DNA of 64,000 nucleotides from an uncultured Gammaproteobacteria bacterium. Its GTDB lineage: Bacteria > Patescibacteriota > Microgenomatia > Levybacterales > UBA12049. Each line of letters opens with the position of its first letter. The first letter of the stretch is position 1. Shown here one piece after another: positions 1-64,000 of this stretch. The position numbers and the translations under genes are program-made. The notes below the pieces were generated by a model. The model saw nothing but the letters and a program-made list of their open reading frames with translations, did no database searches and was not told the origin of the DNA. The stretch is from contig CAYQEE010000005.1 in NCBI GenBank assembly GCA_964416445.1, forward strand, positions 52,060 through 116,059. Reading direction: 5' to 3'.

Positions 1-30
1 AAAAATTTCCAGCTCCGTGGAGAAGAATTT

Positions 31-2208
31 TTGAATATGATGCGAAAATTCTATGGTTCGCAAACATTAACCTTCAATAGTAGATTGCTTCGGTTTATGA
101 GCTTACTTTCAACAGACCCTGATGAAGTAGAAGAATTTTTAACCAGTGGCAGACGACAAAATAGAATTGGTGGTACTTTAGGAAGAGGAATGAGTGGTGC
201 ATTGCTTCTTCATTACCATCTTGACCAGCTTGGTCATCTTGGCGAAGCAGACTTAGTGCATGGCAAAAGTAACTTTATTGATGGATTAGGGGCGAATGTC
301 CATGAAAATGGAAAAATGGGAGGAAGACGAGCCTTCTTTCAGTCATTATTATACCAATCAATTGCTAAAAGCAAATATGCGTCAGCAATTATAGAAAATG
401 GACAACTAACAAATACGATGAGAAAAAAAGGTGAAGCGATATCCGAAGAACGAGATAGGCAGGGACGTCTCCTCGCAGAATTTGAAAAATTATTGAATAC
501 CTCAAAGGATTTAGACGAGCGAGGAAGAGCAAGTGAGAATAGCTATTCGCACATATTTGACAATATTAAAGCTGATCTCGCAAGAGGAGAAGAATCAGTG
601 TTAGAAAATATGATTTTTTATACTACAAAAGATCTCGCTCTTGCTCAGGATTTACTCAAGCCAATTCGCTATTTATTAGATGAAAATAATCCCGATACGA
701 GAAGAATACTCGCGGCTGAACAACAAAATCCAGGTACTGAAGAATTTGCGGTGCTTGAACAAAAACTTGCCCTTAAGATGACAGAACTGTTTTTAGGTAT
801 TACGCGGAAAGATTTAAATTTCTACAATGGACCAAAAAGTAGTAATCGATCCACCAGAAATGTTGTTCTAGAAGCAATAGAAGCTTCAGTTCAGGCACAG
901 TATAACTTAAATTATACAGATGCTCGATTTGGAGCACATTTTGTCTCGTTAATGCCATCGTTTATGGGAATTGGTGCAAAAAATGATACGAATATTGACA
1001 GTACGCAATGGTGGTCAACGGTTATGCAATTTAAAGAATATCGCATAAGAAATCCTAAAAAAGTTGATGTCGGAGATCCTGAAACGTTTAATACCGTTGA
1101 ACAATTCCTTACTTTTATGGAGGCAATTGCTATACAGGTGGGAACGGAAACCACGCCAAAAAGAGATAGTGATGGGAATCTTGTCGACAAGAACGGTAAA
1201 TTGATTACCAACGATGGCCAAGTTGAGTATGAATCAAAAGCAGTTGTTGTGCCTTTTTATCGATTTGTTGAATCGCTTCGTGATAATGTTTCCCTTATCA
1301 AAACAAAAGCGAATCCGGATCAATCTGAAAAAGGACCTGATGCGAATAAAGTAGGAGATCCCGTGATCATTGATAATGGTATGAAAAATTTCGTAGAACA
1401 ACATTTGAAAGGTATGGTTGATTTAGATGGTATTATTAAAAAACATAAATTTGACTTGATGGATGTCATGAAACAAGAAGGGGGAACAGGAAAATGGGTT
1501 GAAGATTCACAAAAAGCTGATGATAACTTTTTTAAAATGCTGGGCGCATTGCGTAATGTCATCTCAAAACCGGCATTCTCAGCATATTTAAATGATAAAA
1601 ACTATACCATTCCTGTTCGCGAATTAGTCCTTGATGAAAATGGAAAATCGACAGGTAAATATCGATTTGTTAATAAAACATTAGCAGAAATGATGTTTCA
1701 TAGGAATATTCGAAATACCTTTGTTGATCAGCTTCCTGATGAAAAAGGCAAAAATACCATAGATGCAAAAGAAACATTGGTAAAACAAATGATAAAGTTT
1801 TTAGCTACCATGAGTTATGAAAGACATAAATTCGACCTGTTTGGGGGATGGACTGAAGCTGGTAGACAAAGAGAATCCAAATGGCCAACCTGGACCATTG
1901 AACGATTCCAGGCAACAGATTATTTCCTGATGTACAATTTATTAGCAGAAGCAAGGCAATATAAGGATAAATATGGAGAAGGATTAGAGGACTTTATCGA
2001 AACTTACCATCAAACAAGAGGGTACTTTAGTAAAGCCGATATTGCAGACACGCATAAGGTTTCTCATACCGAATATTGGGGATCAGGCTTTCTTGGTCTT
2101 GGAGGAATGGAAGCGAGTTCAATGTGGACTGGTCTCCTTGGTGTTATTTGGTTAGCAATGTTCGAACAATTTTCCAAAGGACTTGGAGAAGCAACAAAAT
2201 TTAAATAA
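31..2208 (+). CDS. Large hypothetical protein (725 aa), possibly tail-anchored; the 5' end may extend beyond the window
   Basis: Uninterrupted 2.2 kb ORF. The track start is a TTG, and the frame stays open back to position 1. Charged, helix-rich composition. The C-terminal residues WTGLLGVIWLAMF form a single hydrophobic segment. No catalytic motif recognised. Confidence 0.5.
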   Translation: MNMMRKFYGSQTLTFNSRLLRFMSLLSTDPDEVEEFLTSGRRQNRIGGTLGRGMSGALLLHYHLDQLGHLGEADLVHGKSNFIDGLGANVHENGKMGGRRAFFQSLLYQSIAKSKYASAIIENGQLTNTMRKKGEAISEERDRQGRLLAEFEKLLNTSKDLDERGRASENSYSHIFDNIKADLARGEESVLENMIFYTTKDLALAQDLLKPIRYLLDENNPDTRRILAAEQQNPGTEEFAVLEQKLALKMTELFLGITRKDLNFYNGPKSSNRSTRNVVLEAIEASVQAQYNLNYTDARFGAHFVSLMPSFMGIGAKNDTNIDSTQWWSTVMQFKEYRIRNPKKVDVGDPETFNTVEQFLTFMEAIAIQVGTETTPKRDSDGNLVDKNGKLITNDGQVEYESKAVVVPFYRFVESLRDNVSLIKTKANPDQSEKGPDANKVGDPVIIDNGMKNFVEQHLKGMVDLDGIIKKHKFDLMDVMKQEGGTGKWVEDSQKADDNFFKMLGALRNVISKPAFSAYLNDKNYTIPVRELVLDENGKSTGKYRFVNKTLAEMMFHRNIRNTFVDQLPDEKGKNTIDAKETLVKQMIKFLATMSYERHKFDLFGGWTEAGRQRESKWPTWTIERFQATDYFLMYNLLAEARQYKDKYGEGLEDFIETYHQTRGYFSKADIADTHKVSHTEYWGSGFLGLGGMEASSMWTGLLGVIWLAMFEQFSKGLGEATKFK

Positions 2209-2235
2209 AGTTCAAATGTCTCTCAAGGGTAGCTT

Positions 2236-3849
2236 CTACGATCTTGGCGTTGATTCTTGTGTCATTGCATTATAGAGTCTATCTCGAGGACTACCTGCTC
2301 TCCCTAAGAGAACTCTTCTCCCAATACCACGGCTGGTTCCTTGATAAGGATTCTCTCTTTGCCATGCTTTTGCTCCAAACTTTCGTAATCCAGCTCCAGC
2401 AGCCCCTGCCCCAACAGCAAGGGATTGTCCAACTGCTGATCCTAACGCTCCTTTGGATTTCAATGCTTCTTTGACTGCATCAGGAATTTTCGGCAACATA
2501 AGAATTGCACAGAGAGCAATAATAGGTCCGACACTGATTCCCGGCACCATGGGTAAAATAAACGATGAAGTATTTGCTCCAATTTTTTGAGCAATTGCTC
2601 CTGCAATATACAAATAGCAGAGAGATATAGGGAAGATAAGCAAATTAGCCAACATATCCCTAAAGAATCCTCCTACTCCGCCACCAGGTGAACCGGGAAG
2701 ACCACCAAGGAGAATTCGAAGCGGACTTAAAATGACGTTAAACAAGATCGTAATATAGGCATTAATCAAAGACATCCAGAAGCGGAAGAGCGCGACAAGT
2801 ACTGCAACGGCAATGGCAAAGAATACAATCAGTTGAATTAATGAATCAATGCCCCATGGAAAAGGACCATTTGGGCATCCATTTCCTGAAATGGCACCAA
2901 TGAAGCAAATAATACCTGAAATGATATTCAATGGAATCAGTAAAATCAAACTGATTAACCCGGTAACAATACGTAGTGGGCCAAGAAACGGACCAACAGT
3001 TCCTGCAACTGTCTGCGCACCGGTCATGATGGATGCACCGACACCTCCCGAAGAGCTAAAGGCGAGATTTGCCGCATCAAATGGTGTTGTTGTACTAAAT
3101 AAAGAATTTGTCACATTTGTTCCTCCAACGGCAGCGGCAATAACATTTAAAAAGACAAAGGTGAGAACATAGGTAAGGTCAATGAGTAAACCTGCAATTG
3201 CGTAGGAAAAAGTGATCAAAAGAAGCCCAACGATGATTTTTGGTATTTGGTTCTGAAGTGTCATAACTGTTCGGGGATCGATCTTGATTCGAAGCATAAT
3301 ACCTAACCCAACAACAATAAAAACAACAACAATCATTAAATAGGCAATATTTCGAAACCCAATCCAAATTGACAAAATAGGATCTAACCCTTGTGCACCT
3401 ATTCCTACTTCATTTGGATTTGTCGCAGCATACGTGCGAGAGACTCCGTTAGCATGGAAATTTTGTGAAAGATAGTTAATATATGAATTCGTATGGATTG
3501 GAATTGCGTATGTTAATGCTAAGGTGTGTACCATGAATCCTAAAACGCCTCCACTTGGTTGTGTGTAAGAAATGTTGCCCGTTTTCACATCATATCCAAG
3601 GCACTGTCCGTTTGGTTTAGTTGGGTCGGTTCCTGTAAGAATACAAAGTCCTTCAGAAAGAATACTTAACAGAAGTCCATGGGTTACTGTTTGAAGATTG
3701 TGTGGTACATCAGCGTTTGTGTTTTGAAAAAGAAAATTGTTTCCAGAAGTTACTTGAGCATGTGCGGGTTGTGTAAATGATGTGAGAAGAAAAATATTTG
3801 AAGAAAAGAGAATGACAAGAAAAGTAAAAATGGACAATACTTTCTTCAT
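2236..3849 (-). CDS. Secreted polytopic membrane protein, TrbL/VirB6-like (tentative)
   Basis: The likely start is MKKVLSIFTFLVILFSS at 3849 (a signal peptide ending AHAQ), rather than the upstream Met of the track. After the signal come ~170 aa of extracytoplasmic domain, then 6 or more hydrophobic helices, then a Gly/Ala-rich C-terminal tail (GALGSAVGQSLAVGAGAAGAGL). This architecture matches VirB6/TrbL-family proteins, though no sequence motif proves it. Confidence 0.35.
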   Translation of the reverse strand: MKKVLSIFTFLVILFSSNIFLLTSFTQPAHAQVTSGNNFLFQNTNADVPHNLQTVTHGLLLSILSEGLCILTGTDPTKPNGQCLGYDVKTGNISYTQPSGGVLGFMVHTLALTYAIPIHTNSYINYLSQNFHANGVSRTYAATNPNEVGIGAQGLDPILSIWIGFRNIAYLMIVVVFIVVGLGIMLRIKIDPRTVMTLQNQIPKIIVGLLLITFSYAIAGLLIDLTYVLTFVFLNVIAAAVGGTNVTNSLFSTTTPFDAANLAFSSSGGVGASIMTGAQTVAGTVGPFLGPLRIVTGLISLILLIPLNIISGIICFIGAISGNGCPNGPFPWGIDSLIQLIVFFAIAVAVLVALFRFWMSLINAYITILFNVILSPLRILLGGLPGSPGGGVGGFFRDMLANLLIFPISLCYLYIAGAIAQKIGANTSSFILPMVPGISVGPIIALCAILMLPKIPDAVKEALKSKGALGSAVGQSLAVGAGAAGAGLRKFGAKAWQRENPYQGTSRGIGRRVLLGRAGSPRDRLYNAMTQESTPRS

Positions 3850-3937
3850 GTTAAATCTAGTGTGAAGTTTTTCTGAAAAAATGTCAAGGGCCCCAATGAA
3901 CAATACAGCAAGATGGTTACCCATAAAGAATATTTAT

Positions 3938-4936
3938 TTAAACGGCATTTTTTAGTGGAGAATGTTTCTGAAATGGAAACTGAGAAGGAGAGGGCCTTTG
4001 TGGACTGATCATATGATATTGATGCATAATTTTTTGTAATTGGCCAGATTGAGATAAAGTGACCAAAAGAGTAATAACCGAGGCAACGATAATGATTCCC
4101 ATGATCCAACCGATAGCAGATATAATATATATCCACGTCAATGATGTCTTCTCAACCATGTTTGTGGCAGCTGTTACTTGTTTATATAACAGAACAAAAT
4201 AAACTGATATAAACCAACCGAACAAAATACTGATAATAAAAGATAGAATTCCCACTATCACATGTAACCCCATTTGATCTTGAGGAATAATTCGAGGAAG
4301 AAACTGGATTGCTGTTTGCAGTAAACAAATGAGCAAAATTCTGACAAACACTTCTCCAAAGTGAGTTTTAACCATATGGTAACTATTTCGCAATGCAGTA
4401 AACCCTCGATGATTTCCCAGAATTACTTCGTAAGGGGTAAACACAAAAAAAATTGCAAAAAGGATACCTGGAAGAATCAGTAAGAAATATCCACCAAGGG
4501 TGACTAAACCAGTAAGAACATCAATGATAAAAAAGGGAAGAAGAAAAGGATAACTTTTTTTAATTGCTTCAAATACTGGTATCCTCCCCGAGGAATCAAT
4601 AACAATTATGGTAGCTATTTGTGAGATCAGTCCTATGATGATGATGGATATTGTTAACAGAATTATATCAACAATAACAAGAGGTATAAGTGCTGATATA
4701 TTATGAAACAGAAGCAGATAAATGAGTGTAAGAAGTAACAAGATGACACTAACGCACACAAAAGAAACAATACTCAAAATACTAATGACAAAAAGGGGGA
4801 GTAACGATTCTTTGCAAGTGCGGTATGTTTCTTCAAAAAGTGAACGTAATGGCGGTATTTGATGCTTTTTATATTGGCTATTATGCTCAGATTTCTTTTG
4901 CTCTTCCATATGTTCTTCCCCCCTCAAGTATTTCAA
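3938..4936 (-). CDS. Integral membrane protein, function unknown
   Basis: 332-aa ORF. Hydrophilic N-terminus, then at least 7 strongly hydrophobic helices. No recognisable motif. Confidence 0.5.
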   Translation of the reverse strand: MKYLRGEEHMEEQKKSEHNSQYKKHQIPPLRSLFEETYRTCKESLLPLFVISILSIVSFVCVSVILLLLTLIYLLLFHNISALIPLVIVDIILLTISIIIIGLISQIATIIVIDSSGRIPVFEAIKKSYPFLLPFFIIDVLTGLVTLGGYFLLILPGILFAIFFVFTPYEVILGNHRGFTALRNSYHMVKTHFGEVFVRILLICLLQTAIQFLPRIIPQDQMGLHVIVGILSFIISILFGWFISVYFVLLYKQVTAATNMVEKTSLTWIYIISAIGWIMGIIIVASVITLLVTLSQSGQLQKIMHQYHMISPQRPSPSQFPFQKHSPLKNAV

Positions 4937-4993
4937 TAAAATTACAGTAAGTCAAATGGTTCTGTGAGCAGGAATATTCTCTTCATATCTTTG

Positions 4994-5080
4994 CGGAGGG
5001 AGAGGGATTTGAACCCTCGATACCCTTGCGAGTATACAGCTTTTCCAAAGCTGCGCACTAGGCCACTATGCGACCCCTCC
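4994..5080 (-). tRNA. tRNA-Ser (anticodon GGA)
   Basis: The reverse complement folds as a class II tRNA. Acceptor GGAGGGG pairs with CCCTCC(T). Anticodon stem cagct/agctg with loop ttGGAaa. Long variable arm. T-arm gaggGTTCAAAtccctc. CCA is not encoded. Confidence 0.85.
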
Positions 5081-5102
5081 TTGTATATCATTATACCGAA
5101 CT

Positions 5103-5531
5103 TTATGTGAAAGTAGGTAAAATTGTTTTAGCTTCTTCCCAAACTTGTTTATCAGAATCAAACGTTAATCGTTTTGCAACTTCAGTCGGTGGTAACCATT
5201 CCACCTTTTCCATTTCCCAATCATGTTGAGAAATATCCCCACTTTGATAGCGCATGATAAAGTAATAGACTGTCTTTTTTCGCTTCACCCCATCCATGTG
5301 ATACCAATAGGTAACGGGATGTAAAGCGGTAAGTATTTTCCCTTTGACTCCTGTTTCTTCCTCAACTTCCCGTAACGCTGTTTCTTCTTTACTTTCACCT
5401 TTTACCTTATCTCCTATAAATCCTTTCGGGAATACCCATCCATGATGTTGCGAGTGCTGGCTAACAAGGATTTCTATTCCTTGTGCGCCAGTTTTAAAAA
5501 CTACCCCGCCTGCTGAAAATTCTTGCTTCAT
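5103..5531 (-). CDS. NUDIX hydrolase
   Basis: Nudix box GESKEETALREVEEETGV (GX5EX7REUXEEXGU) at the expected position. 142 aa. Confidence 0.85.
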   Translation of the reverse strand: MKQEFSAGGVVFKTGAQGIEILVSQHSQHHGWVFPKGFIGDKVKGESKEETALREVEEETGVKGKILTALHPVTYWYHMDGVKRKKTVYYFIMRYQSGDISQHDWEMEKVEWLPPTEVAKRLTFDSDKQVWEEAKTILPTFT

Positions 5532-5675
5532 ACGATTCTTGTTGTAAAGTTATTGTTAGCTCTCTATCAAGCATGATATTCAAATGAGAGGTACACTACT
5601 GTCGACCATTATACTGTATTTTATACCTATTTGCAGACATTCCAAAATACAGTATACTCTCAATAACAACAAGGT

Positions 5676-6017
5676 ATGGATATACAAAAGGAAATAGAGG
5701 ATATCAAGAAAGAGCTTGTTGAGCTTATTATCTCACATTTAAAAGCAAATAAGATGGAAGCACAACAAGCGCAAAAAATGGCAAACGATTTTCTTGGCAT
5801 ATTGCCAGTAAAAGATCAAAAGGATTTATTAGAAAAATTGAAAAAATTAGGGGACAGTTACCAAGAAATGCGGAGCTTGTATGTGAAAGAATTAGCTAAA
5901 TTTAATGAAGAACAACGTGAGCATGCGCTCTTAAAAATGCGAAACTCGATAGCTGAAGGAAAAATTGAAGATGCTATTAATGTTGCGAAACAATTGCAAG
6001 TGAATAGTGTAGTATAA
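5676..6017 (+). CDS. Small coiled-coil hypothetical protein
   Basis: 113-aa ORF rich in K/E heptad-like sequence. Ends 5 nt before the next ORF, so it is probably co-transcribed with 6023..8215. Confidence 0.45.
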   Translation: MDIQKEIEDIKKELVELIISHLKANKMEAQQAQKMANDFLGILPVKDQKDLLEKLKKLGDSYQEMRSLYVKELAKFNEEQREHALLKMRNSIAEGKIEDAINVAKQLQVNSVV

Positions 6018-6022
6018 AGACT

Positions 6023-8215
6023 ATGACTGAAATAAAAATAGCACCGAATGGACAAACTGTGGCAGCAAAACCTGAATTAAAAGTGGCGGCAGTCAGGATT
6101 GCTCGTGCAATTGAGCCAGATAGAAAAACGAAACCGCCAGTAAAAGATGCAAATCATCCTTATTACAAAGAAGGATTATTTGGACCAAAATCTCAAGAGG
6201 ATATTGATGCTGCATTCATTTATATAAACCGAACAAATGCACAAGCTGAGTACTATAGAGCTCGTTCGTCTTCTGATAAAGCAGCTGATATTACTCGCGC
6301 AAATGCATTAAGTCATGAGGCTGCTGATGTGGAAGATTTATTCCTTATGAAATATGATGCAGTACGAACTGATTTAGAAACAATACTTAATAGTATTACT
6401 GATCCGGACTATGACATACAATTACAAAAACGAGTTGATGCGAAAATGGAGTACTTTAAATCCCATGCTGAGGCATTAGAACAACGTGCGCAAAACCAAA
6501 GTACCCGCTTAGCCCAGGAAATGGAGTTTTTTACCGAGAGTGAGGCAAATGCTGCAATTCTTTTTTTAGAATCCGTTCCGCTTACTCCGCAGGATGTAGG
6601 CTATGATGATCCATTGAAATATGAACAAGCGTGCGTGCTTGCTGCGAAAGATTTTGCCCAATTACCTTTGGATGATCAAGGTCTTACGGACGATGCGAGA
6701 AGAGCTAAAGTTAGAACTCTTGCTGAACAAATTTACGCGAACGCCAACATAAATCATATGACACCTTTTGAAATGAGAGGAAAACAAAATGTGAATGCGC
6801 AAATAGCATCAAATAATGCTCGAATTGATGCTGTCTATTTAGCCGTCGCAAGTGAACTGAGTGCAAATCCTACAAAATATGCGGAAGCAGTACAGGAACA
6901 AAAATTTGACGTTTCTGAAGCTGAAATAGATCAAGAAATACAACGAGTTGCAGCAAGTGCTGGAGTAACCCAAGCGTCAAATTCATATGAATATCAAAAT
7001 ATCGTTAATAAAGTGTATGCCAGTCATTTGCGCGGAAAAGCAGAATCATTGTTAACTATTCCTCAAGCCTATCTTGATGCAAACGGAGATCCTGAAGCGT
7101 ATCGATTGAAATATCACGAAATGACCTCCCAAGCAACAGCACCTGTTCCTGCAGAAGCTATCATTGAAGCGGTTCATCAAGATGCTGTCGCAAAAGATCA
7201 GGAACTTATTCAAAAAGGAATTGAAAAGGCATATAACGATGTTTATATTGCTCAAGCGATACCATTACTTGACCAAGCGAAATTGATAGAAGCACTTGAT
7301 AATGGAAAGTTTGACGTGAGTGGTGCCTTTCTTCAGCAAGAAGTCTCTGATAAGCTGAATGCAGATGGGATAGATCCTGCTGATGCGGTGAAAGTTGCTA
7401 AAGTGAAACAAGGCGTCTATGCTCGTCATTTACGTGCAAAGACCGAGTCATCCTTGCACGTTCCGCAAGATGTTGATCAAAATGCGTATATATTAAAATG
7501 GAAAGATTTATATACACGGAATAAAGGTACAATTCCTTCAGAAGCTGAAGTGAGAGCGGCGTTAGGTATTGATCAAAAAGTTGCAGATGCGCTTAATAAG
7601 ACACAAGATCATGTAAAACTTACCTTTGAGGGTAAATACGCAAGCCAGTTACTTGATAATGAAGAAGTAAAAAGATATGTTGAAGCTTCAGTAAAACTGA
7701 TGGACGAAATGGCTGCAATGCATAATGATCCTGCGTATAGCGAAAATGATGATGTACTTCGGGAAAAGTTAGCTCCATTGCAACTGATGAAACAGTTATT
7801 GGAGGCAGAACAGCAAAAAAGAACTCTTACTCCTCAAGAGCAAGCTCAGTTAGATCATGCGACTAAAGAATTATCGTTAGGCAATGAGTTTCTTGCCAAA
7901 GATGATAAGGTAAAAAGAGAGGAACGAGCGCAATTGCAAACACAATTGAGACAAAAGGATTCAATTTTCCAGTCATATATTAATCATATTGGAACATTGC
8001 GAGGGATGACCCCAGAGTTTGCTCAAAAAATGAGAACTGCTATGGAGGATAAATGGTATCGGGGTAATAGTGAAAATTGGGATGAGCTGATGAGACAAAA
8101 AGAAACACAGAACTGGCTTTGGCTCTTAGGTATGTTAGGTGCAGTAATCATGAATGCTTCGGGAACTATTATGCTACAGGGTATCGGTCAAGCTGCTTCA
8201 GTCGGTCGACAATAA
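6023..8215 (+). CDS. Large hypothetical protein (730 aa) with a C-terminal transmembrane anchor
   Basis: Long, helix-rich, acidic ORF. The last ~30 residues (NWLWLLGMLGAVIMNASGTIMLQGIGQAA) form one hydrophobic helix. No recognisable enzymatic motif. Confidence 0.55.
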   Translation: MTEIKIAPNGQTVAAKPELKVAAVRIARAIEPDRKTKPPVKDANHPYYKEGLFGPKSQEDIDAAFIYINRTNAQAEYYRARSSSDKAADITRANALSHEAADVEDLFLMKYDAVRTDLETILNSITDPDYDIQLQKRVDAKMEYFKSHAEALEQRAQNQSTRLAQEMEFFTESEANAAILFLESVPLTPQDVGYDDPLKYEQACVLAAKDFAQLPLDDQGLTDDARRAKVRTLAEQIYANANINHMTPFEMRGKQNVNAQIASNNARIDAVYLAVASELSANPTKYAEAVQEQKFDVSEAEIDQEIQRVAASAGVTQASNSYEYQNIVNKVYASHLRGKAESLLTIPQAYLDANGDPEAYRLKYHEMTSQATAPVPAEAIIEAVHQDAVAKDQELIQKGIEKAYNDVYIAQAIPLLDQAKLIEALDNGKFDVSGAFLQQEVSDKLNADGIDPADAVKVAKVKQGVYARHLRAKTESSLHVPQDVDQNAYILKWKDLYTRNKGTIPSEAEVRAALGIDQKVADALNKTQDHVKLTFEGKYASQLLDNEEVKRYVEASVKLMDEMAAMHNDPAYSENDDVLREKLAPLQLMKQLLEAEQQKRTLTPQEQAQLDHATKELSLGNEFLAKDDKVKREERAQLQTQLRQKDSIFQSYINHIGTLRGMTPEFAQKMRTAMEDKWYRGNSENWDELMRQKETQNWLWLLGMLGAVIMNASGTIMLQGIGQAASVGRQ

Positions 8216-8299
8216 TTTTCTTGTAAGCTTTCTATCATCTCAATATCAAGCATAGTCAGTTGGTTTATGACATGATTCCTGCGTTAAGGAGGGATAGAT

Positions 8300-8935
8300 A
8301 TGGTAGAAGTACAGGGTCTTCCAGGAATACAACAGGTTGCTTATCACGTAGCGCGTGATGAAGTAGTTCCTCGTGCATTGGGGTCTTCTAGTGAAAACCC
8401 TTTTTCTAAAATTGAAGGCAAGGCACAATTGATGAAAGATGAACCTATCTTTTCCTCTCAAAACTTGGAGCAAAATAAAACAAATTCTTTTAATACAAAA
8501 GAGATTGATGTGCATGAACAAAATAAACAGGATACCTTGCCAAAGACTCATATTCCAAGGGATCTTGTCATCTTTAAAAAAGATCAGCAGATAAAAAACG
8601 ATCACCGAGTTGAGGAAAGAGTAAACATGAGTTCTCGTAAGAGAGATTTATCTGAATCTATGGAAAAGCGAAAGGGTTTATCAACACAGTCAGGAGTACA
8701 AGAAACACTGACAAACGTACTCCCTCAATTAGAAAAAACATTTGGAAAAAAAGTTCATACGATCACTGCTGATGCCGATTTCCTGTCGCTTCTTGTTGGT
8801 GAGACAAGAAGGGTAAATAATCAAGATGAGGAACATAATATTGTCTCATTATTTTTCAGATTACTTGTTTGGCTAATACAAATGGTATTAACGCAAGGTT
8901 TTTGGAAAGGAGAGAAGCTCGTAACACAAACGTAA
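8300..8935 (+). CDS. Hypothetical protein (low confidence ORF)
   Basis: 211-aa ORF of low-complexity charged sequence. It fills the gap between the 730-aa gene and tRNA-Arg. No motif. Confidence 0.3.
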   Translation: MVEVQGLPGIQQVAYHVARDEVVPRALGSSSENPFSKIEGKAQLMKDEPIFSSQNLEQNKTNSFNTKEIDVHEQNKQDTLPKTHIPRDLVIFKKDQQIKNDHRVEERVNMSSRKRDLSESMEKRKGLSTQSGVQETLTNVLPQLEKTFGKKVHTITADADFLSLLVGETRRVNNQDEEHNIVSLFFRLLVWLIQMVLTQGFWKGEKLVTQT

Positions 8936-8947
8936 TATTGAAATTTG

Positions 8948-9020
8948 CGCACTCGAGAGGATTCGAACCTCCAACCACAAGATCCGCAATCTTGCGCTCT
9001 ATCCATTAAGCTACGAGTGC
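8948..9020 (-). tRNA. tRNA-Arg (anticodon read as GCG)
   Basis: Reverse complement is GCACTCG...CGAGTGC-G with canonical arms. Anticodon stem caaga/tcttg with loop ttGCGga. T-loop TTCGAAT. 73 nt, no encoded CCA. Confidence 0.8.
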
Positions 9021-9053
9021 TAATATTCTGAGCGTATTGTAACTGACTTTTTC

Positions 9054-9644
9054 CTATGAAGCAACTTTGTGGACTTTTTTTACTTTTTCAACTGGTTCGA
9101 GAGGAAAATTTTTTGTCATCCAAGTACTTGCCTTATCAACAAATGTCGGTGGGATATATTCCCTGAAAGGTAGATAAGGTAACAATGCTTTTTTAATGCT
9201 TTCAATGTTAACCTCACCATTAGGAGTCAGAATAATCTCACCGGGAAAAATTGTCCGAGTTCTGACGACAATAACTTCCTGATTGTTTTGATGATCAATA
9301 AAAAAATCATATAATTCTTGCCACAATGAATAATGGTCTTCAACAAAAATACCCTCACTACTAATTCGAAATTTAAAATTATGGGGAGGAACAGCAGAGA
9401 ACGTAAATGCTAAAAATACGAAAGACAGAACGACAAGCATTTCGAGGTACATTGAAAATAAAAAAAGTATTACTTCAACGAAGAACATGATAATGAGTAC
9501 CGTTGCATAATACTCCCTTGTACGTTTTTTAAATGGTCTTCCTGGTGCTTCCCAGGTAAGAATCGTCTTTACTTCATTGAAATTCGCATGAATTTCTTGA
9601 AGATCTTTACTACCCAGTTCTTGACTTGTCTGTTGCTTGGTCAT
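9054..9644 (-). CDS. Membrane protein, function unknown
   Basis: 196 aa. Two adjacent hydrophobic helices (YYATVLIIMFFVEVILFLFSMYLEMLVVLSFVFLAF) followed by a soluble domain. Confidence 0.5.
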   Translation of the reverse strand: MTKQQTSQELGSKDLQEIHANFNEVKTILTWEAPGRPFKKRTREYYATVLIIMFFVEVILFLFSMYLEMLVVLSFVFLAFTFSAVPPHNFKFRISSEGIFVEDHYSLWQELYDFFIDHQNNQEVIVVRTRTIFPGEIILTPNGEVNIESIKKALLPYLPFREYIPPTFVDKASTWMTKNFPLEPVEKVKKVHKVAS

Positions 9645-9749
9645 AATTTTACTGTATATCAGAAAGTTATATTCGTCAAGAAAGAAAACAAGCAGTATAT
9701 TTTTGACAAAGTTTTATCAAAAACGTACAATTATAAGATATATTTTTCT

Positions 9750-10484
9750 ATGACAAAAAAGCTTATTATGCTAACAGCATACGATTATCCAACAGCCAAG
9801 ATACTTGATGAGATTGGTATTGATTATATTCTGGTCGGTGATAGTGTGGGGATGGTAGTTTATGGTTATCCAGACACAAAATCAGTTACTATGACAGATA
9901 TGGTGAGACATGTTCAAGCTGTTGCTCGAGGAGCAAAACATACACCCATTATTGCTGACTTGCCAATCAATACCTACAATACTGTTTCTGATGCGCTACT
10001 CAATGCAAAAAAACTTATCCAAGCAGGTGCATATGCGGTTAAAGTTGAAGGAAGGAAAGACGAAATAATTCGTGCCTTACAAGCAGACAAGATACCCGTC
10101 GTTGGACATGTAGGGTTATTACCACAAACGGCTCTCCATTATAAAGTTCAAGGGAGAGATGTTCAATCTGCAGAACAGATTTATGAAGATGCAAAAGTAC
10201 TTGACGGCTTCCATATGCCAGTTCTTATCCTTGAATGTATTCCTCAGGAATTGGCAAAGAAAATCACGAGAGATATTAATACACCAACGATAGGTATTGG
10301 TGCAGGGAAATATTGTGATGGGCAAGTACTTGTGCTTCATGATGTCCTTGGCCTTTCTGATTTTCAAGGGAAATTTGTTCGGCAATATTTTGATGCAAAA
10401 AAACAATTCAAACAAGCGCTGCTTAATTTTAAACATGATGTTTTTACTGAAAAGTTTCCCGAAGAGAGAGAGAGTTTTCAATGA
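9750..10484 (+). CDS. panB: 3-methyl-2-oxobutanoate hydroxymethyltransferase (ketopantoate hydroxymethyltransferase)
   Basis: MTKKLIMLTAYDYPTAKILDEIGIDYILVGDSVGMVVYGYPDTKSVTMTDMVRH..ADLPINTY..KVEG..IPVVGHVGLLPQT is the PanB signature. The in-frame ATG at 9750 was chosen over the upstream track start. Confidence 0.85.
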   Translation: MTKKLIMLTAYDYPTAKILDEIGIDYILVGDSVGMVVYGYPDTKSVTMTDMVRHVQAVARGAKHTPIIADLPINTYNTVSDALLNAKKLIQAGAYAVKVEGRKDEIIRALQADKIPVVGHVGLLPQTALHYKVQGRDVQSAEQIYEDAKVLDGFHMPVLILECIPQELAKKITRDINTPTIGIGAGKYCDGQVLVLHDVLGLSDFQGKFVRQYFDAKKQFKQALLNFKHDVFTEKFPEERESFQ

Positions 10485-11218
10485 TAGATAGTCATCATCC
10501 ACGTGCTGAATCATTACAAATCAGAGATAAAATTGTCCACGGCGTATCATTGGGTATTACATCGCTCCATGGGCTTGTTGCACAGGGAAGAGGAGAAGCG
10601 TTTGATTATCTTATCGGAGAAAAAACACAGAGCTTTGCTCAAGAATCTCTCCGTGCTGCTTCAGCACTTCTCTTGCTTGCAGAATACCCAGTATTATCAG
10701 TGAATGGGAACACTGCTGCATTATGTGCTGCGGAATATGGAAAACTAGGAAAAGTACTTGATTGCCCAATAGAGATAAATTTATTTCATCGTACACTTGC
10801 AAGAGAAAAGGCAATTCAAACATATTTATTAGAACAAGGAGCAAATAATATTGTTGGAGTGGGAGATGATGCAAGTGAAGTAATTACGGGTATTGCGAGT
10901 CCTCGAAAGTTTGTCAGTCATTATGGCATTAAGAAAGCAGATGTTATATTTGTTCCATTGGAGGATGGAGATCGCGCTCAAGCATTAATCAATCAGAATA
11001 AAAAAGTGATTACCATTGATTTAAATCCACTATCCCGCACTGCACAGCAGGCAACCATTACTATTGTTGATAATATTGTTCGTGCGCTGCCTTTGCTCAT
11101 TTCTATAACAGAACAATTACAGAGAAGTCAGAAATCTGAATTACAAAAAATCATAGATGAATATGATAATAAAAAAATACTTTCTATTGCACTCAAACAA
11201 ATGAAAGAACAAATTTAG
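10481..11218 (+). CDS. Possible archaeal-type phosphopantothenate synthetase (COG1701/DUF137-like); otherwise hypothetical
   Basis: 245 aa. Its start overlaps the panB stop (ATGA), which suggests operon coupling. Size and position beside panB fit the archaeal PoK/PPS route to CoA. I cannot confirm family membership by motif. Confidence 0.35.
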   Translation: MIDSHHPRAESLQIRDKIVHGVSLGITSLHGLVAQGRGEAFDYLIGEKTQSFAQESLRAASALLLLAEYPVLSVNGNTAALCAAEYGKLGKVLDCPIEINLFHRTLAREKAIQTYLLEQGANNIVGVGDDASEVITGIASPRKFVSHYGIKKADVIFVPLEDGDRAQALINQNKKVITIDLNPLSRTAQQATITIVDNIVRALPLLISITEQLQRSQKSELQKIIDEYDNKKILSIALKQMKEQI

Positions 11219-11390
11219 AAAGCCTCATCAGGACTTGTTACTACCCTATAGAAACAGCCATGTAATGAGAGTTATTGGTCAAAATATGGACGGGACTTAA
11301 TGTAATCTTTCGTGTCATTTCTTAAACTCTACTAATGTATCACTGTCGGTGGTAACTTAACATGAAGCTATGTATCTAAATATCCATGAG

Positions 11391-11477
11391 CGGAGAGGGC
11401 GAGATTCGAACTCGCGAAAGGCTTGCGCCCTTAATAGTTTTCAAGACTATCGCACTAAACCACTATGCGACCTCTCC
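11391..11477 (-). tRNA. tRNA-Ser (anticodon TGA)
   Basis: Class II cloverleaf. Acceptor GGAGAGG/CCTCTCC. Anticodon stem atagt/actat with loop ctTGAaa. Long variable arm. T-loop TTCGAAT. Confidence 0.85.
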
Positions 11478-11552
11478 AAGATCCTCCTATTTTATCAAAA
11501 TCACCTTTGACATGCTAGCCAAACACCTTGAAACGCATGATATAATTAGTTT

Positions 11553-12314
11553 ATGCCCGAGCCTATTACTCCTGTTGAAGTAAAAATTGGATTCAGAAAA
11601 AAAATTACCCCAGAAATGAGGTCTGTAGAAACTCTTGATTTCGCAAAACTTGATCCAAATTCTCTTCGATATCTGTTAAAAAGAAATAAAAAGCTTGAGA
11701 AAATTAATTATAAGGTTGCTAAAGAAAGAGTGCGTTTCGATGAATATGAAGAACGAAGAAGAAAACGATTCTTACAACGGGAAGCAGGAGGGATGCCAGC
11801 TATTCGACTTCGCGATCTCTGGTATAGTTGGCGGGATAAGGCTCCTTCACATCAGGTTATGAAAAATATGCTACAGGTGGCAAAAAATAGTAGCGAATTT
11901 AAAAATAAATCGGATGAAGAAATATTAAAAGCAATATCTATTGGTAAATTACCTCCAGAGGTAAAATATGCGCGAAAAGCGCTGGGTAATAACATTGGGT
12001 ATTTAGGATCGATTCCTCAGGGACTTTATAACATTACAGAAGTTCGACAAATCTTAGATGATTATTATCCTGCTAAACGGATTGCAGATGTTATTAAACA
12101 ACGAGATGCAGAGGCAAAACTGAAAAATTCTATTCGAGTTGAAGAACTCAATAAAGAATTAAAAACATTAATTAAGCCTCAGACATCTGATCGAATGAAT
12201 GCGACAATCGCTAAATTACGTCCCGTTATTGATAATCTTGCGGTAAAAGCAGGGAATTGGCAAAAAGGAATTCCGACACAAGCGCCGGCTGTCCCTTCTC
12301 CTGTCGCACCATAA
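11553..12314 (+). CDS. Hypothetical protein, basic, Pro-rich C-terminus
   Basis: 253-aa ORF, K/R-rich, ending PTQAPAVPSPVAP. No motif. Confidence 0.4.
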   Translation: MPEPITPVEVKIGFRKKITPEMRSVETLDFAKLDPNSLRYLLKRNKKLEKINYKVAKERVRFDEYEERRRKRFLQREAGGMPAIRLRDLWYSWRDKAPSHQVMKNMLQVAKNSSEFKNKSDEEILKAISIGKLPPEVKYARKALGNNIGYLGSIPQGLYNITEVRQILDDYYPAKRIADVIKQRDAEAKLKNSIRVEELNKELKTLIKPQTSDRMNATIAKLRPVIDNLAVKAGNWQKGIPTQAPAVPSPVAP

Positions 12315-12319
12315 TTACT

Positions 12320-12877
12320 TTATTGCTTTTGTAAGTATGCGAAATATTCAGTATTGCCTCCTTTACCGCCAAGTAATGGCGACTGTATAAATCCTTTTAT
12401 TTGTACCCCCATTTTTGCAATCTCTTCTACCGTTTGCTTCGCTACTTCCTCGGCAACTTGAGGTGTTAAGACCCCTTTGATTAATAATCTTTTATCTGCT
12501 TCGTAATGTGGTTTTATCAACGTAATAATTATCCCGTACTCCTGAGTATTTCGTAAAATATTAGGAAAAATATTTTTTTGTTTTGTCCAACTGGTATCGT
12601 TGGTTAATAATGTAACTTGTTCAGGTAATGTCACGTGCATTGCGTTTGTCCTCTCTAAAACAACCACTTTCGGGTTATTTCGTAACTTCCAAGCAAGTTC
12701 TCCATACCCAGTTTCAACTGCATACACTTTTTGTGCATTATTTTGCAATAAACAATCAACAAAGCCTCCCACTGAGCTGCCAAAATCTGCACATACTTTA
12801 TCGGAGACATTTATTTTGAATGTCTCAAGGGCAAATGCTAATTTGTCTCCAGCTCTACTTGCAAATGTTTTTTGCAT
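12320..12877 (-). CDS. tlyA: TlyA/FtsJ-like rRNA 2'-O-methyltransferase (short form lacking the S4 domain)
   Basis: RAGDKLAFALETF..DFGSSVGGFVDCLLQN..VYAVETG.. is the TlyA/FtsJ SAM-binding pattern. The start was moved to the internal Met (MQKTF). Confidence 0.7.
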   Translation of the reverse strand: MQKTFASRAGDKLAFALETFKINVSDKVCADFGSSVGGFVDCLLQNNAQKVYAVETGYGELAWKLRNNPKVVVLERTNAMHVTLPEQVTLLTNDTSWTKQKNIFPNILRNTQEYGIIITLIKPHYEADKRLLIKGVLTPQVAEEVAKQTVEEIAKMGVQIKGFIQSPLLGGKGGNTEYFAYLQKQ

Positions 12878-12947
12878 GACGGTATTGTAACAAAAAAGAC
12901 AATTTTTGCCCATATTAGGTACAAGGAAAAATTGTTATTATGAAAAA

Positions 12948-14186
12948 ATGCATAAGTCATTAGTTCATCTATTGCTTGTTTTTTCCCTTCTCCTCATTAT
13001 TGGGTTCTCCGTATTTGCAAATGCACTCTCCAATAGATTTGTCTATGATGATATGGTGCAAATAGTCAGATTGTCTATGGAACATTCACTTCGTAATCTG
13101 CCTCTTTTTTTCATATCATCGATCCGCAATATAGAGAAACATGGAATTTTTTTTGATTTCTATTACAAACCGATGATGTTTGTTGACTTTTCTCTGTTAT
13201 ATGCACTGGGGAAGGGTACTGCACTTCCCTTTCATTTGTTTCAAATTGGTGTTTTTGTTTGCAATTCCTTACTTGTGTACCTGATTTTAAAGAAAATTTT
13301 TCCTTTTTCACTCGCTTTGTTCTTCTCATTACTCTTTCTTTTACATCCAATTAATGCTGATAATGCGGTTTATATAGCAAATACTCAGGATGTTTTATTT
13401 TTTTTCTTTGGTATGATAGCCCTTGTTTTTGTTATCTATTTACCTGAACGAAGAAGTACAAAAATTAATATGAGTTTCTGGTTGTTTCTTTCGCTTCTTT
13501 CTAAAGAAAGCGGCATACTATTTGCCGTGATTTTATTAGGATATATAGTCCTTTTTGAAAAACAACTTCTGAAAGATTACGTTCCTTGGTTTGTTGGCGT
13601 AGGGGGTGTGTATGGAGTATTACGCATTGTTGCTTCACAATTTTATTTTATCTCTATGATTACGCCACTTGTTGCAAAAACGACGTTATCACAACGGTTA
13701 ATTTTTATTCCGCGTAGTCTCGTGTTTTATTTACAACGTTTTGTTCTTCCGAATGATTCAATCTCACAGTCCAGTAAAATACTGCCACATTTTTCTTATT
13801 TCTTTTCCTCTCTCGGTATTCTCGTTCTCTTTCTGGGGGCTGCTCTATATTTGGGAAAATATCTAATGCAAAATCGAGGCGACAAAGATATTCGTTGGTA
13901 TGGTTTCTTCTGTCTATGGTTGTCAGTTGGGTTAGTATTTCATCTTCAACTATTTCCCTTTGATGATTTTGTACAAGATCGATGGTTTTATTTTCCTTTT
14001 GTTGGGCTTGTGGGAATACTTGGATTTGGTATTGTACAGATTCGTTGGCGTGCAACGTTAGTAAAAATTGTAGGGGTAAGTATTGCTCTCGTTATTCTTA
14101 TTTTTTGCGCTCAGAAAACTGTGCAAAAAAGTTCATATTATCGAAGTCCTGCTTCTATCACTGCGCATCGAAGCATTTTTTACTAA
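12948..14186 (+). CDS. GT-C-type integral membrane glycosyltransferase-like protein
   Basis: At least 10 hydrophobic helices. A DD motif (RFVYDDMVQI) sits in the first extracytoplasmic loop after TM1, as in ArnT/PMT/PglB-type GT-C enzymes. The exact start is ambiguous (12906 or 12948). Confidence 0.45.
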   Translation: MHKSLVHLLLVFSLLLIIGFSVFANALSNRFVYDDMVQIVRLSMEHSLRNLPLFFISSIRNIEKHGIFFDFYYKPMMFVDFSLLYALGKGTALPFHLFQIGVFVCNSLLVYLILKKIFPFSLALFFSLLFLLHPINADNAVYIANTQDVLFFFFGMIALVFVIYLPERRSTKINMSFWLFLSLLSKESGILFAVILLGYIVLFEKQLLKDYVPWFVGVGGVYGVLRIVASQFYFISMITPLVAKTTLSQRLIFIPRSLVFYLQRFVLPNDSISQSSKILPHFSYFFSSLGILVLFLGAALYLGKYLMQNRGDKDIRWYGFFCLWLSVGLVFHLQLFPFDDFVQDRWFYFPFVGLVGILGFGIVQIRWRATLVKIVGVSIALVILIFCAQKTVQKSSYYRSPASITAHRSIFY

Positions 14187-14834
14187 ATTAACAAAATATT
14201 CATGAAAACGAGTATCACTGGTCAATTCAGGATGAAATGCTGTTGCAATCATAGTCTTTTGTTTTGCAGCAACGATTGTTCCATCAGAAAGCGTGGCCAA
14301 TATTTCGGTATCTGAAGAGACACTCATAATAAGAGGAGCGCGAATAAATGTGGCATGCAATGGTTTTTTCCCTAACACATGAATTTCAAGACCTGTCTCA
14401 AAGCTTGCTATCTGTCTTCCAAACGCATTTCTATTTACCGTAATGTCCATAACGCCTAGAGGAACTGGTTTATTTTGGATTAATTTTTTTGCAAGTAAAA
14501 TCATTCCTGCGCATGTTCCCCATACAGGCATACCCTTTTCAATTCTTTTTTTCAAAGGTTCTCTAAGATTAAAGACGTCAAGTAAACGAGCCATGGTAGT
14601 ACTTTCTCCTCCCGGCAAAATAATTGCATCAAGAGTATTGAGGTCTTCGGATAAACGTACTTCTTTTGTTTGTATACCTATTCGTGAGAGCGTTTGGATA
14701 TGCTCAAGAAAGTCTCCTTGGAGAGAAAGCACACCGATAATAATGTCTGATTGTTTCTTCAGAGAATTCTGATTCTTTGCTAATTCCCACGAAATGGGTG
14801 GAGGTGCAGAGACATATTTCATATAGATTACCAA
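14133..14834 (-). CDS. pdxT: Pyridoxal 5'-phosphate synthase glutaminase subunit
   Basis: [41 protein letters not shown] is the class I glutamine amidotransferase PdxT signature. It overlaps the pdxS stop by 7 nt. The N-terminal extension in the track ORF may not be real. Confidence 0.85.
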
Positions 14835-15739
14835 CCTCTCGTTGCTAGCAGTTTATCAGGAGTAAGTGTTCGAATGTCGATACTTTGCATTGCTTCACCA
14901 AGACCTTTAGACACTTCCGCGATTATTTCTGGATTCTTATAATGTGTAACTGCTGAAACGATTGCTTTTGCTCGTTTTTCTGGATTGCTTGATTTGTAAA
15001 TGCCAGAACCAACGAAGACACCATCGCTTCCAAGTTGCATCATTAGCGCTGCGTCAGCAGGTGTCGCAATGCCTCCTGCAGCAAAATTGACTACAGGTAA
15101 ACGGCCTAATTTCTTCACTTCGGAAACTAATTCTTCTGATACTCGCATATCCTTTGCTATTTGATGTAATTGTGTTGCGTTCATTTTTTGTAATGCAGCA
15201 ATTTCTTTTGTTACTGCTCGTTGATGTCTTACTGCTTCTACGACATTTCCCGTTCCAGCCTCTCCTTTAGTGCGAATCATTGCTGCGCCTTCTTGAATAC
15301 GCCGAAGAGCTTCTCCAAGATTTCGACAACCGCAAACGAAAGGTACTTTAAAGTTATGCTTTGCTACATGGTTTTCTTCATCAGCTGGGGTTAACACTTC
15401 AGATTCATCAATATAATCAATTCCCATCGACTCGAGAACTTGTGCTTCGACAAAGTGGCCAATTCGGCACTTTGCCATAACGGGAATACTGACTGCATCC
15501 ATAATTCTTTGAATCATTTCAGGATCAGACATTCTGGCGACACCGCCAGCTGCACGGATATCGGAAGGTACCCGTTCGAGGGCCATAACTGCACAAGCAC
15601 CGGCTTCTTCTGCAATTTTTGCTTGATCAGCAGTTACGACATCCATAATAACTCCACCTTTAAGCATTTGTGCTAAGCCTACTTTGACTTCCCACGTAGC
15701 GCGTACTTCAGTATGGTTAGTTTGTTGTGCCATATCCAT
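14828..15739 (-). CDS. pdxS: Pyridoxal 5'-phosphate synthase lyase subunit
   Basis: [68 protein letters not shown] is a near-canonical PdxS/SNZ sequence. Confidence 0.9.
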
Positions 15740-15797
15740 TTTCTAACATAGGCATTATACAATTTTTTGAGTGAAAAGAAAATGTTGTATGGTTGAT

Positions 15798-16502
15798 TTA
15801 TCGAGCGAGGAGAGCTCTCCTAATTCCTGTGCTTACATATTGCATGTAATGTGAACCCGTGAATCGATTACGAACACTTCTCTCAATAGGTGTATTTGCA
15901 CGCGATCTATGAGAAATTATGGGAATACTTCCTCGTGCTGTATAGTGATCTTCAAGCAGATTCGTTAGTAAAAGATTCATTTTTCCTCTCGTTAAGTGAT
16001 TAATTGTTTCTTGAACTGATTCTTTCGATTCTTCGTGAGGTTGGTCTGTCTCGTAACCAAGTATTCCCGCGAGACTAACGCCGATTGTTCTTTGTGCTGG
16101 TTTTATCTGCAAAGAATAAAATCCTCCCAAACGAGATATTCCATCATGGCCTATATTGCAGGATAACCCACTTTCCACATACAAACCTTCATCAACGACT
16201 GAGATAGTAACTCGATCAGGATGTGTCGGAATAGGTGTGCTATATTCTATCCATTCCTGTTCTCGTCTATATACTTGATCAGGAAAGATTTGTTGATCTT
16301 CTTCTGTCGTTAAACTAGGAGCTTGATTGCTTCGAAATGAGAGCAGAATATGAGCTTGTTCTGAAGTTAAAACAAGAAACCGTTCGACTTCTCCAAAGCC
16401 TCTCTGATTGTTTTTATGCAGAATGGTAAATGCACCCTCAAACATTAATGCTTGCCTTATGGCGCTCTCATCAAGTAATGATACATTTTTTTCTCGTTCC
16501 AT
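15798..16502 (-). CDS. Hypothetical protein
   Basis: About 234 aa from the internal Met (MEREKN). Soluble. No motif recognised (NIGHDGISRLGGFY is unassigned). Confidence 0.4.
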   Translation of the reverse strand: MEREKNVSLLDESAIRQALMFEGAFTILHKNNQRGFGEVERFLVLTSEQAHILLSFRSNQAPSLTTEEDQQIFPDQVYRREQEWIEYSTPIPTHPDRVTISVVDEGLYVESGLSCNIGHDGISRLGGFYSLQIKPAQRTIGVSLAGILGYETDQPHEESKESVQETINHLTRGKMNLLLTNLLEDHYTARGSIPIISHRSRANTPIERSVRNRFTGSHYMQYVSTGIRRALLAR

Positions 16503-16570
16503 GAGGCAAGTATAGCACAAGAATATCACCTGTTTTAAACATAGAAGTGAACAAAGAGAAGAATTCTGTG

Positions 16571-16660
16571 CGGAGGAGACAGGATTCGAACCTGCGTGAG
16601 TCGGTTTAAAGACTCAGGAATTTAGCAAACTCCAGCAATGGGCCACTATGCGACTCCTCC
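16571..16660 (-). tRNA. tRNA-Ser (anticodon GCT)
   Basis: Class II cloverleaf. Acceptor GGAGGAG/CTCCTCC. Anticodon stem ggagt/attcc with loop ttGCTaa. Long variable arm. T-loop TTCGAAT. Confidence 0.85.
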
Positions 16661-16730
16661 AAGTTTTTTGAGTATACCATAGAGAAAATGTAAACTAAAG
16701 CTAAGGGGGGTCGTTATTGTTAGGTGTTTT

Positions 16731-17270
16731 CTATCTTCTGTTGGGAAAAGGGTTTTGAAATGAAAAGCCCGTCCATCGTTGTTGCCCATACTGCATAAGT
16801 TTTCCTAAATATTCGGGTAAAAGCATAGGATACGATGGATCACTAATACCCGCGTGTTCAAGCAATAATCTTCTCTTATCAGTGATAGCTCCTGAATGTA
16901 CAATTGCATAGTCAGCATTAATACTACTTTTCAGTTCCATAACTTTTAATACTGAAGTTATGGTTGTAAGTGTTCCAATTCCTTGTTGTTGTACTGGGTA
17001 GCCATTGAGGGGGTAAAAGCTATACCATCGCAATAATTTATCCTTATCATATACATCAATTTCTCCTTTACCTAACGCTATCGCATCAAAGAAATAGTAA
17101 AGAGTAGCTCTTTGAAAGTCGGACTGCCCATACGTGGGTTCAAAGGTGCCTGTTGTAACAATTCTTCGTTGTAATTCGTCTTTCGGTATGTTTTTTATTT
17201 CATTTATCAAGGCATCTCTCTTTTCTAGCTCTTCAGGTCTCATATCATTGATGGATAACAAGTATATCAA
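16731..17270 (-). CDS. Hypothetical protein
   Basis: 179-aa ORF, no motif. Confidence 0.4.
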   Translation of the reverse strand: MIYLLSINDMRPEELEKRDALINEIKNIPKDELQRRIVTTGTFEPTYGQSDFQRATLYYFFDAIALGKGEIDVYDKDKLLRWYSFYPLNGYPVQQQGIGTLTTITSVLKVMELKSSINADYAIVHSGAITDKRRLLLEHAGISDPSYPMLLPEYLGKLMQYGQQRWTGFSFQNPFPNRR

Positions 17271-17333
17271 ATATTGTCAAAACGGAGATTCTAAAGATTA
17301 ACAAAAATAACCCTGAAAAAATCAGTTGAATTG

Positions 17334-17782
17334 TGGAGATGTCCGGCAATGAACCGGAGTCCAAGAAATTATTTGGAAACGTCTACAAGCATAGTTGATT
17401 TATTAATGTCGCTCTTTATAATTCCAGTCAACAGGATATAAAAAGCCTAAGGTTTATTAAAATAGCATAAGAAGCTAAACCAATTTTTCTTATGTTTTCT
17501 CAACTGGTTTATGCTCATATACTTTGTTGAGAAGTTAGGTATATGAACAGGACATCAATTAATGTAATTAATTGATATAAGCGGAAGCAAAAGATTGCTT
17601 TCGCATTGCAAAAGCACCTGCTACTAACATTCCTGCCTCAGAAAGAGGAAGGGCTGTTTTCTCAGCTGCTTTTCGCACCATGCCGAAATAATCAGCATTT
17701 AGTGTTTGATTTGTTTTACGACTACTATCAAAGTCGGCTTGCCGTTTATCAAAGTGCTCTCTTGTCGAATCAGTTCATCCCC
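17334..17782 (-). ncRNA. ssrA: tmRNA (ssrA)
   Basis: On the minus strand, immediately 3' of smpB. The 5' end GGGGATGAACTGATTCGACAAG matches the conserved tmRNA start (E. coli GGGGCUGAUUCUGGAUUCGACGGG). The 3' end is ..GGACTCCGGTTCATTGCCGGACATCTCC-A. That gives a T-arm (tccgg/ccgga with a 7-nt TTCAUUG loop) and a 7-bp acceptor stem pairing with the 5' end through a G3-U70 wobble, the alanine identity pair. The tag ORF was not resolved with confidence. One candidate is UAGUC-GUA AAA CAA AUC AAA CAC UAA. Confidence 0.8.
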
Positions 17783-18209
17783 ATGTTTCTTCATCGACTT
17801 GTCTCTGTAAATCCCTCTGCTTGATCGCTTCTTTCTTCTGGTACTGTTTTTTACCTTTGGCGAGGGCGAGTTCAAGCTTAATGAGGTTGTTATGAGTATA
17901 TAATGAAATAGGCACGATTGTCAAGTTTTGGCCATCAATTTTGGACTTTAATGCAATAATTTCTTTCTTGTGAAGGAGGAGCTTTCTCGTCCGTCGTTCA
18001 TCATACGCTTCTGGACGAGCATACTGATAAGGGTAAATCTTCGCGTTAATTAAATATGCCTCGCTCCCGACGATTCGAACATGACTACCATTAATATCAA
18101 CATTGCCCTGTTTCACTGCCTTAACTTCTGCTCCAAGTAAATTAATACCAGCTTCGAAATGTTCGAAGATTTGGTAATCATGATATGCTTGTTTATTCGG
18201 TATTTTCAT
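17775..18209 (-). CDS. smpB: SsrA-binding protein
   Basis: KQAYHDYQIFEHFEAGINLLGAEVKAVKQGNVDINGSHV..EAYLINAKIYPYQ..RKLLLHKKEI is the SmpB signature. The start was taken at the internal MKIPNK. Its last codons overlap the tmRNA 5' end. Confidence 0.85.
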   Translation of the reverse strand: MKIPNKQAYHDYQIFEHFEAGINLLGAEVKAVKQGNVDINGSHVRIVGSEAYLINAKIYPYQYARPEAYDERRTRKLLLHKKEIIALKSKIDGQNLTIVPISLYTHNNLIKLELALAKGKKQYQKKEAIKQRDLQRQVDEETWG

Positions 18210-18299
18210 GCAATTATGATACTCCAATAGAAGTGAATTGTCATGGGTGAAATTATATAGCTCTTTTTCCTACTAGTTCTTTATATTACACTACAAGAT

Positions 18300-19532
18300 A
18301 TGGGGAAACATGCGACAGAATATATCTTTATTGTCCTTTGTCTAGTGTATGGTATTTTCTCTATTGTTGTAACACAACATATTTTAGAAACGAGCTCAAC
18401 TCCTTATTACAATTTTCTCATTGATGCTTTTTTTCATAGGCGAGTTAATGTTATTCTCCCTATCCATTATGATTTGTCTTCATATCATGGGAAATGGTAT
18501 TTGAATTGGGCTCCTGCACCTATATTATTTATCCTTCCTTTTTACTTTATTAGTGGAAAGTATACAAGTGATATTGTTTATACGCTTATCGCTGGAATGC
18601 TAAATTTTTTTTTATTTTACCTCTTCCTTACACAATGCGTAAGATATTTCTCTTTAAAGATATCAACCTTTTCAAAATTATTTATTCTTATCGGGTTTGC
18701 AATTTGTTCACCTAATTTTTATTTATCACTTTCAGGACAAATATGGTCAACGGAGCAAATTATCGGTGTTATGTATTTGTTACTTGCTTATACACTTTTT
18801 TTCTATTTTTTACAGATAAAGAGCGTTTTTGCCTATCTACTGGCGATTATATTTTTCTCTTTTGCATGGTTATCTCGGTATACCATTTTTTTAAGTTTTT
18901 TTGTCTTTCTTTATCCTTTTTTCCTCTATAAAAACTATACAAAGCGACAATTATTCGTATTAGGAGGTATATTGGGAGGAGTAACAATACTGAGCGTTCT
19001 TTTTTTATTTGATTATAATTATATAAAGTTTGGGAATATCTTTGAAACAGGATTGCGTTATCATATTGCTGCTAAGCGATATGATTCTGTCGTAAAAAGT
19101 GGAAAATTCTTTTCAATCAATTATTTGCCCGGAAATTTCTTTACCTATTTTTTAGATTTTGTTACTTTATCACCGAGATTACCATTTTTGCGTATACATT
19201 CAGAAGGGAATAGCATCATGTCACTTTATCCTTCCTGGGTATTTCTTCTTTATCTTGGGAAAACAGCGAGGAATCTCTCGAACAAAATTATAATATTTTT
19301 GATGCTTGCCAGTTTACCTATTGTATTGACGTTAGGGGTATTACTTTGTTATTTTGCATCAGGATGGCAGCAATTTGGAGTGCGGTATGTGCTTGACATC
19401 GCTCCGCTTGCATATCTCTTACTGTTATTTGTTATCGAGCGCATTCCAAGGAGATTACTTATGTATATACTTATCTATGAACTTATTATTAATTTTTATG
19501 GAATTATTGTTTATTTTTACTTCCATACGTAA
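18300..19532 (+). CDS. Polytopic membrane protein (GT-C-like or unknown)
   Basis: 410 aa, 11 or more hydrophobic helices, F/Y/L-rich. No soluble domain. Confidence 0.45.
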   Translation: MGKHATEYIFIVLCLVYGIFSIVVTQHILETSSTPYYNFLIDAFFHRRVNVILPIHYDLSSYHGKWYLNWAPAPILFILPFYFISGKYTSDIVYTLIAGMLNFFLFYLFLTQCVRYFSLKISTFSKLFILIGFAICSPNFYLSLSGQIWSTEQIIGVMYLLLAYTLFFYFLQIKSVFAYLLAIIFFSFAWLSRYTIFLSFFVFLYPFFLYKNYTKRQLFVLGGILGGVTILSVLFLFDYNYIKFGNIFETGLRYHIAAKRYDSVVKSGKFFSINYLPGNFFTYFLDFVTLSPRLPFLRIHSEGNSIMSLYPSWVFLLYLGKTARNLSNKIIIFLMLASLPIVLTLGVLLCYFASGWQQFGVRYVLDIAPLAYLLLLFVIERIPRRLLMYILIYELIINFYGIIVYFYFHT

Positions 19533-19538
19533 CGATTT

Positions 19539-21035
19539 ATGAAAGAAAAAGTAGTGCGGATAAGTATTCTTCTTCTTTTTTTTCTTTTGTTTGTATACAG
19601 AGGATTAGTTTTACTCGATCCTGATTTTGGTTGGCATATCCAAATGGGTAGAATAATTCTGTCAACCGGTATTCCAAAAACCGATCCGTTTTCCTACTCA
19701 ATGCCCAGTTATCCCTTTGTTGATCATGAATGGTTGACCAATGTTTTTATGGCAATTGGATATGAAAAAATAAGTATGATTGGTCTCGCAATAATCTTTT
19801 CCTTACTTACAATTATTGCCGTAGCGACTATTACTCGGTGGTTATCTACGCCAGAAACAAAACTATTTTTTGTCTTAAGTATCACGTTACTTTTTCCGTT
19901 TGCAGGTGTACGAACACAAGTTATTACATGGTTTTTCTTTTCTCTTTTTTTAACTATCAGTTTTCAACAGCGTTGGAAGAAATATAAATATATTCTTCCA
20001 TTCCTTATGCTTCTTTGGGTGAATATGCATGGAGGATTTGCGATTGGGATTGTTTCTCTCTTTATTATTTTGATTGCCAGGAGTGTTACGGAACGCAAGG
20101 TACAAATTGCTGATGTTATGATCTTTCTTCTCTGTTGTCTTGCAACATTTTTGAATCCCTATGGCCATCGAATCTGGTGGGAGGTATGGATGCAAATGTC
20201 AGATTCCTCACTTCACTGGACAATAAGTGAATGGTTGCCCGTTTTCGTAACACCAATAGATATTGGACTCCTTTTCTTTTTTGCTTTTTCACTTGCTCAA
20301 ATGGTTATTACGGGGAAAAAATACACAATGGATGAGTTACTTCTCTATGGAGGTTTACTTATTGCCGGGTTGTCCAGTATTCGGCAAATTCCCCTTTGGA
20401 TACTTGTTGCTAATATCTTGTTACTGAAAAGTTATTCTGTACTACAACAGGAAGCAAGTCGTTATCGTTACGGAGCACAACGATTCCAGCAATTATCACG
20501 TATTCTTGGCATCATGATACTTTCTGTAACTATTTTGCAAGTTGTGTTTTCTCTTATTAATATTCAGGGTGCGCTTCAGGATACTATCTACCCGAAGAAA
20601 GCAGTGAAGCTATTACAAACAAAACTTCCGCATGGGAATATATTTTCTATATATAATTGGGGAGGCTATCTTATTTGGCAATTACCTCAGAAGAAAGACT
20701 ATATTGATGGAAGAATGCCTAGTTGGCGGTGGAATGCATCATTACCGCATGAGACAAATTATGCATTTCAAGAGTATCAAAGAATAGGAGATGGAAAAAT
20801 TCCTATACAAGCATTAGTGGCAAAATATGGAATTACGACATTTCTTTTACCTACCGAGAAGAAAACACAGAAAAGAATAAGTTATTTTGCTTCGATAGTC
20901 AATAATTTGGATCAACTTTTTTCAGCAAATAAACAGAAGCATGCATACAATTTACAAAAAACACTTCTTATGGATGGGTTTACAAAGATTTATACTGACT
21001 CAGTTGCGACCATTTATTCGACAGAAAGACAATAA
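19539..21035 (+). CDS. Polytopic membrane protein, GT-C-like (DPDF loop after TM1)
   Basis: 498 aa. An N-terminal block of about 10 helices, then a ~170-aa C-terminal soluble domain. The first loop carries LDPDFGWH. It starts 7 nt after the preceding membrane-protein gene, so it is likely in the same operon. Confidence 0.45.
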   Translation: MKEKVVRISILLLFFLLFVYRGLVLLDPDFGWHIQMGRIILSTGIPKTDPFSYSMPSYPFVDHEWLTNVFMAIGYEKISMIGLAIIFSLLTIIAVATITRWLSTPETKLFFVLSITLLFPFAGVRTQVITWFFFSLFLTISFQQRWKKYKYILPFLMLLWVNMHGGFAIGIVSLFIILIARSVTERKVQIADVMIFLLCCLATFLNPYGHRIWWEVWMQMSDSSLHWTISEWLPVFVTPIDIGLLFFFAFSLAQMVITGKKYTMDELLLYGGLLIAGLSSIRQIPLWILVANILLLKSYSVLQQEASRYRYGAQRFQQLSRILGIMILSVTILQVVFSLINIQGALQDTIYPKKAVKLLQTKLPHGNIFSIYNWGGYLIWQLPQKKDYIDGRMPSWRWNASLPHETNYAFQEYQRIGDGKIPIQALVAKYGITTFLLPTEKKTQKRISYFASIVNNLDQLFSANKQKHAYNLQKTLLMDGFTKIYTDSVATIYSTERQ

Positions 21036-21038
21036 TTA

Positions 21039-22868
21039 TTATTTGAGATCTATTTCCCACACTTTACTAGTACTCAGTACATAGACCTTCTTTTGTGGTT
21101 CAAAAACTTGAAAATCTTGTGCAGAATTAATAATTCCTGCTGGATATTGTGCAATGAAATTACCTTTTTTGTCCAATACGACAATTCGTTTATTACCGTT
21201 ATCAAGAATATATACATTGGGGCTATCTATTGATGTGTATATGCGTGTTGGATTTGAAAGGGGTTTATCAATGCCTTTTATGGTAAAGGTATCAGCAATT
21301 CCCCGGGTATACTTTGCGATGGAACCATCACTCGATATGATCCAAATAGATCCATCAATAGCAATACCATTTGCTTTGGATACGTCGGGAGCATTTCCAG
21401 GAAAATAATGAGATTTGCTAAATCCATTTCCTGTTGGTACATATTTAAGGATTCCACCACTTCTATCTAATACATAAAAATTGCCTAAATAGGTTGCTAA
21501 ACCTCCAACATCTTTCCAGTCGGAATTGTTCGTTATTATCGCTGTTGTCTTTGCGGTTGATTTATCAATAGACGTTATTCCTGTAGCATCTACAAGGTAG
21601 ATTGCCTTTGTGTCCTCAGTTGCATATTTTGCATTTGCATGCTGCATAAGTGCGGAAAGTACCGGGCTATTTGATGCATCAGTTTGTTTTGCGTCTTGAG
21701 GTGCAGTCTGTGCAATTTGCGATAATGCCGTATCTATTTTCTGCATGAGCGTTGTTGTTTCTAGGCTCTCTTTTGAATCAGCAGGAAATTTACCAACTGC
21801 GGGCGTAAGAAGATTTTTCGCGCTTTGGTAATCTTCCATAGCTAAATTTTGGTTGAGAGACATGAGGCTTTGTGCTTCATCATATTTTTTTTGAGCAGGT
21901 ACGACAGTCTGAGTAAAAAGTTTTTGATCTGCGACTTGTTTTTGTTTTCGTGTTGAAAAAAAGATACTCCCAATAAGTACAACAATTAGAATGACGACGA
22001 TGGTAATAAAAAGTTTTCTTGCATGTGAAAAATGGAATGATGAAAATTTTCTTTTCTTTGGTTCCTCAATCGTAGCATCTTCAATAGCAAGTTCAGCATT
22101 TTTTTCATTGGGTTTTATATCTTGATTTTCTGGGATAACTTCAGGTTCATTTTGTGAAACATGTGGGTGAGAATGTAGTTTCTCCTCTTTAGGTGGTTCT
22201 GGCATTGCAAAAGAATCTGACGCAATAGTTTTTTCTCCATGCTGCGTTGTTGCTACTGAATTGTCTTCAGAGTATGAAAATGCAATAGCAGCAGCACCAC
22301 CCATCTGGCTTTCATGAACAAGGGGAGATAATTTATCTGCCATTTCTGATATTTTATCTTTATGTAAATACGGAGAAATGGTGTCAACAGGTACTGTTTC
22401 AGTAAATTTCTGTGTTTCAAGAAGAATAACATCCCCATCTTCAATGAAACCAGAACCTGCAATTAAATTTTTTTGTTCTGTTTGTTCAAGCAAAACACCT
22501 ATCTTATCTTTGCGTTTCATAACAATTTTACCTGGTCCATACTGATAAAGATATAAAATATTTTCTATAATGACTGCTACTCCAAATGAGAGCAAAATAT
22601 CTTGGGGTACTTTCTCAATAGTCGTCGAGATAGCTTGTTTTATTGTGGTGAGATTTTTTGTTTCTAACGTAAAATATTCAGCTTCAAGCGTATTGATCAG
22701 ATCTTTTCCCAAAATGGGAAGAGATATTTCTGTTATTTCTTGTGTTCCGTTTTGAGAAGATTGAGTCAGAGAAATAATAGCAATTAAATTTCCTGCAGTA
22801 TAGCCTTGTGTCCATGCATGGAGAGTTGGAGTAGAAATAATTTTTGCAAATCGTAAAGGTGTTTTCAT
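21039..22868 (-). CDS. Hypothetical bitopic protein with a C-terminal beta-propeller-like (NHL/YVTN-like) domain
   Basis: 609 aa. One mid-protein TM (FITIVVILIVVLIGSIFF). The C-terminal half contains repeated motifs of the type YVLD..G, IWIISSDGSIAKY, VYILDNGNKRIVVLDKKGNFIAQY. Confidence 0.4.
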   Translation of the reverse strand: MKTPLRFAKIISTPTLHAWTQGYTAGNLIAIISLTQSSQNGTQEITEISLPILGKDLINTLEAEYFTLETKNLTTIKQAISTTIEKVPQDILLSFGVAVIIENILYLYQYGPGKIVMKRKDKIGVLLEQTEQKNLIAGSGFIEDGDVILLETQKFTETVPVDTISPYLHKDKISEMADKLSPLVHESQMGGAAAIAFSYSEDNSVATTQHGEKTIASDSFAMPEPPKEEKLHSHPHVSQNEPEVIPENQDIKPNEKNAELAIEDATIEEPKKRKFSSFHFSHARKLFITIVVILIVVLIGSIFFSTRKQKQVADQKLFTQTVVPAQKKYDEAQSLMSLNQNLAMEDYQSAKNLLTPAVGKFPADSKESLETTTLMQKIDTALSQIAQTAPQDAKQTDASNSPVLSALMQHANAKYATEDTKAIYLVDATGITSIDKSTAKTTAIITNNSDWKDVGGLATYLGNFYVLDRSGGILKYVPTGNGFSKSHYFPGNAPDVSKANGIAIDGSIWIISSDGSIAKYTRGIADTFTIKGIDKPLSNPTRIYTSIDSPNVYILDNGNKRIVVLDKKGNFIAQYPAGIINSAQDFQVFEPQKKVYVLSTSKVWEIDLK

Positions 22869-23164
22869 ATGTTTGATGTATAGACAAAAATAAAAAGGCC
22901 AATTCCAGCGGTAATAAAGAGAATTGAAATCATTCCGAGTATAGCCGAAGAGGAAGGTTGGGAAACAACTTTATCCATCGAACGTATTTGATTAAGCACC
23001 ACAAAGTGGAAGATAATAAATCCGATTATCAATAATAAGATAACCCATTTATAAAAAAAGGATGGTTGTAAGTTTTGTATAAAACTAATGACATCTTGTG
23101 GTGTGAAGTGTATTTGTGGCATATTGTTATTCTTGTATATCGTTACTCTCTTTCTTTTTACCAA
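22865..23164 (-). CDS. Small membrane protein
   Basis: 99-aa ORF with two hydrophobic helices. Overlaps both neighbours by 4 nt and 38 nt, suggesting operonic coupling. Confidence 0.35.
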   Translation of the reverse strand: MVKRKRVTIYKNNNMPQIHFTPQDVISFIQNLQPSFFYKWVILLLIIGFIIFHFVVLNQIRSMDKVVSQPSSSAILGMISILFITAGIGLFIFVYTSNI

Positions 23165-23978
23165 TCAAGCTCTCAACTATTTGAACAACCAACTCTGGAT
23201 TTGGAACGGCGTCAGCAACAAAATTTAATTCTGTACCAGCTGTTTGGATGATAACGTCTCCATAATTAAATATCGTCGGAATCGTACCTGTTTGTTTAAA
23301 GTCAACATCCTGAACTTTTGATACTTCTGTTGCTGATACCTTTTTACTAACTAGATCTTGTAAATAGATATCGAGCACATGCTTGGTCGTTATAATACTT
23401 ATATTATAATACCAATCGATGAAGTTCACAAAAGCATTTGTTAATACTAACAAATAATAGAGGATAAACACAATTTGCATGAGTCTTGTCGGTAAAAATC
23501 CAATGGAATAATTGATGGTGTTCAGGAGAATAAAGGTAAGAGGAGGCAAAATTAATAAGACTATGGTAAAGAAAATCCATGGAGAATTGGTAATAAAATG
23601 ACGCCTAAGAAATAATAAGATATGTTCATCTGGTTCTTGTGTATCGAAATAAACGCTTTTAGGATTTTCCCAAAAAGAGCTAAATAAGGGGAGTATGCCG
23701 TTCCTTCGCTCCGTTTCGTCATCTGCGATTAATGATTTTTCTTGTAATGGATTTGTGGTCTCGCTTGAATCATACGGTGGCTCTCTTGGTGGTTGAGATG
23801 ATGGAGGTGTAATTGACTGTATAGAAGGTGGTGTGGAAGAGGGTGTTTCGTTAGGTTGGGAGTTTTGCAAGGACTGAGTTACTTCTGGTTGTTGAGGTGA
23901 GGAAGGAACAACAGTATTATTAGCAGGAATTCTGCTTCGTACTGGTTTTTCATCAGGTGCGATAAAAAGATCTGGCAT
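23127..23978 (-). CDS. Membrane protein with a Pro/Ser-rich N-terminus, bacterial PH-domain (YdbS/YdbT-like) candidate
   Basis: 283 aa. An N-terminal ~90-aa P/S/T/Q-rich disordered region. Then two TM helices (WIFFTIVLLILPPLTFILL and IVFILYYLLVLTNAFVNFI). Then a ~100-aa C-terminal domain. Confidence 0.35.
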   Translation of the reverse strand: MPDLFIAPDEKPVRSRIPANNTVVPSSPQQPEVTQSLQNSQPNETPSSTPPSIQSITPPSSQPPREPPYDSSETTNPLQEKSLIADDETERRNGILPLFSSFWENPKSVYFDTQEPDEHILLFLRRHFITNSPWIFFTIVLLILPPLTFILLNTINYSIGFLPTRLMQIVFILYYLLVLTNAFVNFIDWYYNISIITTKHVLDIYLQDLVSKKVSATEVSKVQDVDFKQTGTIPTIFNYGDVIIQTAGTELNFVADAVPNPELVVQIVESLIGKKKESNDIQE

Positions 23979-23992
23979 ACGTATTCAGCTTC

Positions 23993-25744
23993 TTATTGCT
24001 GAACTATATTATACAACGGACCGACAATTTGTATATTAGCAGGTGCTCGTAAGTCAAAAAAGCTTTTAAAACTGCTTCCATCGATACTTTGTGAACCCCC
24101 ATCACCGTTAATACTTACGGAAGTAACTTTACCCGATCCTTGATCCCAGTTGACGGACATGCTGCTGACTGAGTTGTAGGCTGAGATATTTCTATTCTGT
24201 AGTTCCTGTCTCACTCTGCTTGCATCCCAGGTATCAACTCCATCGGGATTTGGTTTGTCAGGTTGAGATAAATGAGAAATTGTACTTGAATCAGCTTTTG
24301 CAAGGAGTATAACGTTAACGATATCAGCAACTTCAGAAGATTGCAGCCAAGCAGTACCATTATATTGACTTCGAGATCCCCAGTCACATTCAAACCACGG
24401 CGAATCTTTGTCATAGGCGTAGTTTGCCAAGTCAGAAAAGCTAGAAACACTTTGCGAAGTATCTTGCATACCTTTCGTGTAAGGAGTGCTATCCCACCCA
24501 ATATCGCCTGAACTAAATTCATATCCGCCGAAAGTCGAAGAAAACCATGCTTTAATTGGTTGTCCATTATTTGTCATAACAATTCCTTTCGTCGCGTTTA
24601 CTGCGTCAATCCAGGCTTGGCTATTTAATTCAGTTTTTACTTCCTGACAATGTTGGTCTGAGCAAATAGCATTCGCACCATTGTTTGTTGTAGCCATTGC
24701 ATATGATCGGGCTGCGATCGCTTGTGACTTCAGTGCTTCTGCAGGCCAATTTGTTGGCATTTCATAAATATGCTGTACATACGTTTCAAGATCCCAGTTT
24801 GTATTAAATGATTCTCCATAATCATTCGTGCCGGTAACATGGATTGTTGGGTTACCCATGGAAGTTAACTGAATGTTTTGGTAATAGGCGTTGAGAATTT
24901 GTGTATAACTTTGTCCAGCGCTTGCTCTACCTTTCGCTCCATATTGATTCATCCCAACTCTGTTAGGAACTCCGAAGGTAAAGAAACCAAACCGAGGACT
25001 AAAGCCGGGATTTTTCCCATTCGTAAGGTCGCTCGAACAGCCTCCACCAATACCTCCATATGCTGTCTGAGGAATTCCTAAACTAGCATACTTTTGTGCT
25101 AACAATTGCTGTTGTTGCGAAGTTAACGAAGCTATTTGTGAGCTCAGACTTGCTTGATAGGCTTTGGCGCCAGCTATAACTTTGTTCAGTTTTGTTGTTT
25201 GATCGTCTAGGTTTGATTGGACTGTTGCAAGTCTGTTCTTTTCGGATTCTAATGCCTGCTTTTTATTTTCTAGATCAATAACTGATAACGCTATGTTTGT
25301 AATAATTGCTTTATCTTGATCTTCTGATGCTTTTTGATATGCTAATACATTTGTTAAATCTTGCGCAGAGGAAGCTGAGAGAAGTTCGAAAATAGGACTT
25401 GAGGATGAACTTTTAATATAATAATCTCGAATTTTTGCATGAATAATTGTCTCTTTCTGTGCAATATTTTGGTAACTGTCATTAATATTTTTTGTTTTTA
25501 GTTCAATATCTTGTTTGATACCGACAATCTCATTCTTAATCTGTGCAATTTGCTGTTGCATGCTGGTTACTTCAGATTCAAGTGGCGTTGTTGCTTTAAT
25601 GGACATGTTTAAAGCAGTATTTAATGTATTAATTTGATTAGTAATATCATCGAGTTGATCGGAATATGATTTAACGGGATGAACGAGTAAATTAAGAGCA
25701 ATAAGAATAATGACAATAAAAAGAATACTCAGGAGTTTTTGCAT
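23993..25744 (-). CDS. SpoIID/LytB-domain protein with an N-terminal coiled-coil
   Basis: N-terminal TM, then a long heptad-rich region. The C-terminal part carries ..NQYGAKGRASAGQSYTQILNAYY.. and LKSQAIAARSYAMATT..CSDQHCQEV, the SpoIID/LytB signature. The start was moved to MQKLLS. Confidence 0.7.
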   Translation of the reverse strand: MQKLLSILFIVIILIALNLLVHPVKSYSDQLDDITNQINTLNTALNMSIKATTPLESEVTSMQQQIAQIKNEIVGIKQDIELKTKNINDSYQNIAQKETIIHAKIRDYYIKSSSSSPIFELLSASSAQDLTNVLAYQKASEDQDKAIITNIALSVIDLENKKQALESEKNRLATVQSNLDDQTTKLNKVIAGAKAYQASLSSQIASLTSQQQQLLAQKYASLGIPQTAYGGIGGGCSSDLTNGKNPGFSPRFGFFTFGVPNRVGMNQYGAKGRASAGQSYTQILNAYYQNIQLTSMGNPTIHVTGTNDYGESFNTNWDLETYVQHIYEMPTNWPAEALKSQAIAARSYAMATTNNGANAICSDQHCQEVKTELNSQAWIDAVNATKGIVMTNNGQPIKAWFSSTFGGYEFSSGDIGWDSTPYTKGMQDTSQSVSSFSDLANYAYDKDSPWFECDWGSRSQYNGTAWLQSSEVADIVNVILLAKADSSTISHLSQPDKPNPDGVDTWDASRVRQELQNRNISAYNSVSSMSVNWDQGSGKVTSVSINGDGGSQSIDGSSFKSFFDLRAPANIQIVGPLYNIVQQ

Positions 25745-25834
25745 AGTCATTTGATTATAACAAAGTTTTCTGAGAATGATGGAAGCCAAAGAATTGCAGT
25801 TGCTAATGGTGTCATTTTTGTTTATAGTAAAGGA

Positions 25835-26176
25835 ATGATAGAAACCGCCTTAGCAATTCTTGTTATTCTCTTTGTATTAGGATATGTTAGTATTCCAGGT
25901 GTTACCATTCCAAATTATCATATTTATACCTTCAATAATCACCAAATTACGTTCTATGAAATTCTTATTTTCTTTGTTATTTTTTGGCTTTTGAAACTAT
26001 TACCACGATATTTACGAATTGTTGCAGGAGCACTGTTAATTATTTGGATTATTTCGACTTTAGGATTTATTGCAATTAAAGGATTACCTCTTATTATCAT
26101 TGCTGCATTAATTTTGGTAACGTTATCACATCGGTCATTTCATTATTATCATCGATATCGAAGAAGATATTATTAA
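25835..26176 (+). CDS. Small membrane protein
   Basis: 113 aa from MIETALAIL. Three hydrophobic helices and a basic C-terminus (HRYRRRYY). Confidence 0.35.
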   Translation: MIETALAILVILFVLGYVSIPGVTIPNYHIYTFNNHQITFYEILIFFVIFWLLKLLPRYLRIVAGALLIIWIISTLGFIAIKGLPLIIIAALILVTLSHRSFHYYHRYRRRYY

Positions 26177-26228
26177 ATTCTTCATTTTCAGCCTTGATCA
26201 AACTGCTTTGATTGTGTAGGATAGAAAC

Positions 26229-27230
26229 ATGTTAATCGATGTTCTTGTAGTAGGAGATGCATTAATTGATTTTTTCTTAACATTAGATCCTACCAATGAA
26301 CATTGTCGACCTGAACCCGCACAATCAGAAATTTGCTTTGTAAGTGGTGCCAAAATTCCAATTGAAGATTGTGAATTTTTACTAGGAGGCAATGCGTGTA
26401 ATGTTTCTGTAGGATTGGCTCGATTAGGACTGCGCAGCGCGCTTGCAGCTGAAATTGGAGTTGATGAATTTGGGCAAAAGATCATTGCGGGGTTAAAACA
26501 AGAAAATGTCGATTTGTCATTTCTTCTTCGTGCGTTAAATCAACAAACATCTTTTGCTATCGATTTAACATTTATGAATGATCGAACAATATTTTCAAGA
26601 CACGTTAAACGTGATCATGTTATTCCTATTGAAAATGCCAATGCAAAATATATTTATCTCACCTCGTTAGGAGATGAATGGAAAAATTTGTATCGTCGAG
26701 TTCGAGATTATAGTAAGGCGAATAATATCAAACTTGCATTCAATCCGGGGAGTAAGCAACTGCAAGCCGGGCTAGAAAGCTTTCAATATATTTTGGAAAA
26801 TACGGAAATCCTCTTTATTAATAAAGAAGAAGCAGAAGATATTGTGTATGGTCATGATCAAAATATTTCTGATGCAATGCGGGAACCAACAAATTTGTTG
26901 AGAGAAGTGAAAAAAAAAGGACCGCATTTTGTCAGTATGACTGATGGAACCTTTGGTGCATATGCTATCGATGATCAAGGAAATACTTATTTTCAACCAA
27001 CTCTTCCATCACATTTTCTACAAAAAACAGGTGTTGGTGATGCTTATGCAAGTGGTTTTCTTGCAGCAAGAGTTGAAGAAAAGAGTATACAAGAAGCCAT
27101 GCTTTGGGGAGCGCTTAATAGTTCCTCTGTTGTTGAACACAAAGGTGCCCAGGGTGGGTTATTGACAAAAAATGGGTTACTCGAGAGAATGGAACAGAAC
27201 AAATCCGAGAGTAGAGATCAACGAATATGA
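26229..27230 (+). CDS. PfkB-family carbohydrate/nucleoside kinase (ribokinase-like)
   Basis: N-terminal VVGDALIDF and GGNACNVSVGLARLG. A C-terminal anion-hole motif KTGVGDAYASGFLAA (cf. DTxGAGD). Confidence 0.8.
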   Translation: MLIDVLVVGDALIDFFLTLDPTNEHCRPEPAQSEICFVSGAKIPIEDCEFLLGGNACNVSVGLARLGLRSALAAEIGVDEFGQKIIAGLKQENVDLSFLLRALNQQTSFAIDLTFMNDRTIFSRHVKRDHVIPIENANAKYIYLTSLGDEWKNLYRRVRDYSKANNIKLAFNPGSKQLQAGLESFQYILENTEILFINKEEAEDIVYGHDQNISDAMREPTNLLREVKKKGPHFVSMTDGTFGAYAIDDQGNTYFQPTLPSHFLQKTGVGDAYASGFLAARVEEKSIQEAMLWGALNSSSVVEHKGAQGGLLTKNGLLERMEQNKSESRDQRI

Positions 27231-27730
27231 AAATATATTTAGCAACCGATCATGCAGGGTACGAATTAAAAGAAAAGATAAAAAAACATTTACAGAAAAA
27301 GAACTATTCAGTTGAAGATTGCGGAGCTCATACTTTGAATAATGACGATGATTATCCTGATTTTATTTCTAAAGCAGCAAAAGCAGTCTCTCAAAATCCT
27401 CAAGATCGAGCAATTATTCTCGGTGGATCAGGACAAGGAGAAGCGATTCTTGCCAATAAGTATCCACAAGTGCGCGCCGTTGTCTTTTATGGTCCGTGTC
27501 TTCCAAAATCAGCAGTAGATAATCAAGGAAGAAAGAGTGATGATCCTTATGAAATGATCCGATTAACGCGTGAGCATAATGACGCAAATGTTCTCTCTTT
27601 AGCAGCACGATTATTAACAGAAAAAGAAGCACTAGAAGCAATCGATTTATGGCTTTCTATTTCATTTTCTGGTAATTCTCGGTATTTACGCCGAATTAAT
27701 AAGACCTTAGCAATTGAGAAAGCATTATGA
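27227..27730 (+). CDS. rpiB: Ribose-5-phosphate isomerase B (RpiB/LacAB family)
   Basis: MKIYLATDHAGYELKEKI...GGSGQGEAILANK is the RpiB pattern. Its start overlaps the kinase stop. Confidence 0.8.
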   Translation: MKIYLATDHAGYELKEKIKKHLQKKNYSVEDCGAHTLNNDDDYPDFISKAAKAVSQNPQDRAIILGGSGQGEAILANKYPQVRAVVFYGPCLPKSAVDNQGRKSDDPYEMIRLTREHNDANVLSLAARLLTEKEALEAIDLWLSISFSGNSRYLRRINKTLAIEKAL

Positions 27731-28413
27731 ATTCATTATTTCCTAATAAATTAGCACATGAAATTATTCCTGGGATTTTAGAAAAGGATTGGGATGCGAT
27801 TGAAAAAAAAATAGAGATAGTAAAACCATTTGCCAAAAAAATTCATATTGATCTTCTTGATGGTAAATTTGCGCCAAATGAGACATTCTTTGATCCTCAA
27901 CCGTTTAAAAAATATTCAAATGACATTTTTTTTGAATTACATATGATGGTTGATAATCCTATTCAATATTTACAACAATGGGCTGATGCAGGGATAAAAC
28001 GATTTATTGGACAAATTGAACGAATGCCGAGTATGGAGGAGTTTATTGCGGAAGGTCAATTGCTTGGGGAAGTAGGACTTGCGCTGGATACCCCTACCTC
28101 ACCAGATGCGATTACGGTAAATATTGATGATTTAGATTTTGTCTTTGTTATGACCGTTAAAGCCGGCTTTTCCAGGCAATCTTTTATGCCAGAAATGCTT
28201 GAAAAAGTAAAGTTGTTACGAAATCGTTCTCAATTTATTCCTCTTGAAGTTGATGGAGGGATTAATGATCAAACATTACCGCAAGCAATGGACGCTGGCG
28301 CTACACGGTTTGTCAGTACCGGCTTTATTTTTGGATCTGAACATCCTCATCTACAATATGAAACCTTGAAGGGACTTATTCATTCAGGTGCTAGTGCGTC
28401 CCTGTCAACGTAG
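27727..28413 (+). CDS. rpe: Ribulose-phosphate 3-epimerase
   Basis: IHIDLLDGKFAPNETF..ELHMMVDNP..EVDGGIN matches Rpe metal- and phosphate-binding motifs. Its start overlaps the rpiB stop. Confidence 0.8.
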   Translation: MNSLFPNKLAHEIIPGILEKDWDAIEKKIEIVKPFAKKIHIDLLDGKFAPNETFFDPQPFKKYSNDIFFELHMMVDNPIQYLQQWADAGIKRFIGQIERMPSMEEFIAEGQLLGEVGLALDTPTSPDAITVNIDDLDFVFVMTVKAGFSRQSFMPEMLEKVKLLRNRSQFIPLEVDGGINDQTLPQAMDAGATRFVSTGFIFGSEHPHLQYETLKGLIHSGASASLST

Positions 28414-30541
28414 GAGATCCTTGATAGAATGAGCAATTTGCGGTATTTTCTGTTCCACGTATAAAATATTCATCCTTCCCAAAACAAGATCGTATTATGA
28501 CATCATCAGGCATGGGGGGTTTACTATCTGGTTGATTTTGTAATAAATTAACCATAATAGTATGCCAGATCGGTGCTGCACCGGTAATTCCTGATGCCAA
28601 TGAGGGACTCATAGGAGAATTGTCATTGTTGCCTACCCATACAGTAGTAAGTAAATTATTAGTATAGCCAATAGTCCAATTGTCTCTTTTATCGTCGGAT
28701 GTTCCCGTTTTTACTGATACCGTATGACCTGGAATCACAAGAGGAGAATTTGGTCCAAACTCAAGACTTCGTGCATTATTATCTGCCAGAATATTTGAAA
28801 TGATAAATTCGATACCTGGATCAATTATTTGAGTGCTTTTGGGGGTAGTTTTTTCTTCAAGTATGGCTCCTGAGTTGTCAGTGATTTTGAGAATTGGATT
28901 GAGGTCAACTCGATTTCCTTCATTTGCTGCCACTCCATAGAGAGTTGCCATATCAAGCATGGTTGTATCCATTCCCCCCAGGGTTATCGACAAACCATAT
29001 TCTCCATTAGGGTCAAAAGTATCGATCCCCATGCGTTTTGCTAAATCGAGAAATGTGGGTACTCCTATCATATTGAGGGTTTTTACTGCAGGAATATTAA
29101 ATGAATTTGCAAATGCTATCCGAAGAGGTACTCTCCCATGAAATTTGCTATCATAATTAACTGGAGCATATACTCCTGAACCTGAAGGAAAACTAATAGG
29201 GGAATCATCAATAATTGTCGCTGCAGTCATACCATGCTGTAATGCCGCGCTATATGTTACTAATTTCATTGTGGATCCTGGTTGTCGAAGTGATGTCGTA
29301 AGATTCACATTTCCGTCTTTTGGGTCATTATAATCATGACTTCCAACCATTGCTAAAATATCCCCGTTTTGTGGGTTGGTAACGAGTACTGCACCATTGG
29401 TAAGATTTAAATACGTATCATGATTCACCTCATCTGTTACTACTGATTGAGCCATATTTTGCGTTTTTAAATCAAGCGAAGTAACGACATGAAGACCACC
29501 TTTCTCAACGATGAGTGCTCCATATTTTTTTTCTAATAAATCCTTAATATACATGACGAAATGAGGAGCGAGAATTGGTGTTTGTTGTACCTGAAAGGTT
29601 AATTGTTCTGCATCAGCTTCCTTTTTTTGCTCTTTCGTAATATATCCAAGATCTTGCATTCTTTGGAGAACTTCTTCTTGTCGCGTTTTCCATAAGTGTG
29701 GATAAAGACCGTAGGGCGAATAAGTCGTTGGAGCTTGAGGCATACCTGCTAAGAAGGCTGCCTGTGCAAGATCTATATCTTGTACATCTTTTCCAAAATA
29801 GGTTTGTGATGCAGCTTCAACTCCCCAAGCCGTACCTCCATAAGGAACGTAATTGAAATACATAGTAAGAATTTGATTTTTGGAATAGATTTGTTCTGAC
29901 CAGAAAGCAAGTACTGCTTCTTGAAGTTTTCTCATGAGACTTACCTGAGGCGTTAGTAAGGTTGACTTAATGAGCTGTTGAGTAATGGTTGAACCTCCTT
30001 GGAAATTATGGGTAGTAAAATCCGCAATTGCTGCTCGGATAATTGCTTGAATATCAAATCCTGGATTTTTATAAAAGTTTTTATCTTCGATTGCGATAGT
30101 TGCTTGTTGAAGCGTAAGTGGGATATCTGATAACGAAACGAGTGTACGGTTTTGATTTGCGTAAATTGAATAGAGAAGCGTATTATTTCTATCATAAATT
30201 TTTGTGGTTTGGGGAACAAAATTTTGTGATAGCTGGTTTAAATTAGGTAAAGATTCAACAAACACGACTGCAAGTATGGGGAAAAAAATGAAAATTGCTG
30301 AAAAAATACAACCAATAATAAAATATTTTAACTTGGTAAAGACAGAAAGTGAAAAGACAAGCAATCCTTGATTTCTTTTTTTTACTCGTTTTGTTCGTTT
30401 TTTACGAATAAAAGGTTTTTTAAATACGAAGAAAGCTTTTCGGAACAATGAGACAGATAGCGAAACGAGTAATAAGGCCGCTGTTCCAATATAACTAATT
30501 TGTATTAATATAAAAAAGAACGCTTTTTGAAGTAAGCGCAT
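28391..30541 (-). CDS. Class A penicillin-binding protein (bifunctional transglycosylase/transpeptidase, PBP1A-like)
   Basis: N-terminal TM. GT51 motifs IEDKNFYKNPGFD and GGSTITQQL. Transpeptidase motifs GSTMK (SxxK) and KTG(T). 716 aa. Confidence 0.9.
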   Translation of the reverse strand: MRLLQKAFFFILIQISYIGTAALLLVSLSVSLFRKAFFVFKKPFIRKKRTKRVKKRNQGLLVFSLSVFTKLKYFIIGCIFSAIFIFFPILAVVFVESLPNLNQLSQNFVPQTTKIYDRNNTLLYSIYANQNRTLVSLSDIPLTLQQATIAIEDKNFYKNPGFDIQAIIRAAIADFTTHNFQGGSTITQQLIKSTLLTPQVSLMRKLQEAVLAFWSEQIYSKNQILTMYFNYVPYGGTAWGVEAASQTYFGKDVQDIDLAQAAFLAGMPQAPTTYSPYGLYPHLWKTRQEEVLQRMQDLGYITKEQKKEADAEQLTFQVQQTPILAPHFVMYIKDLLEKKYGALIVEKGGLHVVTSLDLKTQNMAQSVVTDEVNHDTYLNLTNGAVLVTNPQNGDILAMVGSHDYNDPKDGNVNLTTSLRQPGSTMKLVTYSAALQHGMTAATIIDDSPISFPSGSGVYAPVNYDSKFHGRVPLRIAFANSFNIPAVKTLNMIGVPTFLDLAKRMGIDTFDPNGEYGLSITLGGMDTTMLDMATLYGVAANEGNRVDLNPILKITDNSGAILEEKTTPKSTQIIDPGIEFIISNILADNNARSLEFGPNSPLVIPGHTVSVKTGTSDDKRDNWTIGYTNNLLTTVWVGNNDNSPMSPSLASGITGAAPIWHTIMVNLLQNQPDSKPPMPDDVIIRSCFGKDEYFIRGTENTANCSFYQGSPTLTGTH

Positions 30542-30610
30542 AGTTTTTTAACGAGCAGGGAATAATTGATTGCATTATACAAAATGCTCATTTTCTTTGA
30601 AAGAGGAAGT

Positions 30611-32803
30611 TTAATGTCCCGGTGTTGAGGTAGGTGTCGGTGTTGGATGAGGGCAAGTAATACAATACCTATCTCCTGTAGGGTCTGTTACCACGTCTTC
30701 AGGTTTTTGGGAAACATTCGTTGTCTGATTTGGTTGAGCAAGATCTTGAGTCGTATTATCAATAAACACTTGTTCTTGTGGATTATCAACTTGTTTTGGT
30801 TCAGTGCCTTTTATAAAGTATTCAAATCGGGTTGGGCATTTGTTCGGAGTTCCATCAGCAGGAGGAATGAGGCCAGATGTACTGCAAACCGCTTTTTGAA
30901 TGACGTTTGTTGGTTGAACATTTGTTTCATCTGTTTTCCCACGAAGCATAAAGGACATAATATCATTCCAGATCGGCGCAGCACCCGTAATCCCTGAGGC
31001 AATTCTGCTCATTGGTGTATTATCATTATTGCCAACCCATACAGAGACAAGATATGAAGGCGTATATCCTATTGTCCAGTTATCTCGAAAATCATTGGTT
31101 GTACCTGTTTTTACTGATACCGTATGATGGGGTATAACAAGTTGTGAACTTGGTCCAAAATCCATCATACGTGCTCCATTATCAGCTAAAATATTTGAAA
31201 TAATAAAGGCGACCCCATCGGGAAGAACTTTTTTCCCAAAAATAGGGCTTTGGAAAGGCCGATATTCTTCTAATATCTTACCGGTATGATCTGTAACTTT
31301 GAGAATAGGATGTAAATCGATTCGGTATCCACCATTTGCAAAGACAGCGTAGGCAGTTGCCATATCAAGCATGGTTACCTCTCCACCTCCGAGGGTTAAT
31401 GAAAGACCGTATCGGTCAGGACTTCCAAATGTGTTGATTCCCATTGCAGATGCTGTTGCGATCATGTTTGCAACTCCGTTCAGCTTTAACATTTTTACAG
31501 CTGGGATATTTAATGAGTTTCCCAATGCATATCTCATTTGCTGAACACCATGCCAAGCGAAATCGTAGTTTTGTGGACAATATTTTTGACCTCCCTGGTC
31601 TGGAAAACAAATGGGCTGATCAATGAAAGGAGTGGCTGCAGTATACCCATTGATAAGTCCTAATGCATAGTTAATCGGTTTTATGGATGATCCAGGCTGG
31701 CGAAGCGAAGTAGTAATATTAACATTACCGTCAGTATCTGTTGTATTGAAATAATCTCGAGAACCTACCATAGCGAGAATTTCTCCAGTGCCAGGTTCAG
31801 TAATAAGAGCCGCTCCGTTGGTTACATGATAGGCTGGTCCAAGTTGTGAAAGCTCTGAAGCAACCGATGCTTGTGCAGTATTTTGTATATTAAGGTCAAG
31901 ACTGGTGACTACTTTTAGTCCACCTTCTTCAACCATTTTCTCTCCATACTCTTTCACTAATACATCTTTAATATAGAGTGAAAAATGAGGAGCCAGAATA
32001 TTATTTGCAACTTTTTGATAATGTAATGCTTCGTTGATCGCCTGTTCTTCTTGTGATTTTGTAATATATCCTTGTTGTTGCATTGCCTGTAAGACGAGTG
32101 TTTGTCTTTGTTTTGCCAGTTCAGGATGAGCACCAAACGGAGAATATGTCGTAGGAGATTGGGGAAGACCCGCAAGAAGTGCACTCTGGGCAAGATCTAA
32201 TTGATTCGCATGCACTCCAAAATAGGTTTGTGATGCTGCCTCTATCCCATATGCTGTTCCTCCGTAGGGGATTTCATTCAAATATAATTCGAGAATTCGA
32301 GGCTTTGAATAGAGTAATTCTGTAGCGAATGCAAGGATAGCTTCACGAATCTTTCGGGTAAACGTTTGTTCTGAGGTGAGGAGAGAATTTTTTACTAATT
32401 GCTGAGTGATTGTCGAACCGCCTTCAATTTGTTTATGGAAAAGAATTGAAAAAGTAGCTCGAAGTATCCCTTTAATATCAATAGGACCATGATTGTAAAA
32501 ATTTTGATCTTCGATTGCGATAGTTGCTTGTTGCAATTTAGTTGGAATTGAATTAAGAGAAACAAAACTTTGATTTCTATTATTATAGATAGTGTAAAGG
32601 AGAACTCCATTCCGATCAAAAATTTGCGTTGATTGTGGGATATTGGTATTGGAGAGAATAGTTGGTGAAGGTAAGTCTCGGAGGATATACCAATAAAAAA
32701 GGGCACCTAAGATAAACAACGGAACAAGGAATTTCCAGGATTTTTTTATGAATTGAGAACCGAAGAAGGTCGACTTCTGTTTTTTACTCACAGTATTCAT
32801 CAT
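30611..32803 (-). CDS. Class A penicillin-binding protein, second paralogue
   Basis: IEDQNFYNHGPID, GGSTITQQL, PGSSIKP, KTGTT. 730 aa. The C-terminus ends in a Cys/TPTPT tail (CITCPHPTPTPTSTPGH). Confidence 0.9.
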   Translation of the reverse strand: MMNTVSKKQKSTFFGSQFIKKSWKFLVPLFILGALFYWYILRDLPSPTILSNTNIPQSTQIFDRNGVLLYTIYNNRNQSFVSLNSIPTKLQQATIAIEDQNFYNHGPIDIKGILRATFSILFHKQIEGGSTITQQLVKNSLLTSEQTFTRKIREAILAFATELLYSKPRILELYLNEIPYGGTAYGIEAASQTYFGVHANQLDLAQSALLAGLPQSPTTYSPFGAHPELAKQRQTLVLQAMQQQGYITKSQEEQAINEALHYQKVANNILAPHFSLYIKDVLVKEYGEKMVEEGGLKVVTSLDLNIQNTAQASVASELSQLGPAYHVTNGAALITEPGTGEILAMVGSRDYFNTTDTDGNVNITTSLRQPGSSIKPINYALGLINGYTAATPFIDQPICFPDQGGQKYCPQNYDFAWHGVQQMRYALGNSLNIPAVKMLKLNGVANMIATASAMGINTFGSPDRYGLSLTLGGGEVTMLDMATAYAVFANGGYRIDLHPILKVTDHTGKILEEYRPFQSPIFGKKVLPDGVAFIISNILADNGARMMDFGPSSQLVIPHHTVSVKTGTTNDFRDNWTIGYTPSYLVSVWVGNNDNTPMSRIASGITGAAPIWNDIMSFMLRGKTDETNVQPTNVIQKAVCSTSGLIPPADGTPNKCPTRFEYFIKGTEPKQVDNPQEQVFIDNTTQDLAQPNQTTNVSQKPEDVVTDPTGDRYCITCPHPTPTPTSTPGH

Positions 32804-32964
32804 ATCATGAGATCTCTCTTTTTCGCAATAATTTTCTGTTTTTTTGTAAGCAAATTATTTTTTGATAGAAACAATCCTATTTATATTTGAATAGCTTTTA
32901 TATTCAATTTATTCTTTTGCCGATTCTCTGGAAAATACACAAAAAATGAAATGTTCCTGCTACA

Positions 32965-33978
32965 ATGAGTACCATGATAGCGTTTATTACGTATTTTTTA
33001 ATTCAGTTTAACTGGATCGATTGGGTTATTATCCTCGTGTCGATGTTTTACGTGATTGAAGGTTATGCAGTCGGAGCAATATCAGGTCTTTTTGATATTG
33101 CCAGCTTTTTGCTTTCTTTTGCTGCTGGGTTAAAAATGTATAAATTCTTTGGTGACTTTATTCACAATACAACACATCTTCCCTTAGGATTTTCTCATAT
33201 TAGCGCATTTGTCTTTGCTGCGGTTGTTACAGAAATGGTTTTACGGTTAGCGCAAGGGAAACTCACCGACCAAATACGAAAGTTTTCTTGGCTGAATGAT
33301 TCAATAGCTGCAAAAATTAACCGATTTCTTGGTATTATTCCCGGATTTTTTTCAGGATTAATTTTACTTGCATTTTTTCTGACAGTCTTGATTGTTTTGC
33401 CTGTATCGACATCCATAAAACAAGCAATTAATGCATCAAAACTCGGAAGTGTTCTTGTTGGACAAACACAGACGTACGAACGAAATTTAGCAGGTATTTT
33501 TGGTGGACGTCCTGATGATTTGTTGACGTTCTTTACTGTTGAGCCAGATACAAATGGAACAATTATACTTGATTTTAAAGTTGCTGATGGGATTATTGAT
33601 CAAGATGCAGAACAACAAATGCTTTATCTTGTTAATGCTGAGCGAGCAAAACAAAATTTACCGCAACTTGTCATGGATAACCAGTTGCGTATACTTGCCC
33701 GTTCACATAGCCAAGATATGTTAGCGAGAGGATATTTTTCTCATTATACCCCAGAGGGAAAGTCGCCATTTGATCGTATGAATGCTGCCGGAATTACATA
33801 CAATTATGCAGGAGAAAATTTAGCATTTGCCCAAAATGTTAATCTTGCGATGCAAGGACTTATGCAAAGTCCAGGACATCGAGCAAATATCCTTTCACCA
33901 AATTTTAAAAAAATTGGGATAGGTGTCATTAATGCAGGAGTTTATGGCGAAATGTTTAGTCAAGAATTTACTGACTAA
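32965..33978 (+). CDS. CvpA-like membrane domain fused to a CAP/SCP (PR-1-like) domain
   Basis: The N-terminal ~190 aa contain 4 TM helices resembling CvpA. The C-terminus carries YFSHYTPEG..AGENLAF..MQSPGHRANIL, typical of bacterial CAP/SCP (COG2340) domains. Confidence 0.6.
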   Translation: MSTMIAFITYFLIQFNWIDWVIILVSMFYVIEGYAVGAISGLFDIASFLLSFAAGLKMYKFFGDFIHNTTHLPLGFSHISAFVFAAVVTEMVLRLAQGKLTDQIRKFSWLNDSIAAKINRFLGIIPGFFSGLILLAFFLTVLIVLPVSTSIKQAINASKLGSVLVGQTQTYERNLAGIFGGRPDDLLTFFTVEPDTNGTIILDFKVADGIIDQDAEQQMLYLVNAERAKQNLPQLVMDNQLRILARSHSQDMLARGYFSHYTPEGKSPFDRMNAAGITYNYAGENLAFAQNVNLAMQGLMQSPGHRANILSPNFKKIGIGVINAGVYGEMFSQEFTD

Positions 33979-33998
33979 TATGCTATAATTCAGCCATA

Positions 33999-34154
33999 AT
34001 GTTTCAATTTGATCCAAAGATTCTTGTCGCAGCTGTTATCCTTATTGTCGTTGTCTTTTTAGCATTTTTTGGAGAATTCCTTTTGCCTTTAGCAATTATT
34101 CTTATCCCTGTCGTGATTGTGTTTGCAGTAGCACAGTTAAAGAAAAAAGCGTAA
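33999..34154 (+). CDS. Possible 51-aa hydrophobic micro-protein (not in ORF track)
   Basis: ATG 11 nt downstream of a TATAAT box (33983-33988), so nearly leaderless. Encodes MFQFDPKILVAAVILIVVVFLAFFGEFLLPLAIILIPVVIVFAVAQLKKKA, two TM segments. No RBS. Confidence 0.25.
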   Translation: MFQFDPKILVAAVILIVVVFLAFFGEFLLPLAIILIPVVIVFAVAQLKKKA

Positions 34155-34208
34155 TAGGTAAATAGTTATTGCTGATTGAAAAATATTTGTGTATACTAAA
34201 AATCACTT

Positions 34209-35261
34209 ATGGTGCGCGTAGCAATCAATGGGTATGGCCGAATTGGAAGAGTAGCTCACCGTATCATTCTTCAAAAACATCCTCAGGAAGTTGAAGTTGT
34301 TGCCATTAATGCAGGAACATCGACAGATTTAAAAGGTTGGATGTATCTTCTGCAATATGATAGTAATTATGGAGTGTTGCCAGGATTTCAGATTTCTGTT
34401 GAAGCAAATACAGATGCCACGAATCAAAGTTTGCTGGGATATTTGCATATTAACGAGAAAAAAATTCCTGTTTATTCTCAAAAGGATCCTGCACTCCTTC
34501 CTTGGAAACAAATTGGCGTGGATGTTGTCATTGATTGTACAGGAAAATTATTAACAAAAGAAAAAGCACAACCACATATTACTTCTGGTGCAAAGGCTGT
34601 TGTTATGTCTGCTCCTGCAAAAGATGATACGCCTACCTATGTTATGTCAATTAACTCTGATCAATATGCAGGTGAGGCGATTGTCAATAATGCTTCGTGC
34701 ACCACAAACTGTATTGCTCCTGTTGCTAAAATTATTGACGAAGCGTTTGGTGTGCAAAAAGCAATGATGACTACAATTCATGCATATACTTCAGACCAAG
34801 AACTTCTTGATGGGGGTCATAAAGATTATCGTCGAGCTCGAGCTGCAGCAAAAAATATTGTTCCAACTTCTACAGGTGCAACTCAAGCTGCAGCAAAAGT
34901 AGTTCCTTCATTACAAGGACTATTTAGTGGTTTGTCCGTTCGTGTTCCTGTTTCCGTTGGTTCTCTCTCAGACTTTACATTTCTTTTAAAGAGAGATGTT
35001 ACGAAAGATGAAGTGAATACTTTATTGAAACAAGCTGCACAGAAAGAAGTTTTCCAAGGAATTATGCGAGTTACTGAAGATCCAATTGTATCAGGTGATA
35101 TTGTTGGCGATTCTCATTCCTCAATCGTTGATCTTTCACTTACCCAAGTTGTTGGAGGGAACATGGTAAAAGTAGTTGCTTGGTATGATAATGAATGGGG
35201 CTATACCAATAGACTAATTGATGAAGTAATTCTTGTTGGACAAAAAATGACTCCTGCCTAA
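34209..35261 (+). CDS. gap: Glyceraldehyde-3-phosphate dehydrogenase
   Basis: VAINGYGRIGR (NAD fold), active-site SCTTNC, overall GAPDH-length protein (350 aa). Confidence 0.9.
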   Translation: MVRVAINGYGRIGRVAHRIILQKHPQEVEVVAINAGTSTDLKGWMYLLQYDSNYGVLPGFQISVEANTDATNQSLLGYLHINEKKIPVYSQKDPALLPWKQIGVDVVIDCTGKLLTKEKAQPHITSGAKAVVMSAPAKDDTPTYVMSINSDQYAGEAIVNNASCTTNCIAPVAKIIDEAFGVQKAMMTTIHAYTSDQELLDGGHKDYRRARAAAKNIVPTSTGATQAAAKVVPSLQGLFSGLSVRVPVSVGSLSDFTFLLKRDVTKDEVNTLLKQAAQKEVFQGIMRVTEDPIVSGDIVGDSHSSIVDLSLTQVVGGNMVKVVAWYDNEWGYTNRLIDEVILVGQKMTPA

Positions 35262-35269
35262 GCTTCTGT

Positions 35270-35860
35270 ATGGAGAGACACGAATTGCCAGGTACACGCA
35301 TTATTACAGTTTCAGGTCGCATTGCCTCAGGGTCAACGACGCTTGCTCGTGGATTAGCTCATGCGCTTGGTTGGAGGCATATTGAAGGAGGAGAAATTTT
35401 TTGGGAAGCTATTCGTACGAAACTTGGCCTTTCGGAAAAAGATACAAACTTGCGTCCAGATAAAGAGGATGAAGCTTTTGATGAATCTCTTAAAAAAGTT
35501 TTGCTAAAGGGAAAAGATATTATTTTAGAAACAAAGCTTGCAGGATTTAATGCGCAAAATGTTCCAGGGATATTTAAAATTCTTGTCCTCTGTGTTGATG
35601 CTAAAGGAGAAGACCAAACGCAAATTCGTATAGATCGATTAGTTAACAGAGAACACATGTCGATTCAAGAAGCTAAAGAAGAAGTCCTTGTTCGTGAAAA
35701 AAATGATATCGAAAAATGGCGACGATTATATGCTCCTGATGATCCTGACTGGACATATTGGAATCCCAAGTATTATGATCTAGTTATTAATACCTACTCT
35801 CATGATCAAGAGGGTGTGCTATCGTTAGCATTATCAACAATAGGAGTAGAAAAAAAATGA
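35270..35860 (+). CDS. Cytidylate-kinase-like family P-loop protein
   Basis: IITVSGRIASGSTTLARGLAHALGWRHIEGGEIF resembles the Cytidylate_kin2 (archaeal-type CMP kinase-like) N-terminus. 196 aa. Confidence 0.5.
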   Translation: MERHELPGTRIITVSGRIASGSTTLARGLAHALGWRHIEGGEIFWEAIRTKLGLSEKDTNLRPDKEDEAFDESLKKVLLKGKDIILETKLAGFNAQNVPGIFKILVLCVDAKGEDQTQIRIDRLVNREHMSIQEAKEEVLVREKNDIEKWRRLYAPDDPDWTYWNPKYYDLVINTYSHDQEGVLSLALSTIGVEKK

Positions 35861-36438
35861 AACAAACTATTATTTTTCTTATTATTATGGGGATTTTTAC
35901 TATCCCTTTTTATCAGGTCTTTGCTGAAACTTCTGTCATTCATATCAGTACTGATTCTTCAGCCCAGGCCCCTCTCTTGGTAACTCCAATCCCGGTTGAT
36001 TACCAGCTACCGTATCCCGGTTTATTACCTGATAATGTCCTCTATAAATTGAAAACGTTGCGAGATAAGATTATTGAATTTCTGATATCCGATCCTCTCA
36101 AAAAAGCTGAATTTGATATCTTACAGGGAGATAAACGATATAACGCGAGTTTATTTCTCTATCGTCAAAGCCCTCAGCAAGAAGGTTTAATTGTCTCAAC
36201 AATATCAAAAGCAGATAATTATATGACTGATGCGATCAGTCAGTTAACTCTGGCAAAAAAACAAGGGGAGAACATTAATGATATGTATACGAAATTTCTC
36301 TTAAGTAACCAAAAACATCTTGAAGTAACCCAGGAGATTGAAAATACAGCCTCAAATAGTCTGAAGACACAACTCATGCGAGAAGATCAACGACTCGCTC
36401 AATTGAATAGAACAGTAGTGCAGATAGGACATAAATAA
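35857..36438 (+). CDS. Secreted hypothetical protein
   Basis: Signal peptide MKQTIIFLIIMGIFTIPFYQVFA, then a hydrophilic domain. Confidence 0.45.
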   Translation: MKQTIIFLIIMGIFTIPFYQVFAETSVIHISTDSSAQAPLLVTPIPVDYQLPYPGLLPDNVLYKLKTLRDKIIEFLISDPLKKAEFDILQGDKRYNASLFLYRQSPQQEGLIVSTISKADNYMTDAISQLTLAKKQGENINDMYTKFLLSNQKHLEVTQEIENTASNSLKTQLMREDQRLAQLNRTVVQIGHK

Positions 36439-36553
36439 TAGCTAGTTGATTTCAAGTATCATTTTTTTCGATATATTTGTTCTTAAGATATTCTTACGAA
36501 TAGTTTTGAAGCTAATAGAAGCCCGGGAAGCGTTTTGATACAGAAATTTCTAG

Positions 36554-36606
36554 TTGACACCACACAAATAGTGCTTTAGTATAGATTTTGACACTACATA
36601 TAGTTT
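36554..36606 (+). promoter_or_regulatory. Putative sigma70 promoter (TTGACA-17-TAGTAT) with two NrdR-box-like palindromes upstream of nrdR-nrdJ
   Basis: TTGACA at 36554-36559, a 17-nt spacer, TAGTAT at 36577-36582. Box 1 (caccacacaaatagtgc) overlaps the spacer. Box 2 (acactacatatagttt, 36591-36606) matches about 14 of 16 positions of the NrdR consensus acaCwAtATaTwGtgt. Confidence 0.45.
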
Positions 36607-36641
36607 GAGCTATAATTATAAGAAGGCAGGTAATTATAGAT

Positions 36642-37091
36642 ATGAAATGCCCATATTGCGGTAATAATCAAACTGAAGTAGTTGAAACACGAGATAATCA
36701 GGATTTAGGGATAATTCGTAGAAGACGATCATGCCTAAATTGTGCTAAACGGTTTACGACGTATGAACGAATAGAAAATGTTAATTTATACGTTATAAAG
36801 AAAGACGGAAGAAGAGAGCAATTTGATCGGGATAAAGTAAGAAAAGGATTGCTCACTGCTTGTGAAAAAACCAGAGTATCAGTCGATACCGTTGAGAAAA
36901 TTGTAACAGATCTAGAAAGAGATCTACGTAATCGAGATACGGTAGAAGTGAGAAGTAAAGATATTGGGGACATGATTGCAAAACGATTAAAGAAATTAGA
37001 TAAAGTAGCATATATTCGTTTTGCGAGTGTATTTAAGCGATTTGTGGATGTTGAAGATTTTGAAAAAGAAGTAAATAGGTTAATAAAATAA
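36642..37091 (+). CDS. nrdR: Transcriptional repressor NrdR
   Basis: MKCPYCGNNQTEVVETRDNQDLGIIRRRRSCLNCAKRFTTYERIE is the canonical NrdR zinc ribbon, followed by an ATP-cone. Confidence 0.95.
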   Translation: MKCPYCGNNQTEVVETRDNQDLGIIRRRRSCLNCAKRFTTYERIENVNLYVIKKDGRREQFDRDKVRKGLLTACEKTRVSVDTVEKIVTDLERDLRNRDTVEVRSKDIGDMIAKRLKKLDKVAYIRFASVFKRFVDVEDFEKEVNRLIK

Positions 37092-37094
37092 CAT

Positions 37095-39548
37095 ATGACA
37101 CAAGTAATACAAACAAAGCAAACCAACTTTGCAGGTACCTTACGAGAGAAAGTATTTTTAGATAGATATGCTTTAAAAGGTAAAGATGGTGAATTATTAG
37201 AACATACTCCTGAAGAAATGTGGGCTCGTGTTGCAAGAGGGATAGCAAAGAACGAAAAACTTGCGGTTCGCAATAAATGGGAAAAAGAATTTTATCGCGT
37301 TATGGAAGATTTCAAGTTTGTTCCTGGAGGAAGAATTAACTCGGGAGCAGGTACTGGATATCAAGTAACCTATTTTAATTGTTTTGTCATACCCTCACCA
37401 AAAGATTCTCGAGAAGGTATTCTTGAATCACTGAAGCAGTTAGTAGAAATTCAATCACGTTCGGGAGGAGTTGGATTAAACTTATCATCCCTTCGTCCTC
37501 GAGGTGCTCGCGTACGTAAAGTAAATGGAACGTCATCAGGTCCAGTAACCTGGGCTGGATTATTCTCATATGCAACACATGATGTGGTGCAACAAGGCGG
37601 TACGCGGAGAGGTGCAACTATGTTAATGCTTTGGGATTGGCATCCTGATATCGAAGAATTTATTACCGTAAAACAAGATTTGTCAAAAATTAATGGTGCT
37701 AACCTTTCGGTTTGTATTTCTGATGCCTTTATGGAAGCAGTAAAAAAAGATGCAGACTGGGATTTAGTTTATCCCGATTTGGACGATCCTCACTATGATG
37801 AAAAATGGAGTGGAGAAATTGATCAATGGAGAGCGATGGGTGGTAAAGTAAAAGTATATAAAACAATCAAAGCACGTGAATTGTGGGATTTGATTTGTAC
37901 AGCAGCGTGGAGATCAGCAGAACCTGGTCTTCATTTCTTGGAACGATCGAATAAACGTTCTAATACATGGTATTTTGAGCGTCTTGTCGCGACAAACCCT
38001 TGTGGTGAACAGCCGTTGGGGCCATGGGCAGTATGTAATTTAGGTGCAATGAACTTGTCAGCATATGTCAAAGATGCAGATCTTGCAAAAGGACAAGCTG
38101 GTTGGTTTGATTATGATTCTTTTGGAAAAGATGTTCGGGTCGCAATGCGTTTTCTTGATAATGTTATTGATCAAACATATTATTTCTTTAAAGAAAATGA
38201 AAAATGTGCAAAAGAAATTCGAAGAACCGGTCTTGGTATCATGGGACTTGGCGATACCCTCATTAAAATGCACTTGAAGTATGGAGGAGAAGATTCTGTG
38301 CCTGTCCTTGAAAAGATCTTTAAAACGCTTCGAGATAATGCCTATGAAGCCTCTTCTGATTTGGCAAAAGAAAAAGGAGCTTTCCCACAATTTGATAAAG
38401 AGAAATATTTGGAAGGATATCATATTAAGGCACTTTCTCCACAGCTTCGCAAAAAAATTATAACAAATGGCATTCGCAATGCAGTTCTCTTAACTATTGC
38501 TCCTACGGGAACGACCTCATTGGTATCAGGAGTGACATCAGGTATTGAACCTGTCTATGAATTTACCTTTATTCGGCGAGATCGGACAGGTGAGCATACG
38601 ATTTATCATCCATTATATGAACAATGGGAAGCTGCACATCCTGAAGAGGATCGACCAGAGTATTTTGTAAGTGCCAATGATTTAACACCACTCGAACATG
38701 CTCGTGTGCAAGCAGTAGCTCAGGAATATATTGATTCTTCTATTTCAAAAACGGTCAATGGGCCGAACAAGGACTCCATTGATGATGTGAAGAACTTATA
38801 CATGATGGCGTATGATATGGGATTAAAGGGAGTTACCTATATGCGTGATGGGTCTCGTCAAGGTGTATTAGAGCGGGTTGAGGAAAAGAAAGAGAAAAAA
38901 GAAGAAGTTCCAGCCATTCAACATCAGCCAGCTCTTCCAATTATGCCAATTATTTCTCGTCCACAACGTATAGAAGGTGCAACGTATGAAGCGAAAACTC
39001 CTGTTGGAGATACGTTTATCACTATTAACCATACTGATAATAAAGAACCATTTGAAGTATTTATTACGATCGGAAAATCCGGCTCAGACGTTGGTGCTAT
39101 GGCTGAAGCAATTGGTAGACTTATTTCTCTTAATTTACGTTCCAATAGTATGCTTCCACCTCGAGAGCGAGTAAGACAAATTGTTGCACAATTAACGGGG
39201 ATTGGTGGTGCACGAAGTGTTGGATTTGGGCCAAACAGAGTTCGATCTCTTCCTGATGCAATTGCAAAGGTGCTTTCACAACATTTTGATTTCTCTGTCA
39301 ACGGGAAAGTCGTTGATAAGACTGTGCTTCAACAATTTAACAATACCAATGGACATGCGGCGTCAGATAATGGTAGTAAGGCTTCATCTCATTCAGAAAA
39401 TGCAAAACAACTGCTTTTAGAAGGTGGACAAGAAACACTTCACGCGAGTACCAATATGTTTGATATTTGTCCAGAATGTGGTGTGAATAGCTTTGCTTAT
39501 GAAGAAGGTTGCAAAAAATGTTATAGTTGCGGTTATTCAGAGTGCTAG
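37095..39548 (+). CDS. nrdJ: Ribonucleotide reductase, class II (adenosylcobalamin-dependent)
   Basis: Active-site region VATNPCGEQPLGPWAVCNLGAMNL. The length and order fit monomeric class II RNR. A C-terminal Zn-ribbon CPECG...CKKCYSCGYSEC is present. Confidence 0.85.
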   Translation: MTQVIQTKQTNFAGTLREKVFLDRYALKGKDGELLEHTPEEMWARVARGIAKNEKLAVRNKWEKEFYRVMEDFKFVPGGRINSGAGTGYQVTYFNCFVIPSPKDSREGILESLKQLVEIQSRSGGVGLNLSSLRPRGARVRKVNGTSSGPVTWAGLFSYATHDVVQQGGTRRGATMLMLWDWHPDIEEFITVKQDLSKINGANLSVCISDAFMEAVKKDADWDLVYPDLDDPHYDEKWSGEIDQWRAMGGKVKVYKTIKARELWDLICTAAWRSAEPGLHFLERSNKRSNTWYFERLVATNPCGEQPLGPWAVCNLGAMNLSAYVKDADLAKGQAGWFDYDSFGKDVRVAMRFLDNVIDQTYYFFKENEKCAKEIRRTGLGIMGLGDTLIKMHLKYGGEDSVPVLEKIFKTLRDNAYEASSDLAKEKGAFPQFDKEKYLEGYHIKALSPQLRKKIITNGIRNAVLLTIAPTGTTSLVSGVTSGIEPVYEFTFIRRDRTGEHTIYHPLYEQWEAAHPEEDRPEYFVSANDLTPLEHARVQAVAQEYIDSSISKTVNGPNKDSIDDVKNLYMMAYDMGLKGVTYMRDGSRQGVLERVEEKKEKKEEVPAIQHQPALPIMPIISRPQRIEGATYEAKTPVGDTFITINHTDNKEPFEVFITIGKSGSDVGAMAEAIGRLISLNLRSNSMLPPRERVRQIVAQLTGIGGARSVGFGPNRVRSLPDAIAKVLSQHFDFSVNGKVVDKTVLQQFNNTNGHAASDNGSKASSHSENAKQLLLEGGQETLHASTNMFDICPECGVNSFAYEEGCKKCYSCGYSEC

Positions 39549-39577
39549 GATACAGTAGGCTGCCTCGTTGAACTTGT

Positions 39578-39964
39578 ATGCAACTTATTAAACATCATCG
39601 GATAGTTTTTTCTAGTGCAATCATCTTTCTTATTATTCTTGGTGTGTTTTCATTTGCTGTAGTAAAGCATGCAGCTTATACGGATGAGTCAATAACTTCT
39701 TTCTCAACAAGGAGTGTACAACAGACAAATATACTTACCTATAAAGGAAAAAATGGTATCGATGCACTAACTCTTTTAAAACAAACGGCCTCGATTACAC
39801 AAAATCAATCAGGATTCGTAATAGCTATTAATAATCGAGTTGCTAACGCATCACACCGCGAGTATTGGGAATTTTTTATTAATGGAAAATTAGCTACTGT
39901 TGGTCCAGCAAGTTATTTGACAAAAAATAATGATATACTTTCCTGGAAACTTGCTCGCTATTAA
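39578..39964 (+). CDS. Secreted DUF4430-like protein (possible cobalamin-binding/uptake accessory)
   Basis: Signal anchor, then GIDALTLLK...GFVIAINNRVANASHREYWEFFINGKLATVGPASYLTKNNDILSWKL. This matches the DUF4430 pattern as I remember it (…G.V.sInG……yW.yyvNG..a.vGas.y.lkdGD.I.w). Confidence 0.5.
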   Translation: MQLIKHHRIVFSSAIIFLIILGVFSFAVVKHAAYTDESITSFSTRSVQQTNILTYKGKNGIDALTLLKQTASITQNQSGFVIAINNRVANASHREYWEFFINGKLATVGPASYLTKNNDILSWKLARY

Positions 39965-39967
39965 CGT

Positions 39968-40531
39968 ATGAAAATTTACACGAAAACAGGTGATAAAGGG
40001 CAAACATCTCTTTTTGATGGAACAAGAGTTCCAAAAGATAACATACGAGTTGAAACCTATGGCACAATCGATGAGTTGAATAGTTCGATTGGAGTAGCCC
40101 TTGCACAATTACCAAAGTTAGCAACGCTCAATAAAATGAGAATAGTACTTAAAAATATTCAGCATGATCTTTTCGAAATTGGTGCAGTATTAGCAAATCC
40201 TCAGGAAGAACCATCTCCTCACATAAAGCAAGCGCTCTTAAAACATATTAGTAGTTTTGAAAACTTCATTGATGAGATGACCAATGAACTTCCTGAACTT
40301 ATGAATTTTATTCTTCCTGGGGGAAGTGTTTCTGGTGCAAATTTGCAACTTACTCGAGCAGTAAGTCGGCGAGTTGAACGAAACGTTATTGCTCTTTCAA
40401 AACAAGAGCGAGTTGAGCGAGAAATCATTATGTATTGTAACCGGCTATCAGATTTATTATTTACGATGAGTAGGTTTTGCAACTTTAAAGAAGGAAAGAA
40501 AGAAACCCCCTGGGAAAAACAGCTTGGGTAA
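39968..40531 (+). CDS. ATP:cob(I)alamin adenosyltransferase, PduO/MMAB type
   Basis: MKIYTKTGDKGQTSLFDGTRVPKDNIRVETYGTIDELNSSIG is the PduO-type N-terminal signature. Confidence 0.85.
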   Translation: MKIYTKTGDKGQTSLFDGTRVPKDNIRVETYGTIDELNSSIGVALAQLPKLATLNKMRIVLKNIQHDLFEIGAVLANPQEEPSPHIKQALLKHISSFENFIDEMTNELPELMNFILPGGSVSGANLQLTRAVSRRVERNVIALSKQERVEREIIMYCNRLSDLLFTMSRFCNFKEGKKETPWEKQLG

Positions 40532-40642
40532 AGCTATTTATCTCGTGTCACTACATAATAAAAGTTTTCTTATTCATTTGCAAAAGGAAAGAAAAGATGT
40601 ATGATAGGAAAACGAACTTTTCATTTATTTTTCTTCACTGCC

Positions 40643-43279
40643 ATGCAAGAATTTACTACTCCCATGATGAAGCAATACCAGGAGATAAAGAAGCAATATA
40701 AAGATTGTTTATTATTTTATCGAATGGGTGATTTTTATGAATTGTTTATGGATGATGCCTATATTGGTGCACAAGTGCTGAACATTACATTAACAGGGAG
40801 ACCAAAAGGCAAAGATGGACGAATACCAATGGCAGGAGTTCCTTATCACGCTGTTGATAGCTATCTTGCGAAGTTAGTTAAAGCAGGGTATAAAGTCGCA
40901 ATTTGCGAACAAGTCAGTCTTCCGAATAAGTATGGAATTATCGATCGCGAGGTAATTCGTATTGTTACACCAGGAACAGTTCTTGATGAAAAAGCTCTTG
41001 ATAAAAAGGATAATAACTACATAATCAGTCTCTTGGTTGAAAATGACATGATTGCAATCAGTACTGCTGATATTTCAACAGGATATTTCTCCTCAATACA
41101 AATGCATACTCGCAATGTTGAACAAACAATAAAAGATGAACTTTCTCGATTACATCCATCAGAATGTATCTTGTCTGAACAACTTTATAATACTCCTGAA
41201 ATTTTGCGATATTTAAAAACTGAAAATACAATGAGCATCTGTTGTTTTAAAGATTGGGAGAACTATGCAACATCAGCAAAGCAAATATTAAAGAAACATT
41301 TTGGTGTCTCAACATTAGCAAGTTTTGGTATTGAAGATAAGCCGCTACTGTTGCAAACAGCAGCTACTCTTTTGGGATATCTCCAAATGACTCAAAAAAC
41401 AACCGTTGGACATATTAAGAAAATTGTTGTTCATCATGCTGAAGATAGTATGATTTTAGATAAATCAACCGTGATTAATCTTGAATTATTTTCAACAATT
41501 CGTGAACATACGCTACAAGGAACATTACTTCATATTTTAGATCAAACAATCACCCCTATGGGTGGACGATTGTTAAAACAATGGATGAAAAAACCACTTA
41601 TTCATCGTGATGAAATTATCCAACGATATGAAGCTGTTGATGAATTTCTACAATACTCTCAAGAAAGATTTATGGTGCGAGAATCGTTGCAAGCAGTTAT
41701 TGATATTGAGCGCATCCTTTCTCGACTGTCTGTCAATATTGGAAATGCAAGAGATTTAATCAATTTAAAAACCTCATTGAAAACAATCTTACATGTGAAA
41801 AAGCTGCTACAAAATAGGGAAGCGAATCTGATTAAAAACGTAGCAGCAGGTATTTCGAATGACGTTACTACCGTTATTCAAGTTATTGAAAAAATGATTC
41901 TTGATGAACCCAAAATTGAATTGCGGGAAGGTGGACTGATGAAAAATGGTATTAACGCTGATCTGGATAAATTGAGGAAAATTGTTAAAGGGAGTAAAGA
42001 TTGGATAGTTAATTTAGAACGGAAAGAACGAGAAAGAACAGGTATTGCTTCTTTAAAAGTACGATTTAATCAAGTATTTGGTTTTTATATCGAAGTGAGT
42101 AAAGCAAATCTTCATAATATTCCTGAAAATTATATTCGCAAACAAACATTGGTAAACGGAGAACGATATATTACTCCAGAATTAAAAGAGCAAGAAGAGA
42201 TTATTTTAACTGCTGAAGAAAAAATTAATCAATTAGAATATGCACTATATCAAGACGTTTTACATTCCGTATTATCCTATACAGTTAGTTTACAAAAAGC
42301 AGCAGAAAGTATTGCTATTCTTGATTGTCTCTCAACGTTTTCAGAACTGGCAGAAAAAAATAGTTATATACGGCCAAATCTTGTATCAACAGGTGAGTTA
42401 ACGATTATTGGAGGACGACATCCTGTTGTTGAAAAGCTTTTGGAAGAGAATGAATTTGTTCCCAATGATGTAGCAGTTGACTCAATTAATCAACAATTGC
42501 TTCTTATTACTGGACCAAATATGGCAGGAAAATCGGTATTTATACGACAAGTTGCTTTAATAGTTTTTATGAGTCAGATCGGTTGTTTTGTTCCTGCAAA
42601 AGAAGCGACGATTAGTATTGCAGATCGTATTTTCGTTCGCAGTGGTGCATCCGATGTGATTACATCTGGTCTCTCTACATTTATGGTCGAAATGGTTGAA
42701 ACGGCGCATATCCTTCATCATGCGACAAAAAATAGTCTTATTATTATGGATGAAATTGGAAGAGGAACGAGTACGTATGATGGAATTAGTATTGCGTGGG
42801 CAGTCGCTGAGTATCTAGTTATAACAGAAGATATAGCTGCAAAAACTCTTTTTGCAACTCATTATCACGAACTACAATCGTTAGAAAAAGAATATCCAGG
42901 CAAGATAAAAAATTTTCATATGGCTGTTGCAGATGAGAAAGGGGAACCAATATTTCTCCATACCCTTGTTTCTGGAGGAGCATCTCACAGTTTTGGTGTC
43001 GCTGTTGCAAAACTTGCTGGTGTTCCTGATCCAGTAATCCAAAAAGCAACGGAAATATTACATATTCTTGAAAAAAGGCATATGGAAAATACCACAGAAC
43101 CTGAGACAATGGAACAATCGAGTACAGTCCATCTAGTGGACAAATTGTTACATAAAGAATTAGAAGATATTGATATTCATCAGACAACCCCTCTTGAAGC
43201 ATTAAATAAGTTAGCAGCGCTCAAAGAAAAACTCAAAGTATTTAAAGGAACACAAAGTAAATTTTTAGAGGTAGATTAA
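40643..43279 (+). CDS. mutS: DNA mismatch repair protein MutS
   Basis: TPMMKQYQEIKKQY..LFYRMGDFYELF (mismatch-binding domain). Walker A GPNMAGKS. Full MutS length. The start was taken at MQEF rather than the upstream track Met. Confidence 0.9.
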   Translation: MQEFTTPMMKQYQEIKKQYKDCLLFYRMGDFYELFMDDAYIGAQVLNITLTGRPKGKDGRIPMAGVPYHAVDSYLAKLVKAGYKVAICEQVSLPNKYGIIDREVIRIVTPGTVLDEKALDKKDNNYIISLLVENDMIAISTADISTGYFSSIQMHTRNVEQTIKDELSRLHPSECILSEQLYNTPEILRYLKTENTMSICCFKDWENYATSAKQILKKHFGVSTLASFGIEDKPLLLQTAATLLGYLQMTQKTTVGHIKKIVVHHAEDSMILDKSTVINLELFSTIREHTLQGTLLHILDQTITPMGGRLLKQWMKKPLIHRDEIIQRYEAVDEFLQYSQERFMVRESLQAVIDIERILSRLSVNIGNARDLINLKTSLKTILHVKKLLQNREANLIKNVAAGISNDVTTVIQVIEKMILDEPKIELREGGLMKNGINADLDKLRKIVKGSKDWIVNLERKERERTGIASLKVRFNQVFGFYIEVSKANLHNIPENYIRKQTLVNGERYITPELKEQEEIILTAEEKINQLEYALYQDVLHSVLSYTVSLQKAAESIAILDCLSTFSELAEKNSYIRPNLVSTGELTIIGGRHPVVEKLLEENEFVPNDVAVDSINQQLLLITGPNMAGKSVFIRQVALIVFMSQIGCFVPAKEATISIADRIFVRSGASDVITSGLSTFMVEMVETAHILHHATKNSLIIMDEIGRGTSTYDGISIAWAVAEYLVITEDIAAKTLFATHYHELQSLEKEYPGKIKNFHMAVADEKGEPIFLHTLVSGGASHSFGVAVAKLAGVPDPVIQKATEILHILEKRHMENTTEPETMEQSSTVHLVDKLLHKELEDIDIHQTTPLEALNKLAALKEKLKVFKGTQSKFLEVD

Positions 43280-43284
43280 TTTGT

Positions 43285-43737
43285 TTGTTTCTTGCTATTC
43301 AGGTAAATATTTTTTACAATTTTGATATGGTAGATCCACTCCAACCGAATACATCTTCCTTACAACAACCGACAGAACCTACCCCACCTGTTGCTCCACC
43401 AGCGTCTCATCCAAATCTTATCGTATTAATCATCTTTGCTATTATTCTTTTCGTTTTTTGTGGTGTAGGGTACATTTTATTACAAACACGCAAACCTTTT
43501 CCCCAAGCTGCTCAAACAGTTAATTCGCAATCTTCACCAACTCAGCCAATAATTGTTACACCCACTCCAGAGATTGTAGATACCGCACCTGGATTGCCAG
43601 CAAAGCAGAAGGCACAAGTTCAAATTCATCATTCTGACAGTACGTTTAGTACCTATCTTGTACCATTAACTAGTGTCTCCGCATATATTCACACATTACC
43701 CAAAGGTGATTCTGTTGTCAAAGTTGTAAACCCGTAA
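43285..43737 (+). CDS. Hypothetical Pro-rich membrane protein
   Basis: Pro/Thr-rich N-terminus, one TM (LIVLIIFAIILFVFCGVGYILL), then a short C-terminal domain. Start uncertain. Confidence 0.35.
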   Translation: MFLAIQVNIFYNFDMVDPLQPNTSSLQQPTEPTPPVAPPASHPNLIVLIIFAIILFVFCGVGYILLQTRKPFPQAAQTVNSQSSPTQPIIVTPTPEIVDTAPGLPAKQKAQVQIHHSDSTFSTYLVPLTSVSAYIHTLPKGDSVVKVVNP

Positions 43738-43794
43738 CAGCTTCTTAATTTCGTTGCATTTTTTATTTCGTGTATATTATGATGGAGCATACGT

Positions 43795-45498
43795 ATGAAA
43801 AAAATTCATCAGCTGTCTTTACCAGTTATTGCAAAAATAGCAGCAGGGGAAGTTATTGAACGTCCTGCATATGCAGTTAAAGAGCTTATTGAAAATGCAA
43901 TAGATGCGCATGCTAATTATATTACGATTCAAATTGAAGAAGCTGGACTGAAAAAGATTGTTGTAACTGATAATGGGGAAGGGATGGAAAAGGAAGATAT
44001 TCAAGAATGTTTTAAACCTCATACGACAAGTAAACTGAGCTCAGAAGAAGATTTGTTAGCAATTTCTTCACTCGGGTTCCGAGGGGAAGCACTTGCGAGT
44101 ATTGCAGCGATAAGTACGTTAACAATTAAAAGTAAATCTCTCAACGCAGTTGCAGGGACAATGATAAGAATTCATAATGGGAAGGTTTTGGAGGTGTTAC
44201 CAGTTGGTATGCCATCAGGAACAAGTATCCGAATTGATAACTTATTTTCTTCAGTTCCTGGAAGAAAGAAATTTTTAAAAAGCATCCGAACTGAATTTCG
44301 ACATATTGTTGATGTCGTAATGCATTATACTCTTGCTTACCCCACTATTCGATTTTTTCTCACGCATGATAAACGAATTATTTTAGATGCTCCCCCAAAT
44401 CAATCGATAGGAGAACGCATATCCTTAATACTCGGCAAACAAATATTTAATCAACTGATACCATTTTCTTATTCTGAAGAAAATATTACTCTTTCTGGTT
44501 TTATCTCACATCCACAACTGACGACGCAATCAACGCAAAAACAATATCTTTTTGTGAATAAACGGAGCGTCGTTGATCGACATATTAGTTCAATAATTAA
44601 AGAAGTGTATGGGAATCGTCTTGCTGCGACAACTTATCCTATCTATATCATTTTTTTGTCGATTCCTTTTGAGATGGTTGATGTCAATGTGCATCCTCGA
44701 AAAGAATATGTATTATTTGTTAATAGTGGCGTTGTTTCAGAACATATTGTAACTGCAATGAATCGTGCGCTTAATACTGTTCATGCTATTTTTTCGGCAC
44801 AATATAAAAATAGTGAACTTGTTCTGGGAGATAGTTTCCGTTCGGGGAACACCACTTCTTTTGCGGGAAGAACATTGAAAGAAGTTACGTCTCCTTGGCA
44901 ATTAAAAAGAGAGCTTCTCGATAGTACGTTAATCATGCAACTTCATAATGTTTATCTTGTTGTATCTACAAAATATGGCATGCTTTTGGTTGATCAACAT
45001 GCTGCTCATGAACGAATCCTGTATGAACAATATCAAAGAGCTTTTATTAAACAAAAGCAAAGCAAAAAAATCTTTACGTATTTAGAACCTATCCAATTTG
45101 AGGTTTCTCTGTCAGATGCAGAACTTGTTCAGGAACATAGAGCTCTTTTTACTACACTAGGATTTAATCTTGAACATTTCCACGATACAACATTTCTCTT
45201 GCGGAGTGTACCTTATCTTTTTCAAGATAGAGATTGTACGCAATTACTATTAGATGTTATTGACACTATTCGACAGGAAAAATCCACTGATGATATTGAT
45301 AAACAAACAAAACGAATGATTGCGTATCTTGCTTGTCGGAGTGCAGTGAAAGCAGGAGATAAACTTACTAGGGATGAGTCAAAAAACCTGATTGAACAGT
45401 TGGAAAAAACAGAAAATAATGCGACTTGTCCCCATGGAAGACCGACAAGAATCGAAATGCGACTTGAAGAACTACATAAAATTTTTAAGAGAAAATAG
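43795..45498 (+). CDS. mutL: DNA mismatch repair protein MutL
   Basis: IAAGEVIERPAYAVKELIENAIDA (GHKL ATPase). The C-terminal endonuclease region includes ACR..GDKL and CPHGRP. Confidence 0.9.
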   Translation: MKKIHQLSLPVIAKIAAGEVIERPAYAVKELIENAIDAHANYITIQIEEAGLKKIVVTDNGEGMEKEDIQECFKPHTTSKLSSEEDLLAISSLGFRGEALASIAAISTLTIKSKSLNAVAGTMIRIHNGKVLEVLPVGMPSGTSIRIDNLFSSVPGRKKFLKSIRTEFRHIVDVVMHYTLAYPTIRFFLTHDKRIILDAPPNQSIGERISLILGKQIFNQLIPFSYSEENITLSGFISHPQLTTQSTQKQYLFVNKRSVVDRHISSIIKEVYGNRLAATTYPIYIIFLSIPFEMVDVNVHPRKEYVLFVNSGVVSEHIVTAMNRALNTVHAIFSAQYKNSELVLGDSFRSGNTTSFAGRTLKEVTSPWQLKRELLDSTLIMQLHNVYLVVSTKYGMLLVDQHAAHERILYEQYQRAFIKQKQSKKIFTYLEPIQFEVSLSDAELVQEHRALFTTLGFNLEHFHDTTFLLRSVPYLFQDRDCTQLLLDVIDTIRQEKSTDDIDKQTKRMIAYLACRSAVKAGDKLTRDESKNLIEQLEKTENNATCPHGRPTRIEMRLEELHKIFKRK

Positions 45499-45534
45499 TA
45501 GTAGCGTATTTAGCAATAATTCACACTACCAGTA

Positions 45535-45711
45535 TTGTTCTCTTTGCAAAAATACGTTATAATTTTTTTATCAGAATTCCGAAGTCTGTGAAACTCAGAC
45601 GCTGTACCGCAACCGTTATAGTCGGGTCGCAGATTTTGGTGGGTATCACACGATCCTCGAGTTAAGGATGCGTCAAGAAAGGAACCTTCTCGATTAGGAG
45701 AAGGTTTTTTT
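45535..45711 (+). promoter_or_regulatory. Promoter plus ~140-nt structured leader ending in an intrinsic terminator (candidate attenuator or riboswitch)
   Basis: TTGTTC (45535-40), a 17-nt spacer, TATAAT (45558-63). The transcript should start near 45570. The terminator is CCTTCTC-gattag-GAGAAGG (45685-45704) followed by TTTTTTT (45705-11). The downstream ATG (45722) lies 11 nt after the T-run, with no room for another promoter. Confidence 0.55.
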
Positions 45712-45721
45712 GTGGAAAATT

Positions 45722-47617
45722 ATGTTTAATGAATCACCCAGGAGACAACAAACAGCAACACTTACTCGAAATGCCCAGATGATTGGTCTTTATCTTAATC
45801 TTTATAGAGTTCCTCTCAACAGGCCAGGTATAGCTCTTCCCAGATCACAAGAGGCAAGGCAGGATTTAATAGATGGTGGATTTACACCCGAACAGCAACA
45901 AATATTACAAAGACAACGATTACAATTTCGCGAAAACTATTTGACGATCGATGGCTCTCATGATCAATTGCCCCTACCATCTCATTCGCCGTTATTCACT
46001 GATGGACAATGGCAGCATTATGAGAAAATGCGAGAACAATATAGGTATGGATTATATGATACGGTACAAACTGCTTCTCCGACAGACACCTCGCAATTTA
46101 CCCAAGAACAATTAGAAAAGTTAGTAGAGCTACGAAATCAAATACGAAGAAGTACTCGTAATGAATTTGCGGGTGATATTTCACAAATTAAACAGTTACG
46201 AAAACAATGTGAAGCTGCAGGTATTACCTTTATTAAAAAAAATGAAGATGGAACAAATCAAAAAATAGCGTATGATCCTATCTTAGATGTCTTTAATTTA
46301 TTTAAAATACAGGCAGAAAATCCCAGTGCATTGAAAGATTTTCGTCGGGAAATCATCAAAAATTCAATTACAAATTTATTAGAACGGTATCGTTCAGATA
46401 GAAGTGTGCATCGATTTCAATTAAAAGAGGGAAAATTATTTTCAGAATATTTTCAAAACGAACCTTTTACAAAAATTATCGCTCGAGGAATTAGCCATCT
46501 TCAAGAAGAAGGATCATTAACACAAATACGCGAGAGAAGAGAATTAGAAGGATTTGAATGGAAGGAAAGATATCTTCAAGCCGCACCGATTGGAGCGATG
46601 GTGCTGTTTCTTTCTCCACCATACTTGGAGCGATATCCCGAAAAATTTGTTGATATCTCGATAAAAAAACAAGATCATCTCACCGGAGAAACATATATTG
46701 AAGAAATTCGGTTTAAATATGATAGCTTAACAGCTCATGATTATTGGAATATTGCCACAAGGCTTGATCCACGGTATTTTGATGGATTTATACCACCTTC
46801 TCTTGATGCAAATCCTAATGAGGTCATGACGCTTGATGCATGGTGCGTTGGAAAAGGAATTCCCATTGTGGGAGAATCTCCAGATGCAGTATTTAAATCA
46901 TTAATTGGATCAATTGATCCAGAAAAAGAAGCAAAGATAGATTTTATTTTAAAATGTTCAGAACATCCAATATTTGATTTCTATCTTCCAAGTTTGTTAG
47001 AATCACGATTTACAGCGAAGCAAGATTGGATACGATTAGGCAAAGCTTTTCAATCAATATTAACTTTCTCTCAAAATGCAAGAGATTTATATGATACTTA
47101 TGGTAATAATCATACAGTCTTGGATAGAATGGATTTTGAGACTGCAAAAAAACATGTCTATGCATATATTCAGAGTCAAAAGCATAAATCAGTAAGTAAT
47201 CTTGCTCTTCCGAATACAGTGGACATTTCTTATGAAAGGTATCTTCAACAGAAATTACCTCCAACACAGTTTCAAATGGATACGTTAAGCAAATTACAAG
47301 CAGAGGAGCTTGCTATTGGATGTGGAAGATCTGGGAATGTCCTTATTAATGAAGGTACTAATACTGTTTCTCAAGAAATGGAATCTCGAGCAATGGGTAG
47401 CCTTAATAGATTAAATAAATATAACACTTCGAAAGTGGTAAACAAAGAAAAGTCAGGAAGTAAAGAATCTGAATTATTCCAGTGTCCAGAATGTAATCAA
47501 TATTTTGTTCCTCCTGTTGGGGAATCATGTCCACCAAATAAATTGTCTATCGAAGGTTTCCTTGGATGTGGATATAGTAAAAAAGAAGCTATCGCTCAAG
47601 GAGCGGCTGTTTGTTAA
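45722..47617 (+). CDS. Large hypothetical protein (632 aa from ATG 45722) with a C-terminal Cys-cluster (zinc-ribbon-like)
   Basis: Long ORF (the track uses a TTG at 45710). The C-terminus carries FQCPECNQYF...SCPPNKLSIEGFLGCGYS. No recognisable enzymatic motif. Confidence 0.55.
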   Translation: MFNESPRRQQTATLTRNAQMIGLYLNLYRVPLNRPGIALPRSQEARQDLIDGGFTPEQQQILQRQRLQFRENYLTIDGSHDQLPLPSHSPLFTDGQWQHYEKMREQYRYGLYDTVQTASPTDTSQFTQEQLEKLVELRNQIRRSTRNEFAGDISQIKQLRKQCEAAGITFIKKNEDGTNQKIAYDPILDVFNLFKIQAENPSALKDFRREIIKNSITNLLERYRSDRSVHRFQLKEGKLFSEYFQNEPFTKIIARGISHLQEEGSLTQIRERRELEGFEWKERYLQAAPIGAMVLFLSPPYLERYPEKFVDISIKKQDHLTGETYIEEIRFKYDSLTAHDYWNIATRLDPRYFDGFIPPSLDANPNEVMTLDAWCVGKGIPIVGESPDAVFKSLIGSIDPEKEAKIDFILKCSEHPIFDFYLPSLLESRFTAKQDWIRLGKAFQSILTFSQNARDLYDTYGNNHTVLDRMDFETAKKHVYAYIQSQKHKSVSNLALPNTVDISYERYLQQKLPPTQFQMDTLSKLQAEELAIGCGRSGNVLINEGTNTVSQEMESRAMGSLNRLNKYNTSKVVNKEKSGSKESELFQCPECNQYFVPPVGESCPPNKLSIEGFLGCGYSKKEAIAQGAAVC

Positions 47618-47626
47618 AATATACAT

Positions 47627-47791
47627 ATGGAAACAAAAATTGCTTGTCATGATTGTTTTCAAATTATATGTAAGCAGTGTGGCTGGATTGCCACACCGGA
47701 AGATGTTATAATGATTCAACAAGGAAAGGTGACTGCTTGTCCTCTCTGTGGATGGAAACCACAACCATCACAAGAAAAGCGTACATTATAA
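47627..47791 (+). CDS. 54-aa triple-CxxC zinc-ribbon mini-protein (not in ORF track)
   Basis: METKIACHDCFQIICKQCGWIATPEDVIMIQQGKVTACPLCGWKPQPSQEKRTL. It has CHDC, CKQC and CPLC motifs. It starts 10 nt after the upstream stop. Confidence 0.45.
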   Translation: METKIACHDCFQIICKQCGWIATPEDVIMIQQGKVTACPLCGWKPQPSQEKRTL

Positions 47792-47840
47792 ACATTTTGT
47801 AAGGATTATTTCATTGTCATAGATTCTGCAAGATGGTATC

Positions 47841-48431
47841 ATGAATCATATGGGTACAACAACAAACCAGCAAGATCAATCGAATCAAACATCGCAAGGG
47901 AATACTATTGTTGAATTTCCTGATTTCAATACTGTTGCTAAAACACCAACGACACATCCCCTTGGACCAATGCCAGTAGTAAAAACTCCAACTCCAACTC
48001 CAACTCCAACTCCAACTCCAACTCCAACTCCAACTCCAACTAGTCAACCTACGAGCAGTTCAATTCAGAAGGAACTCGAACCAATGCCATCATTGATAGC
48101 AAAACCTGACATAATACACGAAACTGAACATGTTGTTGAGCTTGTTCCAGAAGTGAAAGCAGCAGGAGTGGAAGCTGTTTCAACTATTCCACAGTTAACA
48201 TTAGAAGAAAAAAAGATTGGTGTAGAATTAGCAAAGGAAGCAGCATTAGAGGAAAAGAAATTAGAGCCTGATTTAAAAGCACCAATATCAAAAATGGAGG
48301 CAGAAAAAATAACGAAAGGACAATTACTCTTTAAGGATACTTCAAATCCCATGTTGTGGCTAGCGATGCTTCTTTTGAGACAGATTCAAATTTTAACTAG
48401 ACAAAAACAGTCTAAAGAGAAAAAAATATGA
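47841..48431 (+). CDS. (TP)n-repeat protein with a charged helical middle and hydrophobic C-terminal segment
   Basis: 196 aa. [21 protein letters not shown] is encoded by a perfect (ACTCCA)n array. Then an E/K-rich region. Then a C-terminal LWLAMLLLRQIQIL. Its stop overlaps the next start (ATATGA). Confidence 0.55.
   Translation: MNHMGTTTNQQDQSNQTSQGNTIVEFPDFNTVAKTPTTHPLGPMPVVKTPTPTPTPTPTPTPTPTPTSQPTSSSIQKELEPMPSLIAKPDIIHETEHVVELVPEVKAAGVEAVSTIPQLTLEEKKIGVELAKEAALEEKKLEPDLKAPISKMEAEKITKGQLLFKDTSNPMLWLAMLLLRQIQILTRQKQSKEKKI
47985..48035 (+). repeat. Hexanucleotide microsatellite (ACTCCA)x8.5 encoding (TP)n
   Basis: A perfect tandem array read directly from the sequence. In-frame repeat length changes would alter the linker length without a frameshift. 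Confidence 0.9.
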
Positions 48432-50806
48432 TACCTGATCAATTATTTACCCCACAGGGGATGATAACCCTTTTTACTATTTTATCCGTCATTATTCTTA
48501 GTACTGTAGGAATTGGATTTTTGCTAATTTTTGGAGGATATTTACTCTTCTTGTATTATAAATATCGAGATCGAGAAAAAATCTCATTAGAGTCGACGCT
48601 CCTGTTAGTTGCGTTACCTCGAGATAATGAAATTAAAATAGATGCCGCAGAGCAAATGTTTGCTGGATTTGCTTCTATTCGTAAAAGCGGCAGGTTTGCA
48701 TTTCTTAATCCGCAACCACATATTTCCTTTGAAATCGTAGGGACACCTGGTGACATTCGGTTCTATGTTCATACGCCAAATAAATTACGTGATTTAGTAG
48801 AAAAGCAAATTAACGGAACGTATCCTGAAGCTGATATCCGTGTAGTTACTGCCGATGATCCGAAACAAAAAAATATCATTGGCAATGAATATAACTTCTT
48901 TAATGAAAACGGTAAAGTCGCATTTGCTCCTCTTAAATTAAAAGGTGCTTCGTATTCTCCGATTCGAATCTTTAAAGATTTGCCGGTAGATGGGTTATCC
49001 CTTATCACTTCAGTACTTGCAAAAATGGGTGAGGGAGAAGGCGCTGCCATCCAGATTCTTGTAAGTCCAGCAGATCCGAAATGGAAGAAATTAGGGCGAA
49101 AGTTTATTGCACGAACAAAAAAAGCAGAGTCAAATCCCGAAACAGCAAAATATGCAACAGATCCAAAAGAATTAGAGGGAATTGAAAATAAAATTAGTAA
49201 ACCAGGATTTAATGTTACCATTCGTGTTGTTGTTTGCTCTCCTAATAAAGAAATGGCTGATGCTCATTTAAGCAACATCCTGAGTGCTTATGGACAATTT
49301 AATGCAGCAAACTCATTTAAAAAAATGAAACCATTGTTAAAGAATTTGCTTGTCAAAGATTTTGTCTATCGTTTCTGGCCAATGCGCGGACAAACGTCTA
49401 TTATGACCAGTGAAGAGCTAGCAACAATTTTTCATTTCCCCAATAAAAGTATTACCACTCCTCAAATTTTTTGGTTAACTTCAAAGAGAGCACCTGCTCC
49501 TGCACAGATCTCAACTACTGGACTATATATTGGGAAAAGTATTTTTAGAGGTATTACAAAACCTGTTCATATTGGTCTGGATGATCGACGTCGGCATATG
49601 TATATTATCGGAAAAACAGGTACTGGAAAATCCGAGTTTTTGAAAGATATGATCCTGCAGGATATCCAAAATGGGGAGGGAGTTTGTGTAATTGATCCTC
49701 ACGGTGATTTAGTTGAAGGAATTCTTCCTCGAGTTCCTGCAAAGCGCGCTGAAGATGTTATTATTTTTGACCCTTCTGATACTTCTCGTCCAATGGGGTT
49801 AAATATTATGGAGGCTGATACTGAAGAACAACGACATTATGTCGTATCGTCCATTATTGGGCTATTTTATAAGTTATATGATCCAAACAATACTGGTATT
49901 GTTGGTCCTCGTTTAGAGCATGGTATTCGAAATGCAATGTTAACATGTATGTGTGAACCTGGTTCTACTTTTATTGAGGTCCAACGCGCATTGACAGATT
50001 CTGCTTTTGTACAAGAGATTCTCCCGAAGGTCACGGATCCAATTATCCGTAGATATTGGACAGATCAAATAGCGCAAACAAGCGACTTCCACAAATCGGA
50101 GGTACTTGACTATATTGTCTCTAAATTCGGTCGTTTTGTTACCAATAAGTTGATGCGTAATATTATTGGTCAATCGAAAAGTGCTTTTCAGTTCAGAGAG
50201 ATTATGGATCAACAAAAAATACTATTAGTTAATTTATCAAAAGGAAAAGTTGGAGAGGAAAACTCTAACTTTCTTGGATTGATTCTCGTTCCAAAGATTC
50301 TTGTTGCTGCAATGAGTAGACAAGATATTCCGCAAGATCAACGTAAAGACTTTTTCCTCTATGTTGATGAATTTCAGAATTTTGCAACACCTGATTTTGC
50401 CGTTATTCTTTCAGAAGCTCGTAAATATCGATTAAATCTTATTGTTGCAAATCAGTTTACTGGACAGATGCAGGAAGAAGTTAAAAATGCTGTTTTTGGT
50501 AACGTTGGATCCATTGTCTCCTTCCGTGTCGGTGTTCAGGATGCAAACTATTTACAACACGAGTTTCAACCCACCTTTAATGAGGGAGATTTAATTAACA
50601 TAGATAGATATAACGCGTATATGCGAACTCTTGTCAATGGAGAACCAGTGAGTCCTTTCTCTGTCGATATGACGCGAGATATGACAAAAGAAAAAGCATT
50701 GGAAAATCCTCGAATCGCAGAATTAATCAAAGAGCTCTCTCGATTGAAATACGCGAAAGACGTTAAACAAGTTGAGGTTGAAATTTCCACTCGTGCAAAA
50801 CTTTAA
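48428..50806 (+). CDS. Membrane-anchored FtsK/HerA/TraG-superfamily P-loop ATPase, most similar in layout to type IV coupling proteins (VirD4/TraG/TrwB-like)
   Basis: A 33-aa N-terminal hydrophobic hairpin, then a ~330-aa domain. Walker A IIGKTGTGKSEFL is followed by VCVIDPHGDL and FDPSD..GLNIME. Walker B LYVDEFQNF lies about 250 aa later. That long spacing fits T4CP with an all-alpha insertion, not the FtsK motor. Start coupled to the upstream gene. Confidence 0.6.
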   Translation: MIPDQLFTPQGMITLFTILSVIILSTVGIGFLLIFGGYLLFLYYKYRDREKISLESTLLLVALPRDNEIKIDAAEQMFAGFASIRKSGRFAFLNPQPHISFEIVGTPGDIRFYVHTPNKLRDLVEKQINGTYPEADIRVVTADDPKQKNIIGNEYNFFNENGKVAFAPLKLKGASYSPIRIFKDLPVDGLSLITSVLAKMGEGEGAAIQILVSPADPKWKKLGRKFIARTKKAESNPETAKYATDPKELEGIENKISKPGFNVTIRVVVCSPNKEMADAHLSNILSAYGQFNAANSFKKMKPLLKNLLVKDFVYRFWPMRGQTSIMTSEELATIFHFPNKSITTPQIFWLTSKRAPAPAQISTTGLYIGKSIFRGITKPVHIGLDDRRRHMYIIGKTGTGKSEFLKDMILQDIQNGEGVCVIDPHGDLVEGILPRVPAKRAEDVIIFDPSDTSRPMGLNIMEADTEEQRHYVVSSIIGLFYKLYDPNNTGIVGPRLEHGIRNAMLTCMCEPGSTFIEVQRALTDSAFVQEILPKVTDPIIRRYWTDQIAQTSDFHKSEVLDYIVSKFGRFVTNKLMRNIIGQSKSAFQFREIMDQQKILLVNLSKGKVGEENSNFLGLILVPKILVAAMSRQDIPQDQRKDFFLYVDEFQNFATPDFAVILSEARKYRLNLIVANQFTGQMQEEVKNAVFGNVGSIVSFRVGVQDANYLQHEFQPTFNEGDLINIDRYNAYMRTLVNGEPVSPFSVDMTRDMTKEKALENPRIAELIKELSRLKYAKDVKQVEVEISTRAKL

Positions 50807-50849
50807 CTTTTCTTTCGTATTCGCTTTTGCTACAATGCAGATTACTTGA

Positions 50850-50922
50850 GGGCCAGTAGTTCAGCGGCTAGAACATCTATCTTATACATAGAATGTCGAA
50901 GGTTCGAGTCCTCCCTGGCCCA
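50850..50922 (+). tRNA. tRNA-Ile with anticodon UAU (reads AUA)
   Basis: Acceptor GGGCCAG/CTGGCCC-A. D-stem gttc/gaac. Anticodon stem tctat/ataga with loop cTTATAc (U33, A37). T-loop TTCGAGT. 73 nt. A TACAAT -10-like box lies upstream. Confidence 0.8.
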
Positions 50923-50988
50923 CATGTCAAATTATTTTATTGCAATTATTGAGAAATATATCTGCTCATTTTGTTATACTAATTACCA

Positions 50989-51360
50989 ATGATCACTGAT
51001 ATTTCCTCTGTTATTATCTGGTCAGAAGATTATAAAAAACTTGCAGCATGGTATAAAGAGAAGCTTGCATTACCAATGGGAATGGAATTAACTCATCCGC
51101 AAGATACAGCAATACAGTTTCAAGTTGGAAAAACACGATTATGGATTGGGCAACATTCACAAGTAAAAGGGAAAAACAGAGATAGTCATCGTATTATGAT
51201 TAATTTTGTTGTTGATTCAGTAAGTAAAACGTACCAGTCTTTATCCCAAAAAGGTGTTGTATTCGTAGCGACACCGTTTAAAGCACCAACGCTTGAGAAG
51301 TATTTTGCAACTTTTTATGATTTAGATAAGAATATTTTGCAGATTGTCGGGGGAGAATAG
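50989..51360 (+). CDS. Glyoxalase/bleomycin-resistance (VOC) family protein
   Basis: 123 aa. The N-terminal VIIWSEDYKKLAAWYKEKL and overall size fit VOC-fold proteins. Weak motif evidence. Confidence 0.45.
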   Translation: MITDISSVIIWSEDYKKLAAWYKEKLALPMGMELTHPQDTAIQFQVGKTRLWIGQHSQVKGKNRDSHRIMINFVVDSVSKTYQSLSQKGVVFVATPFKAPTLEKYFATFYDLDKNILQIVGGE

Positions 51361-51574
51361 AAGAATGATCATGAATGAAGAAATGCACGATAAGAAAGGC
51401 TTACAACAAAATGCAAAATCTGTACGTTTCTATTCATGGCTTGAAATGATATCAATTGGTCTTGGAGTTTTAGGGATTGGTCTGCTTATTGCAATTCTTG
51501 GCTATGTGCTGGTAACATTCCGCACGAGTCCTTCGTCCTCAGTAACGCATCCTTCGCCAACTATACAGAGATAA
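51344..51574 (+). CDS. Small membrane protein
   Basis: 76-aa ORF with one TM (ISIGLGVLGIGLLIAILGYVLV). Confidence 0.3.
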   Translation: MSGENRRMIMNEEMHDKKGLQQNAKSVRFYSWLEMISIGLGVLGIGLLIAILGYVLVTFRTSPSSSVTHPSPTIQR

Positions 51575-51621
51575 TCATATTATCCGTTTGTTACTGCACT
51601 AAAATTCGCTATAATAACCAA

Positions 51622-52308
51622 ATGAGTAAATTAGTGTCTGAACGCTCGTATCGACATATCGATACAATCACAGGGCTTTTTGTTGCTGTTCTCCTTATTG
51701 CAAATATTATATCAAGTAAAATTATTCATATTGGTATTTTCCCCTTTACCGGAGGAATTGTTATTTTCCCACTGAGTTATATCTTTGGTGATATTCTTAC
51801 TGAAGTATATGGGTATAAAAGATCAAGAAAAGTAATTTGGCTTGGTTTTGCATGCAATATTCTTATGGCAATTGTTCTCATTATTGTCGGTGTGTTACCA
51901 TCTGCTCCTCAATGGCATGATCAAACTTCCTACGAAAGGATTCTTGGGCAAACTCCTCGAATTGTTCTCGCTTCTCTTCTTGGATATTTTGCAGGTGAAT
52001 TTAGTAATTCTTTTGTTTTGGCAAAAATGAAAATAATGACGAATGGAAAATGGCTATGGAGTAGAACGATAGGATCAACAATTATTGGAGAACTTCTTGA
52101 TACGATAATTTTTATTTGTGTTGCTTTCTGGGGAATACTTCCTCTAAGTTTGTTAGTGATGGTAATTGTGTCAAATTATATTGTAAAGACACTCATTGAA
52201 GTTATTCTTACTCCTATTACGTATGCAATTGTTTATTGGTTGAAGAAAATTGAACAAGAAGATTACTTTGATACAAATACAGATTTCAATCCTTTTCTTT
52301 TGAAATAA
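51622..52308 (+). CDS. yhhQ: Queuosine-precursor transporter, YhhQ/VUT family
   Basis: FPFTGGIVIFPLSYIFGDILTEVYGYKRSRKVIW is the hallmark of PF02592 (YhhQ/QueT-like preQ0/preQ1 salvage transporters). 6 TMs. Confidence 0.8.
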   Translation: MSKLVSERSYRHIDTITGLFVAVLLIANIISSKIIHIGIFPFTGGIVIFPLSYIFGDILTEVYGYKRSRKVIWLGFACNILMAIVLIIVGVLPSAPQWHDQTSYERILGQTPRIVLASLLGYFAGEFSNSFVLAKMKIMTNGKWLWSRTIGSTIIGELLDTIIFICVAFWGILPLSLLVMVIVSNYIVKTLIEVILTPITYAIVYWLKKIEQEDYFDTNTDFNPFLLK

Positions 52309-52717
52309 GGTAAGTGTTATGATTTTTATCCCAATGATATTTCGCATCTATGGCAATACCGCCACGAACATTAAAGTGAACAGTAACATCAACTGCTAAG
52401 GGTTTTACAAACGTTATAAAATCTTGTGCTATATCAATAGCGAGATGCTCATGAAAGACTCCTTCATTCCGATAGGTTTCTAAGTATAATTTGAATGATT
52501 TTGATTCAACAATGTAGCCGTCAGGAACATAAATGATATCTATTGTTGCATAATCTGGTTGTTTTGTCATAGGACAGAGGCACGTAAACTCTTTACAGAA
52601 AAGGGTAACGGTGAGGCTCCCAGGTGCATGGTTTGGAAATACCTCAAGTGTCCGTGAAGGAATTGCTGGCTTTCCTAATTTTTTTAATGTTTCTAAGTCC
52701 TTTTTTGTTGTTGGCAT
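52286..52717 (-). CDS. queF: NADPH-dependent 7-cyano-7-deazaguanine reductase (type I QueF)
   Basis: EFTCLCPMTKQPDYATIDIIYVPDGYIVESKSFKLYLETYRNEGVFHEH matches the QueF catalytic Cys and the E(S/L)K(S/A)hK(L/Y)(Y/F/W) motif. The start was taken at MPTTKK. Confidence 0.8.
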   Translation of the reverse strand: MPTTKKDLETLKKLGKPAIPSRTLEVFPNHAPGSLTVTLFCKEFTCLCPMTKQPDYATIDIIYVPDGYIVESKSFKLYLETYRNEGVFHEHLAIDIAQDFITFVKPLAVDVTVHFNVRGGIAIDAKYHWDKNHNTYLISKEKD

Positions 52718-52826
52718 TGTGGTATTATACCATAGGAATATGCATGTACTGGATTGCATACTAATGACTTGTCATTTCTTTACAATCCCAAAAAATTGAT
52801 TTATACTGCGATTCACAGAAGATAAT

Positions 52827-53549
52827 TTGCTAAGAATATCTATGGATAAACGAATTATACTTGGAATTGGGGCTCATCCTGATGATATTGATTTTACGGC
52901 AGCAGGTTCAATAGCAAAATGGGTGAAGGAAGGTGCAAAAGCATATTATCTTATTGCCACTGATGGAAGTAGAGGCTCTGAGGATCCTCATATGACTCAC
53001 GAAGCACTCATTTCTCTCCGCAGGAAAGAACAAGAAGACGCTGCAAAGATTATCGGAGTGAGCGATATCTTCTTTTTATCGCATACAGATACGCAGCTAG
53101 AAGCAAATGCGGTGCTACAAGAAGAAATCGTGCGGTATATTCGCAAACTAAAACCAACCACTGTCATAACAATGAATCCCACATTCTTTTTTAAAGCAGA
53201 TCGAGAACCTGGATTTATTAACCACACTGATCATCGTGCCATAGGTCTTGCAACAATGGATTCAGTATTTCCCTTAGCTCGTGATCGGTTAACTTTCCAT
53301 CACCATGAAAAAGAAGGACTTAAACCACATAAAGTAAAAGAATTACTTTTTATGAACTTAGATAAACCGGAATATGTTGTTGATATTACTCCAACCTTTG
53401 CTATAAAAATCGCTGCCTTAAAAGCGCATGCAAGCCAATTTCCTGATTTTGTTTTAGTAAAAAAAAGGATTGCGGAGCGTGCCCAATTTTATGGGAAAAC
53501 GAAAGGCTTTACTTATGGAGAAAATTTTACTCGTATTATCTTAGCTTGA
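52827..53549 (+). CDS. PIG-L/LmbE-family N-acetylglucosaminyl deacetylase
   Basis: ILGIGAHPDDIDFTAAGSIAKW..ATDGSRG..HTDHRAIG is the LmbE-like zinc-binding pattern (HPDDE…HxDH). Confidence 0.75.
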   Translation: MLRISMDKRIILGIGAHPDDIDFTAAGSIAKWVKEGAKAYYLIATDGSRGSEDPHMTHEALISLRRKEQEDAAKIIGVSDIFFLSHTDTQLEANAVLQEEIVRYIRKLKPTTVITMNPTFFFKADREPGFINHTDHRAIGLATMDSVFPLARDRLTFHHHEKEGLKPHKVKELLFMNLDKPEYVVDITPTFAIKIAALKAHASQFPDFVLVKKRIAERAQFYGKTKGFTYGENFTRIILA

Positions 53550-53551
53550 AC

Positions 53552-54412
53552 TTATAGTTCTGTAAGATGGGTTGTTTCTTTTCCTCGTTCTTTTACGTAT
53601 TCTAAGTATCGTTCTGTTGTAGAAAGTCGTTTATGGCCGACTACTTTAGAGAGTAAAATGAGAGATACCCCATGTTTTAAATGATGAGCAATAAAGGTAT
53701 GGCGAAGATCGTTTACTTTGGCATTTTTAATTTCTGCTAACCGGAAATAACGTTCTACTGCAGTTCGAATATTTCGAATAAGGAATGGTCTTCCTGATTT
53801 TGTGACAAAAACATGATCATCTTGTACTTGTGGACGAATTTTAAGATATCGTTCCAATGCTTCCTTTGCTGATGCATTGAGAGGGACGATTCTTTCTTCA
53901 TGTTTTTCCATTGGACGAATTCGAATTCCTTCAGGAAGAAGGTCGTCTAATCGAAGTTCAGCTAATTCTCCAATACGAATGCCTGTTTGAAGCAATAATT
54001 GAATAACGGCATACATACGGGCATCTTTGCGACTTGCATCTCGAAGTGCTCGATATTCTGTTGGAGTAAGGATTCTCGGTGCTCCTAGTTGATATTGTGG
54101 ATGAGAAATAAGTAACGATGGATCGTCGGTAACGAATTCATTTACCTTTAAGAAGCGATAGAAGGTACGAGTAGAGTTGATTTTTCGGGATATTGATTTT
54201 GGTGTATAACCATCTTTTGTCATTTTTGCTAAAAATGATTCGATATCATCTTTGGTGATATCATGGACATTTTCTTTTCGAAGTTCTTCAAGGAAATTGA
54301 TGAGTTGGGCAATATCTTTCCCGTATGCTACAATGGTTGCATTCGAGCGACTTTTTGTTTTTAAATAGTTTTTAAACTGCTCGTGGGCATCTCTGAGCTT
54401 AACTGTGTTCAT
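53552..54412 (-). CDS. Tyrosine recombinase (XerC/XerD-like or integrase)
   Basis: N-terminal SAM-like domain (YLKTKSRSNATIVAYGKDI). Catalytic residues R..HxxR..Y (GIRIGELAEL…LRHTFIAHHL…LGHKRLSTTERYLEY). 286 aa. Confidence 0.85.
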   Translation of the reverse strand: MNTVKLRDAHEQFKNYLKTKSRSNATIVAYGKDIAQLINFLEELRKENVHDITKDDIESFLAKMTKDGYTPKSISRKINSTRTFYRFLKVNEFVTDDPSLLISHPQYQLGAPRILTPTEYRALRDASRKDARMYAVIQLLLQTGIRIGELAELRLDDLLPEGIRIRPMEKHEERIVPLNASAKEALERYLKIRPQVQDDHVFVTKSGRPFLIRNIRTAVERYFRLAEIKNAKVNDLRHTFIAHHLKHGVSLILLSKVVGHKRLSTTERYLEYVKERGKETTHLTEL

Positions 54413-54454
54413 AAACTGTGATCCTATAATACCACAAATTGAGGGTAAGAGTCA

Positions 54455-54796
54455 ATGAAAAGAATTATTTTCGCATTTATCATCCTTTTTGCCTTAGCTT
54501 CTATTGTAAGCTCAGTAAGTTCAATCTACCAACTTCTCCATAAACGAGATCTCCTAATAGCTGCTCAGCAAGCCTTGGAGAGAGTACAGAAACAGAATGT
54601 TGGACTTAAAAATAGGCTCAAAATTGTGTCTGGACCAGGCTTTATTGAAGAAGAAGCTCGGAATAAGCTCTACTTTGTAAAACCTGGGGAAAGTACTGTA
54701 TATATCGCGAAAAACCTTGTTGTCCCGAAGATTGTGAAAGTACAAAAACCCCAAGAAAAAACCAATTGGCAGCAATGGATAGACCTCTTTTTATAG
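54455..54796 (+). CDS. Septum formation initiator family protein (FtsB/DivIC-like)
   Basis: N-terminal TM, a coiled-coil (QNVGLKNRLK), and the conserved motif EEEARNKLYFVKPGESTVYI. Confidence 0.65.
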   Translation: MKRIIFAFIILFALASIVSSVSSIYQLLHKRDLLIAAQQALERVQKQNVGLKNRLKIVSGPGFIEEEARNKLYFVKPGESTVYIAKNLVVPKIVKVQKPQEKTNWQQWIDLFL

Positions 54797-54826
54797 TAAA
54801 AATGTCAGATATTTTAGTGGAAAAAG

Positions 54827-55444
54827 CTATTTTTGCAGGAGTTTTTGGTAATAGGCATCCTGATAAGGAAAATAGGAAAAGGTATTTTGAGTTGTACCCA
54901 AATAGCCTAGATAATGGTTGGCAACAAAGACATAATTTTCTGCATTCCACATCTGCATATCGGTATCGGTGCCAAGCGTGACTCGTTGACGGTCAAGGGT
55001 ATAGGCGTGCGAATTATCATAAAAATTGATGGTACATGGCTTTTTACAAAGGTTTTTCTTTAAATAGAGGGCAGTTTTCTGCAGGGTAGATTGTGAAGTG
55101 TCAGCGGAGGTATAAAGGTAATAATAGTTCTCTAATTGTTGGAATTCTTCGTGCTCTAATTGACGAAACTGCTCATTTTTGTTGGGTAACGTGTTTGGGT
55201 ATGCTGATGCAATCTGTTCATCCTGAACAAGCATATCATTTGGTTGAGGGAGAATATGTTGATGAATAAACACAAGCAGAAACCCATAAAAGATGCCCGT
55301 CATGAGCGAAAAAATAAGTCGAGAGAGGTTACTTCTGGGAGGGAGTTGTAAATACGCATTCAGCTGTTTTTTGTGCTTATAACTATAATAGATGCCAAAT
55401 TGAAGAACCGTAAGCATACAAATTGTTAAAAGTACGTATAGCAT
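54827..55444 (-). CDS. Membrane-anchored hypothetical protein
   Basis: 205 aa, two N-terminal TMs, and a Tyr-rich C-terminal domain. Confidence 0.35.
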   Translation of the reverse strand: MLYVLLTICMLTVLQFGIYYSYKHKKQLNAYLQLPPRSNLSRLIFSLMTGIFYGFLLVFIHQHILPQPNDMLVQDEQIASAYPNTLPNKNEQFRQLEHEEFQQLENYYYLYTSADTSQSTLQKTALYLKKNLCKKPCTINFYDNSHAYTLDRQRVTLGTDTDMQMWNAENYVFVANHYLGYLGTTQNTFSYFPYQDAYYQKLLQK

Positions 55445-55464
55445 AGAATTTATTATATTGTTAA

Positions 55465-57573
55465 TTATCCTTCAGGTACAATTTCTGAAATTTGAATATA
55501 CTCCTTTCCATTAGCATCGACTGCCTTTACCCCTTTTACCTGAGCAAACCCCTCTTTTAGTGTTGTTCCTTGATATATTCCAAGCAAATGGTCATTATCA
55601 TCGATAAGTGTTACTTGCATAGAATTGTTTGTTTGATCAACGACACCCGGCTTTATATAACATTCTTTATCGAAACTTGTATCGGTATTTACCGCAGGGA
55701 CTGTCGCTGACTGTCTTCGAGTTTGCTGTGCTTGATCTATTGGAGATGATTGTGGAGTTTCTTTTTTCCCTTTCCCAAATACTTTTTGAAATAATTTACT
55801 TCGAATAATGCCAAAGATAATTACTAAGCAAAAGATAATAAATATAAGCAGATCAAGTATTTTACTTAATCCAACAGCATTATTACTCATTGCTGCAATA
55901 AATGTTTTATAGAGAGGTTGTTGACTCTGGGAAGGAGTTGGTGATAACTGTTTTTGGACTATCTTTGTTGGAGAAGGTGGTGTTGTTGGTGTGACAACAA
56001 GAACATTTGTTGGGGAAATTGTTGGGACTGTTGTAGATATGGTTGTTGGAGTGGGTACTGATGTCGGAGTTGGAGTAGCAGAAGGTGTTGCTGTAGGTGT
56101 AGGTGTAGGTGTAGGAAGGATATTATTGATAGTATCGTATTGCTTGAGGCCAATGAGGAATAAGTTGTAATCAATACCATCTATGCTCCCATTGTCATTT
56201 AAATCAGCTCCACTTTTATTGGTACATGATGATGAAGTAATTTTACTTCCAAAACAATTAATGATGTCATTATAGTCATTAACATTAATAACATCGTCAC
56301 CATTTGGTGTGGGGTTAATATCCCCAGGGATAAGATTGAGTGGAGGAAGCTGTGTTGGTTGGCCATTGGAAAGAGTAAATATTGAAGTATTATCCATAGG
56401 ATTAATTGCTTCTTGACGTAAATATTGGTTGAGCTTCACAACAAACTGATATTGTCCTGCAGGAACATTTCCTAAATTAAAGTTTGGATTGACAAAGTTT
56501 CTTGAAACAGGATCGTACGTTACCATATCCGTTGCAACTGAAACTGCTGAAACAGATGCGCTAAACGGATTATCAGTTGGCTGATACATTGCAATACTTG
56601 CCGAACGTGTTGGATGAAGTGGCTGTGGGTTTCCACCGTCGCTAATTCCAGGCAAAACAAGAGAAAGGCTAATAGTAAGAATACTTGGATTTTGAGCACT
56701 TACTGATGTGGTTATTGTTGGTGTTGGTATCGTATTACTCGGTGTTGGTGAAAGAGTTTGGGTAACTTTAGGTGAAGGATTACCTAAGGTTTGTGTAGAA
56801 GAAATGTTACTTGCAAGGAGTGAACTTGTGGGAGTTGAAATAGTCGTTGGGGTTGCTGTGGTGGAGTTAACAGTTGGTGCCTGTGTCTTTACTGTTGGGG
56901 TAGGCGTTGGTTTTTGTATTGTTGGGATTGGTGTTGCTGTTGGATTTTGATGAATAATAATTGAGCTTACTTGGGGAGTTGTTGGGCTCGGAAAGGACCT
57001 TGCTTGGGTTGGTATTGTGGTTGGAACTAACGTAGGTACTGTAGTAGGTACTGAAGTTGGTATTGCTGTCGGAATTGCCGTGGGTACATTTGTAGGAGTT
57101 GGTGTAGGGGTTGGTTTGGGAGATGGAGTAGGGGTTGGGAGAGGTGTTGGTGTTGGTGTTGGTGTTGGTGTTGGTGTTGGTGTTGGTGTTGGAGAAGGGT
57201 TTGCTGAACAAATATTTGCGATATAAAAAGGAGAACTTTGTAAAAGTCTGCCATCTGTTTGATGATTACCTGGCATAACAGAGGTCACATCAGTACCACA
57301 TTGATGCCCCATATGCAGATTGGATCGGGAGGCACCTGGAGGAAGATACACCTGATTGTTCCAAATATAGAGACATCGACTATCAGCCTTTACTTGTGCA
57401 GTAGTCATACAGGTACTACTTGCCGCAACATAAAAATGGAATACGTATGCTATTGCAATGTTGACAAAAAACAAAAGTAAAAGAATATGAAATCCATATT
57501 CTAAAACAAAGGACGTGTAAAGTGCTTGTTTTCGTTTCGTTTTTTTCATATTATGATTTTGCATGGAATCCAA
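55465..57573 (-). CDS. Surface protein with PT-repeat linkers, a Cys/His-containing N-terminal module and a dockerin-type double Ca-binding repeat
   Basis: Signal-anchor, then a C..H..C..H..C module, then (PT)n. A long T/P/S-rich region follows. Then [22 protein letters not shown] and [20 protein letters not shown]. The second repeat strongly matches the dockerin type I consensus DxNxDGxIDxxDyxll. Then another TPTPT linker and a C-terminal TM. Confidence 0.6.
57144..57192. repeat. Hexanucleotide microsatellite (GTGTTG)x8 encoding (PT)n on the minus strand
   Basis: Perfect tandem array. Flanked by degenerate GTnGGn repeats (57017-57140). A second short array (GTGTAG)x4 sits near 56093-56115. 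Confidence 0.9.
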
Positions 57574-57636
57574 TAAAAATAATAATAAAAAAGATTATCC
57601 AAAAAACGATAATTGAATAAAAAACAAGTTTTTTAA

Positions 57637-58938
57637 TCATAGAATTGAAAATTCTTCTGTGTGAATATTCTTTTTCGGAACATGCAGAAGAAGTAATTGT
57701 TTTTTGAGACTTTGCATCATAGGTGGAGGGCCACAAATAAAAATATCTTTTCCAGATAACTCACCACTTATTTTTTGAATGCTTTCAGCAGTCAATCTCC
57801 CTTGACTTTTTGAGAAGCAAGGAGTAATTCTGAAATTAGTATGCGTCGTTGCTATTTGTTGTAATTCTTGAAGGTAAACAGCTTCAGCTTCTGATCGTAC
57901 CGAATAAAAACAATCAATATGGAAGTCATCACCAAGTGTTTTTGCCATACTCAAAAAAGGGGTTATTCCAATTCCTCCGGCAATCCAAATTTGCTTTTTT
58001 CCATGAGAATGTTGATAGGAAAATCTACCAAACGCTCCTTCAAGAGATGCTTTCATACCGGGTTTGAGATTTTTTAGTTTTGAGGTAAAGTCACCTTCAG
58101 CTTTTACGGATATTTGTAGTTGGTTTTGTGTATTTGCAGAGCTGACCGAAAACGGATGTGTCTCATTTGTTATTCCTTCACCATGAAAGCTAAGAAAAAC
58201 AAATTGCCCAGGCGTAAATTTCATTTGCTTATTTTCAGGTGTAAGAGTGATTTCAATAACGTTATCTTGAAGAGGTTTTACATCTGAAACGGCGTAATGA
58301 TATTGAGGAATTAAAAACCTTCCAAAAACTGTTTTATATAAAAATGCACCCAAGCCTATACTGAAAATAAGTAACATATAATTTCTCATTAAAGGGTAAG
58401 AAGAAATATCACTCGTTACGAAAAAACCATGAATTGTAGCAAGGAAAAAAACTAGTCCTAAAAACTTATGAGTAAATCTCCAAAATTCATAGGGAAGCGA
58501 GACAAAAAAAGTAAGAATCATGAGAGCCATAAAAAAGAGAAATGCAGCAATGCCTAAGTTTATTGTCCAATCAACTCCAGGTAACATATAAACAGATGCG
58601 GCTTTCCATGAATACGTCGCAACATCAAATGTGAGGAGAAGAGGATGAATAAGTAAAACAATGAGTGCAGTTCCACCAAGAATATGATGCGCTATGTATA
58701 CACGATTCATTCCTCCAAAATAATCTTCAAAAAGCTTTAATCGGACACTCAGTATAAGATTTAGACAAAACATTGTTGCGCCAACAAGGCCAAAAATTTC
58801 TCCAAGACTCCGAAATATGTTATAGTTAGTCGCAAAACGTAAACTTAGTGGTTGTACGGCTAACATCCATGGAAGAAGTGGTGATAAAGATAAGCAAATC
58901 AACATAGGCCATCCTAATTGATATTTTTTAAGAAGCAT
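57637..58938 (-). CDS. NOX/ferric-reductase-family flavocytochrome (6-TM heme domain + FAD/NAD(P)H dehydrogenase domain)
   Basis: N-terminal 6 TMs with spaced His (HHILGG…HPLLLT; ATIHGFF). The C-terminal domain carries HPFSVSS (FAD-binding, cf. HPFT) and IWIAGGIGITPFLSM (NAD(P)H-binding). 433 aa, the size of SpNOX-type bacterial NOX. Confidence 0.7.
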   Translation of the reverse strand: MLLKKYQLGWPMLICLSLSPLLPWMLAVQPLSLRFATNYNIFRSLGEIFGLVGATMFCLNLILSVRLKLFEDYFGGMNRVYIAHHILGGTALIVLLIHPLLLTFDVATYSWKAASVYMLPGVDWTINLGIAAFLFFMALMILTFFVSLPYEFWRFTHKFLGLVFFLATIHGFFVTSDISSYPLMRNYMLLIFSIGLGAFLYKTVFGRFLIPQYHYAVSDVKPLQDNVIEITLTPENKQMKFTPGQFVFLSFHGEGITNETHPFSVSSANTQNQLQISVKAEGDFTSKLKNLKPGMKASLEGAFGRFSYQHSHGKKQIWIAGGIGITPFLSMAKTLGDDFHIDCFYSVRSEAEAVYLQELQQIATTHTNFRITPCFSKSQGRLTAESIQKISGELSGKDIFICGPPPMMQSLKKQLLLLHVPKKNIHTEEFSIL

Positions 58939-59013
58939 ATACTTATTGTAGTAAAAAAAGGGAGAGGCAGCTATAGACAGAAAAAACGAAGCGTACTATA
59001 CTAGGCAAATTCT

Positions 59014-59712
59014 ATGAAGGGAAAAACAAAAAGCAAGATACTTCTTAAAGAATTACCCGTTAACGATCGTCCACGAGAAAAATTATTCCGTAAAGGTTCT
59101 GAAAATCTTACCGATTCAGAATTACTTGCGATCATTTTAGGAACAGGGGCAATGAAAAAAGATGCATTGCAACTTTCTGAAATATTTTTACAAAAATTTC
59201 CTTTATCGAAGCTTGCTCAAATAACTTGTGAGCAAGTACCTCACATTTATGGAATTGGGAAAGGAAAACGTGCAAGAATTTTTGCAATGCTTGAATTAGG
59301 AAAAAGAATGTATGCTGCACCGTCTTTATTGAAGACAACGTTAAAATCACAAAAAGAAATAATACAGGAATGTAAAGATATAGCTAATAAGAAACAAGAA
59401 TATTTGCTTGCGTTGTATCTTAATGCGCGGAAAGAATTAATTCAAAAGGAAATTATTGCTATTGGAAATGTGAATACAATGGGAATAGAACCAAAAGAAA
59501 TTTTTATTCCTGCAATAGTTACTCCTTGTTCAGAAATTATCTTGGCTCATAATCATCCTTCTGGCAATGTCATGCCTTCAACTGATGATATTTATTTTAC
59601 CAAAAGAGTTCAAGAAGCAGGAAATGTTATGGGGATTCAATTACAGGATCATATTATCGTGGCAGCAGCGCATTATTATTCTTTTCGGGATAATAAAATG
59701 TATTCGCCATAA
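59014..59712 (+). CDS. radC: RadC-like JAB/MPN-domain protein
   Basis: N-terminal HhH (SELLAIILGTG). C-terminal JAMM motif ILAHNHPSGNVMPSTDD. Confidence 0.85.
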   Translation: MKGKTKSKILLKELPVNDRPREKLFRKGSENLTDSELLAIILGTGAMKKDALQLSEIFLQKFPLSKLAQITCEQVPHIYGIGKGKRARIFAMLELGKRMYAAPSLLKTTLKSQKEIIQECKDIANKKQEYLLALYLNARKELIQKEIIAIGNVNTMGIEPKEIFIPAIVTPCSEIILAHNHPSGNVMPSTDDIYFTKRVQEAGNVMGIQLQDHIIVAAAHYYSFRDNKMYSP

Positions 59713-59757
59713 TTGAAAGCTTAGTGATGAGGTATGAGAAGAAGAAGAAAGCTATGT

Positions 59758-59823
59758 TGCGGGGTCGGTATCGAAACCGAACTATGAGATTATGAGCCTC
59801 ATGTGCGCCTTACACTACCCCGC
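59758..59823 (-). other. Compressed tRNA-like element with a canonical CAU anticodon loop (possible degenerate tRNA-Met/Ile2 or tRNA-derived remnant)
   Basis: Minus-strand reading: GCGGGGT-ag-tgt-aaggcgc-aca-tgagg-CTCATAA-tctca-tagt-(t)cggt-ttcgat-accg(a)-ACCCCGC-a. It has a 7-bp acceptor stem and a perfect anticodon stem with loop CUCAUAA. The D-stem is only 3 bp and the T-loop only 6 nt, for 66 nt in total. Confidence 0.35.
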
Positions 59824-59879
59824 GCGTGTAGGCATAGTATCAAAAATAGACAGATTAAGTCAACCTATAGAGTCCTTTC

Positions 59880-60194
59880 ATGAACTCTTACATTCCTATT
59901 ACTGCTTTTTGCGAACCCATTTATGCTAGCTACTTATGGTGTCTGTATATGACTTCGTTGGATGTCTTGTATTATGCTTTAGCTATTGGTTTTCTTTCTG
60001 TTGCTGGAGCGATATGGTATTTAACCGTTTCAATTGTTGAATTAGTACAACAATTAAAACCGATATTCCATAATATTGAGCTCCTTACTGCTGATATTGA
60101 AGCAGTGGGAAGTGCAGTAAAGAATGCACAAAGAGGGATAGTAGGTAAATTAATTGGTATAACAAGATTTTTTCATAGAACGGAGGTGAAGTAA
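59880..60194 (+). CDS. Small membrane protein
   Basis: 104-aa ORF with one or two TMs. Confidence 0.3.
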   Translation: MNSYIPITAFCEPIYASYLWCLYMTSLDVLYYALAIGFLSVAGAIWYLTVSIVELVQQLKPIFHNIELLTADIEAVGSAVKNAQRGIVGKLIGITRFFHRTEVK

Positions 60195-60195
60195 A

Positions 60196-60393
60196 ATGGC
60201 TACCATAGTAAATAATCCACAGCCAGCCAGTAGTGATAATGGTGTGGGATTTCTTCTCGGAGTACTTGTGTTGATTGTTTTTGTTATGCTTTTTCTAGTA
60301 TATGGTGTACCATATCTTATGAGTTATTTGCGTGGTCCTCAAATCAATATTCCAAGTAGAGTTAATGTGAATGTCCATACATCGGGGAAATAA
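60196..60393 (+). CDS. Small membrane protein
   Basis: 65-aa ORF with one TM (GFLLGVLVLIVFVMLFLVYGV). It begins 2 nt after the previous ORF. Confidence 0.3.
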   Translation: MATIVNNPQPASSDNGVGFLLGVLVLIVFVMLFLVYGVPYLMSYLRGPQINIPSRVNVNVHTSGK

Positions 60394-60408
60394 AAAGATC
60401 GTAATGGA

Positions 60409-60963
60409 TTGTGTATGAATAAGCAGAAAGAACTTGAAAGAATAGCATTCGAAATTGAACAATGTATCATTTGTCAGCAAGGGAAAATAGGAAAAGCAGT
60501 CCCAGGTGAAGGAAATCCTGATGCACAGATTGTATTTATTGGAGAAGCACCCGGAAAACAAGAGTCTTTAACCGGAAAACCCTTTATTGGTCGATCAGGT
60601 AAATTATTACGATCAGCGATACAAGATATTGGATTGTCAGAAAAGGATATCTATATTACGAGTCCGGTGAAATATTTACCAAAGCGAGGAACACCAAGTC
60701 AAAAAGATATTGAACATGGAAAAATTCATTTAGACAAACAACTTGCTATTATAGATCCACAAATAATTGTTCTCCTTGGTTCTGTTGCTTGTAAGGGAGT
60801 TCTTGGACAAGCAATACCTGTTCTTGAGAAACATGGTACAGTTATAAAAAAAGATTCAAGAACTTATTTTATTACTGTGCATCCTGCTGCAGCTTTACGG
60901 TTTCCTCCTTTGCGAAAAACGTTTCTTGAAGATTTTCAGAAGCTGAAAAAACTTATTACGTAA
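60409..60963 (+). CDS. Uracil-DNA glycosylase, family 4
   Basis: CIICQQ, then GEGNPDAQIVFIGEAPGKQESLTGKPFIGRSGKLL, the family-4 UDG motif A (GEAPG..E) region. 184 aa. Confidence 0.8.
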   Translation: MCMNKQKELERIAFEIEQCIICQQGKIGKAVPGEGNPDAQIVFIGEAPGKQESLTGKPFIGRSGKLLRSAIQDIGLSEKDIYITSPVKYLPKRGTPSQKDIEHGKIHLDKQLAIIDPQIIVLLGSVACKGVLGQAIPVLEKHGTVIKKDSRTYFITVHPAAALRFPPLRKTFLEDFQKLKKLIT

Positions 60964-61163
60964 AATTCAGCAAATATTAAGCATATTCTTTCATAATTCT
61001 TACTTGGCTATTAAGCGAATATAGTTTCTTCTTGGTATGTTCAATAATAAACTCGGAGAAGAATAAATGAGAGTATTTCTTTCTACAATCTTACTTTTCT
61101 TTCTCTTTGGTTTTACCAACCGAGTATACGCTAAATAAATAGATTGAAAGGAGGTGAATGAAT

Positions 61164-61391
61164 ATGGCAACAAAAAAAGGACGAGGATGGCACGGAGATC
61201 CAGATGGACATAAAAAAGCAGGCCAAAAAGGAGGTCAATCAACTGCTCGAACACACGGACAAGATTTTTATAGTACCATCGGACGAAAAGGTGGTAGTGT
61301 GAGTGGAGGAAATTTTGCAAAAGACCCACAAAGAGCACGTGATGCTGGACGAAAAGGTGGTCATGCTCGAAAATCACATCAAAATCGATAA
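61164..61391 (+). CDS. KGG-repeat stress-induced protein (YciG/Con-10-like)
   Basis: Repeated (R)KGG(Q/S/H) motifs (QKGGQS, RKGGSV, RKGGHA). A perfect SD (AAAGGAGGTGA) lies 7 nt upstream of the ATG at 61164. Confidence 0.7.
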   Translation: MATKKGRGWHGDPDGHKKAGQKGGQSTARTHGQDFYSTIGRKGGSVSGGNFAKDPQRARDAGRKGGHARKSHQNR

Positions 61392-61397
61392 AACGAT

Positions 61398-61946
61398 TTA
61401 CACTACTTCAACAGATGGTGCAAATGCCATCTGTTGGTAGTAGCGTGAGGTTGATTTGTAGGAGAATATTGATTTATTCTGTATATGATAGGGATCATAT
61501 ACAAGAATTTTTTCCAATAAGAGTATTGCCTTATTGAGTGCATGAGGAAGGATGTTAAGGTCAGTAAGACCAATATTAATGGTTATGTGAAAAACGCCAT
61601 AAGGATCTTTAATCCAATTCCATGCGGTTTCACCTTTAATTATAATTCGATAGTTATTTTGCTCTACTTTTAATTGATAAAGATATTCTAAAAGGATATG
61701 TTCAAATAAATGTCCTATCTCTGTTCTTTTCACTTCTTTGGAAAATGGTAATCCTTTGTCATTAAAACATTTTGAAGTATGAATACTGGGCAGTAATTGC
61801 GTTAATATTTCATAGGTTTCGGGAATTGCAGAAGTATTAACTGTTTGAGAGAATACCTGCATTTTTAAATATGTTTTATAAGGCTTGGGGTGAATAGTAA
61901 GAGAAAAATATTTATTACTTATTGATGGGTAAGAAAATAAAACCAT
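61398..61946 (-). CDS. Hypothetical protein
   Basis: 182-aa ORF, soluble, no motif recognised. Confidence 0.35.
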   Translation of the reverse strand: MVLFSYPSISNKYFSLTIHPKPYKTYLKMQVFSQTVNTSAIPETYEILTQLLPSIHTSKCFNDKGLPFSKEVKRTEIGHLFEHILLEYLYQLKVEQNNYRIIIKGETAWNWIKDPYGVFHITINIGLTDLNILPHALNKAILLLEKILVYDPYHIQNKSIFSYKSTSRYYQQMAFAPSVEVV

Positions 61947-62258
61947 AAAATAAATGCTTCTTACGAGTCTATTACAGATCTATTACTAATAATAGTAAAG
62001 AATTTTACTTAGGTTGTCAAATAAGGCTAAGCTAGCAATTTAGCCTTAAATTCTCAGCAAATTCTCAGCATTTTCATACAAAAATCATACAGTTCATCTG
62101 AGCTATTTTTATACCTGATAATGAGAAAAACAGAGCATTATTTTCTTATATTATTTGTAATATAGTAACATATAAAATGCTTGTTAAGAAAAGCATCAAA
62201 TGTAACCTTCTCAAAAAATGGTTTTCTCTATATACTGAATAGAGCTACTTTATTATTT

Positions 62259-64000
62259 ATGGATCAACTAAGACTACCCCCAAAGCATCATCTGAAGTTG
62301 AATCAATGGTTTGCCACAGCAATTTGTGGGAATGATATCTTAAGTTCTACCTTTTATGTTTCAGGAATTGCTATAATTTTTGCCGGTATCTATGCCCCTC
62401 TCGTTCTCACCATTATCGTTCTAGTGCTATTTTTTTATAAATCAGTATATATTGAAGTTGTCGAAGCACTCCCAACGAATGGTGGAGCATACAATTGTCT
62501 GTTAAATGCTACTTCAAAATCCATGGCTGCTGTCGCAGGTACAATTACAATTCTTTCCTATATTGCGACATCTGTGATATCGGGAAAAGAGGCAATTGCT
62601 TATCTTCAAACTGTCATTACAAAACTTCCTATTATTCCTTTGACGATTGTTCTCTTAGTATTTTTTGCCTTGTTAGTTATTGCAGGCATTAAAGATTCTG
62701 CGAAAGTCGCATTTGGTATTTTCGCATTTCATATCTTGGTACTTGTATGGTTTCTTATTTTAGGAATTGCATATATCTTTTATGGTCATTCATATTTTTT
62801 GCAAAATATCACGTATACGCAGTTACTCATACCAAAATGGGGTGGACTTATGTGGGCACTTTTTTTTGGATTCTCAGCATCGCTACTTGGAGTTTCCGGA
62901 TTTGAAACGTCAGCAAACTTTGTAGAAGAGCAGCATAAGGGGGTTTTTCGTAAAACACTCCGTAATATGTTGATTGGTGTTGCTGTTTTTAATCCTTTAA
63001 TAACACTTATTGCATTGAATGCGCTGTCATTTCCGACTATTATTAAGGCACAAGATTTTCTTCTTTCAAATACAGCTCAGGTGATAGGGGGGAGTGTTTT
63101 TAAATATATTGTTGTTGGTGATGCTTTTCTTGTTTTAGCAGGAGCAGTATTAACTGCATTTGTTGGAGTCAGTGGACTGATCTATCGCATGACGTCAGAT
63201 GGTTGTTTTCCCAATATTTTAACAACTGAGAATAAAAAAGGATCTTATCCATATATTGTTATTACATTTTTTCTCTTATGCTTATCCATTTTGCTCATCA
63301 CAAAGGGTGACTTACTTTCTCTTGCAGGAGTCTATACCATTGCTTTTTTAAGTGTGATGAGTCTTTTTGCATTTGGCAATCTTTTAATGCGTGAAACGCG
63401 TCGTGAACTCAAACGAACATATCATGCTCCACTACTCTTCGTGATATTTGCACTTTCTGCGACTTTACTTGGAATTGCAGGAAATATACGAATTGATACA
63501 AGTAACTTACGTTATTTTCTTATCTATTTTATTCCTTCCATAACAATTGTTTTCATACTTCTCAAGTTTGATGTTATTCTACGATTGCTTCTTCGGACTT
63601 CACGGAAAGTTCCAGTAGTTCATCGGTTTCTCTATAACCGTTTTCAACACTTAACCGATGGTACGTTTGTTGTATTTGTGCATCATATCAATCGACTTTT
63701 CCAAGTCTTTGAATATATTGACCGTAATGAAACAGGAAGAAATATCTATCTCGTTTATTGTGGTGTGCATCACGATAAAGAAATTGATCGGACCTATGAA
63801 CAACTAAAAACGACGCTTCCTGCGTTAGAGCATGCGGGAGCGTTCCCTGATTTTAATGTTCATATTCTCTATAAAAATGGTACGTTTGGAGCTGACATGA
63901 TTGACAAAGTAGCAAAAGAACTCAAGGTGAATAAAAATAGAATTCTTATTGGATCTATTCATGATGAACATGAATTTGACTATGAAGATCTCGGTGGGGT
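62259..64000 (+). CDS. APC-superfamily amino-acid/polyamine permease with a C-terminal cytoplasmic domain (3' partial, continues past the window end)
   Basis: The ORF is open from ATG 62259 to the window end, which is why it is absent from the track. It has 12 TM-like helices and GAYNCLLNATSKSMAAVAGTITILSYIATSVISG typical of APC transporters. The last ~150 aa are hydrophilic. Confidence 0.6.
   Translation, partial: MDQLRLPPKHHLKLNQWFATAICGNDILSSTFYVSGIAIIFAGIYAPLVLTIIVLVLFFYKSVYIEVVEALPTNGGAYNCLLNATSKSMAAVAGTITILSYIATSVISGKEAIAYLQTVITKLPIIPLTIVLLVFFALLVIAGIKDSAKVAFGIFAFHILVLVWFLILGIAYIFYGHSYFLQNITYTQLLIPKWGGLMWALFFGFSASLLGVSGFETSANFVEEQHKGVFRKTLRNMLIGVAVFNPLITLIALNALSFPTIIKAQDFLLSNTAQVIGGSVFKYIVVGDAFLVLAGAVLTAFVGVSGLIYRMTSDGCFPNILTTENKKGSYPYIVITFFLLCLSILLITKGDLLSLAGVYTIAFLSVMSLFAFGNLLMRETRRELKRTYHAPLLFVIFALSATLLGIAGNIRIDTSNLRYFLIYFIPSITIVFILLKFDVILRLLLRTSRKVPVVHRFLYNRFQHLTDGTFVVFVHHINRLFQVFEYIDRNETGRNIYLVYCGVHHDKEIDRTYEQLKTTLPALEHAGAFPDFNVHILYKNGTFGADMIDKVAKELKVNKNRILIGSIHDEHEFDYEDLGG

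What the first reader, a model, noticed from the sequence alone, without database searches (positions are those of the whole stretch)
55465..57573. Dockerin-type module and PT-linkers on a membrane-anchored surface protein
The segment [20 protein letters not shown] is preceded by [21 protein letters not shown]. Together they reproduce the duplicated Ca-binding loop-helix of type I dockerins. The module is embedded between long (PT)n and T/P/S-rich linkers, with a Cys/His-rich N-terminal domain and a C-terminal TM. No cohesin-like partner is visible in the window. A dockerin here would imply surface-complex assembly or host attachment, which is not classic cellulosome biology.
Basis: partly seen in the sequence, partly recalled or inferred. 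Interest (0 to 1): 0.6.

Follow-up and report, generated by a model that had tools for sequence, protein, structure and literature searches.

The report
Dockerin-tagged membrane cytochrome b5-like protein
The dockerin is real, but it is an accessory "plug" (an X-module plus dockerin pair) on a membrane-tethered, outward-facing cytochrome b5-like protein that is encoded next to an NADPH-oxidase-like membrane reductase in an ultra-small (Patescibacteria-type) bacterium, which points to a surface-docked electron-export system and not to cellulose degradation.

Summary
ORF 55465-57573 (-) encodes a 702-aa protein laid out as N-terminal TM, Cys/His domain, 171-aa PT linker, beta-sandwich, dockerin, PT linker, TM and cytoplasmic tail.

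**Dockerin.** The segment alone passes Pfam Dockerin_1 (27.2 bits, cut-off 22.9). The whole protein scores 21.9 because of composition bias and a 4-residue insertion (NPTP) in Ca loop 1. With the preceding beta-sandwich it forms a rigid dyad (AlphaFold pLDDT 94.9). The only significant structural matches are type II X-module-dockerin dyads of cellulosomal scaffoldins, so it is type II-like and not type I. The ~180-aa dyad is a widespread Patescibacteria cassette. Relatives cluster it with cohesin genes. The window holds no cohesin.

The Cys/His domain is a divergent cytochrome b5-like domain:
- Both axial His are invariant.
- Its profile hits genuine Cyt-b5 proteins (E 1e-8 to 1e-10).
- It lies next to a NOX/ferric-reductase-like gene in 10 of 11 informative loci.
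- It is fused to that transmembrane domain in distant relatives.

**Best reading.** A NOX-driven, outward-facing haem carrier on a long tether, docked to surface cohesins.

**Status.** The dockerin itself is a new member of a known kind. The redox-plus-dockerin combination appears undescribed. Haem, Ca2+ and cohesin binding are untested.

The parts
57637..58938 (-). NOX/FRE-like reductase gene (433 aa), immediately upstream on the same strand. It has a Ferric_reduct 6-TM di-haem domain plus FAD- and NAD-binding domains.
   Evidence: Pfam PF01794 43.9 bits, PF08022 52.3 bits, PF00175 51.8 bits. Bis-His pairs H84/85-H98 and H157-H170, and an HPFS motif. Adjacent to b5-like genes in 10 of 11 informative loci.
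55465..57573 (-). Target ORF, 702 aa: TM, b5-like domain, PT linker, X-module, dockerin, PT linker, TM, cytoplasmic tail.
57421..57495 (-). N-terminal signal-anchor TM (residues 27-51), preceded by a K/R-rich stretch (N-terminus inside).
   Evidence: Hydropathy and charge counts. Polar N/Y/H positions in the helix are moderately conserved in the family.
57205..57420 (-). Divergent cytochrome b5-like domain (residues 52-123). Invariant H87, H90, H104, C67, C92 and C122; C55 is nearly invariant.
   Evidence: AF2 pLDDT 76.8. Foldseek top 50 are all cytochrome b5. The family profile hits PF00173 proteins at E 1e-8 to 1e-10. hhalign places H87 and H104 on the b5 axial His.
56692..57204 (-). PT/T/P/S-rich linker 1 (residues 124-294, 65% P+T+S), the longest among 35 relatives.
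57143..57192 (-). Perfect hexanucleotide repeat, 8.3 copies, 100% matches, encoding (PT)n within linker 1.
   Evidence: Tandem Repeats Finder
56326..56691 (-). X-module-like beta-sandwich (residues 295-416) packed against the dockerin.
   Evidence: AF2 pLDDT 94.9, pTM 0.89. Foldseek matches to XDoc dyads span both domains. The PDB profile alignment runs from the last X-module strands into the dockerin.
56134..56325 (-). Dockerin (residues 417-480). Loop 1 is D418-I-[NPTP][10 protein letters not shown]433; loop 2 is D457[11 protein letters not shown]468. Invariant C440 and C450 lie between the two loop-helix repeats.
   Evidence: Pfam PF00404 27.2 bits on the segment. Invariant columns. Loop alignment.
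55882..56133 (-). PT/T/P/S-rich linker 2 (residues 481-564).
55795..55863 (-). C-terminal TM (residues 571-593), followed by a K/R-rich stretch (C-terminus inside).
55468..55680 (-). Conserved ~70-aa cytoplasmic C-terminal domain (residues 632-702) of unknown fold.
   Evidence: Aligned with P0122, P0123, P0127, P0128, P0134, P0138, P0144, P0245, P0250 and P0263. tblastn 37% identity to the L004 orthologue. No Pfam hit in this region.
54827..55444 (-). Downstream co-oriented gene (205 aa, 20-bp gap): two N-terminal TMs plus a conserved domain with an invariant CxxxC. It accompanies the XDoc-plus-C-terminal-TM forms.
   Evidence: Homologues directly downstream in L002-L005. No Pfam or PDB match.

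Best explanation
The gene encodes a bitopic-at-both-ends membrane protein whose large middle part lies outside the cell.

**Redox part.** Next to the membrane sits a divergent cytochrome b5-like domain. It most likely binds haem b through H87 and H104 and is stabilised by conserved cysteines. It is the extracytoplasmic partner of the NOX/ferric-reductase-like enzyme encoded immediately upstream. The proposed electron path is cytoplasmic NAD(P)H, then FAD, then the two transmembrane haems, then the b5-like domain, then an external acceptor (Fe(III)/Cu(II), O2 or a docked partner).

**Docking part.** A 171-residue PT tether leads to a rigid X-module-dockerin dyad of the type II kind. This dyad would bind, Ca2+-dependently, a cohesin on another surface protein encoded elsewhere in the genome. 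That would fix or extend the looped protein within a cohesin-dockerin surface network.

**Shown here:** the domain identities, the topology signals, the gene linkage and domain fusions, and the existence of cohesin/XDoc gene clusters in related Patescibacteria.

**Inferred:** haem binding, the direction of electron flow, Ca2+ binding by the interrupted loop 1, and cohesin binding.
For: **Dockerin/XDoc**
- PF00404 scores 27.2 bits on the segment and 33.9 bits without the insertion.
- Ca-loop residues are invariant in 102 homologues.
- The AF2 dyad has pLDDT 94.9 and pTM 0.89.
- Foldseek gives only two hits at E <= 1e-3, both type II XDoc dyads: 5k39_B at 6.3e-5 and 4wi0_B at 7.5e-5.
- The family profile hits CipA XDoc 2b59_B at E 1.6e-6.
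- The window module aligns ungapped with ScaA XDoc 4u3s_B, including through its longer loop 1.

**Cohesin partners exist in the lineage**
- 39 of 121 proteins in the module set (120 hits plus the window protein) carry an N-terminal cohesin (PF00963 26.5 bits in P0042; profile hit to ScaB cohesin 3ghp_A at E 4e-7).
- Locus L015 encodes, in order, PL8 lyase-XDoc, a stand-alone cohesin, cohesin-XDoc and a further XDoc protein.
- P0121 combines a cohesin, two b5-like domains and a dockerin in one chain.

**b5-like domain**
- The top 50 Foldseek hits are all cytochrome b5, with probability up to 0.99 and TM about 0.6 for the best hits.
- The exhaustive profile search hits bona fide PF00173 proteins: P0256 at 1.1e-10, P0257 at 3.9e-10, P0260 at 1.4e-8 and P0261 at 2.7e-8.
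- The alignments place invariant H87 and H104 on the two axial His.

**Link to NOX**
- The NOX-like gene is adjacent in 10 of 11 informative loci.
- Natural fusions of the b5-like domain to a Ferric_reduct TM domain exist (P0233 29.6 bits, above cut-off; P0262, P0231, P0234 and P0241 weaker).
- The NOX-like protein has both bis-His pairs.

**Topology and transcription**
- K/R-rich flanks lie on the cytoplasmic side of both TMs.
- No terminator-like site occurs on the minus strand between the three genes.
Against: - The whole-protein Dockerin_1 score is 1 bit below Pfam's cut-off.
- Loop 1 has a 4-aa insertion, seen in only one other of the 111 aligned family modules, which could abolish one Ca site.
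- No cohesin was found in the 64-kb window or in any b5-XDoc locus. The rest of the genome is unavailable, and the protein is absent from the searched collection.
- The window protein itself gets no Pfam Cyt-b5 hit.
- The b5-like profile finds nothing in PDB by sequence.
- hhalign probability is only 12% (P 0.0024).
- The Foldseek E-values for b5 are about 1e-2, on a model of pLDDT 77.
- Helix alpha3 of the b5 haem pocket is deleted, so haem binding is uncertain.
- An extra invariant His (H90) and four Cys could instead indicate a metal site.
- One locus (P0002) has no NOX neighbour.
Confidence: 0.6

Rival explanations
1. The XDoc dyad does not bind a cohesin. It acts as a rigid, Ca2+-stabilised stalk or spacer, or it binds a non-cohesin ligand such as a host-cell glycan or protein. 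In that case the protein is an adhesin-like or purely structural surface loop carrying the b5-like domain.
For: No cohesin in the window or in the b5-XDoc loci. Loop 1 is interrupted by the NPTP insertion. In Patescibacteria a dockerin-domain protein has been speculated to target host glycans (PMC10633639). The X-module also resembles transthyretin-like and adhesin Ig folds at weak scores.
Against: The dyad matches cohesin-binding type II XDocs specifically. An equally long loop 1 exists in the ScaA XDoc that was crystallised in a cohesin complex (4u3s_B). Cohesin and XDoc genes are clustered in related genomes, and 39 of 121 proteins in the module set carry a cohesin.
Confidence: 0.25
2. The N-terminal Cys/His domain is not a haem electron carrier. 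It is a Cys/His metal-binding (Cu/Fe/Zn) or haem-scavenging domain, and the operon is an assimilatory metal reductase or uptake system in which this domain presents the metal to the reductase.
For: Four conserved Cys and a third invariant His (H90). The b5 haem-pocket helix alpha3 is deleted. The fusion proteins carry MopE-type Cu-binding repeats between this domain and the Ferric_reduct TM domain. MsrQ-like/NAD-binding systems have been proposed as assimilatory iron reductases (PMC8238504).
Against: Both b5 axial His positions are invariant. The profile reaches genuine HPGG-type Cyt-b5 domains at E 1e-8 to 1e-10. The fold search returns only cytochromes b5. No metal transporter gene lies in the operon.
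Confidence: 0.25
3. The dockerin-like peptides are a chance or low-complexity resemblance (D/N-rich loops) in a PT-rich protein, or the ORF is not a real gene.
For: The whole-protein Pfam score is just below the cut-off. The protein is absent from the 5.8-billion-protein collection.
Against: The segment alone passes the cut-off. A 137-bit family HMM hit. 138 homologues with the same ~180-aa unit. A high-confidence fold. Conserved synteny.
Confidence: 0.01

Closest known systems
Type II X-module-dockerin (XDoc) dyads of cellulosomal scaffoldins: C. thermocellum CipA (PDB 2b59, 3kcp, 5g5d), 5k39_B, and Acetivibrio cellulolyticus ScaA (4u3s, 4wi0)
   Same: An Ig-like beta-sandwich lies immediately N-terminal to, and packs on, a duplicated F-hand dockerin. 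These are the best sequence-profile and the only significant fold matches. Loop 1 has the same length as in ScaA XDoc. In cellulosomes these dyads mediate Ca-dependent attachment to cell-surface cohesins (PMC12484212).
   Different: The dyad is not at the C-terminus of a cohesin-bearing scaffoldin. It is internal, between two PT linkers in a protein anchored by TMs at both ends. The cargo is a redox domain and not a set of enzyme-binding cohesins. Two invariant Cys lie between the repeats. The organism is a Patescibacteria-type bacterium with no cellulosome. Identity is only about 15%.
Patescibacteria 'dockerin type I domain-containing proteins' (NCBI names for P0029, P0030 and P0065; the essential dockerin-domain protein SEML1_0315 of Southlakia epibionticum, PMC10633639)
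   Same: The same ~180-aa beta-sandwich plus dockerin cassette, at 28-39% identity, in 100+ proteins from Levybacteria/Levyibacteriota, Saccharimonadales and 'Patescibacteria group'.
   Different: Most carry the cassette at the C-terminus behind a cohesin, GH16, phosphoesterase, lectin or similar domain. Only a subset (49 of 162 b5-like proteins) combines it with the b5-like domain. The window protein adds the longest linker, a loop-1 insertion, a second TM and a cytoplasmic domain. I did not test whether SEML1_0315 belongs to this cassette.
Cytochrome b5-like haem/steroid-binding domain (Pfam PF00173), especially secreted bacterial forms with HPGG...CG-D/E-x-T...H (for example P0256, P0261)
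   Same: The fold, the order of secondary-structure elements, both axial His, and the CG(T)D(V)T motif.
   Different: HPGG is replaced by H-x-G-H. There is a six-residue deletion (helix alpha3) and four conserved Cys. The window protein has no direct Pfam hit.
[quoted passage not shown] 2021, PMC8238504) and bacterial NOX such as SpNOX (PMC11564096)
   Same: A Ferric_reduct di-haem TM domain fused to FAD/NAD(P)H domains and encoded next to a small membrane-tethered extracytoplasmic redox protein.
   Different: The partner here is a b5-like (presumed haem) domain and not an ApbE-flavinylated FMN-binding domain. No ApbE or FMN_bind was found among the window ORFs scanned (>=150 aa, plus the neighbouring 113-aa ORF). 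That paper reports flavinylation as strikingly under-represented in CPR. A dockerin is attached.

Membership tests
Dockerin (Pfam PF00404) | Significant match to the family HMM | tested here: met
   Isolated segment 27.2 bits, E 4.4e-6 (cut-off 22.9). The whole protein scores 21.9 bits, E 2.1e-4, just below the cut-off. Homologues reach 35.2 bits.
Dockerin (Pfam PF00404) | Two tandem ~22-residue repeats, each a 12-residue Ca-binding loop (D/N at positions 1, 3, 5, 9, 12) followed by a helix | tested here: inconclusive
   Loop 2 is canonical (D457, N459, N461, D465, D468). Loop 1 keeps D418, N424, D426, N430 and D433 but has a 4-aa insertion after position 2. An equally long loop exists in 4u3s_B. 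The helices are predicted.
Dockerin (Pfam PF00404) | Ca2+-dependent binding to a cohesin | not testable with these tools
   No cohesin in the window. Cohesins are present and clustered with XDoc genes in related genomes.
Type II X-module-dockerin dyad | An Ig-like X-module directly N-terminal to the dockerin and packed against it as one rigid unit | tested here: met
   AF2 pLDDT 94.9, pTM 0.89 for residues 295-485. The only Foldseek hits at E <= 1e-3 are 5k39_B and 4wi0_B, aligned over 182-193 columns.
Type II X-module-dockerin dyad | Closer in sequence to type II XDocs than to type I dockerins | tested here: met
   Family profile against 2b59_B gives E 1.6e-6, against 3kcp_A 5.1e-6. Type I dockerins give E >= 2e-3.
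Type II X-module-dockerin dyad | Located at the C-terminus of a cohesin-bearing scaffoldin and anchoring it to a cell-surface cohesin | tested here: not met
   The dyad is internal, followed by a PT linker, a TM and a cytoplasmic tail. The protein has no cohesin.
Cytochrome b5-like domain (Pfam PF00173) | Direct match to the Pfam model | tested here: not met
   No PF00173 hit for the window protein at E <= 10. One family member, P0249, has a weak hit (16.4 bits).
Cytochrome b5-like domain (Pfam PF00173) | Detectable homology to bona fide members | tested here: met
   The profile of 18 family sequences hits proteins that score 67-394 bits on PF00173, at library-wide E 1.1e-10 to 2.7e-8.
Cytochrome b5-like domain (Pfam PF00173) | Two axial His ligands in the conserved positions | tested here: met
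   H87 and H104 are invariant in 18-20 sequences and align with the HPGG His and the second axial His.
Cytochrome b5-like domain (Pfam PF00173) | b5 fold | tested here: inconclusive
Cytochrome b5-like domain (Pfam PF00173) | Binds haem b | not testable with these tools
   Needs spectroscopy of the expressed domain.
MsrQ-like/NOX-like extracytosolic electron-transfer system (PMC8238504) | PF01794 TM protein with bis-His haem sites and a cytoplasmic NAD(P)H-binding domain | tested here: met
   PF01794, PF08022 and PF00175 all above cut-off. His pairs at 84/85-98 and 157-170.
MsrQ-like/NOX-like extracytosolic electron-transfer system (PMC8238504) | Clustered ApbE and FMN-binding (flavinylated) extracytoplasmic partner | tested here: not met
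   No ApbE or FMN_bind in the cluster or in any window ORF scanned. The partner is the b5-like protein.

The most novel reading that the evidence does not exclude
Patescibacteria of the Microgenomates type assemble a 'redox cellulosome'. A NOX-like enzyme exports electrons from NAD(P)H to b5-like haem domains. These domains sit on long PT tethers and are plugged by X-dockerin/cohesin pairs into a surface scaffold. Some family members carry two or three b5-like domains in tandem, and one combines a cohesin, two b5-like domains and a dockerin. Such a scaffold would give these fermentative, respiration-poor cells an extracellular electron sink towards a mineral, oxygen or the host cell, organised by a protein-docking system so far known only for carbohydrate-active enzymes.
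Probability: 0.2. Interest if true: 0.85.

Novelty: new variant of a known kind. Interest (0 to 1): 0.6.

Why it matters
Cohesin-dockerin docking is textbook biology for plant-cell-wall degradation, and non-cellulosomal dockerins are mostly unexplained. This case has three features of interest.

1. The dockerin sits on a protein whose other domain and gene neighbours point to a definite, testable activity: trans-membrane electron export by a NOX-like enzyme to a b5-like haem carrier.
2. The organisms concerned (CPR/Patescibacteria) are thought to lack respiratory chains, and their surface biology underlies their episymbiotic lifestyle.
3. The finding supplies a small family (about 175 clusters at 50% identity among 1.84 billion representatives) that current Pfam models do not recognise as Cyt-b5, together with its likely redox partner.

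If confirmed, the known bacterial extracytosolic electron-transfer modules (flavinylated FMN-binding partners) would gain a haem-b5 version. Cohesin-dockerin pairs would also be shown to organise redox proteins.

Tried and rejected
1. A single-sequence search with residues 295-486 found only one relative and not the protein itself. The profile search was needed.
2. NCBIfam gave nothing useful. The Pfam DUF4834 hit (24.4 bits, below cut-off) covers only the TM and basic stretch, so I treated it as TM similarity.
3. I searched for a cohesin in the window in two ways. A Patescibacteria-specific cohesin HMM run with --max over all 620 stop-to-stop ORFs >=40 aa gave a best E of 0.3. Pfam on the ORFs >=150 aa (three overlapping or short ones not scanned) plus the neighbouring 113-aa ORF gave nothing either.
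4. No cohesin was found next to any b5-XDoc gene in the 14 related loci L001-L014.
6. The downstream 205-aa protein was considered as a possible non-cohesin partner or a cohesin. It has no Pfam or PDB similarity and I left it unassigned.
7. I considered that the N-terminal hydrophobic segment is a cleaved signal peptide. The roughly 25-30-residue hydrophobic span and the conserved polar residues within it argue for a retained anchor. Cleavage after VAA/SS cannot be excluded.
8. The GTDB representative genomes do not contain this genome. The best hit is 47% identical in the b5-like domain, from a Levyibacteriota MAG, so a whole-genome cohesin census was impossible.
9. No paper in the library links cytochrome b5 with Patescibacteria, Microgenomates, Levybacteria or Woesebacteria.
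Full report
**1. The observation**

The minus-strand ORF 55465-57573 encodes 702 residues. Hydropathy, composition and charge give this layout:

| Residues | Feature |
|---|---|
| 10-15 | K/R-rich N-terminus |
| 27-51 | TM helix |
| 52-123 | Cys/His domain (4 Cys, 3 His) |
| 124-294 | PT/T/P/S linker, 65% P+T+S |
| 295-416 | beta-rich domain |
| 481-564 | second PT linker |
| 571-593 | TM helix |
| 594-702 | tail, with a K/R-rich start |

- Positive charges flank both TMs on the same (cytoplasmic) side, so residues 52-570 are predicted to be outside the cell.
- Linker 1 contains a perfect 8.3-copy hexanucleotide repeat at 57143-57192.
- The window is an ordinary low-GC (35-40%) bacterial chromosome piece with tRNAs, a tmRNA, MutS/MutL, PBPs, GAPDH and similar genes. 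Many of its large ORFs have no Pfam match.
- The named homologues of the target are from Candidatus Levybacteria/Levyibacteriota, Woesebacteria, Saccharimonadales and 'Patescibacteria group'. I infer a Microgenomates-type Patescibacteria (CPR) genome.
- The protein itself is not in the 5.8-billion-protein collection, and the genome is not among the GTDB representatives.

**2. Is it a dockerin?**

Yes.
- Pfam Dockerin_1 scores 21.9 bits (E 2.1e-4) on the whole protein, 1 bit below the cut-off.
- It scores 27.2 bits (E 4.4e-6) on the isolated segment, and 33.9 bits when four residues of loop 1 are removed in silico. The shortfall therefore comes from composition correction in a PT-rich protein plus one insertion.
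- A profile search recovered 138 relatives.
- An HMM of the shared unit matches nearly all of them end to end over about 180 residues, which is the beta-rich domain plus the dockerin.
- In a 102-sequence alignment the following are invariant or >=90% conserved: G417, D418, D426, D433, Y434, N435, C440, C450, D457, D460, G462, D468, Y469, N470, L471 and F472.
- Loop 2 is canonical. Loop 1 reads D-I-[NPTP][10 protein letters not shown], which is the family consensus DxNxDNxhNxxD with a 4-residue insertion. Among the 111 aligned family modules only one other (P0068) has such an insertion.

**3. What kind of dockerin?**

- AlphaFold2 on residues 295-485 with the 102-sequence alignment gives pLDDT 94.9 and pTM 0.89. 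The model is a seven-to-eight-stranded sandwich packed on a helical dockerin.
- Foldseek against the PDB gives only two hits at E <= 1e-3, and both are type II cohesin-bound X-module-dockerin dyads: 5k39_B at 6.3e-5 and 4wi0_B at 7.5e-5. They align over 182-193 columns.
- By sequence, the window segment's best PDB hit is the A. cellulolyticus ScaA XDoc 4u3s_B (E 6.7e-4). The alignment runs ungapped through loop 1, which is equally long there.
- The family profile hits the C. thermocellum CipA XDoc 2b59_B at 1.6e-6 and 3kcp_A at 5.1e-6. Type I dockerins reach only E >= 2e-3.
- The module is therefore a type II-like XDoc dyad. In cellulosomes this kind mediates Ca-dependent attachment to cell-surface cohesins (PMC12484212).

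**4. Partners**

- No cohesin is encoded in the window. A Patescibacteria-specific cohesin HMM over all ORFs >=40 aa gave a best E of 0.3. Pfam found none in the larger ORFs scanned.
- None lies next to b5-XDoc genes in the 14 related loci L001-L014.
- Cohesins are nevertheless part of this protein family's world. 39 of 121 proteins in the module set carry an N-terminal cohesin. P0042 scores 26.5 bits on PF00963, and the profile hits ScaB cohesin 3ghp_A at E 4e-7.
- A cohesin-profile search found about 200-aa leader-plus-cohesin proteins.
- In locus L015 (GCA_964637955.1) four adjacent genes encode PL8 lyase-XDoc, a stand-alone cohesin, cohesin-XDoc and another XDoc protein.
- A cohesin-XDoc docking system therefore plausibly operates in these bacteria. 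The window protein's partner would be encoded elsewhere in the genome.

**5. The rest of the protein changes the story**

*The Cys/His domain.*
- It is 41-58% identical among 19 relatives. Q60, D64, R66, C67, L68, Y69, H87, H90, C92, G93, D95, T97, P101, H104, P115 and C122 are invariant.
- Its AlphaFold model (pLDDT 76.8) returns only cytochromes b5 as the top 50 PDB matches, with best E 1.3e-2, probability up to 0.99 and TM about 0.6 for the best hits.
- An exhaustive HMMER search of 1.84 billion representatives finds a small family of 175 proteins at E <= 1e-3. The domain almost always sits at residues ~40-112, right after an N-terminal TM.
- The tail of that hit list consists of proteins that Pfam calls Cyt-b5 with 67-394 bits: P0256, P0257, P0260 and P0261, at library-wide E 1.1e-10 to 2.7e-8.
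- The HMM and hhalign alignments place H87 on the HPGG histidine and H104 on the second axial histidine. They also show a six-residue deletion (helix alpha3) and a shared CG-x-D/E-x-T motif.
- I therefore read the domain as a divergent cytochrome b5-like, probably haem-binding, domain. It is not recognised directly by Pfam or by sequence search of the PDB.

**6. Gene context**

*The upstream gene.*
- The gene immediately upstream on the same strand (57637-58938) encodes a Ferric_reduct TM domain with FAD_binding_8 and NAD_binding_1 domains.
- It has both bis-His haem motifs, so it is a NOX/FRE-like trans-membrane NAD(P)H oxidoreductase.

*Linkage to b5-like genes.*
- Such a gene lies next to, or one gene from, a b5-like gene in the window, L001-L006, L008, L011/L012 and the P0085 contig.
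- It is absent only at L013/L014. Three further loci end at the contig edge. That makes 10 of 11 informative loci.
- Several loci have two or three b5-like paralogues around one NOX-like gene.

*Fusions.* In distant members the b5-like domain is fused to a Ferric_reduct TM domain. P0233 scores 29.6 bits, above the cut-off. P0262, P0231, P0234 and P0241 score below it. MopE-type Cu-binding repeats often lie between the two domains.

*Operon structure.*
- A co-oriented 205-aa two-TM protein with an invariant CxxxC follows the target after 20 bp.
- It accompanies every form that has an XDoc plus a C-terminal TM (window, L002-L005). It matches nothing known.
- No terminator-like site separates the three genes on the minus strand.

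**7. Mechanism proposed**

*Shown:* domain identities, topology signals, linkage and fusion, and the existence of cohesin-XDoc clusters in the lineage.

*Inferred:*
- Electrons pass from NAD(P)H through FAD and the two TM haems of the NOX-like protein to the b5-like domain on the outer face, and on to an external acceptor.
- The XDoc dyad, held on a 171-residue PT tether and returned to the membrane by a second tether and TM, docks onto a cohesin-bearing surface protein.
- The base form of the family is a short TM-b5-linker-TM protein. The XDoc is an accessory present in 49 of 162 members.
- Linker 1 varies from 9 to 155 residues (median 51, n=35) and is longest here.
- A conserved ~70-residue cytoplasmic domain follows the second TM in a subfamily that includes the window protein. 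Its role is unknown.

**8. Comparison with what is known**

- Dockerin-domain proteins are already annotated in Patescibacteria. NCBI names appear for P0029, P0030 and P0065, and one dockerin-domain protein is essential in Southlakia epibionticum (PMC10633639). The dockerin as such is therefore a new member of a known kind.
- The closest described redox analogue is the MsrQ-like system of Meheust et al.: PF01794 with an NAD-binding domain and a flavinylated FMN-binding partner, proposed to act in extracytosolic electron transfer or iron assimilation (PMC8238504). Here the partner is b5-like, and no ApbE or FMN_bind is present.
- I found no paper linking cytochrome b5 to these phyla.
- The combination of a NOX-like enzyme, a tethered b5-like domain and a type II-like XDoc therefore appears to be an undescribed variant.

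**9. Caveats**

- All functional statements are computational.
- Haem binding is uncertain, because a pocket helix is deleted and there are an extra invariant His and four Cys.
- Ca binding by loop 1 is uncertain.
- The cohesin partner is not identified.
- Two fold libraries were unavailable.

Noticed in passing
window 57637-58938 (-): NOX/ferric-reductase-like gene (Ferric_reduct TM plus FAD and NAD domains, both bis-His pairs) directly upstream of the target. This gene pair is conserved in 10 of 11 informative related loci, and the two domains are fused in distant relatives.
   Followed up: yes
window 54827-55444 (-): A 205-aa protein with two N-terminal TMs and a conserved domain carrying an invariant CxxxC (C133, C137). 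It always lies downstream of the XDoc-plus-C-terminal-TM forms (window, L002-L005). It has no Pfam or PDB similarity.
   Followed up: partly
window 55468-55680 (-) (residues 632-702 of the target): A conserved ~70-aa cytoplasmic C-terminal domain with consensus ..YFVK....D...G.WV.LTDD.G...GYY.G....GF..VKG........YI.ISEI.P. It is shared by at least 10 representative proteins, and its fold and function are unknown.
   Followed up: partly
window 45569-45635 (+), and ORFs 45710-47617, 47841-48431, 48428-50806 (+): An AdoCbl-II (cobalamin) riboswitch (39.3 bits, cut-off 36.5) lies upstream of a 635-aa ORF with no Pfam family. A 196-aa unknown ORF and a TrwB/HerA-like ATPase follow. This may be an uncharacterised B12-regulated operon. 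A cobalamin adenosyltransferase gene and a class II-type ribonucleotide reductase gene lie upstream at 39968-40531 and 37095-39548.
   Followed up: no
P0256, P0257, P0260, P0261, P0121 (proteins): Secreted or membrane proteins with 2-6 tandem cytochrome b5-like domains separated by T/P-rich linkers. P0121 combines a weak cohesin, two b5-like domains and a dockerin. These suggest chains of b5 modules outside the cell.
   Followed up: partly
L015 4826-11105 (GCA_964637955.1 contig CAZWXQ010000007.1): A gene cluster encoding PL8 polysaccharide lyase-XDoc, a ~200-aa leader-plus-cohesin protein, a cohesin-XDoc protein and a further XDoc protein. It looks like a minimal cohesin-dockerin system in a Patescibacteria-type genome.
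   Followed up: partly
window 1-64000; strongest at 56001-58000: GC skew is positive in nearly every 2-kb bin, and the cumulative skew rises from 0 to 2.4 across the window. The peak (0.305) is over the PT-linker coding region, where ACC/CCA codons on the minus strand make the plus strand G-rich.
   Followed up: no
window 17331-17782 (-); 50850-50923 (+): A tmRNA gene (100.8 bits) that spans 452 nt for a 374-position model, so it carries insertions. Also a tRNA-Ile with a TAT anticodon.
   Followed up: no
window 31-8215 and 18300-22868: Several large ORFs (725, 562, 332, 730, 410, 498 and 609 aa) have no Pfam match at E <= 1e-5. They are candidate lineage-specific, possibly surface, proteins. 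None matched the cohesin or XDoc HMMs.
   Followed up: partly
window 32965-33978 (+); L011 6505-7929 (-): The window encodes a CvpA (Colicin V production) membrane domain fused to a CAP/cysteine-rich secretory domain. In related locus L011 a CAP-domain protein carries the XDoc cassette next to the NOX/b5 cluster.
   Followed up: no
consensus of alignment A2; P0267, P0270 and related proteins: Cohesin and cohesin-XDoc proteins share a conserved leader ending in Q-x-x-R-S-R-A just after the hydrophobic segment. This may be a lineage-specific processing or sorting motif.
   Followed up: no
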